DNA of 64,000 nucleotides. Source: an uncultured delta proteobacterium. Its GTDB lineage: Bacteria; Myxococcota_A; Polyangia; Polyangiales; Houyiibacteriaceae. Of this stretch, positions 1 to 64,000 are shown piece by piece (the first letter of the stretch is position 1; every line of letters starts with the position of its first letter). The translations under genes and the position numbers were made by a program. The notes under the pieces are model-generated. The model had not been told where the DNA came from. It searched no databases and worked only from the letters and a program-made list of their open reading frames with translations. The stretch covers positions 64,001 through 128,000 of the forward strand of contig CAVOVB010000003.1 in NCBI GenBank assembly GCA_963699755.1, written 5' to 3'.

Positions 1-185
1 GTCGTCATTGGATCGCCATCCGCGTCGCTGACGAGGACCGTGACCGTCGACGACCCAGCTTCTGGAATGTCATCTGGTACTGCGATCAAGGAATCGATTC
101 TCGGGCAACGATTGGGTTCGCTTGCGCATCCCAGTAGTGCACTAGCCGCAAGCACGACCGTTGTCGTTAGAGGTAAATGCTTCAT
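1..185 (-). CDS. Lipoprotein, 5' part only (runs off the left edge)
   Basis: Manual translation from ATG at 185: MKHLPLTTTVVLAASALLGC-ASEPNRCPRIDSL...VSDADGDPMT, lipobox LLGC; operator-like palindrome just upstream. Not in the ORF track. Confidence 0.7.
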   Translation of the reverse strand, partial: MKHLPLTTTVVLAASALLGCASEPNRCPRIDSLIAVPDDIPEAGSSTVTVLVSDADGDPMT

Positions 186-233
186 TCAAGAGCAATAGAT
201 GTTTCATAGAGCAGTCGAGGAAAGGCGAAAGAG

Positions 234-258
234 AGTTTGTTCGAGAGGCGAACAAAGT
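234..258. promoter_or_regulatory. Putative ROK-family operator, copy 1
   Basis: AGTTTGTTCG-agagg-CGAACAAAGT, inverted repeat with 5-bp spacer, about 50 bp upstream of the gene starting at 185. Confidence 0.7.
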
Positions 259-338
259 TCTGTCCAAAGAGCTGGATGCCGAATTCTCCCAAAAAGGTCA
301 AGGAAAATCTCATTGCGCTGCGCGAACGGACCCTGGTT

Positions 339-1850
339 TCATGGAAAAAGGGACGCACGGTCCACATCGCTGACTGAAACGGCGCCGCGCCGCCGCTCGA
401 GCTCAGCCCGGACCTCGTGAGCCTTTTCTTCAGTGATTTCGTAGGAGGCAACGATCCAAATGGCGACCGCCGAGGAGATCATGGGCACCAAGATATCGCA
501 CAGACGCATCCCGAGGAGTGTCCCGTCGCTCTGGGCCCCTTCGAGCGCTACGTCAAAGCCGGTCGCCTCGAGCAGGAAGCCGCCGCCGGCGAGCGCGGCA
601 GCCATTCCGAGCTTGACCACCCACCAGTAGATGGAGCCAAACATGCCTTCTCGACGTTCGTGCGTTTCGAGCTCATCGAGGTCGACGACGTCGGCGATCA
701 TGGACCCCATCAAGGTGAAGAGCCCACCGAGGCCGAACGCCATCAAGGGCGCAGGCAGAAGGAGAAGCCATGGAATCTCTGGGTTGTAGCACCACCACTT
801 GAGAGCGTAGCCCACGATGGAGACCCCGGTCGCGGCGAAGAACGCGCGACGTTTGCCGATCTTGGTGGCGAGCCAGGTGACCAACACGATGACGAAGAAG
901 GTGCCAGCCGCCGATAGGGTGCCGGAGTAGCCGACGTACTCTGCGCCCAAGACCTTGTCGCCCCCGAATACGTAATAGATGATGACGTAGAACTGAAACG
1001 AGGAGATCAACATGAAGCCGTTGAACACCAAGAAGGTCGCGGCGCAGAGCTTGAGGAAGGGCCGGAAGCGCAGGGTTGCGACGAACCCCTTGAAAAAGTC
1101 GAGCATGCTGGCGACGAGGGGGTTTTGCTCGGTTCTCCGTTTCCGCCTGTCGGCTCGGTCGGCTTCGTAGAGGTGCGCTACGGCATCTGCGCGGTAGGGC
1201 TCCTTCAAGAAGATCGCTGGCAGGATGCCGATGCCCGCGGTGAGCGCGCCGATCAGGATGGCCAGCCCCGCCGCCCCGCTCACCATGTCGTCGAAAAACA
1301 GCTCGTACTGCATGAAAAGCAGGAACCAAGGAGAGATGACGTAGGCGAGTTGACTGAAAAAGTTCTGCACGCCCATCAGCCGGGTACGTTCATGATAGTC
1401 GGGCGTCAGCTCGAACCCGAGTGCCACCCAAGGCGTCGCAAAGACCGTGTACGCCAAGTAGAAAATTACCGAGACAATGAGAAAGAACCAGAAATAGAAG
1501 CTATCGCTTCGCCCTTCGGGCAGCTGCCAGAGCAGGGCGTAGAGGAGTCCAGCGGCAATGGCGCCCCCGAAGATATAAGGCCGTCGCCGTCCCCACCTCG
1601 AGCGCGTGTGGTCGGAGATGTAGCCCATCAAGGGGTCGGTCAAGGCATCCGTGAGCCGCGGCAGGGCGCCGAGCAGGCCCACGAGCCAGGGGCTCATACC
1701 GAGCCCGAGATTCAACACGATGATCATGCCGCCACTCGCGGCCGCCAGGAGATTGTTGACGAAGCCGCCCAAGCCGTAGATCAGCTTGCGCGGTAACGAG
1801 ATGCGGTCCTCGGGCGCGGTCTCGTAGTGCTTCAAACCCGAGGCTTTCAC
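339..1850 (-). CDS. MFS sugar transporter (GPH/MelB-like symporter)
   Basis: DPLMGYISDHTRSRWGRRRPY and MIADVVDLDELETHERREGMF motifs, many TM segments; start trimmed to GTG at 1850. Confidence 0.9.
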   Translation of the reverse strand: MKASGLKHYETAPEDRISLPRKLIYGLGGFVNNLLAAASGGMIIVLNLGLGMSPWLVGLLGALPRLTDALTDPLMGYISDHTRSRWGRRRPYIFGGAIAAGLLYALLWQLPEGRSDSFYFWFFLIVSVIFYLAYTVFATPWVALGFELTPDYHERTRLMGVQNFFSQLAYVISPWFLLFMQYELFFDDMVSGAAGLAILIGALTAGIGILPAIFLKEPYRADAVAHLYEADRADRRKRRTEQNPLVASMLDFFKGFVATLRFRPFLKLCAATFLVFNGFMLISSFQFYVIIYYVFGGDKVLGAEYVGYSGTLSAAGTFFVIVLVTWLATKIGKRRAFFAATGVSIVGYALKWWCYNPEIPWLLLLPAPLMAFGLGGLFTLMGSMIADVVDLDELETHERREGMFGSIYWWVVKLGMAAALAGGGFLLEATGFDVALEGAQSDGTLLGMRLCDILVPMISSAVAIWIVASYEITEEKAHEVRAELERRRGAVSVSDVDRASLFP

Positions 1851-1887
1851 TGGGCACGCTCGAAGATGAGCGCATTGGCAGTGCAGT

Positions 1888-3126
1888 TCATAGGACTTTT
1901 CCTGATCGGGTGATGAACAGGGTCGGTGTTTCGAGTGCGCCCTGCAAGACGAGGGTCGCGGCGCCCACTGCAATGCCCCATTCGTTTAAGCCCGTCGTTC
2001 GGATCTCGGCATTCGAGATCGACGCAGGCAACGAGAGGCCACGAATGGTCCGGTGCACGGCATCGAGCAGCAGGTCGCTTGCGCGCGTGATGCCGCCACC
2101 GAGCACGACTGTCTCCGGATTCAGGAGGTTCAGCATGTTGGCGATCCCGATGCCGAGCTTTTCGCCGGCATACTGAACTGATTCGACGGACATCGGATCG
2201 CCATCTAATGCAGCGTTGACCAGCTCGTCAATTCCCGTGGGTGCGGGGCGATCCGAGCCCTTTGCGCGCAGCTCGTCTTTCGCGCGTTCAAGAAGAGCTG
2301 GGGTGCCGATGAACGTGGTGAGGCACCCCTTGAGGCCACAGACGCATTGGGGCCCGTTCGGGTCGATGGACGTGTGGCCTATTTCGCCCGCTATGCCGCC
2401 GCTACCCCGAAAAATGCGGCCGTTGATGATCAAGCCAGCGCCGATCCCGGTCGCGACCTTGATGTACGCGAGATCTTTGACCGAGGAGCCGGCGCCCCAC
2501 CAAAGCTCGGCAAGCGCACCGAGATTGGCGTCGTTGTCGACGAAGACGGGTCGCTTGAAGCTCGCTTCGAGATGGGTGGCAATGTTGTAGCCCTCCCACG
2601 TTGGCACGACGAGCGGCAGGAGCTCCCCAGGTCGTTCCGCATCCACGGGACTTGGGACAGCGACGCCGATCGCGAGCACCTGCGATGCTTGCACACCCTC
2701 TGCCTCGAGGATGGAGCGCACCCCCATCGTCATCTTCTTCAGCGCGACGTCGGGTTCATCGCGCACCGGAGCGGGAGCAGACCAAGAAGCTCGGACCTTG
2801 CAGCGTAGGTCCGTCAAGACACATGAAACATGCGTTGCGCCAAGCTCGATCCCGACGATGAAGCTCGATTGGTCTCGGAACTCGAGCATGATAGGACGGC
2901 GTCCGCCGCTGGACATCCCAGTTCGAGCCTCTTGGACCAAGCCCTTGCTCAGCAGGTCGCTCACAATGGCCGACACCGTCGAGCGACTCAGGCTCGTAAG
3001 CCGAGCGAGCTCCGCACGGGAAATTTCGCGCTGCTCCCAGAGTAGATTCAGAATGAGTCGGCTGTGTCGCGCCCGCATCGTGGACGCGTCCAGCACTTCG
3101 TGGGCGGTTTGACGGGCATTTTCCAT
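1888..3126 (-). CDS. ROK family transcriptional regulator
   Basis: N-terminal HTH (ISRAELARLTSLSRSTVS), GGRRP, VDNDANLGALAE, GEIGH..C.CG..GC. Confidence 0.95.
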   Translation of the reverse strand: MENARQTAHEVLDASTMRARHSRLILNLLWEQREISRAELARLTSLSRSTVSAIVSDLLSKGLVQEARTGMSSGGRRPIMLEFRDQSSFIVGIELGATHVSCVLTDLRCKVRASWSAPAPVRDEPDVALKKMTMGVRSILEAEGVQASQVLAIGVAVPSPVDAERPGELLPLVVPTWEGYNIATHLEASFKRPVFVDNDANLGALAELWWGAGSSVKDLAYIKVATGIGAGLIINGRIFRGSGGIAGEIGHTSIDPNGPQCVCGLKGCLTTFIGTPALLERAKDELRAKGSDRPAPTGIDELVNAALDGDPMSVESVQYAGEKLGIGIANMLNLLNPETVVLGGGITRASDLLLDAVHRTIRGLSLPASISNAEIRTTGLNEWGIAVGAATLVLQGALETPTLFITRSGKVL

Positions 3127-3206
3127 CGGCGATCGTATGAAGGCTCTCCTCTAAGGACGTGTGTGACAATCACCGCGGGGGGTAGGCGGCCGCTACGCCT
3201 TAACCG

Positions 3207-3255
3207 GCTTCGTTCATTCACCGAACGAACTACGTGTGCGGCTGGAAGATGTCAA
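3207..3255 (-). promoter_or_regulatory. sigma70-like promoter overlapping ROK operator copy 2
   Basis: Minus strand TTGACA-N17-TAGTTC; the -10 overlaps the palindrome GCTTCGTTCA-ttcac-CGAACGAACT (3207-3231). Confidence 0.65.
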
Positions 3256-3277
3256 GACCGCGTCCGGTCGCGTTGGT

Positions 3278-6200
3278 TCAAGGCAAAGGGTCGTAGTAAC
3301 CGGCGCCGTCATATAGCGGGACGTTGCAGGGGGAGGCGCCCGGTACTGGCGTGTCGCATAGCGCATAGAGCGGCATTCGGAGCTCGTCCCAAAGGCCCCA
3401 GGCATCGTCCGTGCCCTTCCAGGCTTCGTCGAAGGCTTCGAAATCGAAGATGGTCAGAGGCCCGCCGGCGGATCTCTCCCAGGTTCGGAGTAGGTCGTCG
3501 TACCACTTTGCGTTCACCTCGCTCGCGGCATACTGCTCAATTTCTTGGCTGGGGGCGGTCTGCCGCCACTTCCAGCCGGTCTCGCCGATCACGATTGGCA
3601 ACGACTGACCGATTGTCGATCCATTGAACGGGTAATCGTAGACGGCCTGGTAGTTGTCCTGGGCTTTGACGAGCGAGGCGTTCATCATGGCCGCCGCTCG
3701 CGACGGGCCGGCCGGAACCCCTTCCTGCTTCCAGTCCCATTGCTGGTAGTTGAGGAAGGGGTAGGTATGGATCGACACGAAGTCGATGAGCGGAAGGACG
3801 GTGTCCGGCTTTCGGGCAAACGTGCCGGCGTAGAAGGTGTAGTCATCGTCCGCCGTGACCGGCTGCGTCACGTTGTTTCGGGTCTGGGTGATATAGCCCT
3901 CGAGGCAGTTCAACGGCATAAACGCGGCGAAGAACGATGTCTCGTTACCGACGCTCACCGTGACGACGCTGGAATAGGTATTGGCCAGTTGAATTGCGGT
4001 TGCGACCTGGGAGTCGTTGACCGCGCTCTGGCACAAGTTGGCGGGAGGGCCCGGGGCGAGGCCCTCGAGGAACAGCCCCTGCTGGAAGCGCATTTCAGGG
4101 AAGTTCGCCGCTGCGAGCCGCAAAATCTTCTCGGACACAGGGTCCGCGCCGAACAAGCGCAAGAGGTTGTAGCCGGCGGTCTGCAAGAGGGCGAGGTCTT
4201 CGAGGATGTCGGCGTCACTCGGTATTTCCGGGGGTTGGACCTCTGGCCCCTGCGCCCGGTACGGGCTGTAGTTGATCGCCTTGCCGGTCGTGTAGATGTC
4301 CGGGAGGGGGCGCAGCTCGATACCCGGGCCACCAGCACCACCGCATCCATCTGGACCGAGAGTGATGTTGTCGTAGAAGATCCCTGAGCCGTTGAAGTTC
4401 GTGGCCCTGCTCTGGAAGCCGATCTGCAAGACCTGGCCGACGAGCTCCGGAATGATTGGCAAGCTGATGGTGAACGTATCCCAGGTGTCCGGGAGGTTCG
4501 TCGTATCGACGGGGATGTTGTTGGTCGTGTTCGAGCCCGCGATCGTCTTGATGAACGCTGCCGCGGTCGTGGGCGGGACGATGTTGCCCTTCTTCGCATC
4601 GAAGGTGAACACGATCGTCGTTCCGACATCGCTGGCTACGATGGGGAACTCTTGGAACACGACGGCTTCGATGATGTTCCCGGCCGCGTGATCTGCGTTG
4701 TTGTAGTCGTTGTAGATCGACAGCTGCTGAGCACCTTGCGCGGGACCGCCTTCCCCGACAGCGACTGCAGAGAATGCGGGGCCACCGTTCGGAGCCGGGA
4801 ACGCGAAGTAGTTGTAGAGGAACGTGGTGCCGTCTGGCCCGAACACGTTCGCGCCGACCACCCATCCGTCGGTGGACAAGGAGTTCGGCACAGGCTGGGG
4901 CGGGTCCCCTGGCGTGAGCAACTCGAAGTCTTGCTCGTAGAGGCAAGCAATGACCACTCCCTCACAGACGTTGTTGACGCAGGTCTCGCCGCTCGCGCAC
5001 TGCGCATCGGTGTTGCACTCGACGCAAGCACCCTGGCCGTCGCAAACGCCAGGGCTGCCACCGAGGTCGCAACCCGTGTTGATGCCGTCGTTCTGTGCGT
5101 TGCACGAACCATTGGCCGGGTCACAAACGTCCGTCTGGCACTCGATGCCGTTGTCCGGGCAGGTGTCGGGGGTGCAAAGGCCTTCGCAGACGCCCGCGTT
5201 GCAGGTGCCGGGGAAGCCGCCGGTCGTGCACTGGTTGTTGTCGTTGTTGGTGAACTCGCACGCGCCGGCGACGCAGGCGTTGTCGGTGCAGGCGTTGTTG
5301 TCTTCACAGTCGCTGTTCACGGTGCAAGCGACGCAGTTGCCTTGACCGTCGCAGGTCCCGCCGGACGGCGGTGAGCAGGCGTTGCCCGCTGCAGAGCCCG
5401 GGTCAGGCGTGCAGATCGGTTGGTTGTTCGCATCTGCGGAACACACCTCGGGGCTGCACACGTTGCTCTGGTTGCAGGGGTCAGGCGAGCAATTGTCGAT
5501 GTCCTGACAGTTGTCGTCGCAGAAGATGCCGTCGGGCGGGTCGCAGTCTTCGCCTGGGTCGATCTGTCCGTTGCCGCATCCCGAGGCCACCGTGCAGTCG
5601 ACGGCGATCGTCGAGCGGGCCGCGCCATTGTTGCTGCCGTCGGGCAGAAGGCCGGTACAGCTCGTAAACCCGTCATCGGAGACCGCGACGATGATTTCGC
5701 AGAGCCCGACGCCGGTGCACTCCACGGTGTTGGCCACCGCTTCGCATCCGCTGACCGTCTCACAGCTTGCGGCCGTATTGCCGTTGCTGCTCTGGACGTT
5801 GCCGCACGCGCCTACCGCTTGCACGCCAACCGTCACTTCATCGCCGTCCGGGTCGTAGACCTCGGTGCGCACGTCGACGAGATTGCCGATCGATTGCGTC
5901 GTCGGGGTGACGAGGATCTGCCTGTACTCCGCACACTGGTTGAAGGTGCCGTCCGCACGGACGCCGCCATATCGCGGCGTGTGGATGCAGGCCAGGACCA
6001 CTTCCCCCACAGTGGTCGCGTTGGTGTTGACCACGACCGTGAGCTCGCCTGTGCACTCGGTGTTTCCGGTGTTCGAGGCGGCCGTAAACATGAAGGTGCA
6101 AGGTCCAGCGGGCAGGCCCTGCTTCTCAAAGAGGCCGATGGTGTTCTTCGGCTCCGGTCCTTGCGAGGTGGACGTGTTGATGGTGAACATTTCGGGCGAG

Positions 6201-6421
6201 CTTTGCGGAGGCCGCGGGACGCCCAAGACGGGGTCGATGCCGGCGCACCACAAGGAAACGTTGACTTCGTCGATCTGCTCGTTGGGGCCCGAGGGCGGGG
6301 TCGCGAGCGTGACGGTCATGTCGACATTGCCGATGCCCGCCGGTTCGCTTTGCTCCGAGCTACAGCCTGTAAGTACCGCCGTAAGCATGACCGCTATGGC
6401 TAGCGCCGATAGATATCTCAT
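3278..6421 (-). CDS. Cys-rich multidomain lipoprotein with C-terminal GH17-like beta-1,3-glucanase domain
   Basis: Lipobox LTGC; Cys repeats (CEDNNACTDNAC); GH17 motifs INYSPYR, VSVGNE, IVIGETGW, FEAFDEAWK. Confidence 0.85.
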   Translation of the reverse strand: MRYLSALAIAVMLTAVLTGCSSEQSEPAGIGNVDMTVTLATPPSGPNEQIDEVNVSLWCAGIDPVLGVPRPPQSSPEMFTINTSTSQGPEPKNTIGLFEKQGLPAGPCTFMFTAASNTGNTECTGELTVVVNTNATTVGEVVLACIHTPRYGGVRADGTFNQCAEYRQILVTPTTQSIGNLVDVRTEVYDPDGDEVTVGVQAVGACGNVQSSNGNTAASCETVSGCEAVANTVECTGVGLCEIIVAVSDDGFTSCTGLLPDGSNNGAARSTIAVDCTVASGCGNGQIDPGEDCDPPDGIFCDDNCQDIDNCSPDPCNQSNVCSPEVCSADANNQPICTPDPGSAAGNACSPPSGGTCDGQGNCVACTVNSDCEDNNACTDNACVAGACEFTNNDNNQCTTGGFPGTCNAGVCEGLCTPDTCPDNGIECQTDVCDPANGSCNAQNDGINTGCDLGGSPGVCDGQGACVECNTDAQCASGETCVNNVCEGVVIACLYEQDFELLTPGDPPQPVPNSLSTDGWVVGANVFGPDGTTFLYNYFAFPAPNGGPAFSAVAVGEGGPAQGAQQLSIYNDYNNADHAAGNIIEAVVFQEFPIVASDVGTTIVFTFDAKKGNIVPPTTAAAFIKTIAGSNTTNNIPVDTTNLPDTWDTFTISLPIIPELVGQVLQIGFQSRATNFNGSGIFYDNITLGPDGCGGAGGPGIELRPLPDIYTTGKAINYSPYRAQGPEVQPPEIPSDADILEDLALLQTAGYNLLRLFGADPVSEKILRLAAANFPEMRFQQGLFLEGLAPGPPANLCQSAVNDSQVATAIQLANTYSSVVTVSVGNETSFFAAFMPLNCLEGYITQTRNNVTQPVTADDDYTFYAGTFARKPDTVLPLIDFVSIHTYPFLNYQQWDWKQEGVPAGPSRAAAMMNASLVKAQDNYQAVYDYPFNGSTIGQSLPIVIGETGWKWRQTAPSQEIEQYAASEVNAKWYDDLLRTWERSAGGPLTIFDFEAFDEAWKGTDDAWGLWDELRMPLYALCDTPVPGASPCNVPLYDGAGYYDPLP
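4326..6369. repeat. 2044-bp direct duplication, copy 1
   Basis: Matches 7112-9155 at a constant offset of 2786; off-frame ORF translations are identical over long stretches. Confidence 0.95.
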
Positions 6422-6521
6422 GGAGTCGCCTCTTTCATCACACGCGCATTAAGAGAAGTTATGTCGCGCTGGGGCTGCTTGGTCGCGGCTGTTGATGGCG
6501 CCGCTATGGGGCAGCAGGTGT

Positions 6522-6562
6522 GGAGCCCACCCCCTCCGATCCCGAGATCGGAGGGGGGCTCC
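6522..6562 (-). terminator. GC-rich hairpin after the 6577-9225 gene (terminator or mRNA stabiliser)
   Basis: GGAGCCCACCCCCTCCGAT-cccgag-ATCGGAGGGGGGCTCC; no U-tract. Confidence 0.55.
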
Positions 6563-6576
6563 GTCGTGTCTTCGGC

Positions 6577-9225
6577 CTATGGAGAGGTGACCGAGACGTT
6601 GTCCCAGTAGGTGTTCACAGTACAGCCAGGGTTGGCACCGCAGTCTGTCTTCAGCTGCAGAGTCACGCCGCCGCTGACGTCAGGGCCCGTTGTCGTGTTG
6701 AACTCATAGGTGACCCAACCCGCCGTCCAATCGTTGGGCGCGTTTGGAAAGAGTGGGGCACCACTGAGGATTTCGGACTTGGATGTGCCGCCGCCGCTGA
6801 GCTCCGAGAAGAACTCTGCGAAGACGACGCCGCCGGGACCCGCGAGAGAGCCGAACAGGTCAAACCGAATGGTGACCGGGCTGTTTGGCGCCACGGTTCC
6901 GATGCCGATGTTGGCCTGCTTCATGAGTGGGAACGAAGGAGGACCCCCGCCGGCCGGAACACTGGCAACCAGGTTGCCCGAGTAGACGCCGCCGTTGGCC
7001 TCTGCCGATGAGGCGGAGCACGTTCCACTGTTCTCTGTACAGAACAGCGTCCAACCGGAGAGATCACCGGTCTCGAAATCGCCATTGATCGTCAGCTCGC
7101 CGCTAGGCTCGGGGCCACCACCACCACCGCATCCATCTACACCGAGGGTGAGGTTGTCGTAGAAGATCCCTGAGCCGTTGAAGTTCGTGGCCCTGCTCTG
7201 GAAGCCGATCTGCAAGACCTGGCCGACGAGCTCCGGAATGATTGGCAAGCTGATGGTGAACGTATCCCAGGTGTCCGGGAGGTTCGTCGTATCGACGGGG
7301 ATGTTGTTGGTCGTGTTCGAGCCCGAGATCGTCTTGATGAACGCTGCTGCGGTGGTGGGCGGGACGATGTTGCCCTTCTTCGCATCGAAGGTGAACACGA
7401 TCGTCGTTCCGACATCGCTGGCTACGATGGGGAACTCTTGGAACACGACGGCTTCGATGATGTTCCCGACCCCGTGATCTGCGTTGTTGTAGTCGTTGTA
7501 GATCGACAGCTGCTGAGCACCTTGCTCGGGACCGCCTTCCCCGACAGCGACTGCAGAGAATGCAGGGCCACCGTTCGGAGCCGGGAACGCGAAGTAGTTG
7601 TAGAGGAACGTGGTGCCGTCTGGCCCGAACACGTTCGCGCCGACCAACCATCCATCGGTGGACAAGGAGTTCGGCACGGGCTGGGGCGGGTCCCCTGGCG
7701 TGAGCAACTCGAAGTTCTGCTCGTAGAGACAGGCCGGGGCCGGAGGGGCCTCACAGACGTTGTTGACGCAGGTCTCGCCGCTCGCGCACTGCGCGTCGAT
7801 GTTGCATTCGACGCAAGCACCCTGGCCGTCGCACACGCCAGGGCTGCCACCGAGGTCGCAGCCCGTGTTGATGCCGTCGTTCTGCGGGGTGCACGAACCG
7901 TCGGCCGGGTCACAGACGTTGGTCACGCATTCCCCGGCGTCGGGGCAGGGGTCGGGGGTGCAAAGGCCTTCGCAGACGCCCGCGTTGCAGGTGCCGGGGA
8001 AGCCGCCGGTCGTGCACTGGTTGTTGTCGTTGTTGGTGAACTCGCACGCGCCGGCGACGCAGGCGTTGTCGGTGCAGGCGTTGTTGTCTTCACAATCGCT
8101 ATCCACCGTGCAGGCCACGCAGTTGCCCTGTCCGTCGCAGGTCCCGCCTGCAGGCGGTGAGCACGCATTGCCCGCGGCAGAGCCGGGATCCGGCGTGCAG
8201 ATCGGTTGGTTGTTCGCATCTGCGGAACACACCTCGGGGCTGCACACGTTGCTCTGGTTGCAGGGGTCAGGCGAGCAATTGTCGATGTCCTGACAGTTGT
8301 CGTCGCAGAAGATGCCGTCGGGCGGGTCGCAGTCTTCGCCTGGGTCGATCTGTCCGTTGCCGCATCCCGAGGCCACCGTGCAGTCGACGGCGATCGTCGA
8401 GCGGGCCGCGCCATTGTTGCTGCCGTCGGGCAGAAGGCCGGTACAGCTCGTAAACCCGTCATCGGAGACCGCGACGATGATTTCGCAGAGCCCGACGCCG
8501 GTGCACTCCACGGTGTTGGCCACCGCTTCGCATCCGCTGACCGTCTCACAGCTTGCGGCCGTATTGCCGTTGCTGCTCTGGACGTTGCCGCACGCGCCTA
8601 CCGCTTGCACGCCAACCGTCACTTCATCGCCGTCCGGGTCGTAGACCTCGGTGCGCACGTCGACGAGATTGCCGATCGATTGCGTCGTCGGGGTGACGAG
8701 GATCTGCCTGTACTCCGCACACTGGTTGAAGGTGCCGTCCGCACGGACGCCGCCATATCGCGGCGTGTGGATGCAGGCCAGGACCACTTCCCCCACAGTG
8801 GTCGCGTTGGTGTTGACCACGACCGTGAGCTCGCCTGTGCACTCGGTGTTTCCGGTGTTCGAGGCGGCCGTAAACATGAAGGTGCAAGGTCCAGCGGGCA
8901 GGCCCTGCTTCTCAAAGAGGCCGATGGTGTTCTTCGGCTCCGGTCCTTGCGAGGTGGACGTGTTGATGGTGAACATTTCGGGCGAGCTTTGCGGAGGCCG
9001 CGGGACGCCCAAGACGGGGTCGATGCCGGCGCACCACAAGGAAACGTTGACTTCGTCGATCTGCTCGTTGGGGCCCGAGGGCGGGGTCGCGAGCGTGACG
9101 GTCATGTCGACATTGCCGATGCCCGCCGGTTCGCTTTGCTCGGAGCTACAGCCTGCGAGTGCCACGGCGAGGGCCGCGCACGTCAGCATCGCTGAGCTCG
9201 CTAATCGTGTTCGTATCAGTGACAT
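6577..9225 (-). CDS. Cys-rich lipoprotein, paralogue of 3278-6421, with a C-terminal carbohydrate-binding-like domain instead of GH17
   Basis: AAGGAG RBS before ATG 9225; lipobox LAGC; C-terminal ELTINGDFETGDLSGW...YWDNVSV typical of CBM4/9-like jelly rolls. Confidence 0.8.
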   Translation of the reverse strand: MSLIRTRLASSAMLTCAALAVALAGCSSEQSEPAGIGNVDMTVTLATPPSGPNEQIDEVNVSLWCAGIDPVLGVPRPPQSSPEMFTINTSTSQGPEPKNTIGLFEKQGLPAGPCTFMFTAASNTGNTECTGELTVVVNTNATTVGEVVLACIHTPRYGGVRADGTFNQCAEYRQILVTPTTQSIGNLVDVRTEVYDPDGDEVTVGVQAVGACGNVQSSNGNTAASCETVSGCEAVANTVECTGVGLCEIIVAVSDDGFTSCTGLLPDGSNNGAARSTIAVDCTVASGCGNGQIDPGEDCDPPDGIFCDDNCQDIDNCSPDPCNQSNVCSPEVCSADANNQPICTPDPGSAAGNACSPPAGGTCDGQGNCVACTVDSDCEDNNACTDNACVAGACEFTNNDNNQCTTGGFPGTCNAGVCEGLCTPDPCPDAGECVTNVCDPADGSCTPQNDGINTGCDLGGSPGVCDGQGACVECNIDAQCASGETCVNNVCEAPPAPACLYEQNFELLTPGDPPQPVPNSLSTDGWLVGANVFGPDGTTFLYNYFAFPAPNGGPAFSAVAVGEGGPEQGAQQLSIYNDYNNADHGVGNIIEAVVFQEFPIVASDVGTTIVFTFDAKKGNIVPPTTAAAFIKTISGSNTTNNIPVDTTNLPDTWDTFTISLPIIPELVGQVLQIGFQSRATNFNGSGIFYDNLTLGVDGCGGGGGPEPSGELTINGDFETGDLSGWTLFCTENSGTCSASSAEANGGVYSGNLVASVPAGGGPPSFPLMKQANIGIGTVAPNSPVTIRFDLFGSLAGPGGVVFAEFFSELSGGGTSKSEILSGAPLFPNAPNDWTAGWVTYEFNTTTGPDVSGGVTLQLKTDCGANPGCTVNTYWDNVSVTSP
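7112..9155. repeat. 2044-bp direct duplication, copy 2
   Basis: Matches 4326-6369. Confidence 0.95.
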
Positions 9226-9298
9226 CCCTAATTCTCCTTGCGAGGTATTCATCCGCTTCGCTTCGCAAGCTGCGATTGCCTCTTCGTTGATGTTGCGA

Positions 9299-9323
9299 AG
9301 TTTGTTCGAACAACGAACAAACC
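9299..9323. promoter_or_regulatory. Putative ROK-family operator, copy 3
   Basis: Perfect inverted repeat GTTTGTTCG-aacaa-CGAACAAAC upstream of the 9225 start. Confidence 0.75.
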
Positions 9324-9917
9324 TTGAATGAAAGGGAGTACATCGGCTCATTTCGAAAGATCAAGCCCGAAATGAAAGTACTTCTCGCTTTGCGTGGGAT
9401 GGTCCTTGTCTTGTGAGATACCTCACCACTTGCCCACGCCGCCGAAGCTTGAAGCATCTCTCAGCGCCCAGCGTTGGTATCGTTGTCGCTTCGCTCCCGC
9501 GACGTTCTCGATATCGCTGAAAAAACGGTCACGCCAAAACGAGACCCTGCCCAGGCTGGCCGTGTTGAGTAATCCCGCTTGCGCAATTGCCACGGTAATT
9601 GAGCGCGTCGCACTGTAAAGGACGCAGGCCCTCTGTTGCGACGAGCAGCGCGGACAACACGCGCTGTAGATCGCAGCGCGGTCGCTCTCTAGGCGGACAT
9701 GTCCGAAAACGGCTAACTTCCTTGCTGAGCACGGTCAGGCGCGATCAAACGCAGCTTCGCCGGGTCGCCAGACCAAGTCGATACCACTCGACCGCGCGGA
9801 GCTGAGCCAGCCGTGACGACGAGAGCGAATCGGACCCCAACATCGACTTGGCAAGACGCGGTTGTGCTTGCAATCGTTTACAGTGTGTGTTCTGGCTAGT
9901 CGATCAGGAGATTGTGA

Positions 9918-11414
9918 GTGCGTTGCTTAGTTGGATTTGGATGCATCGCGTCGTTCGGCGTCCTCTTGGTGGCGGGCTGTGGAGATGGCGGGAACAGTCC
10001 TGAAATCGAGTGCATGGAAAACGTGTGCCCGTGCAACGAGGGTGGCATTCGAGCGGCCGTAGCGGAGGGACTCGGACCTTACACCTTCGAGTGCGACGGT
10101 CCTACCGCAGTCCTCACCAGCCGCGAGATTGTGATCGATAAAGATCTCACCTTGGACGGCGAGGGCAATCTGACGGTGGACGCGAACCGCAGACACCGCG
10201 TGTTTTCCGTGCTCGACGGCGTAAGGGCTGAGCTCATCGGCGTGACGGTGGCCAACGGCAACGAAACCGACGAGCATGGTGGGGGCATTCGGAATGAAGG
10301 GACGCTGACGCTGACGAACAGCACCGTCTCGGGGAGCACCGCAGGCCGCGAGAGTGGATGCCGTACCGACGACCCGGCATTGCTTTGTTCGGAAGGTGGC
10401 GGCATCTGGAACGCTGGGACGCTGACCCTGATGGACAGCACGGTATCAGGGAATTCAGCACCCTTTGGCGGCGGCATCGCGAACCGCCGGGGTAGCCTGA
10501 CGGTGATCGACAGCAACATCTTCGGGAACTCTGCGGACGGATGCCGGGGCGCCGCTGCGGTTCTGTGTAGTGGCGGCGGCGGAATATGGAACTCCGCGAC
10601 GCTGACGATGCTCAACAGCACCGTGTCGGGAAGTACCGCGAACTGGGGCGCCGGCATCTACAATCGCGGGGTATGCACACAGACCAACTGCACCACCTCC
10701 GAAAATTCCGCCGGCTTCGACGGCGGCGGCCTCCTCAACTTCGGGACTCTGAGGCTGATCGATACCACGGTGGCCGACAACATGGCCGGCCAGAGCGGCG
10801 GTGGCATCGCCAACGAAGCCGGCATGCTCGAGGCGGCGAGCAGCACGCTGTCGAACAACACTGCGGCATCGGCGGGCGGAGGAATCTACAACCCGGGGGG
10901 TGCGGCAGCCGAGCTGGCCAACACCACCCTTTCGACCAACGCTGCAAACACGTGGGGCGGCGGCATGTACACCGGCGGTGAGTTGCTGTTGGTGAGCGGC
11001 ACCATTGCCGGGAACGACGCACCGACCGGAAGCGCGATCTACGACCCGGGCTCGCCCGGGGCCGGACTACGATCGATCGCAAATACGTTGATCGAGGGTG
11101 ACTGCGGGGGATCGCCCTTCGATTCCGCCGGCTACAACATCGAAAGTCCCGGTAACACGTGCGGTTTCAACCAGGAATCCGATCTGCCTGCGGAACCTCA
11201 GCTGAACCTAGGTCCTCTCGAGGACAACGGCGGATCCACCAAGACCCATGCGCTCGGGCTCCTGCCCACTCCGAGTCTCGCCATCGATCGGGTTCCCGCG
11301 GTGGATTGCATCGACGGAACAGGCGAACCGCTGACGGCAGACCAGCGCGGCGAGCCGCGTCCGGCGGGTACGAGCTCTAGCTGCGACGTGGGCGCATTCG
11401 AAGTGCAGCCCTAA
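9918..11414 (+). CDS. Beta-helix (GGGI.N repeat) lipoprotein with choice-of-anchor Q-like C-terminus
   Basis: Lipobox VAGC; repeated GGGI.N.GTLTL..STVSGN; LGPLEDNGGSTKTHAL...AID...DQRG...CDVGAFE. Confidence 0.8.
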   Translation: MRCLVGFGCIASFGVLLVAGCGDGGNSPEIECMENVCPCNEGGIRAAVAEGLGPYTFECDGPTAVLTSREIVIDKDLTLDGEGNLTVDANRRHRVFSVLDGVRAELIGVTVANGNETDEHGGGIRNEGTLTLTNSTVSGSTAGRESGCRTDDPALLCSEGGGIWNAGTLTLMDSTVSGNSAPFGGGIANRRGSLTVIDSNIFGNSADGCRGAAAVLCSGGGGIWNSATLTMLNSTVSGSTANWGAGIYNRGVCTQTNCTTSENSAGFDGGGLLNFGTLRLIDTTVADNMAGQSGGGIANEAGMLEAASSTLSNNTAASAGGGIYNPGGAAAELANTTLSTNAANTWGGGMYTGGELLLVSGTIAGNDAPTGSAIYDPGSPGAGLRSIANTLIEGDCGGSPFDSAGYNIESPGNTCGFNQESDLPAEPQLNLGPLEDNGGSTKTHALGLLPTPSLAIDRVPAVDCIDGTGEPLTADQRGEPRPAGTSSSCDVGAFEVQP

Positions 11415-11465
11415 ACCTGCTCGCTCGGCCGCAGAACCAGCTCATTCCTCTCTTCGTGGGCACGC

Positions 11466-11515
11466 TTGACACGTCAAGCCCGCTTTTGATACTTAGTTCG
11501 GCGGTCAAACAAACT
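11466..11515 (+). promoter_or_regulatory. sigma70-like promoter overlapping ROK operator copy 4
   Basis: TTGACA-N16-GATACT overlapping ACTTAGTTCG-gcggt-CAAACAAACT (11491-11515). Confidence 0.65.
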
Positions 11516-11556
11516 CACCTACCCGTTGTTCAGACGGTGTTTGCGCTGGAGATCCC

Positions 11557-12936
11557 ATGGCGGTTGAAGCCTTTCCCAACGACTTTGTTTGGGGTGTCGC
11601 CACTTCCGCCTTTCAAATCGAAGGCGCCCACGATATCGATGGCAGAGGGCCATCGATCTGGGACACCTATGCGGCGCAACCTGGGTTCATCGAAGACGGC
11701 AGCAACGCCCACGTGGCGTGCGACCACTACCACCGTTACGCCGAGGACATCGCGCTGATGGCGTCCCTCGGCGTGGGCGCCTACCGCTTCAGCGTTGCCT
11801 GGCCGCGGATTGTGCCTGCTGGCCGCGGGGCCGTGAACGTCCCGGGTCTGGATTTCTACGACCGCCTGGTCGATGGCCTTTTGGCGGCAGGCATCGCGCC
11901 CTGTGCCACGCTCTACCACTGGGACCTCCCGCAGGTGCTGGAAAATGAGGGTGGCTGGACCAATCGATCCACAGTTGACGCATTTGTCGAGTTCGCCGAC
12001 GCCGTCACCAAGCGTCTTGGCGATCGCGTGGCGCGCTGGATCACGCACAACGAACCGTGGTGTGTGAGCGTGCTCGGATATGCCCAAGGTGCGCATGCTC
12101 CTGGAAAGAGAAGCTGGCCTGATGCCCTGGTTGCATCGCACCATTTGCTGCTGAGCCATGGGCGGGCTGTGCCCGTGATTCGCCACAACGCGCCTCGAGC
12201 CAAACTGGGCATTACCCTCAACGTGTCCGAGTGCGAGCCCGCGTCGCCGAGCGAGGCCGACCAGAGCGCGGCTCGGCAGTTCGACGGCGAGCTGATCCGT
12301 TGGTTCCTCGATCCGATCTACCTGGGCCGCTATCCGAACGATGTGATCGAGTACCACGAGCGCGAAGGCCGGCTGCCCCGCGGCATGGACTTCGCGCGGC
12401 CTGGTGACCTCGATGAAATCCACATCCCCATCGACTTCTTGGGCGTCAACTATTACAGTCGCGCCGTCGTGCGCAGCGGAAAGATTCCCGAGGCAAACAA
12501 CGAACCGAGAACCATTCCGGTTCCTGACCCTGCCGAGCTGACCGACATGGGCTGGGAGGTCTATCCCGAGGGGCTGACCCAAACCCTGGTACGATTGAAC
12601 GCCGACTACGAGCCCGGCTCATTGGTCGTCACCGAGAATGGCGCCGCGTACGCCACCGGGCCAGGGCCGGACGGGTCCGTGCAGGACATTCGGCGCTGCG
12701 AGTACGTCAAGAGTCACTTGCAGGCCTGTCTTGCGGCGATCGATGCGGGCGTTCCCCTGCACGGCTATTTCCTGTGGTCGCTGCTCGACAACTTCGAGTG
12801 GGCCTTTGGGCTTTCGAAACGCTTTGGAATCGTCTGGGTCGATTTCGAAACCCAAGAACGGATCATCAAGGCGTCAGGGCAGATGTACAGCCGCATCGTC
12901 CGCGCCAATGAGATCGCGGGGGAGCAGGCGGCGTGA
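11557..12936 (+). CDS. GH1 beta-glucosidase
   Basis: FVWGVATSAFQIEG, YRFSVAWPR, TLYHWDLP, HNEP (acid/base), VTENG (nucleophile), WSLLDNFEW. Confidence 0.95.
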   Translation: MAVEAFPNDFVWGVATSAFQIEGAHDIDGRGPSIWDTYAAQPGFIEDGSNAHVACDHYHRYAEDIALMASLGVGAYRFSVAWPRIVPAGRGAVNVPGLDFYDRLVDGLLAAGIAPCATLYHWDLPQVLENEGGWTNRSTVDAFVEFADAVTKRLGDRVARWITHNEPWCVSVLGYAQGAHAPGKRSWPDALVASHHLLLSHGRAVPVIRHNAPRAKLGITLNVSECEPASPSEADQSAARQFDGELIRWFLDPIYLGRYPNDVIEYHEREGRLPRGMDFARPGDLDEIHIPIDFLGVNYYSRAVVRSGKIPEANNEPRTIPVPDPAELTDMGWEVYPEGLTQTLVRLNADYEPGSLVVTENGAAYATGPGPDGSVQDIRRCEYVKSHLQACLAAIDAGVPLHGYFLWSLLDNFEWAFGLSKRFGIVWVDFETQERIIKASGQMYSRIVRANEIAGEQAA

Positions 12937-15900
12937 GAGTCGCAATCGCATTGGTTTTCGTTTTGTGGTCCGCGGTTGCCGCCGCACAGCAGTACGAAGA
13001 GGAAACGGTGGTGCCGACCCCATCGGGCGGCCCCTCGGCGCCAGGCATGGCCCCCCCGCCCGGGGCGCCCCCACCGCGCGGGTCACCGACACGGCCGTCC
13101 GACGACTTCGCACCGCCACCTGCATCCCAACGGCCAGAGGCGCCCCCACCGGGCATGGCGCCAAGCACCCGCAAGACCGCCGGTGCCAACGTCGTCCGGG
13201 TTCACAAAGACGAACGTGGATACCAGCTTCTCGTCGACGGCAAGCCCACGATGGTGTTCGGGATGAACTGGGGATACATGCCGATCGGACAGAACTACAC
13301 CTATGACTTCTGGGGCAAGCCCGACGAGGTGATCATCAAAGCGCTCGATGCCGAGATGAGGTGGCTGAAGGACATGCACGTCAATGTCATTCGGCAGTAC
13401 GCCGGCGGGATGGACGGCGGCCCCCCGCCTCGCTGGATCAAGTACATCTACGAGAAGTACGGCATCTACACGGTTCTCAACCATTCGATTGGTCGCTACG
13501 GCATGGCGATCGACGGTGTGTGGGTGAGCCCGGTCGACTATTCCGACGAGCGCTTCCGTTCCTTGATGAAGGAACAAATCACCGAGCTGGTCGAGGGGTA
13601 CAAAGACACGCCCGGCCTGTTGATGTGGCTCCTCGGCAACGAGAACAACTACGGGCTCTACTGGAAGTCGACCGAGATCGAAGACCTGCCCGAGGCCAAG
13701 CAGGGGGATGCGCGCGCCAGCTTCTTGTACTCGTTGTTCGGGGAGGTCACCGATCTCATTCACTCCCTCGACCAGAACCACCCGGTATCGATTGCAAACG
13801 GCGACCTTGGATTTCTCGACGTGATCAAGCAGGAATGCCCGAACATCGACGTCTTGGGCAGCAACGTGTACCGCGGCATGTCTTCCGGAGACATCTTCGA
13901 GCGCGTGGACAAAGAGCTCGGCCGGCCGTTCATGTACACCGAGTTTGGCTCCGATGCGTTCAATGCAAAGACCGGGCGGGAAGATCAGGTTGCCCAAGCG
14001 CAGTATCTGAGGTCCCTCTGGCAGGAGATCTACGAGCAGAGTTACGGCAAGGGCAGGGTGGGGAACGCCATCGGCGGCATGATCTTCCAATGGAGTGACG
14101 GCTGGTGGAAGTACCAGCAGGAGATCAACCTCGACAAGCACGACACCACCGCGTCCTGGTCGAACCAGGCGTACCTGTCCGACTGGGTCGAGGGCCAAAA
14201 CAACATGAACGAGGAGTGGTTCGGGATCGCGGCGAAGGGGAAACCCAATGTCGATGGGATCTACCCGGTCTATCCGCGAGCCGCGTACTACTTGCTGCAG
14301 GACGCCTTTACGCTCGATCCCTACGCTTCGGACACCAGCATCGAGAAGATCCGGCAGCACTTCGGCAGGCTCGGGCCAAGATCGTATGACGACACGGAGT
14401 CGAGGCTGATGGAGCTCGGCTGGGCGCGCGTCAGCAGACTGCGAATCGACTTCGACACTTTCACTACCGGCGGCCGCCAACTGAATCAACCGTTGAGGAA
14501 TGAGACGCGCTTCGACCATACGGAATCGTTTTATTTTGGCGTCGAGGTGAAGCCGTTTGCCGGGGTGAGGGCGGAAGTCGTCGTCAACGGGCTGGGGAAC
14601 GTGGCCCTAAATCCAATCAACGAGATCTTCTACGAAAACCGCGGCATTCCAGTTGGAATCGTAGATGTGGAAGGTGAGGTTCGAGACCTCTCCGGATTCA
14701 ACCGCTTTCAGGTCTATGAAGCCTCCTTCGACTGGGACAACAAGTACTTCTTGCTCGAGAGCTTCTTTCGCGGCGAGGGGCACTACCACTGGGGCTACGA
14801 GGGAGACTTTTTCGGTCTCTACCCAGAAGTCCACCAGCAGTACGATATCGACATTTACAACGCGAACGCCCCACTGGGCTTCGTGTTCTCCGGGAAGGAC
14901 AAAGTCGACGGCCTCAAAGTCGCGTATGGACCCCAGCTCTGGTGGGGCGCCAACCCAACGGTCATGGCCAAGTACTACCGGATCTTTGGGGACTTCAAAT
15001 TCGCGGTGATGCACCAGGAAGACATCGCCCAACAGGCGACGGGGATTGCGAGCTCGGTGATTCCGCAGCCGAAAAGCCGAAAGAGCACGTTGTACTTCGG
15101 CTACGCGAGTCGTCGGGTCACGCTGGAGCTCGGAGGCATCACATCGCGTTCGAACTTCATCGGCGACCCCTACCAGACCGCGCGCCAAGCAAGCGGGCCG
15201 ACGTACCTGGATTCGGGCTACTACATCCGCAACAACACGGTGAATTTTGCCGATACCCTCGGCGGCAAGGCGAAGCTCACGCTGAACGCGGCGCCCTTCT
15301 TTTGGTACGTGCAGGGAGGCTACCGGGGACTCGTCAGCGATGCCGGGGCAGACCAGACGATGACCATCACCGGCTGGTCGCTCAAGGAGAGCGGCCAGGG
15401 CAATCATTGGGCGGTGTCATCGGGACTTGGGTACTACGTGGGCAAGTTCATGTTGGGGCCCAATGTCTTGGTTCAAAGGCCCCTCGAAGGCCCGCTTCCC
15501 TTCATCCCCGACCTCTTCGATCCCGAAACGGGCATCTACTATCCCGGGGTCAACGGCAGAAACCAGCTCGACGATCCGTTCTGGGTTCGCTCCAACCGGG
15601 AGACGTACGGTTTCGAGCTGCTGTTCGGCTATGACCCGACGCCGGCGACACCCCTGTGGGCGTGGGACAACCTGGAGCGCGAAGACGCCCGCTTCAGCGC
15701 GGCGCTCGACTTCGTGTACAAGATTTTGCCCACGGCCCAAGACTCCGCCGTGGCCATCAACCAAGATCTCATTTTGTTCGCGTTCCAGACCAGCGCGCCG
15801 GCCAGAAACCTTTGGGATGTGAGCCTCCGAACCGTCACCAACTTCACCTACAAGATGCGTTTGGTGAACTGGATCTATGTCGGACAGGGTCAAGCGAACG

Positions 15901-16238
15901 GCGACAGCGCCCGCACCGTGACACGGTTTGGCACCTATGGTTGGTATACGTACGGCACGTTCAACATCAACTATCATCTCAAGTTCAACGATTGGGGGCC
16001 CTACGACTACTACAAGGACTTCAACCTGACGTTCCCGCTGCAAGCCATGCTCGACCTGTCCTACGCGTTGGAACCGCCCGGAATGTATGCGCCGGCGTCG
16101 ACGAGATTCGGAGTGCGCGGGCAGTTCCGGAGTTCCGACCGATTCTCCGGTCGTTACCTGTTTGTTCCCGATGCTGAAGATCCCGGCCGCAAGGGTCGCG
16201 AATGGGAGATCAAAACCTATGTTCAGTTCGTATATTAA
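12933..16238 (+). CDS. Secreted GH-A TIM-barrel hydrolase (GH2-TIM/GH158-like) fused to a probable outer-membrane beta-barrel
   Basis: Signal peptide, Pro-rich linker, LGNENNY and YTEFGSD motifs; C-terminal ~630 aa of aromatic-rich amphipathic strands ending EIKTYVQFVY. Confidence 0.7.
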   Translation: MRVAIALVFVLWSAVAAAQQYEEETVVPTPSGGPSAPGMAPPPGAPPPRGSPTRPSDDFAPPPASQRPEAPPPGMAPSTRKTAGANVVRVHKDERGYQLLVDGKPTMVFGMNWGYMPIGQNYTYDFWGKPDEVIIKALDAEMRWLKDMHVNVIRQYAGGMDGGPPPRWIKYIYEKYGIYTVLNHSIGRYGMAIDGVWVSPVDYSDERFRSLMKEQITELVEGYKDTPGLLMWLLGNENNYGLYWKSTEIEDLPEAKQGDARASFLYSLFGEVTDLIHSLDQNHPVSIANGDLGFLDVIKQECPNIDVLGSNVYRGMSSGDIFERVDKELGRPFMYTEFGSDAFNAKTGREDQVAQAQYLRSLWQEIYEQSYGKGRVGNAIGGMIFQWSDGWWKYQQEINLDKHDTTASWSNQAYLSDWVEGQNNMNEEWFGIAAKGKPNVDGIYPVYPRAAYYLLQDAFTLDPYASDTSIEKIRQHFGRLGPRSYDDTESRLMELGWARVSRLRIDFDTFTTGGRQLNQPLRNETRFDHTESFYFGVEVKPFAGVRAEVVVNGLGNVALNPINEIFYENRGIPVGIVDVEGEVRDLSGFNRFQVYEASFDWDNKYFLLESFFRGEGHYHWGYEGDFFGLYPEVHQQYDIDIYNANAPLGFVFSGKDKVDGLKVAYGPQLWWGANPTVMAKYYRIFGDFKFAVMHQEDIAQQATGIASSVIPQPKSRKSTLYFGYASRRVTLELGGITSRSNFIGDPYQTARQASGPTYLDSGYYIRNNTVNFADTLGGKAKLTLNAAPFFWYVQGGYRGLVSDAGADQTMTITGWSLKESGQGNHWAVSSGLGYYVGKFMLGPNVLVQRPLEGPLPFIPDLFDPETGIYYPGVNGRNQLDDPFWVRSNRETYGFELLFGYDPTPATPLWAWDNLEREDARFSAALDFVYKILPTAQDSAVAINQDLILFAFQTSAPARNLWDVSLRTVTNFTYKMRLVNWIYVGQGQANGDSARTVTRFGTYGWYTYGTFNINYHLKFNDWGPYDYYKDFNLTFPLQAMLDLSYALEPPGMYAPASTRFGVRGQFRSSDRFSGRYLFVPDAEDPGRKGREWEIKTYVQFVY

Positions 16239-16824
16239 GCTCTCTTTGCTGGGGCTCGTGCTGGTCACCGCCGCGTGCGGGGATGACCCCGCCTATGAAT
16301 TCGGCATCCCTACAAGTGACATTCAGTTCGAGCTCTTCAATGTGACCGAGGGGATTCACCCCTCCAAGGTCACCCTCAGCAATCCCCGCAATCCGTTCCG
16401 CAGGATAGTCATCAGCGACGACCAGAAGTTCGCCCTTCAGAACAGTGACAGCAGCGCCGCAGCCTTCTATGCCTGGGCCGCCTTGCTGGCCAAGATCCCG
16501 ATCGGCGAAAATCAGTTCTTCGTGGCTGTCAGCCTCCGTGACATTTACGAGTCCGACGAGCTCGCTGAGGAAGACCGAGAGACCGTCCGACAGATGGCCG
16601 TCAACGGGTTTCAGGCGGTGTTGGACTGCTTCCCGGAATCGCTCTTGTTTGACGCCTCGGGAACGTTTGGCCTGAGGTTCGCGACGCTCGCGTATGTGCA
16701 AATCCTAGAGCTCCAGGGGGTGCCTCAGGGCGACTGGACCTTGGTCGAGGACACCAACGGGAATCCCACTGCGGTACGAAGCACGGGGATCGATACGCTG
16801 GATCGAGGCATCCAATGTTTTTGA
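16219..16824 (+). CDS. Uncharacterised lipoprotein
   Basis: MFSSYIKLSLLGLVLVTAAC lipobox; overlaps the upstream gene end. Confidence 0.75.
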   Translation: MFSSYIKLSLLGLVLVTAACGDDPAYEFGIPTSDIQFELFNVTEGIHPSKVTLSNPRNPFRRIVISDDQKFALQNSDSSAAAFYAWAALLAKIPIGENQFFVAVSLRDIYESDELAEEDRETVRQMAVNGFQAVLDCFPESLLFDASGTFGLRFATLAYVQILELQGVPQGDWTLVEDTNGNPTAVRSTGIDTLDRGIQCF

Positions 16825-17600
16825 AATACCCATGCCTCGTTTGGGCCGTTGGGCTCTTTTTCGTCAGCCTCGTCGGCGGCTGCGCGGCCGATCCGGGAAC
16901 GCCGGACTACTCGAGTCAGGTTGGTATTCGAGAGCGGGTCGCTGGAGTAGCCGTTGACCCCTTTCCGCCCATCGCGCCCGACCCGTACCAGCCTGGCGAT
17001 GAACGGCTGTCGGTCGGCTATTTCTACGAAGGTGGCCGCTCGGAAACGATTCCGATCAACACCGTGACCACCAATTACTTCATCTTCGTCATTGACGAGA
17101 ATACGCCGGTCCAGACGCTGACGTACTCTCAGGACCCATCGATCGACAGGCTCGAAGGACTGGAGTCCACCAAGATTACGCTCAACGACCAATCGTTTTG
17201 GGGTGGCGGCATCATCTGGACGCAGCCCATCGACCTGTCAGACTGGACGACGATGTACGTCGGTTTCAAGTCGAGCGACGACTCGTTCGCACGGTTCAAC
17301 ATCACGCTTCAGTGGCAGGACGGCAGGCCACCGAATGTGCCTCCCCCGGACCCGGCGCGATCGCTCAACCTCGATCCGACGGCGTACGGTTACACCAATG
17401 ACGGGGAATGGCATTTCCTGCGGATCCCGCTTCAAGATGCCATCGATCGTGGTTTTGACCCGAGTAACACCCGCTCGCCCTTCATCATCGGGGGGGGACT
17501 CGTAACCCCGGAGACGTACTGCTGGTCGACAACTTGTATTTCACGAAGGAATGAGGGCGCATGGCGTTGCATCAGGCGCCCTCTGACTTCATGGGTTTGA
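16815..17600 (+). CDS. Lipoprotein with CBM-like beta-sandwich; probable frameshift at G8 (17490-17497), likely true stop at 17554
   Basis: Lipobox VGGC; WGGG..W...DLSDW, YGYTNDGEWHFLRIPL; shifted frame gives TRNPGDVLLVDNLYFTKE-stop. Confidence 0.7.
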   Translation: MFLKYPCLVWAVGLFFVSLVGGCAADPGTPDYSSQVGIRERVAGVAVDPFPPIAPDPYQPGDERLSVGYFYEGGRSETIPINTVTTNYFIFVIDENTPVQTLTYSQDPSIDRLEGLESTKITLNDQSFWGGGIIWTQPIDLSDWTTMYVGFKSSDDSFARFNITLQWQDGRPPNVPPPDPARSLNLDPTAYGYTNDGEWHFLRIPLQDAIDRGFDPSNTRSPFIIGGGLVTPETYCWSTTCISRRNEGAWRCIRRPLTSWV

Positions 17601-17653
17601 AGAGCTCGGGTAAGTGTCATGTTTCGCATAGCGAAACGAGGTAGGAGACGAGG

Positions 17654-18469
17654 ATGAAAAGAACGACATTGATTACGATTCTGTTTGCGGCGCTCGCCGT
17701 CTATGGCTGCTCCGAAGATGAGGGGGGTGGTGCGGCCGGTTCAGGCGGCAGTGGAGGCACAGCCGGTAGCGGAGGTTCAACCGGCAGCGGAGGCATGGCC
17801 GGTGGCGGGGGCACGGGCGGTACCGGGGCATGCGACAGCACAGCCAATGCCTTCATCAAAATTATTGATGGGACCGGTAACCTGACAGCTTCCGCTTCAA
17901 CGGACACGACCGACGCCACGGAAACCTGGGCCCGCGGCACAGTCGAGTTGCTGATCGACGCAGGACTCGCAGGACAGACCGTACAGTTCGGCTTCACTAC
18001 GACGGCCTCGAACTTTGAAGATTCAGGCGTCTTCTACGACAACGTCGAGGTCAACCCAAATACGCAGTACACGTCGAACTTCGAGGATCCCCCGTACGAT
18101 CAGACAGACCCTGACGCATTGGGCGATGACCCGTCAGCTACATGGGGAGACGGATGGGTCATTTACGCCAACGTGTATGAACCGGATGGGACGACCTTCC
18201 TTTACGGCTACAACATCCCCTTGGACCCCGCACCGAACGGCCAGATCCAAGGCTATTCCGCTATTGTGGCGGGGGAAGGCGGTCTCGAGCAGGGCGCCCA
18301 GCAGCTATCGATCTTTAGCGACTACAACAACGTCGCCGAACAGCAAGCAGGGAACCGAATCGAGTCCAATGTCTTCCGCGAACGCACGCTTACAGCGGAA
18401 GATGAGGGCACAACGATCACCTTCGGCTTCGACTTCAAACGCGGCAACATCAACGCAGGCTGCCCCTAG
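17654..18469 (+). CDS. Lipoprotein carrying a circularly permuted copy of the domain found in the two large lipoproteins
   Basis: AGGAG upstream; lipobox VYGC; Gly/Ser linker; blocks AFIK..SGVFYDN then PDGTTFLY..GAQQLSI..KRGNI. Confidence 0.85.
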   Translation: MKRTTLITILFAALAVYGCSEDEGGGAAGSGGSGGTAGSGGSTGSGGMAGGGGTGGTGACDSTANAFIKIIDGTGNLTASASTDTTDATETWARGTVELLIDAGLAGQTVQFGFTTTASNFEDSGVFYDNVEVNPNTQYTSNFEDPPYDQTDPDALGDDPSATWGDGWVIYANVYEPDGTTFLYGYNIPLDPAPNGQIQGYSAIVAGEGGLEQGAQQLSIFSDYNNVAEQQAGNRIESNVFRERTLTAEDEGTTITFGFDFKRGNINAGCP

Positions 18470-18540
18470 GCGGTCTCCTGGTCATGGGCTGGCCGGCGGT
18501 TCGTTGAGCCGCCGGCCCCCGTGCCGTCATTCACGGGAAC

Positions 18541-21500
18541 ATGAATCGACCCTCCGTTCGCAACGATGAGGTAACTGGCGAGTTTTTGACTCTGGCGGGG
18601 GAGCGGTACTACGCGATCCGCAACGTCGACGAAATGGCCCCGTTCTTCGTCAGCCTGGTGTCCAATTCGGATCATTGGCTGTTCATTTCCTCGACCGGGG
18701 GCCTTACCGCGGGTCGGGTGTCCCCGAACACATCGCTGTTCCCGTACATTACAGTCGACAAGATTCACGAAAGCACTCCGCATACCGGCAGCAAGACGCT
18801 CATCCATGTAGTCGAAAACGGGAAACGGCGTGACTGGGAACCCTTCAATCGAGGACATGCCGGGCGGTATTCCACCGACCGCAATCTCTACAAGAACCTC
18901 CTCGGGAACAAGCTCTGCTTTGAAGAGATCAACCACGATCTGCAGTTGGCGTTCCGCTACTGCTGGTTGACCAGCGACATGTACGGATTCGTCCGTCGAT
19001 GCGAGTTGGAGAATCTAGGCGAAACAGACTGCAGCTTGGAGCTGGTCGATGGCTTGCAGAACATTCTTCCGGCCGGGACTCCGCGATTTGCGCAGACGAA
19101 CACGAGCAATTTGGTCGACGCATACAAATGGAATGAGCTCGTCGAAGACCAGGGGCTGGCCCTGTATACGCTCTATTCCGGGATCACCGATCGAGCCGAG
19201 CCCTGCGAGTCCCTCAAGGCCAACACCGTCTTCTGCCTCGGCCTCCATGGGCACAAGGTGCTGCTCTCCGGAGCGCAGCTCGAGCGATTTCGAAGGGGCG
19301 CGCCGCTCACTCAGGAGGTCCACAAGCGTGGCATCCGCGGGGACTATCTCGTCAATGCGTCGCTGACGCTGGCGCCGAAGGCATCGGAGCGCTGGCAGCT
19401 CGTCGCCGACGTCGAGCAGAGTCAGGCGCAGGTGGTGAGCTTGCTCCATGAGCTCGGCGACCCGGCGGCCGTGGCGGAGTCGATCACCCAGTCTGTAGAG
19501 GAGGGCTCCGATGAGCTGGCTCGCATCGTGGCGGGCGCCGACGCATTCCAGGCGACCGCCGAGGAGGCCGTCTCGGCCCACCACTATGCGAACGTGCTCT
19601 TCAATGTCCTGCGCGGCGGTATTTTCGACGATCAGTATCGGGTTTCTTCCCTGGATTTTCGTAGGACCGTCGAGATGTTCAATCGCAAGGTGTTCGTGCG
19701 CCATGAGGGGGCGCTCGGCGCCTTGCCCGAGACGCTCCAGTACCGGGACTTGCTGTCGAGCATCGAGGAGCTGGGCGACCCACAACTCGAGCGGCTATGC
19801 CGCGAGTATCTGCCGATCACCTTTGGTCGCCGGCACGGTGACCCCAGCCGACCCTGGAACGAGTTTGTCATCAAGCTCAAAGACGAGCGAGGCCAGAAGC
19901 TGCTCTCATATCAGGGCAACTGGCGGGACATTTTTCAGAACTGGGAGGCTTTGACGTTCAGCTATCCGGAGTTCGTCGAAAGCGTGATCGCCAAGTTCCT
20001 CAACGCCACGACGGCAGACGGATACAACCCGTACCGAATCAGCAAAGAAGGCATCGACTGGGAGGTCGAGGACCCTGACGACCCGTGGAGTCATATCGGC
20101 TATTGGGGCGATCATCAGATCATCTATCTTCTGAAGCTCCTGGAGCTTTCCCAGCGGTTCCATCCCCAGCGCCTCGTTGCCTTGCTGCGCCAGCCAATTT
20201 TCAGCTACGCCAACGTTCCGTATCGAATCAAGTCGTTCGAAAGCTTGCTCGAGGACGCAAAGAGCACCGTCGTCTACGACGGGGAAGCAGCGGCGCGGAT
20301 CGAACGGCGGGTGGCTGACAAGGGCGCCGACGGCAAGTTGATGCTCGACGCCAATGACGAGGTGTACCAGGTCAATCTGTTCGAGAAGCTCCTGGTGACG
20401 CTGTTGAGTAAGCTCGGAAACTTCGTGATGGATGGAGGCATCTGGCTCAATACCCAGCGTCCGGAGTGGAACGACGCCAACAACGCGCTGGTCGGTCATG
20501 GGCTGTCCATGGTGACGCTCTATTACATGCGCCGATACGTCGATTTCCTGCAGCGTTTGCTGGCGCAGGAGTCGGGTTCAATCAGCATGTCGCGGGAAAT
20601 CAGTGAATGGCTCGGTGAGACCGCGGCTGCGCTGAGGGAGGTGCGACCGCAGCTGAAGGGGCAGGCGGTGAGTTCCCATACGCGGCACCGCTTGCTGGCC
20701 AGGTTGGGAGAGGCCGCGTCGCGTTACCGACAGGCGGTTTACCGGAACGAGACGTTCTCCGGCATGGTCCAGCAACCAGTCTCGAAGGTGCATGACATGC
20801 TGGATGATGCGCTGGCTGCCATCGACCAAAGCATCCGGCAGAACAAGCGTGAGGATGGCATGTACCACGCCTACAACTTGCTGAGCTTGAGCTCCGAGGC
20901 CGTCGAGGTCGAGCACCTCTACGCGATGCTGGAGGGTCAGGTCGCCGTACTCAGCTCCGGGGCCATTGCCCCGGCAGAGGCAGCCGATGTGCTCGAAACC
21001 TTGTTCGAGAGCGAGATGTATCGGGCCGATGTGCGCACCTTCATGCTGTATCCGGATCGTCCGTTACCGGGGTTTCTCGAGAAGAACCGCATCCCCGCCG
21101 AACGATTCGAGTCGATCCCGCTACTCAGACAGATGGTGGAACGCGACGATGAGACCATCGTGTTGCGCGACGAAGACGGCTGCTACCGCTTCAACGCCGA
21201 CTTGCGCAACCGGGGCGATCTGAAGGCTCGGCTCAACGACTTGGTGCCGGTTTATGGCGATGAAACTCAACATGCTCGTCAGGCTTTGCTGGAGCTTTAC
21301 GAAAAGGTTTTCAACCACAAAGCGTTCACCGGGCGTTCCGGCACGATGTTCGGTTACGAGGGATTGGGATGTGTCTATTGGCACATGGTCTCCAAGTTGC
21401 TGCTGGTCGTGCAGGAAAACTTTTTCGTCGCGCTCGCCGTGGCTGCAGACGCAGAAACCTGCCTCCGGCTGGGGCGATTGTACTACCGTGTGCGTGAGGG

Positions 21501-21993
21501 TCTGGGATTCAACAGGAGCCCTGGTGAATTCGGAGCCTTCCCGACCGACCCTTACTCCAACACCCCCAAACACGCCGGCGCCCAGCAGCCGGGTATGACT
21601 GGCCTGGTCAAGGAAGAGATCTTGACCCGCTTCGGTGAGCTCGGTGTGCGTGTGAGCGAGGGTGCAGTGAGCTTCGAATTGGCCTTGTTGCGTGCTCGCG
21701 AGTTTGTCACGAGCCCACAGCCGTTTCGTTTCCTCGACGTCGATGGGAACTGGCAGGAGCTGACGGTTCCCAAATCGGGTTTGGCCTTCACCTGGTGTCA
21801 GGTGCCATTCGTGTACCGGATCGATGATTCCGTCGCCGAGCCGACGGTGACACTGAACCTCGATGATGGCGGTCATCGGACGCTGACGGAACCGATCTTG
21901 CCGACCGAGCTGAGCGCCGAGCTATTCCTGCGCACTGGGCGTATTCGTCAGGTTGAGCTTGTCGTCACAAAAAGCCAGTTGTTTTCTGACTGA
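18541..21993 (+). CDS. GH149-like beta-1,3-glucan phosphorylase
   Basis: 1150 aa; FGRRHGDPSRPWN, YQGNWRDIFQNWEAL, GYWGDHQIIY, RPEWNDANNAL, FTGRSGTMFGYEGLG..YWHMVSKL. Confidence 0.85.
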   Translation: MNRPSVRNDEVTGEFLTLAGERYYAIRNVDEMAPFFVSLVSNSDHWLFISSTGGLTAGRVSPNTSLFPYITVDKIHESTPHTGSKTLIHVVENGKRRDWEPFNRGHAGRYSTDRNLYKNLLGNKLCFEEINHDLQLAFRYCWLTSDMYGFVRRCELENLGETDCSLELVDGLQNILPAGTPRFAQTNTSNLVDAYKWNELVEDQGLALYTLYSGITDRAEPCESLKANTVFCLGLHGHKVLLSGAQLERFRRGAPLTQEVHKRGIRGDYLVNASLTLAPKASERWQLVADVEQSQAQVVSLLHELGDPAAVAESITQSVEEGSDELARIVAGADAFQATAEEAVSAHHYANVLFNVLRGGIFDDQYRVSSLDFRRTVEMFNRKVFVRHEGALGALPETLQYRDLLSSIEELGDPQLERLCREYLPITFGRRHGDPSRPWNEFVIKLKDERGQKLLSYQGNWRDIFQNWEALTFSYPEFVESVIAKFLNATTADGYNPYRISKEGIDWEVEDPDDPWSHIGYWGDHQIIYLLKLLELSQRFHPQRLVALLRQPIFSYANVPYRIKSFESLLEDAKSTVVYDGEAAARIERRVADKGADGKLMLDANDEVYQVNLFEKLLVTLLSKLGNFVMDGGIWLNTQRPEWNDANNALVGHGLSMVTLYYMRRYVDFLQRLLAQESGSISMSREISEWLGETAAALREVRPQLKGQAVSSHTRHRLLARLGEAASRYRQAVYRNETFSGMVQQPVSKVHDMLDDALAAIDQSIRQNKREDGMYHAYNLLSLSSEAVEVEHLYAMLEGQVAVLSSGAIAPAEAADVLETLFESEMYRADVRTFMLYPDRPLPGFLEKNRIPAERFESIPLLRQMVERDDETIVLRDEDGCYRFNADLRNRGDLKARLNDLVPVYGDETQHARQALLELYEKVFNHKAFTGRSGTMFGYEGLGCVYWHMVSKLLLVVQENFFVALAVAADAETCLRLGRLYYRVREGLGFNRSPGEFGAFPTDPYSNTPKHAGAQQPGMTGLVKEEILTRFGELGVRVSEGAVSFELALLRAREFVTSPQPFRFLDVDGNWQELTVPKSGLAFTWCQVPFVYRIDDSVAEPTVTLNLDDGGHRTLTEPILPTELSAELFLRTGRIRQVELVVTKSQLFSD

Positions 21994-22008
21994 GTCCAGG
22001 GGTCAGGC

Positions 22009-22542
22009 CTAGCTGCCGCCCATGCCACTGGCGCCGCCCATGCCTGCGCTACCGCCCATGCCTGCGCTGCCGCCCATGCCGCCGACACCGCCCATGCCAC
22101 CGGCGCCGCCCATGCCTGCGCTACCGCCCATGCCTGCGCTCCCGCCCATGCCTGCGCTCCCGCCCATGCCTGCGCTACCGCCTGTCCCGCCGGCACCGCC
22201 CGTACTTCCGCAGAGGTTGGGCGTCGGCTCCGGAATCGGTGTCGTCTGGCAGCTCGTAAGGTTGGAGCAGAAGACGAGCTGGCACTTCTCGCCCTCGCCG
22301 CAGTCCGTCACCGTATCGCACAGCCGAAGGCAGAGTCTGGCCTCTGGCACAGCGTCACCAGGCCTCAGGGGCTCGGGGCTCCCGGTGAAGGTGCAGATCA
22401 ACCCAGACCCGCACTCCCCAGTGGAGCCCGCCGTCTGACAGGTCTCACCGACGCCACCACAGCCGGCCGCGAGGAGCAGGGCAGCAGCGAAGGCAACGAG
22501 AATCAGCACCGTGCGCACGATGGCCCAACTAAACCACAGCAA
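22009..22542 (-). CDS. Small Cys-rich lipoprotein with C-terminal Gly-rich repeats
   Basis: Lipobox AAGC; Cys cluster; (GGSAGM)n tail; start uncertain. Confidence 0.65.
   Translation of the reverse strand: MLWFSWAIVRTVLILVAFAAALLLAAGCGGVGETCQTAGSTGECGSGLICTFTGSPEPLRPGDAVPEARLCLRLCDTVTDCGEGEKCQLVFCSNLTSCQTTPIPEPTPNLCGSTGGAGGTGGSAGMGGSAGMGGSAGMGGSAGMGGAGGMGGVGGMGGSAGMGGSAGMGGASGMGGS
22015..22180. repeat. Coding 18/9-bp tandem repeat (GGSAGM)
   Basis: Repeated CCGCCCATGCCTGCGCT. Confidence 0.85.
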
Positions 22543-22635
22543 CGGGGCTGGGAAAAGGCCTGTCGTTCAATTTCTTCGGACGCGACGATTCATAGGCGAA
22601 ACGATCCCGACCTCGCTGTGATCACAAGAGCGACG

Positions 22636-23059
22636 ATGAAGGGTCCAACATCTCACCAGCGCATCGTTCTCATCGTAGCGCTTGCCCTCGGCCCTCTTGT
22701 TGGCCTGCGCCGGCTCGGGTGCCCACTCCGACGGTCCCGTGGACCATTCGCCGGTCCTCCCCGCTCTCGGGTACCGCGTCGATTTCGCCGGCAAATCGGT
22801 GGCCATCAGGGGAGATACGATCGATACCAAAGGCCTCCAAGACATGAGCCAGGGTGCTGACGTGCTCGTGAGCGAGGTGATGAACAAGTCCTTCCTGGAA
22901 GACGCGGGCGTCGGCACCCTGGTCCTCGCGCGCCAGGTCCCGACCCTCGACGACGACGTACAGATTGGGTTCGCGTTTCGCACGCCCATCGCCACGATAT
23001 TCGGGGGTGAGCTCATCGTGGGGGTCGACGGCACGAGCGTCACCGTACCCGTCCCGTGA
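22636..23059 (+). pseudogene. Degraded RNase Z-like metallo-beta-lactamase-fold gene
   Basis: Frameshifted signal peptide, then VDHSPVLPALGYRVDFAGKSVAIRGDT and ADVLVSEV; N-terminal HxHxDH half missing. Confidence 0.55.
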
Positions 23060-23243
23060 GAACATACGACCCTGGTTGGCAAGGGTGCACCGTCCCTCGA
23101 CATCGCCGTGTGCATATTGAAGCAGTGTCAGGCCGGGAAAGAGGATGCCCGTCACGGTCCACGATCGCGACCGGACCTTGATCGAGCTCCTGGACCGGAG
23201 CAAAGAGAAGCGGGCATGAGCGCCGATCTGAGCGCGCTGAATC

Positions 23244-24827
23244 ATGAGCAACACGTTCGACCGCGATCCCATCGAGATCTTTCTCGCACTCGACGAAGCG
23301 CAGAACCCGGACGCGATGCGGGCGGCGGCTGCGAAGAAGCTGGCAGTACCGGTTGACGACTTGCCCGAGCTTCACGTCCTGCGGCGTGCCATCGACGCGC
23401 GCGGCAAGCACGTCCGTTTTCACATCTTGTTGGGTGTCGGGCCCGAGCCTCGGAGTGACGACTGGGCACTACCTCATCCACGAGAGGTCCGATTGCCCGC
23501 ACGCGTCGTGATCGCGGGCTCAGGCCCGGCGGGCCTCTTCTGCGCGTACGAGTTGGCGCGTCACGGAGTGGCCAGCCGCATCATCGAACGCGGGAAGCGG
23601 GTTCAGCCGAGGCGTCGCGACATCGCGCTCCTCAATCGCGGGGGGCCGGTCGATTCCGATAGCAACTACTGTTTCGGCGAGGGCGGGGCGGGGACCTATA
23701 GCGACGGCAAGCTCTACACGCGGGCGCACAAGAGGGGCTCGGTGCGCGATGTCCTCGAGATCCTCACGCTGCATGGGGCGCCTCCAGAGATCCTGGTCGA
23801 CGCCCGTCCGCACATCGGGAGCAACCGGCTACCCAAGGTCGTCACTGCGCTGCGCGAACGACTCGAAGCCGTGGGCGTGGAATTTCATTTTGAGTCCAGG
23901 CTCGAGCGGGTCCTCGTCGAGGGCCGCGGCAGTGAGCGCCACGTTTGCGGTGTGGAGCTCGCGGATGGGCGTTCGTTCCAGGCGGACGCGGTCGTGCTCG
24001 CAACCGGGCATTCCGCGCGCGACGTGTTCCAGATGCTCGACGGGATGCAGGTCACCCTGGAGCCCAAGGGGTTTGCGCTGGGCGTTCGGGTCGAGCACCC
24101 GCAGGCGCTGATCAACCGGATTCAGTACGGCGCCAATGCGGGCCACGCCGCGCTTCCGAGCGCTTATTATCGCCTCGCCGCGACCGTCGAGGGTCGTGGT
24201 GTCTTCTCGTTCTGCATGTGTCCGGGCGGTTGGATCGTCCCCGCGATGACCGAGCCCGGCACACAGGTCGTCAATGGAATGAGCTTGTCGAAGCGAGACT
24301 CCCCGTTCGCCAACTCCGGAATCGTCGTGGCGATCGAGCCTGCGGATTGGCAGGCCCAGGGGTTCGATGGGCCACTAGGAGGGCTGCGCTTCCAGGAACA
24401 GATCGAACGCGCTGCCTCCGAAGCGGGTGGTGGCGGTCTCCGGGCGCCCGCCACGATGATGACGGACTTCGTCGCGGGGCGAGGCTCGAGCCGAGCTCCA
24501 CAGAGCAGCTACCGGCCGGGCTTGACCGCCACAGGGCTCGCCGAGGTGGTCGATTGTGCCGGGTTGCGCATCTCGGTTCCCTTGCGCGCGGGGCTCGAGC
24601 GCTTTGCGCTTCGCATGCCTGGATTTCTCGGCGAGGACGCGGTCCTGGTCGGTGTCGAATCGCGAACGAGCTCACCGGTGCGCGTCCCTCGCGACCAGGA
24701 CACGCTGCAATCTCCCGACCTTCGCGGTCTGTATCCGTCCGGCGAAGGTGCCGGCTATGCAGGCGGGATCGTCAGCGCCGCCCTCGACGGCAAGCGCGTT
24801 GCCACGGCTCTCTTGCCGCTGGTCTGA
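23244..24827 (+). CDS. FAD-dependent oxidoreductase (uncharacterised dehydrogenase family)
   Basis: GSGPAG, FGEGGAGTYSDGKL, FCMCPGG, ESRTSSPV, GEGAGYAGGI. Confidence 0.9.
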   Translation: MSNTFDRDPIEIFLALDEAQNPDAMRAAAAKKLAVPVDDLPELHVLRRAIDARGKHVRFHILLGVGPEPRSDDWALPHPREVRLPARVVIAGSGPAGLFCAYELARHGVASRIIERGKRVQPRRRDIALLNRGGPVDSDSNYCFGEGGAGTYSDGKLYTRAHKRGSVRDVLEILTLHGAPPEILVDARPHIGSNRLPKVVTALRERLEAVGVEFHFESRLERVLVEGRGSERHVCGVELADGRSFQADAVVLATGHSARDVFQMLDGMQVTLEPKGFALGVRVEHPQALINRIQYGANAGHAALPSAYYRLAATVEGRGVFSFCMCPGGWIVPAMTEPGTQVVNGMSLSKRDSPFANSGIVVAIEPADWQAQGFDGPLGGLRFQEQIERAASEAGGGGLRAPATMMTDFVAGRGSSRAPQSSYRPGLTATGLAEVVDCAGLRISVPLRAGLERFALRMPGFLGEDAVLVGVESRTSSPVRVPRDQDTLQSPDLRGLYPSGEGAGYAGGIVSAALDGKRVATALLPLV

Positions 24828-24834
24828 GCGAACC

Positions 24835-26628
24835 TCATTCGCTCATTTCTTCGAGCAAGATTCCCGGATTCAGAACCCAGTTGGGGTCGAGCGTCGACTT
24901 CAGCCCGGCGAGCATCGCCTCAAACAGCTCGCCTCGTTCGCGCTCGTACCAGAGACGATGGTCGCGTCCCACAGCGTGGTGGTGGGTGATCGTGCCGCCG
25001 TGCTCGATGACAGCGTCGGACACGGCCTCTTTGATCGCGTCCCAGGTTTGCAGCTGTCTGCCGCGCTCGGCCCAGGCGAGGATCGTGTAGTACGGCGCAG
25101 GCCCGTCCGGATAGATGTGCGTGAATCGAACGGTGATGAGGCCGCGCCCGCGACAATGCGCGTCGAACGCCTTCTCTGCGGCGCTGAGGACTTCGCGGTG
25201 AAAGTGCTCGAACCGATCCCAGGTCACCGCTGTCTCGAAGGTCTCCGAGATCATGCCTTTTTTGGCCATGACGTCTCGGATGTACGGCGCCTTGATGAAG
25301 TTGTTCCGCCAGTTGCCCGCCGAACCCGAGCGCACGGTCGACTCGGTGTGCCTGACCTTCCGTCGGTTCCACCGCCCTCCGTGATCGCGGCAGACCTCGA
25401 GGGCCTGGGCCATCGTCTCCTGCTGCAGGTAGTGCTCCGACTCGAAGCCAAGCAGCAAAATCGCATGACGCCCGTCGCCAAGCCCCATCCCGACAGCTTC
25501 AATCGGGCTCACCAAGCGGCAGTTCACCGGATACAGCTTGCCTTGGGAGAGTGCGCGCACCGCCCTGGCACCCTGCACGAAGTCTTCGAACTTCACGGTT
25601 GCTGAGGATCGATAGCGCGGGCGTGCGTGGAGGCGAATCCACGCTTCGGTGATGATTCCGAGCGTCCCCTCGGAGCCTAGCCAGAGTCGTTCCTGGCTTG
25701 GCCCGGCGCCGGAGGCTGGCAGTCGGCGCGTCGTGTGGATTCCCTTGGGCGTGACGACACGCACGGATTCAACGATGTCATCGATGTGCGTGTACAGGGT
25801 GCAGTAGTGTCCACCGGCGCGCGTTGCAATCCAGCCGCCCAGGGTCGAAAACTCGAAGCTCTGCGGATAGAACCGAGGGCTCAGACCGTAGGGCTTGAGT
25901 GTCGCCTCGAGTGCGGGTCCAAGGATTCCAGCTTGCGCGCGAGCGGCCCGCGACAACTCGTCGACCTCGAGCACCCGATCGAAGTTGCGCATGTCGAGTG
26001 AAATGGCACCCCGGTACTGCTCCGATCTCGTGGGCTCGACTCCGCCGACGACGCTCGTGCCACCACCAAAGGGCGTCAGGCTGACCTGCTCTGCTTCACA
26101 GAACCGGATGAGGCCGAGGATCTGCTCCTCGGTGTCTGGAAAGGCAACGTAGTCGGTCGGATTGTCGTACTGGCCGTGCAGGCCGCGCACGATGTCACGA
26201 TAGGATTTGCCGTAGCTGTGGGAGACTCGCTCGAGCTTGTCGTCCGTGCAGAACGCAGCGAGGTCTTCTGGCAGCTCAAAGCGGGGCGCGCGCAGCTCGA
26301 CGCATTCGATGCGGGGCGCGGGAATGTCTTGGTACTCCTCCAGGCCGAAGCGAGCCTTCAAAAACTCGAGGAAGACCTCCATCATCATCGGCTCTGGGCC
26401 TTCGCCCTCGTAGCCCCATCCCCAAAAACTGCGCTGTCGCGGGCCGTCTTGTTTCTTGGCGCGGCCGCCGCGGCCGACCAACGCCGCGAGTGCGTTCTTC
26501 GCTGCCCGCAGATCTTCGAGAGGCTTCCCCGAGCGCTGCGCGTTCCATTCGCCCGCGTGTCCGGCAAGCACGCGGCCTACTGCCAGGAGAAGCTGTTTTT
26601 GATCGTCGTTGGGCAGTATCGAGCGCAC
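24835..26628 (-). CDS. FAD-binding oxidoreductase, alkyl-DHAP synthase-like
   Basis: PFGGGTSVVGG, PQSFEFSTLGGWIATR, THIYPDG, GGTITHHHAVG; start trimmed to GTG 26628. Confidence 0.85.
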   Translation of the reverse strand: MRSILPNDDQKQLLLAVGRVLAGHAGEWNAQRSGKPLEDLRAAKNALAALVGRGGRAKKQDGPRQRSFWGWGYEGEGPEPMMMEVFLEFLKARFGLEEYQDIPAPRIECVELRAPRFELPEDLAAFCTDDKLERVSHSYGKSYRDIVRGLHGQYDNPTDYVAFPDTEEQILGLIRFCEAEQVSLTPFGGGTSVVGGVEPTRSEQYRGAISLDMRNFDRVLEVDELSRAARAQAGILGPALEATLKPYGLSPRFYPQSFEFSTLGGWIATRAGGHYCTLYTHIDDIVESVRVVTPKGIHTTRRLPASGAGPSQERLWLGSEGTLGIITEAWIRLHARPRYRSSATVKFEDFVQGARAVRALSQGKLYPVNCRLVSPIEAVGMGLGDGRHAILLLGFESEHYLQQETMAQALEVCRDHGGRWNRRKVRHTESTVRSGSAGNWRNNFIKAPYIRDVMAKKGMISETFETAVTWDRFEHFHREVLSAAEKAFDAHCRGRGLITVRFTHIYPDGPAPYYTILAWAERGRQLQTWDAIKEAVSDAVIEHGGTITHHHAVGRDHRLWYERERGELFEAMLAGLKSTLDPNWVLNPGILLEEMSE

Positions 26629-26822
26629 GGTCCTGACCTTCCTATCGTAGGGGACGATCGTTCTAGCAGAGGACGCACCCCCGCTGGAAGTCTGATCCCT
26701 TGGGGTGGCCGATCGCCCCGCGCAAAGGCGTTTCTGCATCCACCGCGGCAAACTTACAGGTGCCCCTACGCGAGGCTTGTGGGACAGTGGCCAGAGCAGC
26801 GCAAGAAGCCAAAGGCAGAGTC

Positions 26823-29087
<2,265 letters not shown>

Positions 29088-29349
29088 GCTCGCCATGAGC
29101 CGATGAGCCCGGTTGGACGGGGCGTTACGTGTCGTCTGGGAACGTAACGTGCATGGAAGAGGCCCAGTTGGATCGTCAGTCGGGCCTTTCGTTTGGCCTC
29201 GAAACCGAGGTTGCCGTCATTGAAAGTTTGTTCAGCCGATGACGGAAGTCCTCCGATTCCCGGCCCAGGACACCTGTTTCGTGCGCCCGCCGCAGATGAA
29301 GAAATACGTATAGACACGCGCGTCAAATGGGTGTTCTCTCTAATGCTCC

Positions 29350-29766
29350 ATGAACATTCCAGCGCGATTGCTACAGCAGCTCGTCTCGGACCGACGGATG
29401 CGCAAATGCGACAGCAAGACGACGGACCTTCGAGCCGAGCTAAGCAGGGCGCTCAAGGCTGATCGCTTGGACCAGGCGCTCGACCTTTACGATCTGATCG
29501 AGCGGCACAAGCCGGATGAGCCCCGCTGGGCGCACCGCAAGGGCGATCTATTGCGGCGAATGGGGCGCAGCGACGACGCGGTCCTCGCGTACGAGCGCGC
29601 GGTGCGCCTCTATTCGGCCCGGGGCTTCGATGCGCGCGCCGTCGCAACGGCGAGGCTGATCTTGGCGATCGACCCAAGCAAGGGCGCAGTGCTCGACTGG
29701 GCGGACGCCGAAGCCAAGCGCCGATCGGAGGGACAGAGCCGGAACGCGTTCCAGCTGAGCTGCTGA
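29350..29766 (+). CDS. TPR-like hypothetical protein
   Basis: Helical TPR pattern KGDLLRRMGRSDDAVLAYERA. Confidence 0.6.
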   Translation: MNIPARLLQQLVSDRRMRKCDSKTTDLRAELSRALKADRLDQALDLYDLIERHKPDEPRWAHRKGDLLRRMGRSDDAVLAYERAVRLYSARGFDARAVATARLILAIDPSKGAVLDWADAEAKRRSEGQSRNAFQLSC

Positions 29767-29798
29767 AGATCTGCCCGGCGACTTGAAGGAGTTGATCC

Positions 29799-30113
29799 GT
29801 GTCCGATGTCCCCTGCTTCATGATCGCCAATTTCGTGATTCACGATGCCGACGCCTACAGGAAGTACGAGAAGGGGTTCTTTCCAATCCTGAAGCGACAT
29901 GGCGGCGAGTTTTTCACCTACGACGACAGCAGCGACACGCTCGAGGGCTCTTCACCGCGCCCGGGTCGCATCGTGATCTTCAAGTTCCCGTCCGAAGAAA
30001 ATGCGCGCGCTTGGTGGGCCGACCCAGACTATCAGGCCCTTTCCGAGCACCGCCGCGCCGGCACCAGCATGGAATTCCTCACCCTCGTGCACGGCCTGCC
30101 GCCGCGGAAATAG
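29799..30113 (+). CDS. DUF1330 family protein
   Basis: AAGGAG RBS; LEG...RIVIFKFPS.E.ARAWW.DPDYQ. Confidence 0.85.
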   Translation: MSDVPCFMIANFVIHDADAYRKYEKGFFPILKRHGGEFFTYDDSSDTLEGSSPRPGRIVIFKFPSEENARAWWADPDYQALSEHRRAGTSMEFLTLVHGLPPRK

Positions 30114-30273
30114 TCCGCCCGGGGGCTTGCTAGTTTCGGCTCGGGTGGTCTATTCGAGGAACGACTCCTGCGGTATTCCACTCGAAGACGCATCGAGCGG
30201 CCGCTTCGAGCCCATTCGCCGATCACGCCGACCCCTGGTCTGGTACGCTCGGCCCAAGTAGGGAACGGGAAGC

Positions 30274-31056
30274 ATGCGCCCCCAGATCATCAAGATCTCA
30301 GACGATTTCTGGAACATTCGTGGGTCGTTCAAGATCGGCGGCCTCATCGACATCGGCACGCAAGCGTCCCTGGTCCGGCGAGGCAGCGGCCGCTTTGTCT
30401 TCCTCGATTCGTACGCGTTCAGCGGTGAGGTCGAGCGCGAGGTCCTCGAGCGCACCAATGGCGGCAAGGACGTCGAGGCGATCTTGAACGTGCACCCCTT
30501 CCACACGGTCCATGCGCGCAAGATGCACGAGCAGTTTCCGGAAGCCAGGCTCTATGGAACCGCGCGGCACCTGTCCCGATTCCCCGAGCTTCCCTGGGAA
30601 GCGGAGCGCACAGAGGACCCGGCGCTCCACGCGATGTTTTCAGACGACTTCGACTTTTCCATTCCGCGCGGCGTCGATTTCATCTCTTCCAACGAGAACG
30701 TTCACTTCTCGTCGGTGCTCGTCCTGCATCGCGCCTCCAAGACGATTCACGTCGACGACACGCTCATGTACATCCGCTGGCCTAAGGCGGCGCGGCTGCT
30801 CGGCCGGACGGATTCGATGCGCTTTCACCCAACGCTCGGAAAGGCACTGGAAGAACGGTCTGGCGCCGCGCGCGACTTCCGGCACTGGGCCGAGGAGCTC
30901 GCCGAACGTTGGCGAGATGCTGAGAACCTTTGCGCCGCCCACACCGCGACGCTCATCGGGGAGAGCAATCGAGGCGCCTCGATTCACGATCGCGTCCTGG
31001 AGGCGCTCGTCAAGACGAGCCGCGCGTTGAAGGCGCACAAACGGAAGTACGGCTAG
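30274..31056 (+). CDS. Hypothetical protein, MBL-fold-like
   Basis: LNVHPFHTVH, IHVDD, CAAH metal-ligand pattern. Confidence 0.6.
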   Translation: MRPQIIKISDDFWNIRGSFKIGGLIDIGTQASLVRRGSGRFVFLDSYAFSGEVEREVLERTNGGKDVEAILNVHPFHTVHARKMHEQFPEARLYGTARHLSRFPELPWEAERTEDPALHAMFSDDFDFSIPRGVDFISSNENVHFSSVLVLHRASKTIHVDDTLMYIRWPKAARLLGRTDSMRFHPTLGKALEERSGAARDFRHWAEELAERWRDAENLCAAHTATLIGESNRGASIHDRVLEALVKTSRALKAHKRKYG

Positions 31057-31066
31057 GGAGGATTCC

Positions 31067-32026
31067 ATGCGGGCAGCGATTCTCGACAAGCACGGCACCA
31101 TCGACAGCCTGAGGATCGGCGACATCGAGCCGCCCAAGCTCACGCCGAACACGATTTTGGTTCGCGTGCGCGCTGCCTCGATCAATCCAGCCGACCTCAA
31201 GGTGATCCGTGGCAAGGATGGCGGCGGGTTTCTTCATGCCAAGAATTTCCCAACCGCGATCGGCTTCGATTTCAGTGGGGTCGTCGAGCAGGTCGGCGCG
31301 AGGGCCCAAGGGCGGGAGCTTGGCGACGAGGTGTTTGGACATCTCGCCTATTCTCCCACGACCAAGCAGGGAAGCTTTGCCGAGCTCGTGGCGGTGAAGC
31401 CCGAGAGCGTGGGGCTCAAGCCGCCGAGCGTGAGCCACGAGGAAGCGGCGGCCGCGGCCACGGTTGGCTGCACCGCGCTTCAAGGTCTCCGCGATAGAGG
31501 AGGCTTGAAACCAGGCCAGCGCGTCTTGGTGAACGGCGCCTCGGGCGGTGTCGGGAGCTACGCGGTTCAGATCGCCACGGCACTCGGCGCCGAAGTGGTG
31601 GGGACGGCAAGCGCGGCCAAGGCCAGCTTCGTGCGCAGCCTCGGCGTCGACGAAGTCATCGACTACCGACAAACCCCGCTCTCGTCCTTGAACCGAACCT
31701 TCGACCTATTCCTCGACGCCGCTGCGACGTCTTCGTTTGGAGAGGCGAAACCGCTCCTCAACCGGGGTGGGGCCTACGTCACCCTGCTGCCGTCTGCCTC
31801 CCTCTTCGGAGCGATGCTACTGAGCCTATTCTCGAGCAAACGCTGCAGGTTCGTTACGGTTCAGTCGCGCGCCGCGGACCTCGAGCAACTCGCCGCCTGG
31901 ATGGTCTCGGGCGAGCTAAAGGCATCGGTGGAAGAGACCTTCCCGTTGTCCGACCTGAGCATCGCGCTCTCGGCGCTCGATTCCGGCAGCGTTCGCGGCA
32001 AGCTCGCCCTGCGCATCGACGAGTAG
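31067..32026 (+). CDS. MDR-family NAD(P)-dependent oxidoreductase (quinone reductase-like)
   Basis: AASINPAD, GFDFSG, VLVNGASGGVG. Confidence 0.9.
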   Translation: MRAAILDKHGTIDSLRIGDIEPPKLTPNTILVRVRAASINPADLKVIRGKDGGGFLHAKNFPTAIGFDFSGVVEQVGARAQGRELGDEVFGHLAYSPTTKQGSFAELVAVKPESVGLKPPSVSHEEAAAAATVGCTALQGLRDRGGLKPGQRVLVNGASGGVGSYAVQIATALGAEVVGTASAAKASFVRSLGVDEVIDYRQTPLSSLNRTFDLFLDAAATSSFGEAKPLLNRGGAYVTLLPSASLFGAMLLSLFSSKRCRFVTVQSRAADLEQLAAWMVSGELKASVEETFPLSDLSIALSALDSGSVRGKLALRIDE

Positions 32027-32030
32027 GCCA

Positions 32031-32765
32031 ATGAAGAAGCCCTACGAGCTCTACTACTGGCCTATGCTTCCTGGTCGCGGGGAGTTCGTACGACTCGTGC
32101 TCGAAGAAGCGGGAGCGCCCTATGTGGACGTGGCCCGCCTGCCAGAAGAAGAGGGCGGTGGGCTCGAGCCTCTCTTGCAGCTCGTGCGAGGCGAGCGGCC
32201 CGGTCAGCCTGCCTATGCGCCACCGATTTTGCTGCATGGGGACTTCGTCCTCGCGCAGTCCGCAGCGATCTGCGCGTATCTCGGCGAACGGCACGGCCTG
32301 GCGCCCGACGAGCCCGGCAAGCGGATGCAGGCCCTTCAGCTCCAGCTGACCATCGCCGACGTCAGCGACGAAGCCCACAACACACACCACCCAATCAGCG
32401 CGGCCCTCTACTACGAAGATCAGAAGGACGCGGCACGCGAAGCGTCAAAGAGCTTTGTGGATCAGCGCCTACCGCGCTTTCTTCCCTACTTCGAGCGTGT
32501 GCTCGAACGAAGCGCTGGGGAGTGGCTCATGGGCACTTCGCTCACCTATCCGGACCTGTCCCTCTTTCAACTCGCAGAGGGGCTCGCCTACGCCTTCCCG
32601 AAGGGGTTTGCTCGAGTCGCGGAGTCGACCCCTTTGATCCTCGGCCTTCGAGACCGGGTTGCAACACGCCCTCGAATCGCTGCGTACCTCGCATCCGATC
32701 GCCGCCTCCCTTTCAACGAGCACGGCGTATTCCGGCACTATCCAGAGCTCGACCTCCGCGACTGA
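32031..32765 (+). CDS. Glutathione S-transferase
   Basis: YELYYW...GRGEFVRL, AQSAAI, TYPDLSLF. Confidence 0.9.
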   Translation: MKKPYELYYWPMLPGRGEFVRLVLEEAGAPYVDVARLPEEEGGGLEPLLQLVRGERPGQPAYAPPILLHGDFVLAQSAAICAYLGERHGLAPDEPGKRMQALQLQLTIADVSDEAHNTHHPISAALYYEDQKDAAREASKSFVDQRLPRFLPYFERVLERSAGEWLMGTSLTYPDLSLFQLAEGLAYAFPKGFARVAESTPLILGLRDRVATRPRIAAYLASDRRLPFNEHGVFRHYPELDLRD

Positions 32766-32808
32766 TGGGACCCGCCATGGAACGACTACGACGGTGGCGA
32801 CGCTGGCT

Positions 32809-34944
32809 CTACGCTTCCTGCATGGCGGCCTTGACCCGATTGGGGGTCATGGGCATGCGCTTGAGTCGGGCGCCGGTCGCGTCGTGGATTGCGTTGGCGA
32901 CGACGGCGCCCATGACCACGATTGCCGGTTCTCCGCCGCCCTGCGGCGCAATGTCGTTGGCCTCGACGAGGAGGGTCTCGATTTTCGGTAGCCCGGAGAA
33001 ACGCGGAATCTCGTAGCGGTGAAAGTTCGTGTCGAGGATCTGCCCTCCGCGGAAATGAACCTCCTCGGAGAGCGCATAACCAAGTCCCATCGTGACGCAG
33101 CCTTCCATTTGGATGGTGGCGCCTTGAGGGTTGACCACGATGCCCATCTCCTGCGCGCTCAGCACACGCTTGACTTCGACTTCTCCGCTGCGCGCGTCGA
33201 CGAGGACCTCGGCGATGGCGGCCACGTAGGTTCCGGCGTCGATCCCGCAGGCCACGCCCAGACCACGCTTGCTCGGCGTCGCGGTGGGCTTCCAAGCGAA
33301 GCGTTTGGCGGCAGCCTTCAATACGCGGATCATTCGCGGATCTTTGAGGTGCTTGAGGCGGAACTCGATCGGGTCTGCGTTGGCCGCCGCGGCCATGGCG
33401 TCGATCTGTGATTCGCGCGCGAAGGTGTTGCTGTTGTTGCCGGGTGCGCGCCAGGCGCCCGTGGCAAAGGGATGCATTCCCGGACCGCCTCTCCAGCCCC
33501 GCGGTCGGACGGTCGTCCGATGATTCGGGATTTCGTAGAATTGCTCCGCGCCTCGTTCTCCGGCGAAGAGCACTTCGTAGTCCCAGAACGTCATCCGGCC
33601 CGACTTGTCGATGCCCGAGCGGACGTCGATGACCGCGGCGGGTCGGAAGGTGTCGTAGAAGAATTCTTCCTCGCGGCTGCGCATCACCTGCACCGGCCGG
33701 CCGACAGCCTGGGCAAGGCGCGCGGCCTCGACCGCCTGCGTGTTGCTCGTCTTGCCACCAAAACCACCACCGACGAACGGTGTGATGACGCGCACTTGTT
33801 CGGGCGATAGATCGATCGCCTGCGCGATCTTGTCACGCGCCCCGAACGGATTCTGCGTGGACGCCCACACCGTGCACTTGCCCCGTTCGATGTGCGCGAG
33901 GGCCGCGTGCGTCTCCATCGGTGCGTGCGCGACGTAGCCATCGAAGAATCTGGTTTCGATCGTGCGCGTCGCAAGCTTGCGTCCTCGTTCGAGATTGCCC
34001 GTTTTGGCTACGACATCTCCTCTGGGAGCGACGCGTATGAGATGCTCGTGGATGGTTTCATCGGTCACGGTCACCGAGGGCAGGTCGAACTTCGCGTTGA
34101 TCCGCCCGAGCGCCTCTTCGGCCAGGTCCGGCAGCTCGTGGAGCACCGCGATGAAGTCGCCGTTCTCGACCAGGTGCACACCATCCATCTTGCGGGCGCC
34201 CGAAGTGTCGACCTTCTTCAACCTGGCTCCGTGTGCGGGCGGTCGAAGAATCTTCGCGTAGAGCATGCTTGGTAAGCGGATGTCAGCAGCGTACTTGGCC
34301 TTGCCGGTTACCTTCTCGAGCGAGTCGCGGCGCAGCTTTGGCTGCCCCATGACGCGAAACTGGGAAACGTCCTTGAGCTCAGGCTTCACGGTCAGGTGTC
34401 GCGCGATCGGTTTACCCTTGGCGAGCTCGCCGTATGTGATGCGCTTTCTCTCGTTTTGTCGGTCGAAGATCACGCCATCTTTGGCTTCCAGTCGCGGGAC
34501 CGGAACGCTGAGCGCTGCAGATGCGAGCTCCAGGAGCACGCCGCGCGCCTCGGCAGCCGCCGCCCGCAGCACCGGGCCAAACGCCCGCGTGGTCAACGAA
34601 CCCCACGTCCCCATGTCCCAGGGGCAAAGATCCGTGTCGCCCATGAGCATGTCCACCATCTCATACGGTACATCGATCTCGTCGGCCATCATCTGGGCGA
34701 GCGAGGTGATCGGCCCCTGTCCCATCTCGATCTTGCCCGTCAAACACTGGACGCGCCCATCTTCTGAGATCTTCACGAACGCGTTGAAGTCGTTTGGCAC
34801 AGCGCTCGATTGCGCCTGGGCTCGATCGAGCAACTCGAGCGATCCACCAAACGTGACGAAGATCGTGATGCCGCCGCCGAAGCGCTTCAGAAACTCGCGT
34901 CGCGACTGCTGGAAGTCCGAGGTTTGCGCGTCGTTCGAGCTCAT
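32809..34944 (-). CDS. Xanthine dehydrogenase-family molybdopterin subunit (isoquinoline oxidoreductase beta-like)
   Basis: SRREFLK Tat-like motif, EMGQG, HAPMET, GGGFGGK, WRAPG, GGGEP; ATGA overlap with the 2Fe-2S gene. Confidence 0.9.
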   Translation of the reverse strand: MSSNDAQTSDFQQSRREFLKRFGGGITIFVTFGGSLELLDRAQAQSSAVPNDFNAFVKISEDGRVQCLTGKIEMGQGPITSLAQMMADEIDVPYEMVDMLMGDTDLCPWDMGTWGSLTTRAFGPVLRAAAAEARGVLLELASAALSVPVPRLEAKDGVIFDRQNERKRITYGELAKGKPIARHLTVKPELKDVSQFRVMGQPKLRRDSLEKVTGKAKYAADIRLPSMLYAKILRPPAHGARLKKVDTSGARKMDGVHLVENGDFIAVLHELPDLAEEALGRINAKFDLPSVTVTDETIHEHLIRVAPRGDVVAKTGNLERGRKLATRTIETRFFDGYVAHAPMETHAALAHIERGKCTVWASTQNPFGARDKIAQAIDLSPEQVRVITPFVGGGFGGKTSNTQAVEAARLAQAVGRPVQVMRSREEEFFYDTFRPAAVIDVRSGIDKSGRMTFWDYEVLFAGERGAEQFYEIPNHRTTVRPRGWRGGPGMHPFATGAWRAPGNNSNTFARESQIDAMAAAANADPIEFRLKHLKDPRMIRVLKAAAKRFAWKPTATPSKRGLGVACGIDAGTYVAAIAEVLVDARSGEVEVKRVLSAQEMGIVVNPQGATIQMEGCVTMGLGYALSEEVHFRGGQILDTNFHRYEIPRFSGLPKIETLLVEANDIAPQGGGEPAIVVMGAVVANAIHDATGARLKRMPMTPNRVKAAMQEA

Positions 34945-35426
34945 GTCGTGGATTTCCCGTTCCGCAGCTCGGCTGCGGCAGACTCGATCGCGTCGATGAT
35001 GCGCGTCTGCGCCCCACAGCGACAGAGGTTCCGGTCCATGTCTTTGACGATGTCCGCGCGCGAGGGCTCGCGGTTCGACCGCAGCAAGCCATAAGCTGTT
35101 AGAATCATGCCCGGCGTGCAGAACCCGCACTGAAGCGCGTCGTGTTCGATGAACGCCTTCTGAAGCGGGTGAAGCTCACCGCCTTTGGCCAAGCCCTCGA
35201 TCGTGACGACCTTCTTGCCTCGAACACTGCGAACCTGCGCCATGCACGAGCGAACCGGGCTGTCGTCGACGAGGACCACACAGGCCCCACAGGAGCCGCG
35301 TCCGCAACCGTACTTCGGCCCGGTCTGCCCGAGCTCGGTCCGAAGCACCCACAGGAGCCTACGGGTCTCGTCTGCCTCGAGGCGGACGCGCTCGCCGTTG
35401 AGCTCAAAGGAAATCGTGGCGGCCAT
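34941..35426 (-). CDS. (2Fe-2S)-binding small subunit
   Basis: KYGCGRGSCGAC, QCGFCTPG, NLCRCG. Confidence 0.95.
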   Translation of the reverse strand: MAATISFELNGERVRLEADETRRLLWVLRTELGQTGPKYGCGRGSCGACVVLVDDSPVRSCMAQVRSVRGKKVVTIEGLAKGGELHPLQKAFIEHDALQCGFCTPGMILTAYGLLRSNREPSRADIVKDMDRNLCRCGAQTRIIDAIESAAAELRNGKSTT

Positions 35427-35494
35427 GGTATCCTCCCGCTTTGTTGGCTTGGCCGAGGAACTCAGCGAGTGTAGCGCAGGCAGGGGAGGGAGCG

Positions 35495-35920
35495 ATGCGA
35501 ATCATCGTCATCACGATTGGGGTGCTTGGGCTCATCGCTGTGGGCTGCACCAAGAAAGAACAGCCGAGTGCCGGAGGCACCGATGAGGGGATCGCTGCGA
35601 GCAAGGCCTGGCTCGCGCTCGTCGACGCCGAGCAGTACGAAGACAGTTGGGAGCAGGCCTGCGCCTTCTTTCGGGGCGTGGTGCCCAAAGACCAGTGGGT
35701 GACACAGGTCGCCGGTGTTCGTGCTCCGCTGGGCGCAGTCTCGAGTCGTGAGGTCGCCTCGGCCGAGTACACCACGAAGCTTCCCGGTGCACCGGACGGC
35801 GAGTATGTCGTCATTCAGTACCGGACGAAGTTCCAAAACAAGGCCGATGCCGTCGAAACCGTCACGCCCATGCGGGACAAGGATGGCGTCTATCGCGTGT
35901 CGGGGTACTACATTCGCTGA
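35495..35920 (+). CDS. DUF4019 family lipoprotein
   Basis: Lipobox AVGC; WLALVD, LPGAPDGEYVVIQY, VSGYYIR. Confidence 0.85.
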   Translation: MRIIVITIGVLGLIAVGCTKKEQPSAGGTDEGIAASKAWLALVDAEQYEDSWEQACAFFRGVVPKDQWVTQVAGVRAPLGAVSSREVASAEYTTKLPGAPDGEYVVIQYRTKFQNKADAVETVTPMRDKDGVYRVSGYYIR

Positions 35921-36021
35921 GGCCTCGGCCAGCGTTTTCAGAGACGAAGGCAGCAGCCGACTCCAGCGCCCGCGTCGAACATGACTCATACATTCGCAGG
36001 CGATCAGGTATTGTACAGGTC

Positions 36022-37098
36022 ATGGCCCACAGCCCAAGCGACGAAGGCGCCCCAACCGACCTTCTCCAGCAGATGTTGGAGGACGCAAGGCGGGAGCATG
36101 CAAAGGAGATTCATGGGGAGCCGGTGGGGCCAGCGCCTGCGCTCCTCGATCTTCGCGTCGCAGCGGCAGAGCGACCGAGCCAGAGAGAAGTTCTGCTCGC
36201 AGAAATAGACCAGAAGATTTCTATGCTGGTCGACGAAGTCCTCCAAGATCCAACGGTTCAAAGGCTCGCGGAAGTCTGGACGGCGCTTTGGTACTTGGTG
36301 GAGCATGTCGACCTCGAAGAGAACCTGCGCGTCGCGTTCATCAACTGCTCGAAGGACGATCTCGCTAGCGACTTCGAAGACGCGATCGACGTGACCGTCT
36401 CGGGGCTCTACCGGCAGCTATGCGACCCCGGGCATCAACCGTCGGATGGTGCGCCGGTGAGCCTGATCGTCGCGGACTACGATTTCGACCACCACCAGCA
36501 GGACGTGGAGCTGCTTCGCCACTGCGCCGCGGTCGCTGCAGACGCGCATGCGCCCTTCCTCGCCAACGCATCGCCAGGGTTCATCGCTACTGAGGGCCCA
36601 CGCTATGCGGCATGGGATTCGTTCTGCGATTCAGAGGACGCCCGCTACGTCGCGTTGTGTTCCCCTGTCAATGAGAGCGCTGGAGTGCGAGCCTCCCATG
36701 ACTTCGCTGTCCAAATTGCAGAAACCTTCGCGAATCACCGTTGGTTCGACGAGTTGAGCGATTCCGTCGGATCGGCGCAACGTCCGAGACGCTTCGCCGA
36801 CACGCCAGAAGGGAATGCGATGGCGCTCGACTCTCTTGCCGGCGCCCGACTTTCGAACGTCTTGAACATTTCGCGCATTGCACATTTCATCGAGGCTCTC
36901 GGTCGAGAGCTTGGCGTGGAGCAGAGCGCAAGCTCGCTCGAGCGCGCCTTGCAGCAGTGGCTTAGGGACCAAGTCCCCGGCGCGCGCGTCAGCGTCTCTC
37001 AGGGCGACTACTATCGCTATGAGCTCGAGCTCCACCCGAGCAGCGCAGAGCCAGGGGTCACCGTTCGCGTCGCGGGCAGCCTCGGCGAGAGCGAGTGA
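36022..37098 (+). CDS. tssC: Shortened TssC/VipB-like sheath protein
   Basis: EIDQKIS..VDEVL, SKDDL.SDFEDA, SGLY, AAVAADAHAPF, SEDARYVAL, SRIAHFI; only 358 aa. Confidence 0.7.
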   Translation: MAHSPSDEGAPTDLLQQMLEDARREHAKEIHGEPVGPAPALLDLRVAAAERPSQREVLLAEIDQKISMLVDEVLQDPTVQRLAEVWTALWYLVEHVDLEENLRVAFINCSKDDLASDFEDAIDVTVSGLYRQLCDPGHQPSDGAPVSLIVADYDFDHHQQDVELLRHCAAVAADAHAPFLANASPGFIATEGPRYAAWDSFCDSEDARYVALCSPVNESAGVRASHDFAVQIAETFANHRWFDELSDSVGSAQRPRRFADTPEGNAMALDSLAGARLSNVLNISRIAHFIEALGRELGVEQSASSLERALQQWLRDQVPGARVSVSQGDYYRYELELHPSSAEPGVTVRVAGSLGESE

Positions 37099-37132
37099 GG
37101 CGCAGCGCACTCGCCTCTTGGGCGCAGGGGCT

Positions 37133-39088
37133 TCACTCGGAGTCCAGGTCGAACTCGACCGCCTTCCGTTGCCCAGCCTTGAGCCGGACGACTTTGGTCT
37201 CGCTTGGGCCGGCTTGCCCAACGCTGATCTTGTAAGTGCCAGGTGGCATCGGTTCGCCCTTCAAAGGCGCGGGGCCCCATGGTTGCCCATTGATCCAAAT
37301 GTTGCCCCAAGGGAACACCGAGATCGTCAACCGAGCAGGCTTCGTTGCCGCGGGCTCGGGCTTGGGTCGGGCAGATCTTGGTTTCGCGGGCGCAGGGGGT
37401 TCTTTCGCTTCGTCCGCGGGCCGCGTCGTCGTCGTCACAGTCGGCGTCGGTTCCGCCCTCGGTTCCGGCGCCACCGGTTCAGTGCGTGGCTTCTCGGCCA
37501 CGTCCTCGCGCGCAGCCGGCGGATCTGCCTTCGCTTTCGGTTCGGGCGCGACCGCAATCGGTGGGGCCTCTGCCGCGGGCTCCTCACCTCGGGTCTCCGC
37601 TTGGCGAGCGCTGTCGGGTTCAGTTTGGCGCGCCCCTTGTTTAGCAGGATCGGAAGCTTCGCCAGACGGCCAGAACACCACGGCGGCCGATGCGACGAGC
37701 CCAAGGCCCAGGATCGACGCAGCCAGGGCGAGCCAGAGCTTGCGCCGCGGCCGAGTGCGCTCTCTCTTTTCGCCCGTGGGTCGCCTCTCATCGCGCAAGG
37801 TCGTGAGTGAATCGTCGAGCGACCGCGCATCGGCGGCCGCCGCGCCGATTCGTTGGTCGCCCCCTCTCGGCGGCCGTACGAGGTTCAAGGGCTCACTCGT
37901 GGGTTCATGCGAGGGCTCGCGGACGGGCTCACTCATAGGTTCACGGAGTAGTTGTGCAGGCGACTCAGGGGCTGAACGCGGCTCGTCCTTCCCCACCGTG
38001 CTCGACGCCCATGGTTCCACACCGCTCGCCGGCTCCGTTGGAGCAACCGCGACGGCGCCGCCGTCCGTATCGGCGTCGGGCAAGACCTCGGTTTTGGCGC
38101 TGATGCGCCCAGAGCCCTTCTTCGACCTCTTCTGCTTGGCCTCCTCGGCCAGTTGCCGCACCAACTGCCCGAGGTTCTGTCGGACGCGAGGTGATGGGGC
38201 GAACTCATCGAGTGCTTCGATGAGAGCCGCTGCGGTCGCAGGCCGCTTTTCTTTGTCCGGGTTGATCAACTGCTCGATCACGTCGCATAGGCCTGGTGGA
38301 GCGTCTGGCGCCAGCGACCGAAGCGACGGGTGCTCGCCCTTCAAGATCAGCATGATCGTGGCCGGGTCGTGCGGGCCCTCGTACGGGCGCCTTCCAGCAA
38401 GAGCCTCGAAGAGAACGACCCCCAGCGCAAAAAGATCGGCGCGGCCATCCGGGGATTCAGCCCGGAGCTGCTCGGGGGACATGTAGGGGATCTTGCCTTT
38501 GACGGCGCTCTGTTTGCGAGAGGTGTCGGAGATGGCTTTCGCAACACCAAAGTCGGTGAGCAGGATTTCCCCCTGTCGGCTGACCAGTACGTTCGAAGGC
38601 GAGATGTCCCTGTGCACGATGCCCTGCACGTCGTCTCCCGTCGTGTCGATGCCGGCCGTCGACGGCGGGTTGTGTGCGTGCTGGAGCGCTTCTGCGAGCT
38701 CGAGCCCGAACAGCGCGACGTACTCAGCGGGAAGCTTCTGCCCCTCCTGTCCATCGAGGATGCCCCGCAGGTCGAGGCCGTCGACGAGCTCGAGCGCCAT
38801 GTACGGGGTGCCTTCGATCTCTCCGAAGTCCATCACGCCCACGATGTTGCGGTGCCGTAGCTTCGCGGCGAGCGTCGCCTCGCGATAGAACAGACGAATG
38901 AAGTCCTCGTCGTCCCGAAAGAAGGGCAACACCAGCTTGAGGCATACCCGCTGCGAGAATCCTCCCGGCCCACTCTTCACGGCGACAAACGTCTCTGCCA
39001 TGCCGCCCACGCCAAGCCGCCGGACGAGCTTATACGGACCGAACTCCGCGCCCAGGACGTCACTCAGCGATGTTTCAGAGCGTCTCAC
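37133..39088 (-). CDS. Membrane Ser/Thr protein kinase with C-terminal PEGA-like domain
   Basis: LGVGGMAE, HRDISPSN, TDFG, YMSPEQ; TM helix; Pro-rich linker. Confidence 0.95.
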   Translation of the reverse strand: MRRSETSLSDVLGAEFGPYKLVRRLGVGGMAETFVAVKSGPGGFSQRVCLKLVLPFFRDDEDFIRLFYREATLAAKLRHRNIVGVMDFGEIEGTPYMALELVDGLDLRGILDGQEGQKLPAEYVALFGLELAEALQHAHNPPSTAGIDTTGDDVQGIVHRDISPSNVLVSRQGEILLTDFGVAKAISDTSRKQSAVKGKIPYMSPEQLRAESPDGRADLFALGVVLFEALAGRRPYEGPHDPATIMLILKGEHPSLRSLAPDAPPGLCDVIEQLINPDKEKRPATAAALIEALDEFAPSPRVRQNLGQLVRQLAEEAKQKRSKKGSGRISAKTEVLPDADTDGGAVAVAPTEPASGVEPWASSTVGKDEPRSAPESPAQLLREPMSEPVREPSHEPTSEPLNLVRPPRGGDQRIGAAAADARSLDDSLTTLRDERRPTGEKRERTRPRRKLWLALAASILGLGLVASAAVVFWPSGEASDPAKQGARQTEPDSARQAETRGEEPAAEAPPIAVAPEPKAKADPPAAREDVAEKPRTEPVAPEPRAEPTPTVTTTTRPADEAKEPPAPAKPRSARPKPEPAATKPARLTISVFPWGNIWINGQPWGPAPLKGEPMPPGTYKISVGQAGPSETKVVRLKAGQRKAVEFDLDSE

Positions 39089-39208
39089 GTAGCTTCATCG
39101 CGCCGCGGCACCGATCAGGCGCAAATCGGACCCTGTCAGGGGCACCGCATTCTACGTTACGGGGGTGATTTTGAACAGTGAAGCCGCGCTGATCGCGCCT
39201 GGGGCACC

Positions 39209-40957
39209 TTAGAATGCGCCTCCCACACTGATATAGCCCCCGTTTCGCCCGGCGACGAGGTTCGGTGTGAGGCCCCTCACATGCTTCTTCTCGTCCTTTC
39301 GGAAGAGGTACACCAAGGGCATGGTCAAGAGGGGCGCGGCAGTCGTCCCCAACATGACGGCCCGGTTGATCGACCGGCCGCGGTCCACGCAGGCTTGGGC
39401 GCTGGCCTGATTGACCAGCAACTCGCATTTGTTGGAACCGCCCGGCACACCTTCCGCCCGCACTCCCGACACGATCGCGCCGACCGCCGCGCCAACACCA
39501 AGCCCTCCGGAAAGCCAGGCCCACCAAGGCGTCTTGCTTCGATAGGGGAGGACGAGGGGCATGGCCGTGACCGTCAGTACGCCGCCCACGGTGCCCATGA
39601 GCGGGATGGCGTTTCCGAGGTTGGTCCACTTGAGCTGGTCCGTCTGATCGTTTGGATTGAAGTCAGCAACCAAGGTGTCCCCCGCACCTCGCCTGGCGAT
39701 CAGCAAGCCGTAGCCCGCCAAGAGGCTAGCGCCACCCGCCGAAACGAGCGTGAGCCCGGAAATCCACTGGCCCCGAGGCGGCCGGTCGGCAGGCCAGCCC
39801 GACGGAGTGTCCTTTTCTTTCGTGACCTTTGGTGCCGCTCGAGCCTCGGCTCGCGCTGTCTCGCAGTCGATGGCAACGGGCTTGGGTCCGGTGAAGTCCG
39901 TGCATTCTCCGTTTGCAAGCGCCACCGCCGCAGCGGATGCGACCGATGACGTCGGACCACTTGGCGTCGTCGGAATCCGAACGCGGCCCCTCCTTCGTTC
40001 GGTTCCGCTGACGACCTGGAGCTCCATCATGTCGGTGCTTGGAACGGTGGCAAGCACGACCGCGCCGGCTCGGAGCACCTTTGCGATTTCTTGTGCATCC
40101 CGGGCCTGGCGCTCGGGCCCGGGCTTGTCGTCGTACTGCAAACGAAGAAGTGGCTCGGTGCGCACGACCCGGTCGAACTGAACGTCGACGAAGACCTCGG
40201 TCTTGCCGGATCGGACGCTCACCGGGTGGACGCGTCCGCGGCGTCCGGGATCACACTCCACCTGGACTTGATATTCGCCCGGGTAGAGGTCGCTCATTTC
40301 AAAGGGCGTCTTACCGAAGCGCAGCCCGTTGATACGCACATCGCAGTCCGTCGGGTCACTGCTGACGACCAGCGCGCCCGTCTGTTCTGGACCAGGCTGA
40401 CTTGCTTCTTTGTAGAGCGAGACAACGTTGGGTGGGTGCATGTGCTGGCTCGGCTCGCCCTGTGGCACGAGCCGGACGCATTCCTCGACCTGTGCCTTCG
40501 CCCGCGCACGATTCCCCGTCTCGAGAAGAGCTCGCACCATGTAGAGGCAGGTGTCGAGCACGTTTTGCGATCGGTTCTGGACGCGATTGAGCTCGTCGGC
40601 GGCCTTGCGAGAGAGCACCTGTGCCTCCTTGAGCTCTTTGAGGGCGGTCGCGTAATCACCCCTCGCAAGATGTCGTATCGCCTCGCGCGAACGGTTCACC
40701 CACTCCTGCACGTCCGAGTCGGTCACCCGCGTCGAGGGGGCAGAGCCCCTTTGCTCGAAGGCCGTCGCTGCCTGCTCGGGTGGCAACATTTGGATGCCCC
40801 GTCGCGACAAGGCATCCCCCAGGATGCCTACCGTCGGCTCCATCCACGAAGCATCTTCGGCGGCGGAGGACGGTACGACCACCCAGTCGGCAGACTGGGC
40901 AAGCGCCGTCGGCGTGTAGCCAAGCACGAGGGCAATGAGAGCCGCAATGAATCGCAT
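39209..40957 (-). CDS. PEGA-domain membrane protein
   Basis: Signal peptide MRFIAALIAL; LVVSSDP..CDVRING..FGKTP; C-terminal TM segments. Confidence 0.8.
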   Translation of the reverse strand: MRFIAALIALVLGYTPTALAQSADWVVVPSSAAEDASWMEPTVGILGDALSRRGIQMLPPEQAATAFEQRGSAPSTRVTDSDVQEWVNRSREAIRHLARGDYATALKELKEAQVLSRKAADELNRVQNRSQNVLDTCLYMVRALLETGNRARAKAQVEECVRLVPQGEPSQHMHPPNVVSLYKEASQPGPEQTGALVVSSDPTDCDVRINGLRFGKTPFEMSDLYPGEYQVQVECDPGRRGRVHPVSVRSGKTEVFVDVQFDRVVRTEPLLRLQYDDKPGPERQARDAQEIAKVLRAGAVVLATVPSTDMMELQVVSGTERRRGRVRIPTTPSGPTSSVASAAAVALANGECTDFTGPKPVAIDCETARAEARAAPKVTKEKDTPSGWPADRPPRGQWISGLTLVSAGGASLLAGYGLLIARRGAGDTLVADFNPNDQTDQLKWTNLGNAIPLMGTVGGVLTVTAMPLVLPYRSKTPWWAWLSGGLGVGAAVGAIVSGVRAEGVPGGSNKCELLVNQASAQACVDRGRSINRAVMLGTTAAPLLTMPLVYLFRKDEKKHVRGLTPNLVAGRNGGYISVGGAF

Positions 40958-41023
40958 GGGGCGTACTATCTTTGTTTTGGGAGTCTGTTGCAACACCGTA
41001 TGAGGCATAGTCTCGTCTGTGAA

Positions 41024-41040
41024 AGCACGAGCTGTGCCAA
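41024..41040 (-). promoter_or_regulatory. Putative sigma54 promoter
   Basis: Minus strand TTGGCACAGCTCGTGCT, GG-N10-GC. Confidence 0.6.
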
Positions 41041-41252
41041 GCGAAAACCTCCGGTATTTCGGCAAAGGCCAGCACCGACAGCCTGTCGATGACGACCTTC
41101 GTCGTCATGCATTTCAGCTGCGAGGGCGGTCGGTGCAGCTGTCTTTGTTCCAAAGGTTCGTGCCCGCACCAAGCGCATCTTCCCCCACTCTTGACTTGCA
41201 TCGGATCTTGTGGGCGAAATCCACAGATACCTGCGCCCGGGAGTAGCGCCGC

Positions 41253-42233
41253 ATGAAGTACCCCATCCTCAAGTCAGTCGTTGTGCTCTGCCTTGCCCCT
41301 TTGCTGGCCCACTGCGCGAGCGTTCAGAACGACGTTTGCCCTGCCGGGGAACAGTTGGCCTCGAGCGGCGATACCTGCGAGCCGATCGAATGCAACGGGG
41401 GCGAGCTCGAGGGAGATCTGTGTGTCTGTCCAGGAGAACAGGTCCTCGACGAAGTGACCTGCAGAGATCCGAACGACCCCTGCATTGGCCTTGGATGCAA
41501 TGATGGCAACGGCTGTACCGCGGACAACTGCAACCAGGGCGCCTGCTCGTTCGATGCAGTGCCCGACGGCGAGCCTTGTAGTTTCGGAGATGTCTCCGGC
41601 GTTTGTCTAGCGGGCGCCTGCGACGACGACCCCTGCGCAAGCATCGACTGCGACGACGGAAACCAGTGCACGATCAACGCCACTTGCAACCCCAGCAATG
41701 CACGGTGCGAGGGCGTTCGAGACGCGGCCGATGGCACAGCTTGCGACTTCGGCGAGCTTCCTGGCACCTGCGTATCTGGAAGGTGCGAGGACGCGATGCT
41801 CTGTGCAGGCAAGGATTGCAATGATGACAATCCATGCACCGAAGATGTTTGCGACCGCTTCACTGGAGAGTGCGCGAACCCTGGCCTGGTGGAGCTGACC
41901 CCATGTGAGCTGGAGGGAGTGACCGGAGAATGCATGTCTGCAGTCTGCGTGGGGCTTTGCGAGGATGCGGCCACGCGATGCGATGACCGTAGCGCGTGCA
42001 CGACGGACAGCTGTGATCCGGAGACCGGTTGCGTGAACACCGACAACTGCAACGACGGCAACTCGTGCACGGAAGACGTTTGCACGTCGCCAGCCACTGG
42101 CGCTTGTGTGAACAACATCAGGCCAAACGGAACCAAATGCGCCATCTCTGGCTCCGTCCTGCTTCTTGGCGAGTGCCAGAACGGTGTCTGCAGGAGCATC
42201 ATCATCATCGATCCTCCGCCGATCTTTCCCTGA
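41253..42233 (+). CDS. Cys-rich repeat lipoprotein
   Basis: Lipobox LAHC; repeated C.DGN.CT.D.C units. Confidence 0.8.
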   Translation: MKYPILKSVVVLCLAPLLAHCASVQNDVCPAGEQLASSGDTCEPIECNGGELEGDLCVCPGEQVLDEVTCRDPNDPCIGLGCNDGNGCTADNCNQGACSFDAVPDGEPCSFGDVSGVCLAGACDDDPCASIDCDDGNQCTINATCNPSNARCEGVRDAADGTACDFGELPGTCVSGRCEDAMLCAGKDCNDDNPCTEDVCDRFTGECANPGLVELTPCELEGVTGECMSAVCVGLCEDAATRCDDRSACTTDSCDPETGCVNTDNCNDGNSCTEDVCTSPATGACVNNIRPNGTKCAISGSVLLLGECQNGVCRSIIIIDPPPIFP

Positions 42234-42274
42234 GTCAATGGCTTCTGCGTGAGGCTCCGGCGCCTGCCGGGCAG

Positions 42275-43663
42275 CTAGTTCGACTCGATCGCGCCGATGT
42301 CTGGGCCGGCGCCGCTTGGGCGAGGGTCGCCGTTGAAATCGACCTCAGGCGCCACCGCGACCTCGCCCGCGTCGATTGCTGGAGAGCCCTCGCTTAGCGT
42401 ATAGTCGCCCGCCCCGGCGTTGGTGAACATCGGATCACCGATGATGTTCCCAGGACCTGTCGACGTGATGTCGACGTCCGACAAGTTGTTCTTCGTGTCC
42501 GTACAGCCAATCAAGGTCTGGTCGTCGCCACTGGCCGGAAACTGGTTTCCAAAGATGATGTTGCTACTGACGACCGTGTCCAATGCGCATCCGATGATGC
42601 CGATGAAGTTCTCATTGACGGAGTTCCCGACGATCGTGTTGTAGCTGATCGTGGTGGTCGCCCCACTGTTCACCCGAATCGCGCCTTGGTATTCGCCAAG
42701 GTTGCTGTTGCCGATGATCAGATTGTTGCGGATGAGGCCCCCGCCGCTGATTCCGCCCCCGAAATTGCCGGCTATCGTGCTGCGCTCGATGACGGCAGCG
42801 GCGTCGAACGTCACGATCCCGAGGCCGCCGTTGTCGGACACGTTCGACTCGGTCACTGTGAGGTTCGAGCAACTGATGCCGTCCCCATCGTTGCGGTTGA
42901 ACGAGCTCCGGTGGACCGTGATTCGGCCGCTGCTGTCGCAGCTGAGGCCCCTGCCGGTCGATAGGTTGGTCACAGTCAGGCCATCGATCACGACATCGTC
43001 GTTGCCGGTAATCAAAACGCCGGGCTCGGTGCCGCTCGCAGCAGTGAGGTTGAGCGTGGCGCCTTCCCCAACCACGGTGACCGCCTTGTTCGCAATGGCG
43101 AGGCGCTGCATGTACTGACCGGGCAAGAGGCGGAGGTACGGCTTGGTGCCGCCGACGAGATTCACGGCGTCGGGCAAGAACGAGCAGGGGAACGAGCGGT
43201 TGCACATGCTGCCGCTTCCACTTGGCGATGCGTAGACCACGGACGCTTCTGCCACACAGGCGCCGGTCCCGATGTCGCACACCTCCGAGTCGCATTCGCT
43301 GTGCAGGTCGCAAGCCCGGCAGAGCAGGCTAGCCGCATCGCAGACCGGGGAGTTGGGCTCGTTGCAGTCATTGTTGTCGAAACACTCGACGCACCGGCCG
43401 GTCTCCGCGCAAATCGGAAACGATGAGTCCTTGGCGATACATTCGGTCGCACTCACACACGTTCGACACTCACCCTCGACACCACAGATCGGCGTAGACA
43501 CGCTGCATTCGGCATCGGACGTGCAATCGCCTCCGTTCGTCCCGCCGGAACCCCCTGAGCCACCCGGGTTCACCGCTTGCACCTCGGCACAGCCCATCGG
43601 GCTAGTCAGGACCAGGGCGAGCGCCGCGCAAGTCCATAGCCGAGGGACAGACACCATCTTCAT
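42275..43663 (-). CDS. Cys-rich lipoprotein with right-handed beta-helix and choice-of-anchor Q-like end
   Basis: PMGC lipobox-like; Cys repeats; beta-helix; SPAIDAG...D.NGDPR...PDIGAIE. Confidence 0.75.
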   Translation of the reverse strand: MKMVSVPRLWTCAALALVLTSPMGCAEVQAVNPGGSGGSGGTNGGDCTSDAECSVSTPICGVEGECRTCVSATECIAKDSSFPICAETGRCVECFDNNDCNEPNSPVCDAASLLCRACDLHSECDSEVCDIGTGACVAEASVVYASPSGSGSMCNRSFPCSFLPDAVNLVGGTKPYLRLLPGQYMQRLAIANKAVTVVGEGATLNLTAASGTEPGVLITGNDDVVIDGLTVTNLSTGRGLSCDSSGRITVHRSSFNRNDGDGISCSNLTVTESNVSDNGGLGIVTFDAAAVIERSTIAGNFGGGISGGGLIRNNLIIGNSNLGEYQGAIRVNSGATTTISYNTIVGNSVNENFIGIIGCALDTVVSSNIIFGNQFPASGDDQTLIGCTDTKNNLSDVDITSTGPGNIIGDPMFTNAGAGDYTLSEGSPAIDAGEVAVAPEVDFNGDPRPSGAGPDIGAIESN

Positions 43664-44127
43664 TGCAACCTCATCGCCTAAGAGAGTCTCTACTTCGATG
43701 GCTACTCTACAGGTCCGGAGGGCGCGTCTCCAATGATTTTGCAGATTGGGGCATTGAGGCAACCACCACCCACTACTGCGGCTCTAGCGGACTAGCCAAG
43801 CCAAAGACAGCCTGGTGGCAGCGATTTCATGATCGCAATCACCGGGGAGACCGAATCGTCGTCCCGGCCAAGGGCCCGATTTCTAGGCTCGAAGCTCGTG
43901 CTGAAGTCAACCGCGCGGCGCCCAAGTTCTTCAAGCAGCCCACCCTAGACCTGTGCTGGTAGGGGTCCCGAAGACGCTCCCAAACGCTCGGTCAACTCGA
44001 TGACTCGCGACAACCCGGTGTTTGGATACGGTGACGACCAAGCGTTACGGGATACCTGGGAAGCCCTGACTGACGACGTTGGTCGTCGCGTCAGCTCACC
44101 GTTCCACGAAATCACTATAGATTCTCA

Positions 44128-44144
44128 TTGGCACGAGTCATGCT
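44128..44144 (+). promoter_or_regulatory. Putative sigma54 promoter
   Basis: TTGGCACGAGTCATGCT, GG-N10-GC, upstream of AAGGAGG RBS. Confidence 0.7.
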
Positions 44145-44187
44145 TAGCTTCCTCGTACAGCAGCCGAATCGAAAGGAGGCTACAGGG

Positions 44188-45039
44188 ATGGCTCAGAGCT
44201 CAGCGGGAACTTCGATCAGCGCGTCCGTCGGTCGTGACGGACTGAACTTTCGCTGGGACGTGGAGGTGGTCCAGCGGCTGCTCAACGGAAATTCGGAAGT
44301 CCTGGTGCCCCTTCGTCGCTTGATCGTAGATGGGCACATGGGGCCGCGCACCGAGGAGGCCATCTTAGAGTTTCAACGTCGCGCCGTGAATCTGAGCCGA
44401 CCAGACGGACGCGTTGACCCAAACGGCCGCACGTTCCGCGCGCTCATCACAGGTGCACGTCGTGATGGGCCCACGATGAAGAGCGGCAGAGCCTGGGTCG
44501 ATTGGGCGAACCGGTACGCAAAAAAGAGCACCCGGGTAGATGACTTGGCAGAGCCATTTCGATCCAATGCCAGAGCATTCATCAAAGCCGTAGAAGAAGC
44601 CGGCGCCAAGGTGTCGATTCGAACGACCAAGCGCAGCGCCAAGCGAGCGTACCTGTTCCACTGGTCTTGGAAGATAGCCTTGGGGAAATGCAAACCCAGC
44701 GACGCGACGCCCAGGCCGGGAGTGCCCATCGCATGGGATCACGGCGACCTCGCGGCGAGCAGGCAAGGCGCCAAGGAGATGGTGCAGAAGTTTAGGCTTG
44801 CGATCCCTCCCAACAGCGATTTGCCACCCTCTCTATCGAGCAATCATATTCGAGGCACCGCGATCGACATGTACATCACCTGGTCAGGGGCGCTGAACGT
44901 GAAGAAGAAGAACGGCAAGGTTGTCCGGGTGAAGTACGGCCATCCGAATCGCAACAGGGCATTGCATGATGTGGCCAGGTCATACGGGGTAATCAAGAAC
45001 ACCAGAGATGCGCCGCACTGGTCGCACAACGGACGTTAG
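44188..45039 (+). CDS. Peptidoglycan-binding domain plus M15-like metallopeptidase
   Basis: VQRLLN..VDG.MGPRTEEAI.EFQ..PDGRVDP; SNHIRGTAID and DAPHWS; no signal peptide. Confidence 0.75.
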   Translation: MAQSSAGTSISASVGRDGLNFRWDVEVVQRLLNGNSEVLVPLRRLIVDGHMGPRTEEAILEFQRRAVNLSRPDGRVDPNGRTFRALITGARRDGPTMKSGRAWVDWANRYAKKSTRVDDLAEPFRSNARAFIKAVEEAGAKVSIRTTKRSAKRAYLFHWSWKIALGKCKPSDATPRPGVPIAWDHGDLAASRQGAKEMVQKFRLAIPPNSDLPPSLSSNHIRGTAIDMYITWSGALNVKKKNGKVVRVKYGHPNRNRALHDVARSYGVIKNTRDAPHWSHNGR

Positions 45040-45126
45040 GGCGGGCTGGCACCCATACATTGGCCCTGACGCGACTGGGTCTTTCCCAAACCCTGCGCGA
45101 CGGATACGCTCGACAAAGGAGCAGCC

Positions 45127-45627
45127 ATGACGATGACAGGATTCAATCACTCGGTGACTTGGCGAGAGTTTCGAACGGTGCCGACGAGGCAGGGGCGAGT
45201 CTCGGAGGACGCTTACATCAAGGCCAACAAGCGGGTCAGCTACGACTTCTCGGGCTCGGGTCGTAGCTACCGCGTCACGGGGGTGACGGCCGAGATCGTC
45301 GTGAATCGGTCGCAAAGTTGGGTGGTGCGAGGCGGTCAGAACGCCGACCTGTTGCGACACGAACAAGGCCACTTCGACATCACCGCTCTCGGGATGCGGG
45401 AAGAAGCCAATCGCATTGCCGCACTAACCGGCAGAAACGGCCGCGACCTCACACGCCAAGCCAACGCGATTCGCCGAGAGATCAACCGCAAGATCGCTGC
45501 CGCCAACAGGCGCTACGACGCTCGCACCAACCACAGCAGCAACAGAGCGGCGCAACAGCGTTGGTCGGCGAGTATTCGCAACGCGAAGTCGCGACCGGAT
45601 GGCACAATCAATAGTTTGCCGGGTTGA
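45127..45627 (+). CDS. DUF922-like putative zinc peptidase
   Basis: AAGGAG RBS; TWREF, SWV, LLRHEQGHFDI, YDARTNH. Confidence 0.75.
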   Translation: MTMTGFNHSVTWREFRTVPTRQGRVSEDAYIKANKRVSYDFSGSGRSYRVTGVTAEIVVNRSQSWVVRGGQNADLLRHEQGHFDITALGMREEANRIAALTGRNGRDLTRQANAIRREINRKIAAANRRYDARTNHSSNRAAQQRWSASIRNAKSRPDGTINSLPG

Positions 45628-45710
45628 TAAATTGACCGTGGGTCTTGTCGAAACATCACGGTGAAATAGAGCAATCCGCTTCGCTCCGCACCGAACCGAA
45701 GGAGGGTATC

Positions 45711-46220
45711 ATGGCTGTGAAACTGGTTGGATTTGACCACAAGGTCAGGTGGAGCGAGTTTGAACCGAGGTCGTCGACAGCGAAACCCACCGAGGCGGCC
45801 TATATCTTTGCAAAATTTCAGGTCCGCTACGGTTACGCCTACAATGACGACGAGGAAGGGAAGCATTGGGTCACATGGGTCCAAGCTACGGCCACCGTTG
45901 AACCCGAAAGCTGGGTGATTCGAGGCCAGGAAGACGACGAGCTCCTGCGCCACGAACAAGGCCATTTCGACATCGTGGCATTGTCTATGCGCGAGGCGGC
46001 CTACCTCACCAGCAAGCTCAAGGGCAACAGCGCGGGCGACCTCGAGAAACAGAAAACCGCGATCACAGCAAAGTTCGAAAAGAGCATGCAGGCTGTGAGT
46101 GCACGTTACGATGAGCAAACCGACCACAGCCGAAAAGCAGCCGCGCAGCGGCGCTGGCTTAGAAGCATTCGCAAAGCGAAGAAGAAGGCGACCGGAAGAC
46201 TCAGCGATTTGCCGGATTGA
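45711..46220 (+). CDS. DUF922-like putative zinc peptidase (tandem paralogue)
   Basis: AAGGAGG RBS; RWSEF, SWV, LLRHEQGHFDI, YDEQTDH. Confidence 0.75.
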   Translation: MAVKLVGFDHKVRWSEFEPRSSTAKPTEAAYIFAKFQVRYGYAYNDDEEGKHWVTWVQATATVEPESWVIRGQEDDELLRHEQGHFDIVALSMREAAYLTSKLKGNSAGDLEKQKTAITAKFEKSMQAVSARYDEQTDHSRKAAAQRRWLRSIRKAKKKATGRLSDLPD

Positions 46221-46270
46221 GCGCGTCCCTCAGACGGATCAATTCAATCCCGCCTCCCCGCCGCCGCCCT

Positions 46271-46290
46271 GAACCTTCCCACGTTGAAAT
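46271..46290 (-). repeat. 20-bp dispersed motif (REP-like), exact inverted match to 49305-49324
   Basis: GAACCTTCCCACGTTGAAAT. Confidence 0.85.
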
Positions 46291-46300
46291 CCCGCCCCGG

Positions 46301-46640
46301 CACATGGTGGTGACGGATGTTCGCTGCGTGCTTCCCGACTTCATGATGGGCTTGGACCGGAGCTTGGCGATGTGCATCAAGGAGCTCCGAGACTGGGACG
46401 AGGTGGTGTGGGAGCCCAACGTTCAGTACGTCGCCGTCGAGCTCGGCGGTCCTTTGGAAATCCTCGACAAGGCTGCTTCTACCGTCCTCAACCCCGTAAG
46501 TAGGTGCAGGCCTGGTACGCACGCCTGAGCGCTGGCCCGGTGTGCTGAGCGCGCTCGGGCAACTTCGACAGGGGACGCTTACTGCCAAGCGAACTCGGGT
46601 GTGGTTCAAGGACAAGGCGCCGACGAAGGTGACGCTCTGA
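46301..46640 (+). pseudogene. RAYT/Y1 (HUH) transposase remnant, central part
   Basis: HMVVTD...LPDFM...VVWE...ILDKAASTVLNPV, then a frameshift to AGLVRTPERWPG. Confidence 0.65.
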
Positions 46641-46701
46641 TAGACCATGCCTTTGGCATTGAGGGTGTCGTCGGTGATTCGGTGATCCAGCCCCAGGGGC
46701 G

Positions 46702-46953
46702 ATGCAAGCCTTCGGGCTCCAGCTCCGCGGGGCCGACCTGGTCGTCATGATTCCCCAAATCACCAGCGGGCCCCAAGTGCTCCGGTTCCGACGAGGTGGC
46801 GCTGGTATCGCTTCCGCCCCGGGACAGCCGAGTTACCAGGACGGCGGTTACCCACCGCAAGGTGGCCGAGGCGGCATCGTTCTCCCCGACAACGACCCCA
46901 ATCCGGCGAACGACCCCTTCTTGCCGGGCGGCGACAGCTTCGAGTTCGACTGA
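46702..46953 (+). other. Short ORF, possibly the 3' remnant of an unknown gene
   Basis: Coding-like composition, no clear RBS or family motif. Confidence 0.3.
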
Positions 46954-47024
46954 CACGCCGTAGCCCTTTCTCAAATCCCGCGGGTCGGCTCAGATCTTCG
47001 TAACGCCGTCCGAGGGCGACCTAG

Positions 47025-48380
47025 TTACTGAGGCTGCACCTCGAACGCTCCCACGTCGCACATCGATGTTTCTCCTGCAGGGCGCCGTCTTCCACGCTGG
47101 TCGGTCGTGAGCGGTGCTCCATCCGCATCGACACACACCGATTCCGCGATTCGGTCGATGGCCTCACTGCCGGCGAGAAGCGCATGAGTCTTTGTGAGCC
47201 CCCCGTTGTTCGCTAGCTCTCCAAGTGCCAAGGCGGTCGTGCTCACGTCGAACCGATCGCCCTTGGCACCATCCAGGCCACAGGTGTTGCGAGGGCTCTC
47301 GATATTGCCGCCGCCCGAGGTCACACGGCCTGCCCCGGTACATGCAGTGTAAATCTCGTCGTCCCGGGCGACGATCAAGCTATTCGACACGATCAGAAGT
47401 GCGTTCTCCTTGATGTCAATCGTCGAGAAACCGACTCCCATGGCTACCGTGGAATTGATCAAGGTCAACGTCCCGCTGGACTGCGTGATTGCCGAGTTGT
47501 TCGACGCGTTGTTCCCCGAAACCGTGCTGTTTATCAGGGTCGCCGTCCCAACATTGAACACGCCAGCGCTCTGCGAGCTGTTCTCGGTAACCGCGCTGGT
47601 GATCATGATCATCGTCCCGTAGTTGCTGATCGCATGTGGGCTAGACCCGCCGTTGCTCGACACGGCGGTGTCGATCAAGGTCAACTCACCTGTGCTGTAG
47701 ATGCCGCTGCCGTCTGCGTTGTCGACGCCGCCGTTCTCCGAGACCCTGCTTCGGTTCAACGTCAATGCACCGGTGGTGTAGATGCCAGCTCCGAGGTAGG
47801 CGCTGCTGTCCCGCACGGTGCTGTCGGTCAGGATCAACGTCCCGTCGCTGAAGATACCGCCTCCTTTTTCGTCTTCCTCCACAAGACCACCCGCGATCGT
47901 GATCTGGTGCAGTTCCACCGTGACGCCTAGCGCAACAGAAAACACCCGATGGGCGCTGCCGGCATCCACGATGAAATCGCCCAGGCCGTAGATCTTGACG
48001 TCGTTGCCGATGACGATCTCCTGGGTTGTCATCACTGGGTCGGAACCGACGCAGTTGATGGCATAGGGGCCCCCACCTGCATCAATGGCCTGGACGAGGG
48101 CAGCCTCGGTGCAGGGTACGAGCTCGGCGCACTCGCCTCCTTTGCACACGCCATCGGTGCACGGCTCGTCATCGCTAAGCGGCGTGAACTCGCACACACT
48201 GTCCGCTGTGCAGTTGTTCTCGGTGCACTCGTTGCCGTCATCGCAACTCTCGTCGCTGTCGCACTCGGGTCCCCCGCCGACTCCACCAGAGCCACCCCCG
48301 TTCGCAATGACATTGGCACATCCGACCACGCCCAGTGAGGACAAGGCCACAAGACATACGAATCTAACCAGGTAGTGCAT
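47025..48380 (-). CDS. Beta-helix lipoprotein with choice-of-anchor Q-like C-terminus (paralogue of 9918-11414)
   Basis: Lipobox VVGC; HRVFSV, NIESP.NTCG, NGG.TKTHAL, DQRG, CDVGAFEVQP shared with 9918-11414. Confidence 0.8.
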   Translation of the reverse strand: MHYLVRFVCLVALSSLGVVGCANVIANGGGSGGVGGGPECDSDESCDDGNECTENNCTADSVCEFTPLSDDEPCTDGVCKGGECAELVPCTEAALVQAIDAGGGPYAINCVGSDPVMTTQEIVIGNDVKIYGLGDFIVDAGSAHRVFSVALGVTVELHQITIAGGLVEEDEKGGGIFSDGTLILTDSTVRDSSAYLGAGIYTTGALTLNRSRVSENGGVDNADGSGIYSTGELTLIDTAVSSNGGSSPHAISNYGTMIMITSAVTENSSQSAGVFNVGTATLINSTVSGNNASNNSAITQSSGTLTLINSTVAMGVGFSTIDIKENALLIVSNSLIVARDDEIYTACTGAGRVTSGGGNIESPRNTCGLDGAKGDRFDVSTTALALGELANNGGLTKTHALLAGSEAIDRIAESVCVDADGAPLTTDQRGRRRPAGETSMCDVGAFEVQPQ

Positions 48381-48473
48381 GAGAAACGCTCCAAGCCGGA
48401 TGCCGGTCTAAATACCTGCGGACCGTATCACGGATCGCAAATCCGGTAGAAAAGCCCCACCCTGTATGACCCC

Positions 48474-48493
48474 GAACTTGGCCACGTTGAAAC
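48474..48493 (-). repeat. Degenerate copy of the 20-bp motif
   Basis: GAACTTGGCCACGTTGAAAC, 16/20 to 46271-46290. Confidence 0.6.
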
Positions 48494-48528
48494 CCGGAGG
48501 AAACGCGTCCCAGGTTCGAACGGAGGCA

Positions 48529-48970
48529 ATGCGCGGCACGATCGAGGTTGAGCGCCCCCGTTCTGGTTCAAGGAGCACGCGCCAGAGAAGGGAGCCTTGT
48601 GCTCAGTGTTCCGCCGCACGTATTGGATCGAGGTGGCTACCTTCCGGCGCTCCAGGCGCTGCTCGGACGTCGCCTTTCCGAGGTGCGCGCCGAGCTCCGT
48701 CGCCAAGGGCGGGGATACCTCGGCCGCGTCCGTGTGCGCAAGACCCGGGCGACCGATCGGCCCACGACGAAGAAGCTGCGGTGCGGGCTCAGCCCGACGT
48801 TTTCTGAGGTGACCTGTGCGGCGTGGCTCGCCACGGTCAAGCAGCTCCGTGCCTTCCGTCGGGCGTATCGCGTGGTGTACCAAGTGTGGCGCAGCGGGGA
48901 CCGAAGCGTAGAGTTCCCGATGGGCACCTGGTGGGTCGTGCGACACGCCGGGGCTGCTGCGGCGACGTAG
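48529..48970 (+). pseudogene. RAYT-like transposase remnant, C-terminal part
   Basis: Frameshifted RGTIEVERP/WFKEHAPEK parallels QGTLTAKRTRVWFKDKAPTK of the first remnant; ends FRRAYR...WRSGDRSVEFPMGTWWVVRH. Confidence 0.55.
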
Positions 48971-49176
48971 CGAGGGGAAAGCCACACTTCAAGCTCGCGC
49001 GTCGGTTCTCATCAGACCGAGGAGCAAAGGTGCGACCCGAACGGTGCAAGTGCGCCAAGTGACAAGCTGCCGATGACCGATGGGCAAGACGAAGTGCCCG
49101 GGTCACACAAAGGCGTTGCCCGTTTGCGTCGAACGGGATGGAGGGGATGCCGGACGAGAACTCGGTTCGAGTTCGC

Positions 49177-49328
49177 ACGTGGGAAGCTTTGCGCGCCGGC
49201 AGCCTCACGACGCCGAGTCGCCGCCTCCCGAGCACCTCCGCACCATTTCAATGTGGGGGGGTCGGATTGGAAGGTTGGGGTTCGGAAAGGTTCGGCTTCG
49301 CACCATTTCAACGTGGGAAGGTTCGCGC
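49177..49328 (+). repeat. Repeat cluster A (three motif copies, ~85-bp unit)
   Basis: ACGTGGGAAG...CGACGCCGAGTCGCCGCCT...GCACCATTTCAA; CGCACCATTTCAA occurs twice. Confidence 0.8.
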
Positions 49329-49432
49329 GGTCCCACAAAGTGCGATGGGCGGCTTGGCATGCTTGACTTTCACGCTCGTCTTTGAGTTGATCTGCCCTTC
49401 GCAGAGTTGCGGAACGAAACCTGATAAAGATC

Positions 49433-50098
49433 TTGAACCTCCACGCCGCGTGCGCTTTGGTGCTCGCCTTGTTGCTGAGTAGTTGCGCAAATGTCGAACA
49501 GCCCGCAGGCAGCGGAGGGATCGGCGGGAACGGCAGCGGCGGGTCGGGCGGCGCCGGCGGTACAGCTGGGGCCGGCGGTTCGGCGCAAGCGTGCGGTTCT
49601 CCGTCCGCTGCTTTTGCGGTGTGTGGATCCATCACAAGTCAGGCTCCGCCTGATGGTTCTCGCGTGCTCGTCATTTGGGCCGTCGAGCCCTCGGGGTACA
49701 AGTTTGGAGAGGGGACAACATCGGGTGACCAGTACGTCGTCGAGTTCGAGTCCGCTCCGTCCGCGGAGGCCCTGTTCAACGGGATTCTCGGCATTGGCAT
49801 CGTTCTGGTCGTACCCCCCGAACTAGGCGATCTTCCCGATGGCCCGCTCGAGCAAGGCTTGGACCCCTTGAGCGAGAATTGGACCGCGCTTGGAATGACC
49901 GACGCCATCATCTATCGGACCAGTGGATCGTTAGGAGACTGGGATCTCGCCTTCCCGCCAAACGACTACGCCTGCGGGGCATGCATATTCCTCGAACAAG
50001 GCTTCGATGAGTTCGCGCCTTTCAGTTGCGAAGATGGGTTGGATCTCCAGGGCTCCTCAAATCCGGGCGATCTGGTGTACATGTGCAACTTCACCTAA
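49433..50098 (+). CDS. Uncharacterised lipoprotein between repeat clusters
   Basis: Lipobox LSSC, Gly linker, globular domain with Cys residues. Confidence 0.7.
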   Translation: MNLHAACALVLALLLSSCANVEQPAGSGGIGGNGSGGSGGAGGTAGAGGSAQACGSPSAAFAVCGSITSQAPPDGSRVLVIWAVEPSGYKFGEGTTSGDQYVVEFESAPSAEALFNGILGIGIVLVVPPELGDLPDGPLEQGLDPLSENWTALGMTDAIIYRTSGSLGDWDLAFPPNDYACGACIFLEQGFDEFAPFSCEDGLDLQGSSNPGDLVYMCNFT

Positions 50099-50180
50099 GC
50101 CCGGGTAGATGTGAGGCGACCACATGGTCCGCTTCCCCGAAGGCAAGTAACGTCGATGTGGCGGAGATTTCCAGGCGGAC

Positions 50181-50393
50181 TTTTCCCACGCTCGAATTGC
50201 GGGAAGTCAACGTGCCGACGTGCTCAGCGGCAGAAACTCACGGGCTCTTACTGGGTTCGAATTGTGAAAACGCTGCGGTGACGGTTTTCCCACGTTCAAA
50301 TTGCGCCGACGTGGGAAGATTCGCGGCTCCCCGACGCCGAGTCGCCGCCTGCCGACCGCCTCCCGCACCGTTTCAACCTGGGAAGGTTCGCGG
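50181..50393 (+). repeat. Repeat cluster B (direct repeat of A plus inverted motif copies)
   Basis: TTTTCCCACG twice, then ACGTGGGAAG...CGACGCCGAGTCGCCGCCT...GCACCGTTTCAACCTGGGAAGGTTCGCG. Confidence 0.8.
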
Positions 50394-50465
50394 CTAAGAT
50401 GCGTGTCGCCAGCCGCGTATGGGTCGTGGTCGTGGACGCGCGATTTCCGGCCGTAACAGGTGAGA

Positions 50466-51215
50466 CTATTTGCCGTGCTCCCAATCGTCGATCTTCACCT
50501 CGATCGGAGTGCTGTCCGCGATTTCACCCAGGATTCGCCGCAGCGCAGCGAGATTGGAGCCTCCAAGACGGAAGAAGAACAAGCCTTTGTCTGTCGCGTT
50601 TGGGGGCATCGTGCAGACTAGCGTTGTGTCTCTAGTCTCCATCACTTTGCAGTAGCGCTGCGAAGCAACTGGAGGTGTGAACCCGAGACTTGCTAAGGCA
50701 GCATCCAGCTGGCTGGAAACGGTGTCTTCATTTCCGCGAAATTCGCCTTCGCAATAATGAGAGGCAGCGACCACGCTGAAGACGAGCGCCGCCGAATAGG
50801 CGATCTCTTCACGCAGCGTCTCGAACAACGGATCAGCCTCGGTATCGTCCAGCGGTCCCACGAGCACCAAAGCATCATCACGGACAGGTTTGTCGAGGTC
50901 GTAGTACCGCGCCGTCGGCGCAAACTCGTCGTCAGACGCCGCGATCAGAAAGAGCCCCGGGGGCGTCTCGACTTGGCTCTCATGGGCTTCCATCACTTGT
51001 CGCAGGTTGAAGCCGTCGAGCATCGTGTCTAGCGGACCGAGATCGTGACCCATCGTGCGCAGGAACCATAGATAGAAGCCTGGCAGTCGCCCACCTGACA
51101 GTCGGTCTAGTCGCTGAATCTCGTCTTCGCTGGCGCCCACGCACCGACGCGGAAAGCCGGGCACCACGCGACTCAGGAACGCTTGAATTTCGCCCTCTGG
51201 ATCTTGCAATGACAT
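50466..51215 (-). CDS. SMI1/KNR4 (SUKH) immunity protein
   Basis: GASEDEIQRL...LPGFYLWFLRTMG; directly downstream of the PAAR-like toxin. Confidence 0.75.
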   Translation of the reverse strand: MSLQDPEGEIQAFLSRVVPGFPRRCVGASEDEIQRLDRLSGGRLPGFYLWFLRTMGHDLGPLDTMLDGFNLRQVMEAHESQVETPPGLFLIAASDDEFAPTARYYDLDKPVRDDALVLVGPLDDTEADPLFETLREEIAYSAALVFSVVAASHYCEGEFRGNEDTVSSQLDAALASLGFTPPVASQRYCKVMETRDTTLVCTMPPNATDKGLFFFRLGGSNLAALRRILGEIADSTPIEVKIDDWEHGK

Positions 51216-51245
51216 CTCTGTTCTCCGCGCTTACCGATTGAGTCC

Positions 51246-52433
51246 TTAGCATTTTCCACATGTGACCTTCGCGCTCGCTGGCGTATCCTCGCATTCCTTC
51301 TCAAGCTGGTTGCACATCATGGCGGTGAGCATCGCCTGGCAGGTCGCGCAAGGCGGCACAGCCTTCTCTCCTCCGAAGGATTCTAGCTCCGCCTCGGAAA
51401 GGCTTCCGTCCTCGAGCACTCTTCGGACCGCGATGTTTTGCACGACACCTGGACTACACTTGCCCTTGGCGAGCCGCTCCGTCATCGCCTTGGGCCTGCA
51501 TCCGTGGTCGATGGTAAGTAACATGGCCTGTTGTGCCGCGCAGGTGCCTGGGAGGTTCCTCGATTCGCCTGGTTTGCCCTTCTTCTTCCAATCGTCATAG
51601 GCCCTCGTCATCTTGTCATACACGCTGCCTATCCCGGTGGCGAGCCTCTCTGTGGCGAATCGGAGTTTCCTGGCGTCTGAACGGGCCTTTGGCATGCCCT
51701 TCCCCTCGTCGTAGTGGTGATAGTCCTTGAGCTTCGCACGAAGAGCTTTCTGCTGCTTGTTCGATTGAGCGAAGTATATGTCGGAACACGTCTTGCACTC
51801 GACAGCGCCCAGCATGCCATACGCTCTTTTCTCAGCCTCGGTCTCGAGTTTCATCTCGGCGACGGCCGACTGCACGGAGCTGCACGCGCTCTTCGTCGCA
51901 CCGCTCTCCTTGAGCTGCGCGTCTTCCTGGTTCTCCACCCGGTCTTTGTGCGCCTTGTCGCAGATCGGACATTTCTCATCGCCCCACAATGCCACGAGAT
52001 CTGGTCCCTGTATGACGCCCTGAAGCGTAGCCGAGTTCGGCGGGTTCCCACTCGGCCCGCAGTTGTTGAGCATTGGGTCGCTGAGGAGTTGGACGTTCTT
52101 GCCCTCGATCTTCACGTCCAGCGCACCCGGCCCTACGAACTTGGTGGGTCCGTGCGTGTTCGACGACACGATGCCGCCGCCTGTTCCCTTCGAAGCGATG
52201 TCGCCTTGGCTCGCAAACGTCGCCCCCTTGATCGCAACCGGCTTCCCCTGGATCTTCACCTTCTTCGAGTACCCCTTCGGACTGAGGCTGCTTCGGCCGA
52301 TGTTCGGCAGTGGCGTGGGGACGAACGGCGCGGGTGGTCCGGGCATCTTGCAGACGTTCGGAACCGTCGCAGCAGCAATACCGTTGCTTCCTTTCGTCAC
52401 GGGCGTTTTGGGGGGGTTGATCGCGACACTCAT
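51246..52433 (-). CDS. DUF4150 (PAAR-like) effector with C-terminal toxin domain
   Basis: PNVCKMPGPPAPFVPTPLPN, S.GD..GTGGG, VKIEGKNV; C-terminal PGTCAAQ...PPCATC. Confidence 0.85.
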   Translation of the reverse strand: MSVAINPPKTPVTKGSNGIAAATVPNVCKMPGPPAPFVPTPLPNIGRSSLSPKGYSKKVKIQGKPVAIKGATFASQGDIASKGTGGGIVSSNTHGPTKFVGPGALDVKIEGKNVQLLSDPMLNNCGPSGNPPNSATLQGVIQGPDLVALWGDEKCPICDKAHKDRVENQEDAQLKESGATKSACSSVQSAVAEMKLETEAEKRAYGMLGAVECKTCSDIYFAQSNKQQKALRAKLKDYHHYDEGKGMPKARSDARKLRFATERLATGIGSVYDKMTRAYDDWKKKGKPGESRNLPGTCAAQQAMLLTIDHGCRPKAMTERLAKGKCSPGVVQNIAVRRVLEDGSLSEAELESFGGEKAVPPCATCQAMLTAMMCNQLEKECEDTPASAKVTCGKC

Positions 52434-52446
52434 CTTAAATCACCTT

Positions 52447-53493
52447 TCAACTCACGTTCGCGTCCTGCAAAACCATGGCGCCCCGAAGACCGCTTTCCGA
52501 GCCCGCCATGATGAGGGCGCGCGGACCTGGGGCATAGCCGCGCACAAACGACTGCGCAGCCAACACTGACGCGAGACATGGGAACGCCGCACCGACGTCG
52601 CCCCAGAGGTCGCTTGGCGCTTCGTAGGTGAGGTCCTTCATCGCCGCGTAGGCTCGCATCGCCATGAACCCGAACTCCTCGCTTCGATAGCGCTCACCGT
52701 TGATGTCCGAATATACCGTGTCCGCGCCCTCCTGCGGAAGGCGGAGCCCACTTGCAGCGCGGAGGACGGCTTCCGCCATGCCGACACCAAAAGAGCCGGT
52801 GTCGCTGTCGCGGAGAAGCGTCTCTTGCGCGGTCCCCGCGCCCGAAACGGAGGCCAGGCAGGGAAGGCCGAGGATGTTTCGCAACCTCGCGCTCGTGAGG
52901 GCGAGGCATCCGACGCCTTCGCCGGGAAAGAAGCCGGCGCGTACTCCGGGCTGTGCGAATTGAAGCCTGCTCTCGAGCCACATGAACGTGTCGGTATGGT
53001 TGTAGCTATCGGCGCCGATGACTAGGAAGAGGGTGTCGGGCCTGCGCACGGATTCCTGCACGACTCGCTCGATCGCGGCGATCGCCCCGGCGTGCCCTCG
53101 GCCCGCGACGTCGACCGTGGCCTGGATGCCCACGGTTCCTAGGTGTTTCCGGATGCCGTCTGCAAGCCAGGCAGCGTCGCCGTCCGAAAACCCAGGCCGC
53201 GCCTCCGGCAGGGCAACAAAGACTTGGTATCCGCCGCGGGGAGTCTTGTCCCCCAGCTTCGCGAGAACTTCGTCGATCACGCTCTTGACCATCGGCAACA
53301 GCCGTTCCCGCCCCTCGAGTGCGAATCGAAGCTTCGGATCGGCCGCGAGCACCAGCAGCTCGCCCGTCACAGACACGAAAGGGTATTCGCGAAGGCGGGA
53401 GACTCCCGCGCGCACAGCAGCGGCGCTATGCTCGGCCGTGAGCCCGAGCGGCGTCCGTGCCCCCGTGGCGACGACGTCCGCCAACGCAGTCAC
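52447..53493 (-). CDS. Beta-ketoacyl synthase-like T6SS accessory protein (PRK06147-like)
   Basis: AAAVRAG, FFPGEG, SDINGERYR.EE, WGDVGAA; sits between DUF2169 and PAAR. Confidence 0.8.
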   Translation of the reverse strand: MTALADVVATGARTPLGLTAEHSAAAVRAGVSRLREYPFVSVTGELLVLAADPKLRFALEGRERLLPMVKSVIDEVLAKLGDKTPRGGYQVFVALPEARPGFSDGDAAWLADGIRKHLGTVGIQATVDVAGRGHAGAIAAIERVVQESVRRPDTLFLVIGADSYNHTDTFMWLESRLQFAQPGVRAGFFPGEGVGCLALTSARLRNILGLPCLASVSGAGTAQETLLRDSDTGSFGVGMAEAVLRAASGLRLPQEGADTVYSDINGERYRSEEFGFMAMRAYAAMKDLTYEAPSDLWGDVGAAFPCLASVLAAQSFVRGYAPGPRALIMAGSESGLRGAMVLQDANVS

Positions 53494-53521
53494 ACCCGCC
53501 TCCGGTGGTCAGGTCCCATGC

Positions 53522-54526
53522 TCACGCCGCCACCTCCTCGATTCTGGTGATATCGAGATAGTCGGCCTCCGGCGCTTTCACCGGCAGCGAGGCCTGCCAA
53601 GTCATCATCAGTTGCTTCTCTTCCGCGTCGATGGTCGCGCTCACCAACTTCCCTTGATGCGACTCGCGCCGTGTCGTGAAGTAGGTCGTGAACCTGAAGT
53701 CCAAGGTCGGGAGCGCGAAGCTCAGCAGGCCCTCGGGTGTCATGTTGAGCAACGCGACTTTTTCGCCTCCGCGCAGGTGCTGCGGCAGGCGCTGATCGGC
53801 CGGTGCGCACAAGACGAACCGCTCGTCGTAGTCGGCGGGCAAGAGCGGCTTCCGCGTATCGACCCACTTCGCATCGTAGGTTCCCGCGAGCTCGAGGCGC
53901 GGCGACCAGTAGCTTGCAATGGCGCCGAAGCCAGCGGGCCCGGTCTTCGCTGGGTTGCCGTTCGGATATTCGACGCAATGCGCCGGGGTGTTGAGCAGCC
54001 GCCCGCTGCGTTTCGCGACACCTTTGCCGACGGGGTTTCTCATGTCGATCAGCTGGTTCCGAAGATCCGGGTCCTCCGTGTCGGTACCCCCGTAGGCCCA
54101 TTCGTAGGTGATCGGCTTGCTGGTAAACGGGACGGCCTTGCTCGTGCCAAGGCCGCTGATTCCGCTTGTGTAGACACGCGTGCCGTGGACCACCAGGGAC
54201 TTGGTCAGAGTGCCGATGCGCAGTGCTACGTCTACGCGATGTGCAGGCTTGCCTTTGGGTGCGTGAGCGTGTGCGTTGACGATGACGTCGGTTCCGGGCT
54301 TTTTCGCCACGAGGTCCGCCTCGTAGCGCACGCTGGAGAGACCCGGCTCGCCCCAGTACTCCGGCGCGTGTAGCGGTTCGGGTTGCTCGTCAGCGAGGGT
54401 GAGCTTGCCGTCATTCGCGATGTCGAAGGTGGCCTTGACCACGACGATCCAGTGGTGGGCGCCGTCCCTGTCGCGTACCCAGGTCCGCCCGGCGGAATAC
54501 GGGGTGTTGTTCTCTACTGCCCACAT
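53522..54526 (-). CDS. DUF2169 T6SS adaptor
   Basis: VVVKATF, KPGTDV, YEWAYGG, NPVGKG, GFG....WSPR...GTYD. Confidence 0.9.
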   Translation of the reverse strand: MWAVENNTPYSAGRTWVRDRDGAHHWIVVVKATFDIANDGKLTLADEQPEPLHAPEYWGEPGLSSVRYEADLVAKKPGTDVIVNAHAHAPKGKPAHRVDVALRIGTLTKSLVVHGTRVYTSGISGLGTSKAVPFTSKPITYEWAYGGTDTEDPDLRNQLIDMRNPVGKGVAKRSGRLLNTPAHCVEYPNGNPAKTGPAGFGAIASYWSPRLELAGTYDAKWVDTRKPLLPADYDERFVLCAPADQRLPQHLRGGEKVALLNMTPEGLLSFALPTLDFRFTTYFTTRRESHQGKLVSATIDAEEKQLMMTWQASLPVKAPEADYLDITRIEEVAA

Positions 54527-54536
54527 AACGACGCCC

Positions 54537-55901
54537 CTACCATTGGCTGAACTTTCTAATGAAGCTTCCCGAGCTCAGCGATGCAACCCCGGCGATCTGT
54601 TCTCGTTGCCGCGCCGTAAACGCTCGGGTGTCGACGTAGGCCGCCCCGCCCGTTCGAATCGCAAGGCTCAGCGCGACCATGTGTCGATCACGAAGCGCGC
54701 CGCAGTCGAGATACTCGGCCACCGCGGCCCCCGACCAGGGTTGCCCGGCCAGATGCCGCTTGGTCTCATCGAGGCGGGGGCGCTCGCTTTTCCACCATTG
54801 CCGAATCGCCTCGGCGTTCGGCGTCGGCAAGGCATCCTCCGGCTTCAACGTCAAGTCGTCTTCGAGGTCTTCATCGAGTGGTGGCAGCTCTTCCTCTTCA
54901 GTTTCCTCCTCGCTTTCCTCTTCGACGATGAAGGCGTCGTCTCTCAGGTCGAGCCCAGCGATCAGCGACACCGCTTCCGCCGCGAGCTTCGCTTCGACCT
55001 CGTCCACGCCCTCCTGAAGATACGGCAGCAGCCGATCGACTAGGCCCGGGTTTCCCGAGAACCCAAGTGCGCGCAAGGCAGGGGCCCGGTGCGAATCGAG
55101 GGGCAGGGCTTCGACGAGTCGATCGTGTTGTGGAGGGCCGCCAAGCGCCGCGTACAGCTCCATCGCCGTCGGGTTGGGCGCCGAAGGGTCGAGCGCGAGG
55201 CGCTCGCAGAGATTCCACGCCTCGGCCGAGCCGTAGTGCAGGGCGGTGACCAATGCGACGTCGCGCACCTCGGGCTCGGCTTGCAGGAGCAACCATTGAA
55301 TCCCCCCCAGGTGGGTTGCTCGGTCGGAACGCCGGGCCGCCCGAGCAGCGGCACAGGCCTCCATAGGGTCTTCGCTATTCAACGATGCGACCAGCGAGTC
55401 GACCTGGAGCCCGCGTACGGCGATGGCCTCGAGAATCGCTACTCGCTCCGCGCTCGTGCTGGCGGCAGCGAGCAGATCCATGAGCCAGGCGTCGACCTTC
55501 GGCGCGCTCGAAAGCCCGCAGGCACGGCTGGCCGCGTCGCGAACCGCGACCGAAGGATGGGAAAAGTAGGGCACGACCAGGTCTCGCCGCTCCGAGGCGA
55601 GCAGCGCCAAGACCACGGCAATCGTACGTGCAGGCTCCTCCGAATCCGCGCGGTCGAGCTCGGCAGCAAGCATCTGAGCAATCACGGTAGGTCCGCCCAC
55701 CACCAAACCATCCACGCAAGCAAGAAGCTTCTGCTCAGGGCCGCTGGCGAGCTCTTCGAGATTGTACTCCGGGTCTTCGAGCGCCGACTCGAACGCCTCG
55801 GCGGCAAACTCCGCTTCGTCGACGTACTCCTCCATGACGTCCCAGAGGATGCGTTCGGCCTCCGGATGGAGCTCTTCGACGATGCCTCCCGTGGCTTCCA
55901 T
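54537..55901 (-). CDS. TIGR02270-like HEAT-repeat protein
   Basis: WDVMEEYVDEAEF, LLACVDGL, LP.PN.EAI..WW, TRAF. Confidence 0.75.
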   Translation of the reverse strand: MEATGGIVEELHPEAERILWDVMEEYVDEAEFAAEAFESALEDPEYNLEELASGPEQKLLACVDGLVVGGPTVIAQMLAAELDRADSEEPARTIAVVLALLASERRDLVVPYFSHPSVAVRDAASRACGLSSAPKVDAWLMDLLAAASTSAERVAILEAIAVRGLQVDSLVASLNSEDPMEACAAARAARRSDRATHLGGIQWLLLQAEPEVRDVALVTALHYGSAEAWNLCERLALDPSAPNPTAMELYAALGGPPQHDRLVEALPLDSHRAPALRALGFSGNPGLVDRLLPYLQEGVDEVEAKLAAEAVSLIAGLDLRDDAFIVEEESEEETEEEELPPLDEDLEDDLTLKPEDALPTPNAEAIRQWWKSERPRLDETKRHLAGQPWSGAAVAEYLDCGALRDRHMVALSLAIRTGGAAYVDTRAFTARQREQIAGVASLSSGSFIRKFSQW

Positions 55902-56410
55902 TAGTTGATCCGAACCACGCCGCCCTTGATGCGATTGACCCCCTTGGAGCGTGTTTCCACGTGGGTACCCCTCACCACGATGCGGCCGTTGCGCCGCAAA
56001 GTGATGCTGGCTTCGCCGCAGCGAAGGACGATTTCATCTTTGGCGTCAAAGACGACGCTTCGCCCATCGACCACGGCCTCGAGCTTACCTTCAGATCGCT
56101 CCTGTTCGACTTCCAAAGCGCCGTGGCGTTCTTGAAGCAGACCTACGATGATCGGCCGGTCGGAGCGCTCGGCTTCGAAGACGAGCAGTACTTCCTGACC
56201 CCGGTCGACCGCGGCCGCGGTGGCGCTGGCGTCGAGCGCCACGGTCGTCCGCGCGGCGATTGGCCCGTGCGGGTTCGACGCGTGATCGACGATCGGACCT
56301 TCGCGCTCGCTCCAGCCCACCAGCCTTCCAACCCGGTTTCCGGTCAGCTTCACCGGGCGCGAGAAATCAATCTCGAGCAGTTCAAGACCCTTTTTTACCG
56401 CCTTAGTCAT
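55901..56410 (-). CDS. DUF6484-like protein
   Basis: VLLVFE...RPIIVGLL, IVLRCGEASITL. Confidence 0.75.
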   Translation of the reverse strand: MTKAVKKGLELLEIDFSRPVKLTGNRVGRLVGWSEREGPIVDHASNPHGPIAARTTVALDASATAAAVDRGQEVLLVFEAERSDRPIIVGLLQERHGALEVEQERSEGKLEAVVDGRSVVFDAKDEIVLRCGEASITLRRNGRIVVRGTHVETRSKGVNRIKGGVVRIN

Positions 56411-56438
56411 CGTTTCCTCGTCTCACGTTGTCGCTCGT

Positions 56439-56642
56439 TTACACGAAGTGGATCACCACGTCCCAGACCTTGGGCCCCAACCAGAAACCCGCGATCGTCA
56501 TTCCGCCCGCGAGCGCCCAGATCACGGAGTCGCTCAGACCCCAGGCGTTGAACCAGTGCGCCGCAAAGTAGGTCCCCACGCCGCCGATCAGGGCGCCCAG
56601 GATGCGGACGATTGGACTCGTATTCTTGTCCTCTGAGCTCAT
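56439..56642 (-). CDS. Small two-TM membrane protein
   Basis: 67 aa, two hydrophobic segments, tightly packed in the operon. Confidence 0.6.
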   Translation of the reverse strand: MSSEDKNTSPIVRILGALIGGVGTYFAAHWFNAWGLSDSVIWALAGGMTIAGFWLGPKVWDVVIHFV

Positions 56643-56654
56643 TTTATCTCGCCG

Positions 56655-58874
56655 TCAGTTGTTGCCGATCTTGCTGCCCTTGATCACCACGTCACCCGAG
56701 CCCTTGATGTTGATCTTTTTGCCCTTGATCGTGATATCGCCGTTCTTTTTCATCGTGATCTGAGCCTCACCGACCTTGATCATCAGCTCCTCTTTCACCT
56801 CGAACACGGCCTTCTTCTCGACGTTCATCGCCAGCTCTTCTCCGGCCTTGATGTTCATGTCTTTCCCAGAGCTGATGTCCATGTTCTCGTCTGCGATCGA
56901 TTCGATGTTCTTTTGAGCCTTGATCGTGATGTTCTTGGCTGACTGCAGCTTGGCGCTGAGCCCCGCCGTCGCGCTCCAGGCCCCGACGGCCACGCAGCTT
57001 CTCGAAGCGCCGACCTTCTCGCTCATCAGGCCACCGACGGTAATGGCGTTCATTCCGCCGACAATCTGATCGAATTTTTGGCCGACGTTGAGCTTCTTGT
57101 TCTGGCCGACCGTTACGCTCATGTCGCTGCCGATGGTTTGGTCAAAGTTGACGGCAACCGTAGTTTCCTTGTTGTTGCTGACTGTCTCGCTCTTGTCGTG
57201 TCCGACCTCGATCTTCTGATCGTTACCGACGCTTCGGGTTTCGTCGTTACCGACGGTCAAGACCTTGTCGTTGCCGATTTCCGATCCCTGATCGTTCTTC
57301 ACTGTCTCCCGGAGGTTCTTCTGCGCCTGCAAGAACACCTCTTCTTGTCCTGCCTTGTCTTCAAACGTCAGCTCGTTGTATCCGCCGCCGCCCGGACTGC
57401 TCTGCGTGCGGATGGTGCTCTTCGTCATCGCGCCCGGCATCTCGTACGAAGTAAGGTTCTCCCCGTTGTACACGGTGCCGGTGACGATGGGTCGGTCGGG
57501 GTCGCCCTGCACGAAGGCGACGGTGACCTCCATCCCGATACGCGGAATGAACACGAAGCCCCAGCCGGCACCGGCCCAGGGCTGGACGACGCGCATGAAG
57601 CACGAGCTATGGTCGTCCTTGTTCCCCTGGCGATCCCAGTGAAACTGGGCTTTGATCCGCCCGTGCTTGTCGGTGTGAATCTCCTGGCCGCTCGGTCCCA
57701 CCACCGTGGCGGTTTCGATGCCGGTCACGTGGGGACGAGGGGTCCGGCGTTCAGGTCGAAAAGGCGTCTCGGCTGGGATGCACAAGAAGCTGTTGCTGTA
57801 GGCGTCGGCGCCCTCGCCGGGCGAAAGGGAGTGACTCACCCGAGTAATGAGGTAATCGCCCTCCAGGTCGTGGTCGACTAGGCCAAATAATCCGCCCGCG
57901 GTGAACCCGATGGCTGTGCCGCCTCCATGCATGACGAGATTGTCGCGCGCAGATGCCTCGCGCCGAATCTGGCATTGCTCCGGCGCGTCGTTGGACTGAT
58001 AACCGTCGTTGTCCGAGTAGTCGCAGAGAGTCGGAGGCGTGAGGTCGTGTTGGTAGATCTCGCGGCAAGGCCCAATCGCTGCGCCGTCCACGACATCTCC
58101 TCCGGTCTCGCCTTCCTTCTCTGCCTCGATCGGTTGAGATGGAAGGGTCCAGTTGAAGTGGCGCATCGCCACCTTGGTGGGACGAACCGAGAACTGTCGA
58201 ACGAAACGATGCACACCCTCGCGAGCGCCCCTTTGCGACGAGAACCGCACGTCCTTGCCATCAACGGACTGGATCTCGACGCTGCTCTTGGGGTCATCGG
58301 TCAGAAACATCGTCTCTGCAGAGCCTTCGCGGTCGAAACGATAGATGATGCCTTCCTCTTCCATCAGTCGCTCGCAGAAGGTGAAGTCGCTTTCGTCGTA
58401 CTGGACCCTGTACTCGCACTTCGGGTAGCTGCGCCCAAGGTCAGTATCGTGGCTGCGCTCGTACGCAGACAGTCCGGCCGACAGCACCTCGTCGAGGATC
58501 TCGGGCACCGTCATATCTTGAAAGATTCGGGTCTGCCGGTTCTGCGAGAGCATCCAAAAGGCCGCCGCCGCTTCGATCGAGATGCTCATGAACCGGTTGG
58601 TCGCCGCGACATCCTCGATCCAGTGCACAATTCCGGGGTACGGGCTGCTCAGGTCGCCGCGTTCAATGGTCACGGTGCACGGTTCACCAAGCATTTCAGT
58701 TGGGTCCGCGTCGACATCGTCGGTCTGCAGAGACAACGAGAGACGGTAGGGATCGTTGAGCGTTTCGATGATGGTCGCGTCGACCACCTTCCACTCGGCG
58801 CTCGACGCATCGCATTCGAATTTACAGAGTATGTCTCCGGTATCCTGTGCAGATTCTTCGGCGGGGCTCATCAT
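56655..58874 (-). CDS. vgrG: Type VI secretion spike protein VgrG
   Basis: VQYDESDFTF.ERLMEEEGI, EIHTDKHGRIK.QFHWDR, IPRIGMEV, GDPDRP, gp5-like C-terminal repeats. Confidence 0.97.
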   Translation of the reverse strand: MMSPAEESAQDTGDILCKFECDASSAEWKVVDATIIETLNDPYRLSLSLQTDDVDADPTEMLGEPCTVTIERGDLSSPYPGIVHWIEDVAATNRFMSISIEAAAAFWMLSQNRQTRIFQDMTVPEILDEVLSAGLSAYERSHDTDLGRSYPKCEYRVQYDESDFTFCERLMEEEGIIYRFDREGSAETMFLTDDPKSSVEIQSVDGKDVRFSSQRGAREGVHRFVRQFSVRPTKVAMRHFNWTLPSQPIEAEKEGETGGDVVDGAAIGPCREIYQHDLTPPTLCDYSDNDGYQSNDAPEQCQIRREASARDNLVMHGGGTAIGFTAGGLFGLVDHDLEGDYLITRVSHSLSPGEGADAYSNSFLCIPAETPFRPERRTPRPHVTGIETATVVGPSGQEIHTDKHGRIKAQFHWDRQGNKDDHSSCFMRVVQPWAGAGWGFVFIPRIGMEVTVAFVQGDPDRPIVTGTVYNGENLTSYEMPGAMTKSTIRTQSSPGGGGYNELTFEDKAGQEEVFLQAQKNLRETVKNDQGSEIGNDKVLTVGNDETRSVGNDQKIEVGHDKSETVSNNKETTVAVNFDQTIGSDMSVTVGQNKKLNVGQKFDQIVGGMNAITVGGLMSEKVGASRSCVAVGAWSATAGLSAKLQSAKNITIKAQKNIESIADENMDISSGKDMNIKAGEELAMNVEKKAVFEVKEELMIKVGEAQITMKKNGDITIKGKKINIKGSGDVVIKGSKIGNN

Positions 58875-58961
58875 GCTCTCCTATTCTGCGCGACTATAGA
58901 CTCAACACGACGTCAGCTGGCAGGGCTAGTTCGATGCGACCCTGCGTTGCGCGGGCTTTGA

Positions 58962-58997
58962 GCGGAGGCGCCGGAGCCAGTGACTCGGCGCCTCCGC
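58962..58997 (-). terminator. Hairpin between hcp and vgrG
   Basis: GCGGAGGCGCCG-N12-CGGCGCCTCCGC perfect 12-bp stem; no U-tract. Confidence 0.55.
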
Positions 58998-59035
58998 CAG
59001 GGCTCCCACGGGGGTCGTCGCCCTTGATGCCTGCC

Positions 59036-59527
59036 CTATCCCTGGTCGCGCCAGTTGTCCTGGTGCGAAGCGCCCGTGGATTCATAGGTTTGGATCATGT
59101 TGTTGTAGACGAAGCTGATCGTCTCCGTCGGCGGCTCTGCCTGGCCTGCGCCGCCCATCGCGTCGGGAGAGCTGAAATCTATCCCAGAGACCCGGGCTTC
59201 GCTGATCTCGACCGTGTAGAATTCCTCTGTAGTGCCGTCGCCCGCCGGCGATGGTCGGAAGAACTTGAAGGTGCCTTCGATTTGCTCGTTATTGCAAAGC
59301 GCCTTCCACAGAAGGGGTGTCGCTTTGTCGACGCGCTTGACGATTCGAATCGGCTCGTAGTTGCGCTTACCCGAGGGCCTTCCCGAGAACGCTTCCGACG
59401 CGGACTGAACACCGCAGTCGAAGCTGAAGCATTCGATCGTGTCCTCGCGACCGAGCGTTGTGACCGAGCTTTCGCCTTGAATATCCTCGCCGTTGGCCTT
59501 GAGGGTGAGATGAACTGTCATTGCCAT
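59036..59527 (-). CDS. hcp: Type VI secretion tube protein Hcp
   Basis: IQGES, GREDTIE, KRVDKATPLL, ETISFVY; GGAGG RBS. Confidence 0.95.
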   Translation of the reverse strand: MAMTVHLTLKANGEDIQGESSVTTLGREDTIECFSFDCGVQSASEAFSGRPSGKRNYEPIRIVKRVDKATPLLWKALCNNEQIEGTFKFFRPSPAGDGTTEEFYTVEISEARVSGIDFSSPDAMGGAGQAEPPTETISFVYNNMIQTYESTGASHQDNWRDQG

Positions 59528-59598
59528 GAGAACTTCCTCCGTTTGTTTGCTTTGTGGCGCCCCGGGTGCCTAAGGCGGCCGGGCTGACTACTTAGCGA

Positions 59599-59615
59599 TG
59601 CACGGCTCGTGCCAA
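59599..59615 (-). promoter_or_regulatory. Putative sigma54 promoter of hcp
   Basis: Minus strand TTGGCACGAGCCGTGCA, GG-N10-GC. Confidence 0.7.
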
Positions 59616-59735
59616 CGGAAAAGCGCAACGATCTCATGCACGGCGCTGCTGGGCCCACTTTGCCTGACGTCGTTCGTCGTCAGGCCCAAGTCTCGAATGC
59701 GGGCGGTTGTCACGCCAGGTCGGAGCTACTACCGA

Positions 59736-60836
59736 CTATTGGCAACAGACCGTAGTGGCCCCTAGTCCCGTGACTCCGCCGCTCAGTTCAACTGCCGTAG
59801 GCGAACAGCTGCCGTCGTCCAGCTTCTCAATGCTCTCCGCCAACCACGAATCTAGGTCTGTCTTGTCTGTCAGACAGTATTCGCCCGACGATAGGCGCGT
59901 TGGGTTTGTATGCTCCCAGGTGAGAAGGCAACCCGGATTCTTGAACTTCCGGATTGTTAGCTCACAGCGACCCCCGGAAGGCTGGCAGACACATGACTCT
60001 GCGCATTCTCGTGTGTCGGAAAAGCCCACGTAATAGATCGTCTTGTTCGGGAAGCCGGTTGGACAGGTTTGATCTCCAGCTTGTCGGTAGCAGAGCCCAT
60101 CGAGCAGCCCGGGCTCCGGTATAGGCACACAGGTCTGCCCCGGATCGCATGCACCAGTCCCGCGTGTGAAGCCGTAGCAGAGGGAGATGCTCTCGGACCA
60201 TGTCGGCACGGGGATGCTCGACGTAACCGTGCCTTCGCCGCACGACGTGGCTGGTCCCCCAAATCGTACGACGCTACCGAAGCCGAGTGGTTTCGAGGTG
60301 CCGTAACACTCGTCGAGATCGCCTCTGCCCCCTGCTATGTCCGGGCCAGAGCAATCGAAGTTGCTCCGGTCACTCCTAATGATGCTCGTAGGGCAAACCG
60401 TGGTCGCCGAGCCGCAGCCGCAACCGCAGGACGGGCTGCCGGCTTGAATCCCGGCGAACAGCGACGCAGCCTCGTCCGGGAATGCTCCTTCGCAGCCTGT
60501 TGCGCGGTCGGCCAGCGCAAAGGGGCCCTCCCAGCCCGACCCAGGGTTTCCTACGCAAGCGTTCGCACCGCCGCAGCGTTCGGCGATTGTCCCGCCGACA
60601 CCACCAGTGCCTCCAGCAGCAGCTTCGCCACCGGCACCGCCAGTCCCTGGAGCGCCGGCTTCACCACCGGCACCGCCGGTCCCTGCAGCGCCGGCTTTAC
60701 CACCGGCACCGCCAATGCCTCCAGCACCGCCTGCGCCTCCGAACCCAGGCTCCGCCGTCATCGACACATCGGCGCAACCCGCAAGCTGGGAACTGGGAAG
60801 AGTCAGGCAAACGCAAAAGATCCATGTCTTGTTCAT
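59736..60836 (-). CDS. Gly-linker Cys-rich lipoprotein
   Basis: MNKTWIF...LAGC; Gly repeats; GWEGP, CLYR-like CYRQAGD, ends TTVCCQ. Confidence 0.75.
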   Translation of the reverse strand: MNKTWIFCVCLTLPSSQLAGCADVSMTAEPGFGGAGGAGGIGGAGGKAGAAGTGGAGGEAGAPGTGGAGGEAAAGGTGGVGGTIAERCGGANACVGNPGSGWEGPFALADRATGCEGAFPDEAASLFAGIQAGSPSCGCGCGSATTVCPTSIIRSDRSNFDCSGPDIAGGRGDLDECYGTSKPLGFGSVVRFGGPATSCGEGTVTSSIPVPTWSESISLCYGFTRGTGACDPGQTCVPIPEPGLLDGLCYRQAGDQTCPTGFPNKTIYYVGFSDTRECAESCVCQPSGGRCELTIRKFKNPGCLLTWEHTNPTRLSSGEYCLTDKTDLDSWLAESIEKLDDGSCSPTAVELSGGVTGLGATTVCCQ

Positions 60837-60900
60837 CGCAACCTCGGGACCCTCGTACAACGGGGGTTTCGACTCGGTTCGTCAAGGGCATTAGCCCAGC

Positions 60901-61623
60901 TCATCGACACTCCTGCGTTCTCTCTTGGGTTGTCCGCCTGTCACAAAGGGACAAGTCTGAGAAGCATATGTAGTACTCAGCCGTAGCACCGCAGATCGGC
61001 GCCGAAGTCGTGTTCCAACCGGATCCCGTGCACAAACCGCCACCGTCGATTTCTGGTGGCCGACAGTTTCCATCTCCGATTCGGGTGTATTTGAGCTCAA
61101 CCTCAGTGTCGCAGTTGAAGTCCCAAGTCCGATCGGACGCTTCGGCAGGTTGAAACGACTCGCCCGGATTCCGCTCTGCCAGAGCATCATTGCAATCCCC
61201 CCCTTTATGAGGGCTCGTTGCGCTGCAGTTGAATGGTGAGTAGCCGTCCTCGTCGGCATCAATGAGCGTGTTCGAGCAGCCGTCTTTGGAGTCGCAGTTA
61301 TCGAACGTGCATGGATCCCCATCGTCACAACCGGCCTCACAAAGGTTGCCACCAAGTCCGCCGGTCCCCGCAGCTCCACCACTGCCCGCAGCTCCGCCAC
61401 TGCCAGCCGCTCCACCGCTACCGGCCGCTCCACCGCTACCGGCCGCTCCGCCACTACCGGCCGCTCCGCCACTACCGGCCGCCCCTTGCCTGCCAGCGAC
61501 GCCTCCGCCACCGCCTGAGCCTCCGGTCCCGGGCTTCATGGTTGCCACCACATCGGAGCAGCTCGCCACCAACGCCAAGCACAGAGCAACGGACGCCCAG
61601 AAGAGCCAAGTCTTCTTCACCAC
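60901..61623 (-). CDS. Gly-linker Cys-rich lipoprotein with DxDxDG metal-binding-like motif
   Basis: GGAGG RBS; lipobox VASC; (GSGGAA)n; DADEDGY...GGDCND...NPG...DFNCD. Confidence 0.75.
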   Translation of the reverse strand: MVKKTWLFWASVALCLALVASCSDVVATMKPGTGGSGGGGGVAGRQGAAGSGGAAGSGGAAGSGGAAGSGGAAGSGGAAGSGGAAGTGGLGGNLCEAGCDDGDPCTFDNCDSKDGCSNTLIDADEDGYSPFNCSATSPHKGGDCNDALAERNPGESFQPAEASDRTWDFNCDTEVELKYTRIGDGNCRPPEIDGGGLCTGSGWNTTSAPICGATAEYYICFSDLSLCDRRTTQERTQECR

Positions 61624-61703
61624 GACCTCCACCATCGCGTCAATAGACACTCAATTTTGCCTGTTTCGTCAAGGGTTACTTTCCCCGGGTCAACGAACAG
61701 GTA

Positions 61704-62079
61704 TGTATGCACCGGCCGGAATAGGTGAGGAAACAGACCGGGTGCATGGGTGACGGCTGCTGGCGTTACTGCGAAAAGCGCGGGCATGCCGTGGGAGAAC
61801 ACCCGCCCCGTGGACCAAAGACTCAAGCTCATCGAAGCGCGCCTGAGCGGCGAGCACACCATGGTCATGCGGTGCCGCATGTTCGGGATCAGCACGAAAA
61901 CCGGATATGAGTGGTGGCATCGGTTCGAGCAGCAAGGTATCCCGGGCGTACTCGACCGAAGTCGAGCGAGCCACAGTCATCCCAGTCCCACAGTCGAAGA
62001 CATGGTCATGCTGGTCATCGGCGCCTGTCGCCACCACCCCACGTGGGAGCCTCGCAAGCTCCGGGCATCGCTACGCTGA
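61704..62079 (+). mobile_element. IS481/IS3-like remnant: probable left end and truncated transposase (ATG 61786)
   Basis: TGTA...CCGGAATAGGTGA end-like sequence; MPW...CRMFGISTKTGYEWWHRF...LDRSR...HPTW..RKL; no DDE domain. Confidence 0.7.
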
Positions 62080-62426
62080 CAGTCGAAGCGAGTCTCGTGG
62101 GAGGATCGTGCTCTGGGAACAACTGGACCAGCAACAGCAAGAACAACGCCGTCCCGGATAGCACTTGCCGCGCGTACCCAGCGGACGTCGTGCAGGGCAA
62201 CAATCCAGCAATCACTGACAGTCCGGTTGCGCTGGACGGGGCGTTGTGTGAGTACGGCGGTTCGACGTTGACGATCAGACCCACGAATCAGGCGATCGAC
62301 CTTGCTCCGGAATCTTTTGCACCTTGCAAGACGACCAACACGGATCAGCGAGGCCTCGGATTCTCGCGCCTGGTCGATAAGCCCTCAGCAAGTGAGTGCA
62401 ACGCCGGGTCCGTCGAGCACGAGTAA
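62080..62426 (+). pseudogene. 3' remnant of a choice-of-anchor Q-type gene
   Basis: L.EYGGSTLT...AID...DQRG...CNAGSVE; no credible start. Confidence 0.55.
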
Positions 62427-62582
62427 GAGCCAGCGACGAGGCCGCGCCGACTTTTGACGCGCTCGTTCGCCTTGAATTCACCAGGCAGGGTCATTGATTG
62501 GCTACGCGCCCAGTGAAATGCGTTGTTGACCAACGACTGACCATTGCAAAGCATCGCGCGAATCTCTACCATCGCCCCCTAA

Positions 62583-63131
62583 ATGGTGATTCCCAGAATT
62601 GTCTTCTGTTTGGCGGCGGTTTGTGTGCTCGCGGCCTGCAACAAGTCCACTGTCTGCACGGTGCCTGAGCCTGCCAATCTATGGGTGCGTGGGTCGGCTG
62701 ACTTGAACCCCGACGCTTCGGGTGATCCCCTGCCGACCCTGGTCCGGGTGTATCAGCTGAGCAATCTCGGCGAGCTCGAGCAGGCTTCGTTCGAGCAGAT
62801 GATGCGGAAGCCGGAGGAAGTGCTTGGCGAGACGCTTCTCGCGACCGAAGAGGTAACCGTCTATCCGGGCCGGTCGACGTTTCGCTCATTCGAGCGTGAC
62901 CCAGGCGCCAACTATGTGATCGGGGTCGCGGTCGTGCGGCAGCCTGGCGGAACGCAATGGCGCGCGGTCTTGCCGATGCCGACCTGTGGCAAGAAGGCAG
63001 GCGCGCGGCCGATGGTGCGCTTCGTCGTCGATGGCTATGCCATTGAAGGCGCGATCGATCGCGAGAGCAGTCCCGAGGGTTGCAAGGACGAAGACATCGA
63101 GTGTCTGCGCGAGCGGGCGGGCGATGAATAA
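62583..63131 (+). CDS. tssJ: T6SS lipoprotein TssJ
   Basis: Lipobox LAAC; LNPD.SG.PLP.LVRVYQL, VYPG, WR. Confidence 0.9.
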   Translation: MVIPRIVFCLAAVCVLAACNKSTVCTVPEPANLWVRGSADLNPDASGDPLPTLVRVYQLSNLGELEQASFEQMMRKPEEVLGETLLATEEVTVYPGRSTFRSFERDPGANYVIGVAVVRQPGGTQWRAVLPMPTCGKKAGARPMVRFVVDGYAIEGAIDRESSPEGCKDEDIECLRERAGDE

Positions 63132-63165
63132 ACGTGCACGGCGTGATGGCTAGGCAGGGCAAGCA

Positions 63166-64000
63166 ATGAAACCGCCGTCGAGAGTGATTTGGAGTGAAGG
63201 GCTGCTGATGACGCCTCAGCACATGCAGCAGCTCGACCGCTTTCACGAGGAGCGTCTGAACGCGCGGCTCGATGCGATCGATCACGAGAGCTGGGGCGTA
63301 CTGGCTTGCGAGCTCGACATGCCGGCGCTCGATTCGGGCATGGTCGCGATTCGGGAGTTCGACGGGGTGCTTCCCGACGGAACCCCCATCGCCTTCGATG
63401 CGACCAGTCGCGAGGCCCCGCCATCGCGCCCTGTCGAGGAACACTTGGCTGCCCATCAAGCGGTCCTCGAGGTCTACATCGGCCTCGCCCGCACACACGA
63501 AGCCCGCAACAACCTGGGCGCCTCCAAGGGGAGCCTCACTCGGTACTTCCCCGTGACCGACCTGATGCACGACCGCTACGGGGAAGCGCAGCCTCAGGAG
63601 GTCGACGTCGCCTGCTCGAACCTTCGAATCCTCTTCGGCGATGAGCCCCGCGAGGACTACAGCACCATCAAAGTCGCTGAAATCCGACGCGCTGCGGACG
63701 GTCGGCTGGTCTTGGCCGACGACTACATCGTCCCCTGCCTCCGGGCGTCCGCCTCGCCCGTGCTCGCGCGCTTGCTCGACGGTTTGCTCACCTCGATGAA
63801 CGCGCGGAGGACGGCGCTGCTCCAAACAGTACGTCAGCGTGATGATTCCACGGTCGAGTTCAACGCGACTGACGTGACCCGCTACTTGCTCCTCGCCACG
63901 ATCAACAGCTACCTCCCGGTCTTGCGGCACGCCGTGGTGGCGGGCGATCTTTCGGCCAAGTCCGTCTACCTGCTACTCTGTGAATTGGCCGGCCAGCTTT
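63166..64000 (+). CDS. tssK: T6SS baseplate TssK (partial, runs off the right edge)
   Basis: Manual translation MKPPSRVIWSEGLLMTPQHMQQLDR...WGV...GVLPDGT...YIVPCL. Confidence 0.92.
   Translation, partial: MKPPSRVIWSEGLLMTPQHMQQLDRFHEERLNARLDAIDHESWGVLACELDMPALDSGMVAIREFDGVLPDGTPIAFDATSREAPPSRPVEEHLAAHQAVLEVYIGLARTHEARNNLGASKGSLTRYFPVTDLMHDRYGEAQPQEVDVACSNLRILFGDEPREDYSTIKVAEIRRAADGRLVLADDYIVPCLRASASPVLARLLDGLLTSMNARRTALLQTVRQRDDSTVEFNATDVTRYLLLATINSYLPVLRHAVVAGDLSAKSVYLLLCELAGQL

Follow-up and report, generated by a model that had tools for sequence, protein, structure and literature searches.

A permuted jelly-roll lipoprotein beside the beta-glucan genes of an uncultured delta proteobacterium, and the probable origin of its cysteine pair in a loop of the unpermuted domain

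The window, by which we mean the whole 64,000-nucleotide stretch of DNA analysed, carries on its forward strand a gene (17654..18469) for a lipoprotein of 271 amino acids, P0001, in which the two halves of a domain stand in swapped order. The gene is defined by its open reading frame, by BLASTP and by homologues of the same order at 84% and 75% identity, rising to 91% in locus L119. It begins with a signal peptide (17654..17710) ending in Cys19, a residue that follows a hydrophobic stretch, is kept in the orthologues from the same gene slot and sits in what we take to be a lipobox pattern, so the peptide is likely, as a putative assignment from sequence, to be a lipoprotein anchor; similar signal peptides are found on the same-slot genes of loci L004, L013, L014, L032, L119, L123, L128 and L154. 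A Gly-rich tether built of 18-nt repeat units (repeat family D2; 17711..17830) then leads into half B (residues 60–134, 17831..18055), which contains Cys60, the pattern STANAFIK...GF...FYDN and five predicted strands, and which corresponds to the C-terminal half of the domain in its other order. The junction between B and A (residues 130–139, 18041..18070), where the old termini are joined through a short peptide, lacks cysteine by comparison of copies and is spanned by contig X18 (record 9). Half A (residues 135–271, 18056..18466) follows with the pattern YxxxFE...GW...APN...GGxxQG...SDY...KRGNIN and seven predicted strands, and ends in AGCP, which includes Cys270. The halves were delimited by BLASTP and structural models, all these features lie on the forward strand, and the only cysteines of the protein are residues 19, 60 and 270.

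The genome holds this one copy in the B-A order and three paralogues in the A-B order, at about 50% identity. Two of the paralogous domains, located by BLASTP and Pfam and for the first also by a model, are in the window on the reverse strand: one (4343..4945) in the 1047-residue protein P0002, with a GH17-like domain after it (GH17 at E 7e-5, short of the curated cut-off), and one (7129..7731) in the 924-residue P0003, followed by a CBM4-like domain (CBM_4_9 E 0.018, a weak match). The third paralogue lies some 10 kb upstream of the window; it is a stand-alone lipoprotein that shares the tether of P0001, is in A-B order and is bounded by cysteines. BLASTP of P0001 against P0002 and P0003 gave two offset diagonals, the result that the earlier note had expected of a dot-plot: residues 135/139–266 align to the start of the domain (52–53% identity, E 5e-33 and 2e-32) and residues 62–136 to its end (45–47%, E 4e-15 and 4e-16). 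The circular permutation claimed in that note is thereby confirmed and is, in our judgment, practically certain; the coexistence of both orders in one locus is likewise supported. Its further statement that cysteines occur only at the two ends holds for the A-B domains, which run from C493 to C693 in P0002 and from C541 to C741 in P0003 with no inner cysteine (in P0002 the loop between A and B is three residues long and free of cysteine), and for Cys60 and Cys270 of the P0001 domain; P0001 as a whole also has Cys19 at the end of the signal peptide, which the note does not mention. The N-terminal regions of P0002 (3278-6421) and P0003 (6577-9351), both on the reverse strand, are nearly identical (96%) and include Cys-rich repeats, and their last domains differ (GH17-like and CBM4-like), which is apparently a recent duplication with a C-terminal swap.

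P0001 lies in a recurring gene order. In relatives this runs GH1, GH2-like, two unnamed lipoproteins, the slot occupied here by P0001, GH149 and then a convergent Cys-rich module gene. The window has the GH1 beta-glucosidase and the 1101-residue GH2-like protein together at 11557..16238 (forward strand, Pfam), an unnamed lipoprotein that marks the upstream side of the slot at 16815..17600 (forward strand, from locus comparison and contigs), the GH149 beta-1,3-glucan phosphorylase directly downstream of P0001 at 18541..21993 (forward strand; NCBIfam NF058639 at 1704.7 bits against a cut-off of 1150, and PDB 6HQ6 at E 0), and at 22009..22542 on the reverse strand a small lipoprotein with the Cys-rich module and a Gly-rich tail of 18-nt repeats, without either form of the domain and with no NCBIfam match. 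Relatives keep this module downstream of GH149, whether or not a domain is fused to it. The GH2-like protein (12933-16238) combines a TIM barrel with a long C-terminal part that ends in aromatic residues as an outer-membrane barrel does; judged by its sequence it could be a fused glucanase-transporter, and it has homologues in 40 of 76 loci. Another unnamed, helical-looking lipoprotein (16087-16824) is conserved between the GH2-like gene and the slot and matched neither Pfam nor NCBIfam, and in L136 the homologue of the 16815..17600 lipoprotein is fused to two A-B domains. The glucan cluster continues upstream of the window (locus L001, 3908-19996) with GH5, two GH16, three GH17-like, a GH2-like, a CBM9-like and a sugar MFS gene, and also with a gene that from the look of its sequence we take to be PEP carboxylase-like. 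Elsewhere in the window, 51246-58874 presumably holds genes of a type VI-like or contractile injection module of myxobacteria; we take these to include a VgrG-like gene (56655-58874) and a PAAR-like gene with a C-terminal extension (51246-52433), with an SMI1/KNR4-like gene at 50466-51215.

The slot upstream of GH149 holds an A-B domain in L004, L006, L009, L011, L013, L032, L071, L136, L154 and L155 and a B-A domain in the window, L014, L119, L120, L128 and L123, and the slot genes of both orders carry homologous signal peptides. Interchange of the two orders within one slot suggests that they do the same job. Many relatives have a second copy, in B-A order, fused to the Cys-rich module, which stands alone in the window, L032, L120, L121, L128, L154 and L155. 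L032, L154 and L155 have the layout of the window but an unpermuted domain with a CPC loop in the slot, and for this reason they are the best models of the ancestor. We considered a simple inversion between the Gly-rich repeats flanking GH149 as the source of the window layout and rejected it: it predicts a reversed GH149, which was seen only in L123, as expected there from inversion between the Gly-rich tethers. Between the two tethers the repeats are short, at 22 nt and 82%.

Could the unusual order be a product of assembly? The window does contain at least one indel error close by, at 17489, and the contamination estimate of the genome is 9%. However, B-A order was found in 71 of 637 distinct copies, which come from many assemblies, and independent contigs cross both junctions of P0001: X18, from an independent run, spans the B-to-A junction (17850-18130) with 0 differences, and X1 covers the other (17157-17889) with 0 substitutions. 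The swapped order is therefore no assembly artefact, and the chance that P0001 is a chimera is close to negligible. DNA nearly identical to the window is present in sediment runs, where a contig from an RNA library counts as evidence of presence and not of expression. At 17489 one extra G in a run of G was seen in three of three DNA runs, which makes it likely that the window carries a sequencing indel there, one base missing from the run, and that the true stop of the 16815..17600 lipoprotein lies near 17554, as in its homologues.

Neither P0001 nor the A-B domain matched any Pfam or NCBIfam family, and no PDB sequence matched the domain, the PDB sequence matches obtained being to Gly linkers and FlgD tails only. 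The ESM Atlas returned unnamed clusters first, with weaker leads to DUF642 and CBM_4_9; CBM_4_9 matches somewhere on 2 of 89 member proteins (best E 0.0032), Pfam Glyco_hydro_16 does not match P0001, and none of the 89 members matched the Stig cyclase (HpiC1-like) family in Pfam. A profile search gave 419 clusters (50% identity) at E<=1e-30 and 1036 at 1e-3, the latter partly through appended tails. The 637 distinct copies, pooled from fetched proteins and loci, comprise 566 in A-B order and 71 in B-A order. The records that hold A-B copies are titled Planctomycetota, Krumholzibacteriota, Eisenbacteria, Acidobacteriota, Gammaproteobacteria, Myxococcota and others, and PEP-CTERM or FlgD-type tails are frequent on these copies. 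The B-A order was met in Myxococcota-like loci alone: among the 76 genome loci, which come from the best 80 of 183 stretches, it is confined to L002–L014 and L016, whose titles are Polyangiales, Sandaracinaceae, Myxococcales or delta proteobacterium, with L005 titled Gemmatimonadota but carrying a GH149 80% identical to that of the window. On this distribution the window probably comes from a member of the Polyangiales. No record among these 76 is titled Bacteroidota. A genome search with query A1 gave a tally of 23/41 that was inflated by Gly-rich matches, and this was left out. No description of the family was found in the literature searched, with the limits that an unnamed family is unsearchable by name and that subscription papers fell outside the scope. 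The proposal that this is a new family is thus upheld by the lack of Pfam, NCBIfam and PDB sequence matches and by the beta-glucan gene context.

Structural models of the two orders (A-B: 89 rows, pLDDT 94; B-A: 23 rows, pLDDT 82.5) share 12 strands, which pair one-to-one in permuted order. Strands 127-136, 139-147, 156-163, 172-181 and 189-198 of the A-B model correspond to 7-14, 20-27, 36-43, 52-59 and 69-77 of the B-A model, and those from 3-5 to 110-119 correspond to those from 82-84 to 197-206. With Foldseek the A-B model gave 149 matches at E<=1e-3, with Stig cyclases near the top. With VIA it matched 5x7o (Z 13.2, rmsd 3.1, 145 residues aligned), the porphyran-binding CBM 8xmz (Z 12.8), CBM16 (11.4), CBM4-2 (11.2) and CBM22 (11.1). 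The B-A model gave 0 Foldseek matches at E<=1e-3 against the 149 of the A-B order, so the permuted order escapes an ordinary structure search. Its best VIA match is an engineered permuted glucanase, 1ajk (Z 8.9, rmsd 3.9, 145 aligned), and the next unrelated entries, ConA-type lectins, follow at 5.4; a wide VIA search had a top Z of 5.5, graded unspecific by the tool. Residues 211-214 of the B-A model, which include Cys270, have pLDDT under 50. The models support a CBM-like jelly roll in both orders, cut in a different loop, as had been proposed: the A-B model matches CBM jelly rolls, the B-A model matches a permuted one, and all 12 strands pair once the order is permuted.

The function that we predict from the sequences and their surroundings, non-catalytic binding of beta-1,3-glucan, is probable, because 48 of the 50 loci of at least 12 kb adjoin GH149, GH16 or GH17 genes. 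A homologue of one of these was found in those 48 and in 61 of all 76 loci, against 3 of 273 tiles (20 kb each) from the genome of P0001; the loci are from the best 80 of 183 stretches, the queries for neighbours were taken from this cluster and related loci are not independent of one another. The cluster genes are GH149, GH1, GH2-like, GH5, two GH16, several GH17-like, MFS and ROK. Conserved in both orders are W92, W168, Y186, Y224, Q111, D223, E237, E243 and the YDN and FE motifs, the two motifs resembling what we take to be the structural calcium site of CBM jelly rolls. A domain of this kind would act as a surface or periplasmic binder, holding laminarin-type glucan for GH16/GH17, GH149, GH1 and MFS uptake, and both orders would do so alike. 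It could instead be a catalytic or purely structural jelly roll, to which the Stig cyclases and a flagellar sheath protein among the Foldseek matches point, together with the acidic residues D129, E144, D223, E237 and E243 kept in at least 88% of copies of both orders and the fact that most family members are stand-alone secreted proteins. We consider this unlikely: in several proteins the domain is appended, often in tandem, to GH16 or GH17 catalytic domains in the manner of an accessory module, the top VIA matches are CBM-type domains, the resemblance to Stig cyclases is structural only and no Pfam enzyme family matched the 89 members.

The cysteines of P0001 find their counterparts in the loop between A and B of its unpermuted relatives. 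In most A-B copies three residues connect A and B. The loop has two cysteines in 94 of 566 copies, none in 470 and one in 2, the proportion with two being enriched by one search seeded with a loop-Cys protein (27 of 394 before that search). The two-Cys loop is an insertion, typically GNIN-DPxDPL-C-P-C-x-STA, with 1 residue between the cysteines in 54 copies, 4–7 in 33 and 12 in 6; one more copy has adjacent cysteines of another kind. Loops starting N/D-[DSNE], matching the GNIN at the end of the B-A domain, make up 93 of the 94 two-Cys loops against 16 of the 470 without cysteine. P0001 ends GNIN-AG-C-P and its domain starts C-D-STA, the two sides of such a loop, so that Cys270 and Cys60 correspond to the loop positions. 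Both cysteines are present in 63 of the 71 B-A copies, neither in 3, and 5 copies are cut off or masked. An insertion near DDP...WG, counted in an earlier set of copies, occurs in 23 of 40 B-A copies, 3 of 27 loop-Cys A-B copies and 2 of 365 plain A-B copies, and by summed score P0001 has its nearest A-B copies in L154, from the same slot and with a CPC loop, and P0019, also with loop cysteines, at 220 bits each.

The earlier note had the terminal cysteine pair of the A-B domain moved to the new ends, or we might add arising there anew after permutation. P0001 and all three A-B copies of the genome are indeed bounded by cysteines, which invites this reading, but the same two cysteines stand in the intact loop of the 94 A-B copies, 9 A-B copies combine a loop pair with a terminal pair, L154, L032 and P0019, the nearest A-B relatives, carry the loop pair but lack at least one terminal cysteine, and no cysteine was found at the joined old ends in any of the 71 B-A copies. 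As those 9 copies have both, the two pairs are separate features. Relocation is not supported and we regard it as very improbable; the pair of P0001 was very probably inherited from the loop of the A-B form. A disulfide between Cys60 and Cys270 is predicted and likely, given that the cysteines are paired, the protein is secreted and the connection is short in the model. It is not required for the permuted order, because three B-A copies have no cysteine pair at all. Such copies without either cysteine, in L016 (8492-10603 and 18544-20595) and L191, end in GNIGQ and are joined to long Cys-rich repeat proteins; they can serve as natural controls for what the disulfide does. Separately, P0023, P0036, P0109, P0237 and their kin have two adjacent cysteines (CC) in the SDY loop with an insertion after them, which constitutes a third cysteine feature of the domain.

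Permutation by duplication predicts tandem intermediates, and duplication with truncation is named a highly probable route, in the parts of PMC3320104 and PMC13552848, respectively, that are drawn on here. The search for such intermediates that the earlier note had proposed did find them. Tandems of A-B-A-B were present in 8 of 31, 19 of 141 (plus 2 triples) and 41 of 195 proteins (plus 5 triples) in successive protein sets. P0298 is such a tandem with CPC in both loops, L136/P0302 is one with a Gly-rich spacer in the slot of P0001, P0163, P0307 and P0313 are A-B-B-A chains, and a Gly-rich B-to-A junction is kept in 8 of 71 B-A copies.

Trees were built on dereplicated subsets (76 rows from 434 copies and 65 from 637) with the plain A-B rows chosen by hand. 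In the 65-row tree P0001 belongs to a group of 18 rows, 12 of them B-A and 6 loop-Cys A-B with no plain A-B copy (support 94/91, just under the threshold at which branches were starred); the root is weak (54/34) and P0298 is not close to the B-A group. A first tree, which put P0001 with the plain A-B copies P0131/P0136, was superseded, since columns under 60% filled had been dropped and the diagnostic insertion was lost with them; the position of P0001 thus shifted between trees. On the 76-row set an AU test on the joined halves rejects all B-A copies as one clade (p 0.0019), so the history was not one clean event; half A alone also rejects it (p 0.025) and half B does not (p 0.59). The copy L014_14254 is a chimera with a Gly-rich spacer, its half B 76% identical to the main group and its half A 71% to a second group, which shows that recombination alone can break monophyly. 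Taken together, the rejection and the chimera leave either one permutation followed by swapping of halves or repeated cuts at the same loop.

We read P0001 as a probably membrane-anchored, swapped-half copy of a predicted jelly-roll domain that probably arose by tandem duplication and trimming in a loop likely to have held two cysteines already, which would now staple the new ends, and that is predicted to bind beta-1,3-glucan for the neighbouring enzymes; we give this reading a probability of roughly 0.62. From a widespread A-B domain with a three-residue loop, one lineage would have gained the insertion GNIN-DPxDxx-C-x(1-12)-C-x-STA, after which a unit of Gly-rich tether and domain would have duplicated in tandem. 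Loss of the first A and the last B would then have joined the tether directly to the second loop cysteine and placed the stop after the first, and the leftover tether between B and A would have shrunk to 1–4 residues in most descendants. Later, halves and whole cassettes were probably swapped between paralogues through the Gly-rich repeats.

The direction could be the reverse, with the loop-Cys A-B copies being B-A copies permuted back and the C-x(1-12)-C loop a scar of the fused C- and N-termini. The spacer of 1 to 12 residues does look like a shrinking linker, the root of the tree is weak and several loop-Cys copies are unresolved with respect to B-A copies. We nevertheless find it improbable, since loop-Cys A-B copies occur across much of the tree in records titled Acidobacteriota, Planctomycetota, Pseudomonadota, Actinomycetota and Myxococcota while B-A copies are restricted to Myxococcota-like loci, the tallies of domain order contain no B-A-B-A tandem, and no spacer between the cysteines exceeds 12 residues. 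Another route to the same product would be a circular copy of the DNA that was excised between Gly-rich repeats, opened by a break in the loop and then put back in. Many B-A copies are Gly-rich on both sides and lie in the tail of a Cys-rich module gene, the eight with Gly-rich junctions would suit this route, and the GH149 of L123, reversed relative to the slot, is consistent with rearrangement between Gly-rich repeats. Against it, tandem A-B-A-B proteins are common, that of L136/P0302 with its Gly-rich spacer being in the very slot of P0001, and the Pfam scan of 13 window proteins showed no integrase or mobile-element gene beside P0001. The product is the same as from tandem duplication; we hold the circular route to be quite unlikely.

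More plausible, if still doubtful, is that the same loop was permuted at least twice independently, once through the Cys loop and once without cysteine, and not once with later swapping of halves; this would alter the history of the family and not the origin of the cysteine pair of P0001. The AU rejection of a single B-A clade speaks for it, as do the starred branches, which require at least two changes, and the two copies of L016 and that of L191, which end in GNIGQ and start without cysteine. However, P0036, with which those Cys-less copies group (98/97), has both cysteines and a similar junction, suggesting loss; the L014_14254 chimera shows how recombination can produce the same signal, and half B does not reject one clade (p 0.59).

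Natural circular permutation of CBM beta-sandwich modules is already in print: CBM36 is the permuted partner family of CBM60. The CBM60 work (Montanier et al. 2010, PMID 20659893, cited in PMC13552848 and PMC4444583; PDB 2xhh) describes, as far as those citing accounts go, a natural permutation in a carbohydrate-binding beta-sandwich like the one here. The present family has no PDB sequence match, and 2xhh reaches only Z 3.2 against the B-A model; its own features, set beside what those accounts give for the CBM60 pair, are two orders about 50% identical in one locus, intermediates and a loop cysteine pair at the cut. The engineered permutants of the Bacillus 1,3-1,4-beta-glucanase (1ajk, 1ajo, 1cpn, 1axk) are the best matches of the B-A model and open the jelly roll at a comparable place, but they are artificial, catalytic GH16 enzymes at 8% identity, and P0001 has no GH16 match in Pfam. 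Galactose-binding-domain jelly rolls of the CBM4/16/22/35 type share the fold of the A-B model (Z 10–13) and the accessory position on glucanases; they differ in identity (13–19%) and size (about 145–160 against about 200 residues here), with no Pfam family at threshold.

Similar in presumed role are CBMxx and CBMyy, two families that bind laminarin, later numbered CBM102 and CBM103. According to the portion of their description used here (bioRxiv 10.1101/2023.09.07.556657), they were found in marine Bacteroidota beside GH16 and GH149, CBMxx being a beta-sandwich that also occurs, rarely, in Myxococcota. Both sets would be new beta-1,3-glucan binders, here by prediction, beside GH16 and GH149. 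The profile of the present family has no PDB match, and the phyla in which the family occurs are Myxococcota, Planctomycetota, Krumholzibacteriota, Eisenbacteria and others, none of the 76 loci having a Bacteroidota-titled record. The textbook cases of natural permutation, saposin/swaposin and concanavalin A/favin, as outlined in PMC3320104, are unrelated in sequence, and concanavalin A is permuted after translation whereas P0001 is permuted in the gene; the tandem intermediates predicted for such cases were found here. In its predicted workings the domain resembles beta-sandwich CBMs and known cases of permutation by duplication, and it is a member of no profile-defined CBM family tested. What is new is an unnamed family with a close and nearly complete series of intermediates in which the cut lies inside a Cys-bounded loop; a permuted CBM pair as such was known.

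Natural permutations have been argued mostly from distant pairs, and here the two orders are about 50% identical and occupy the same slot in close relatives. The tandem, mixed-order, scar-bearing and double-Cys-pair forms allow a test of whether a disulfide already in place makes permutation easier. It is tentative, and somewhat less than an even chance in our view, that this is a large and so far uncatalogued beta-1,3-glucan-binding family, that a loop pinned by a disulfide would pre-close its fold for cutting there and rejoining at the old ends, Gly-rich tether repeats would recombine orders and half-domains between slots, and every intermediate would survive in sediment bacteria. As the domain lacks a Pfam, NCBIfam or PDB entry and is a marker of beta-glucan loci among uncultured phyla of sediments, it is a candidate for a new CBM family, and may point to laminarin turnover outside the Bacteroidota.
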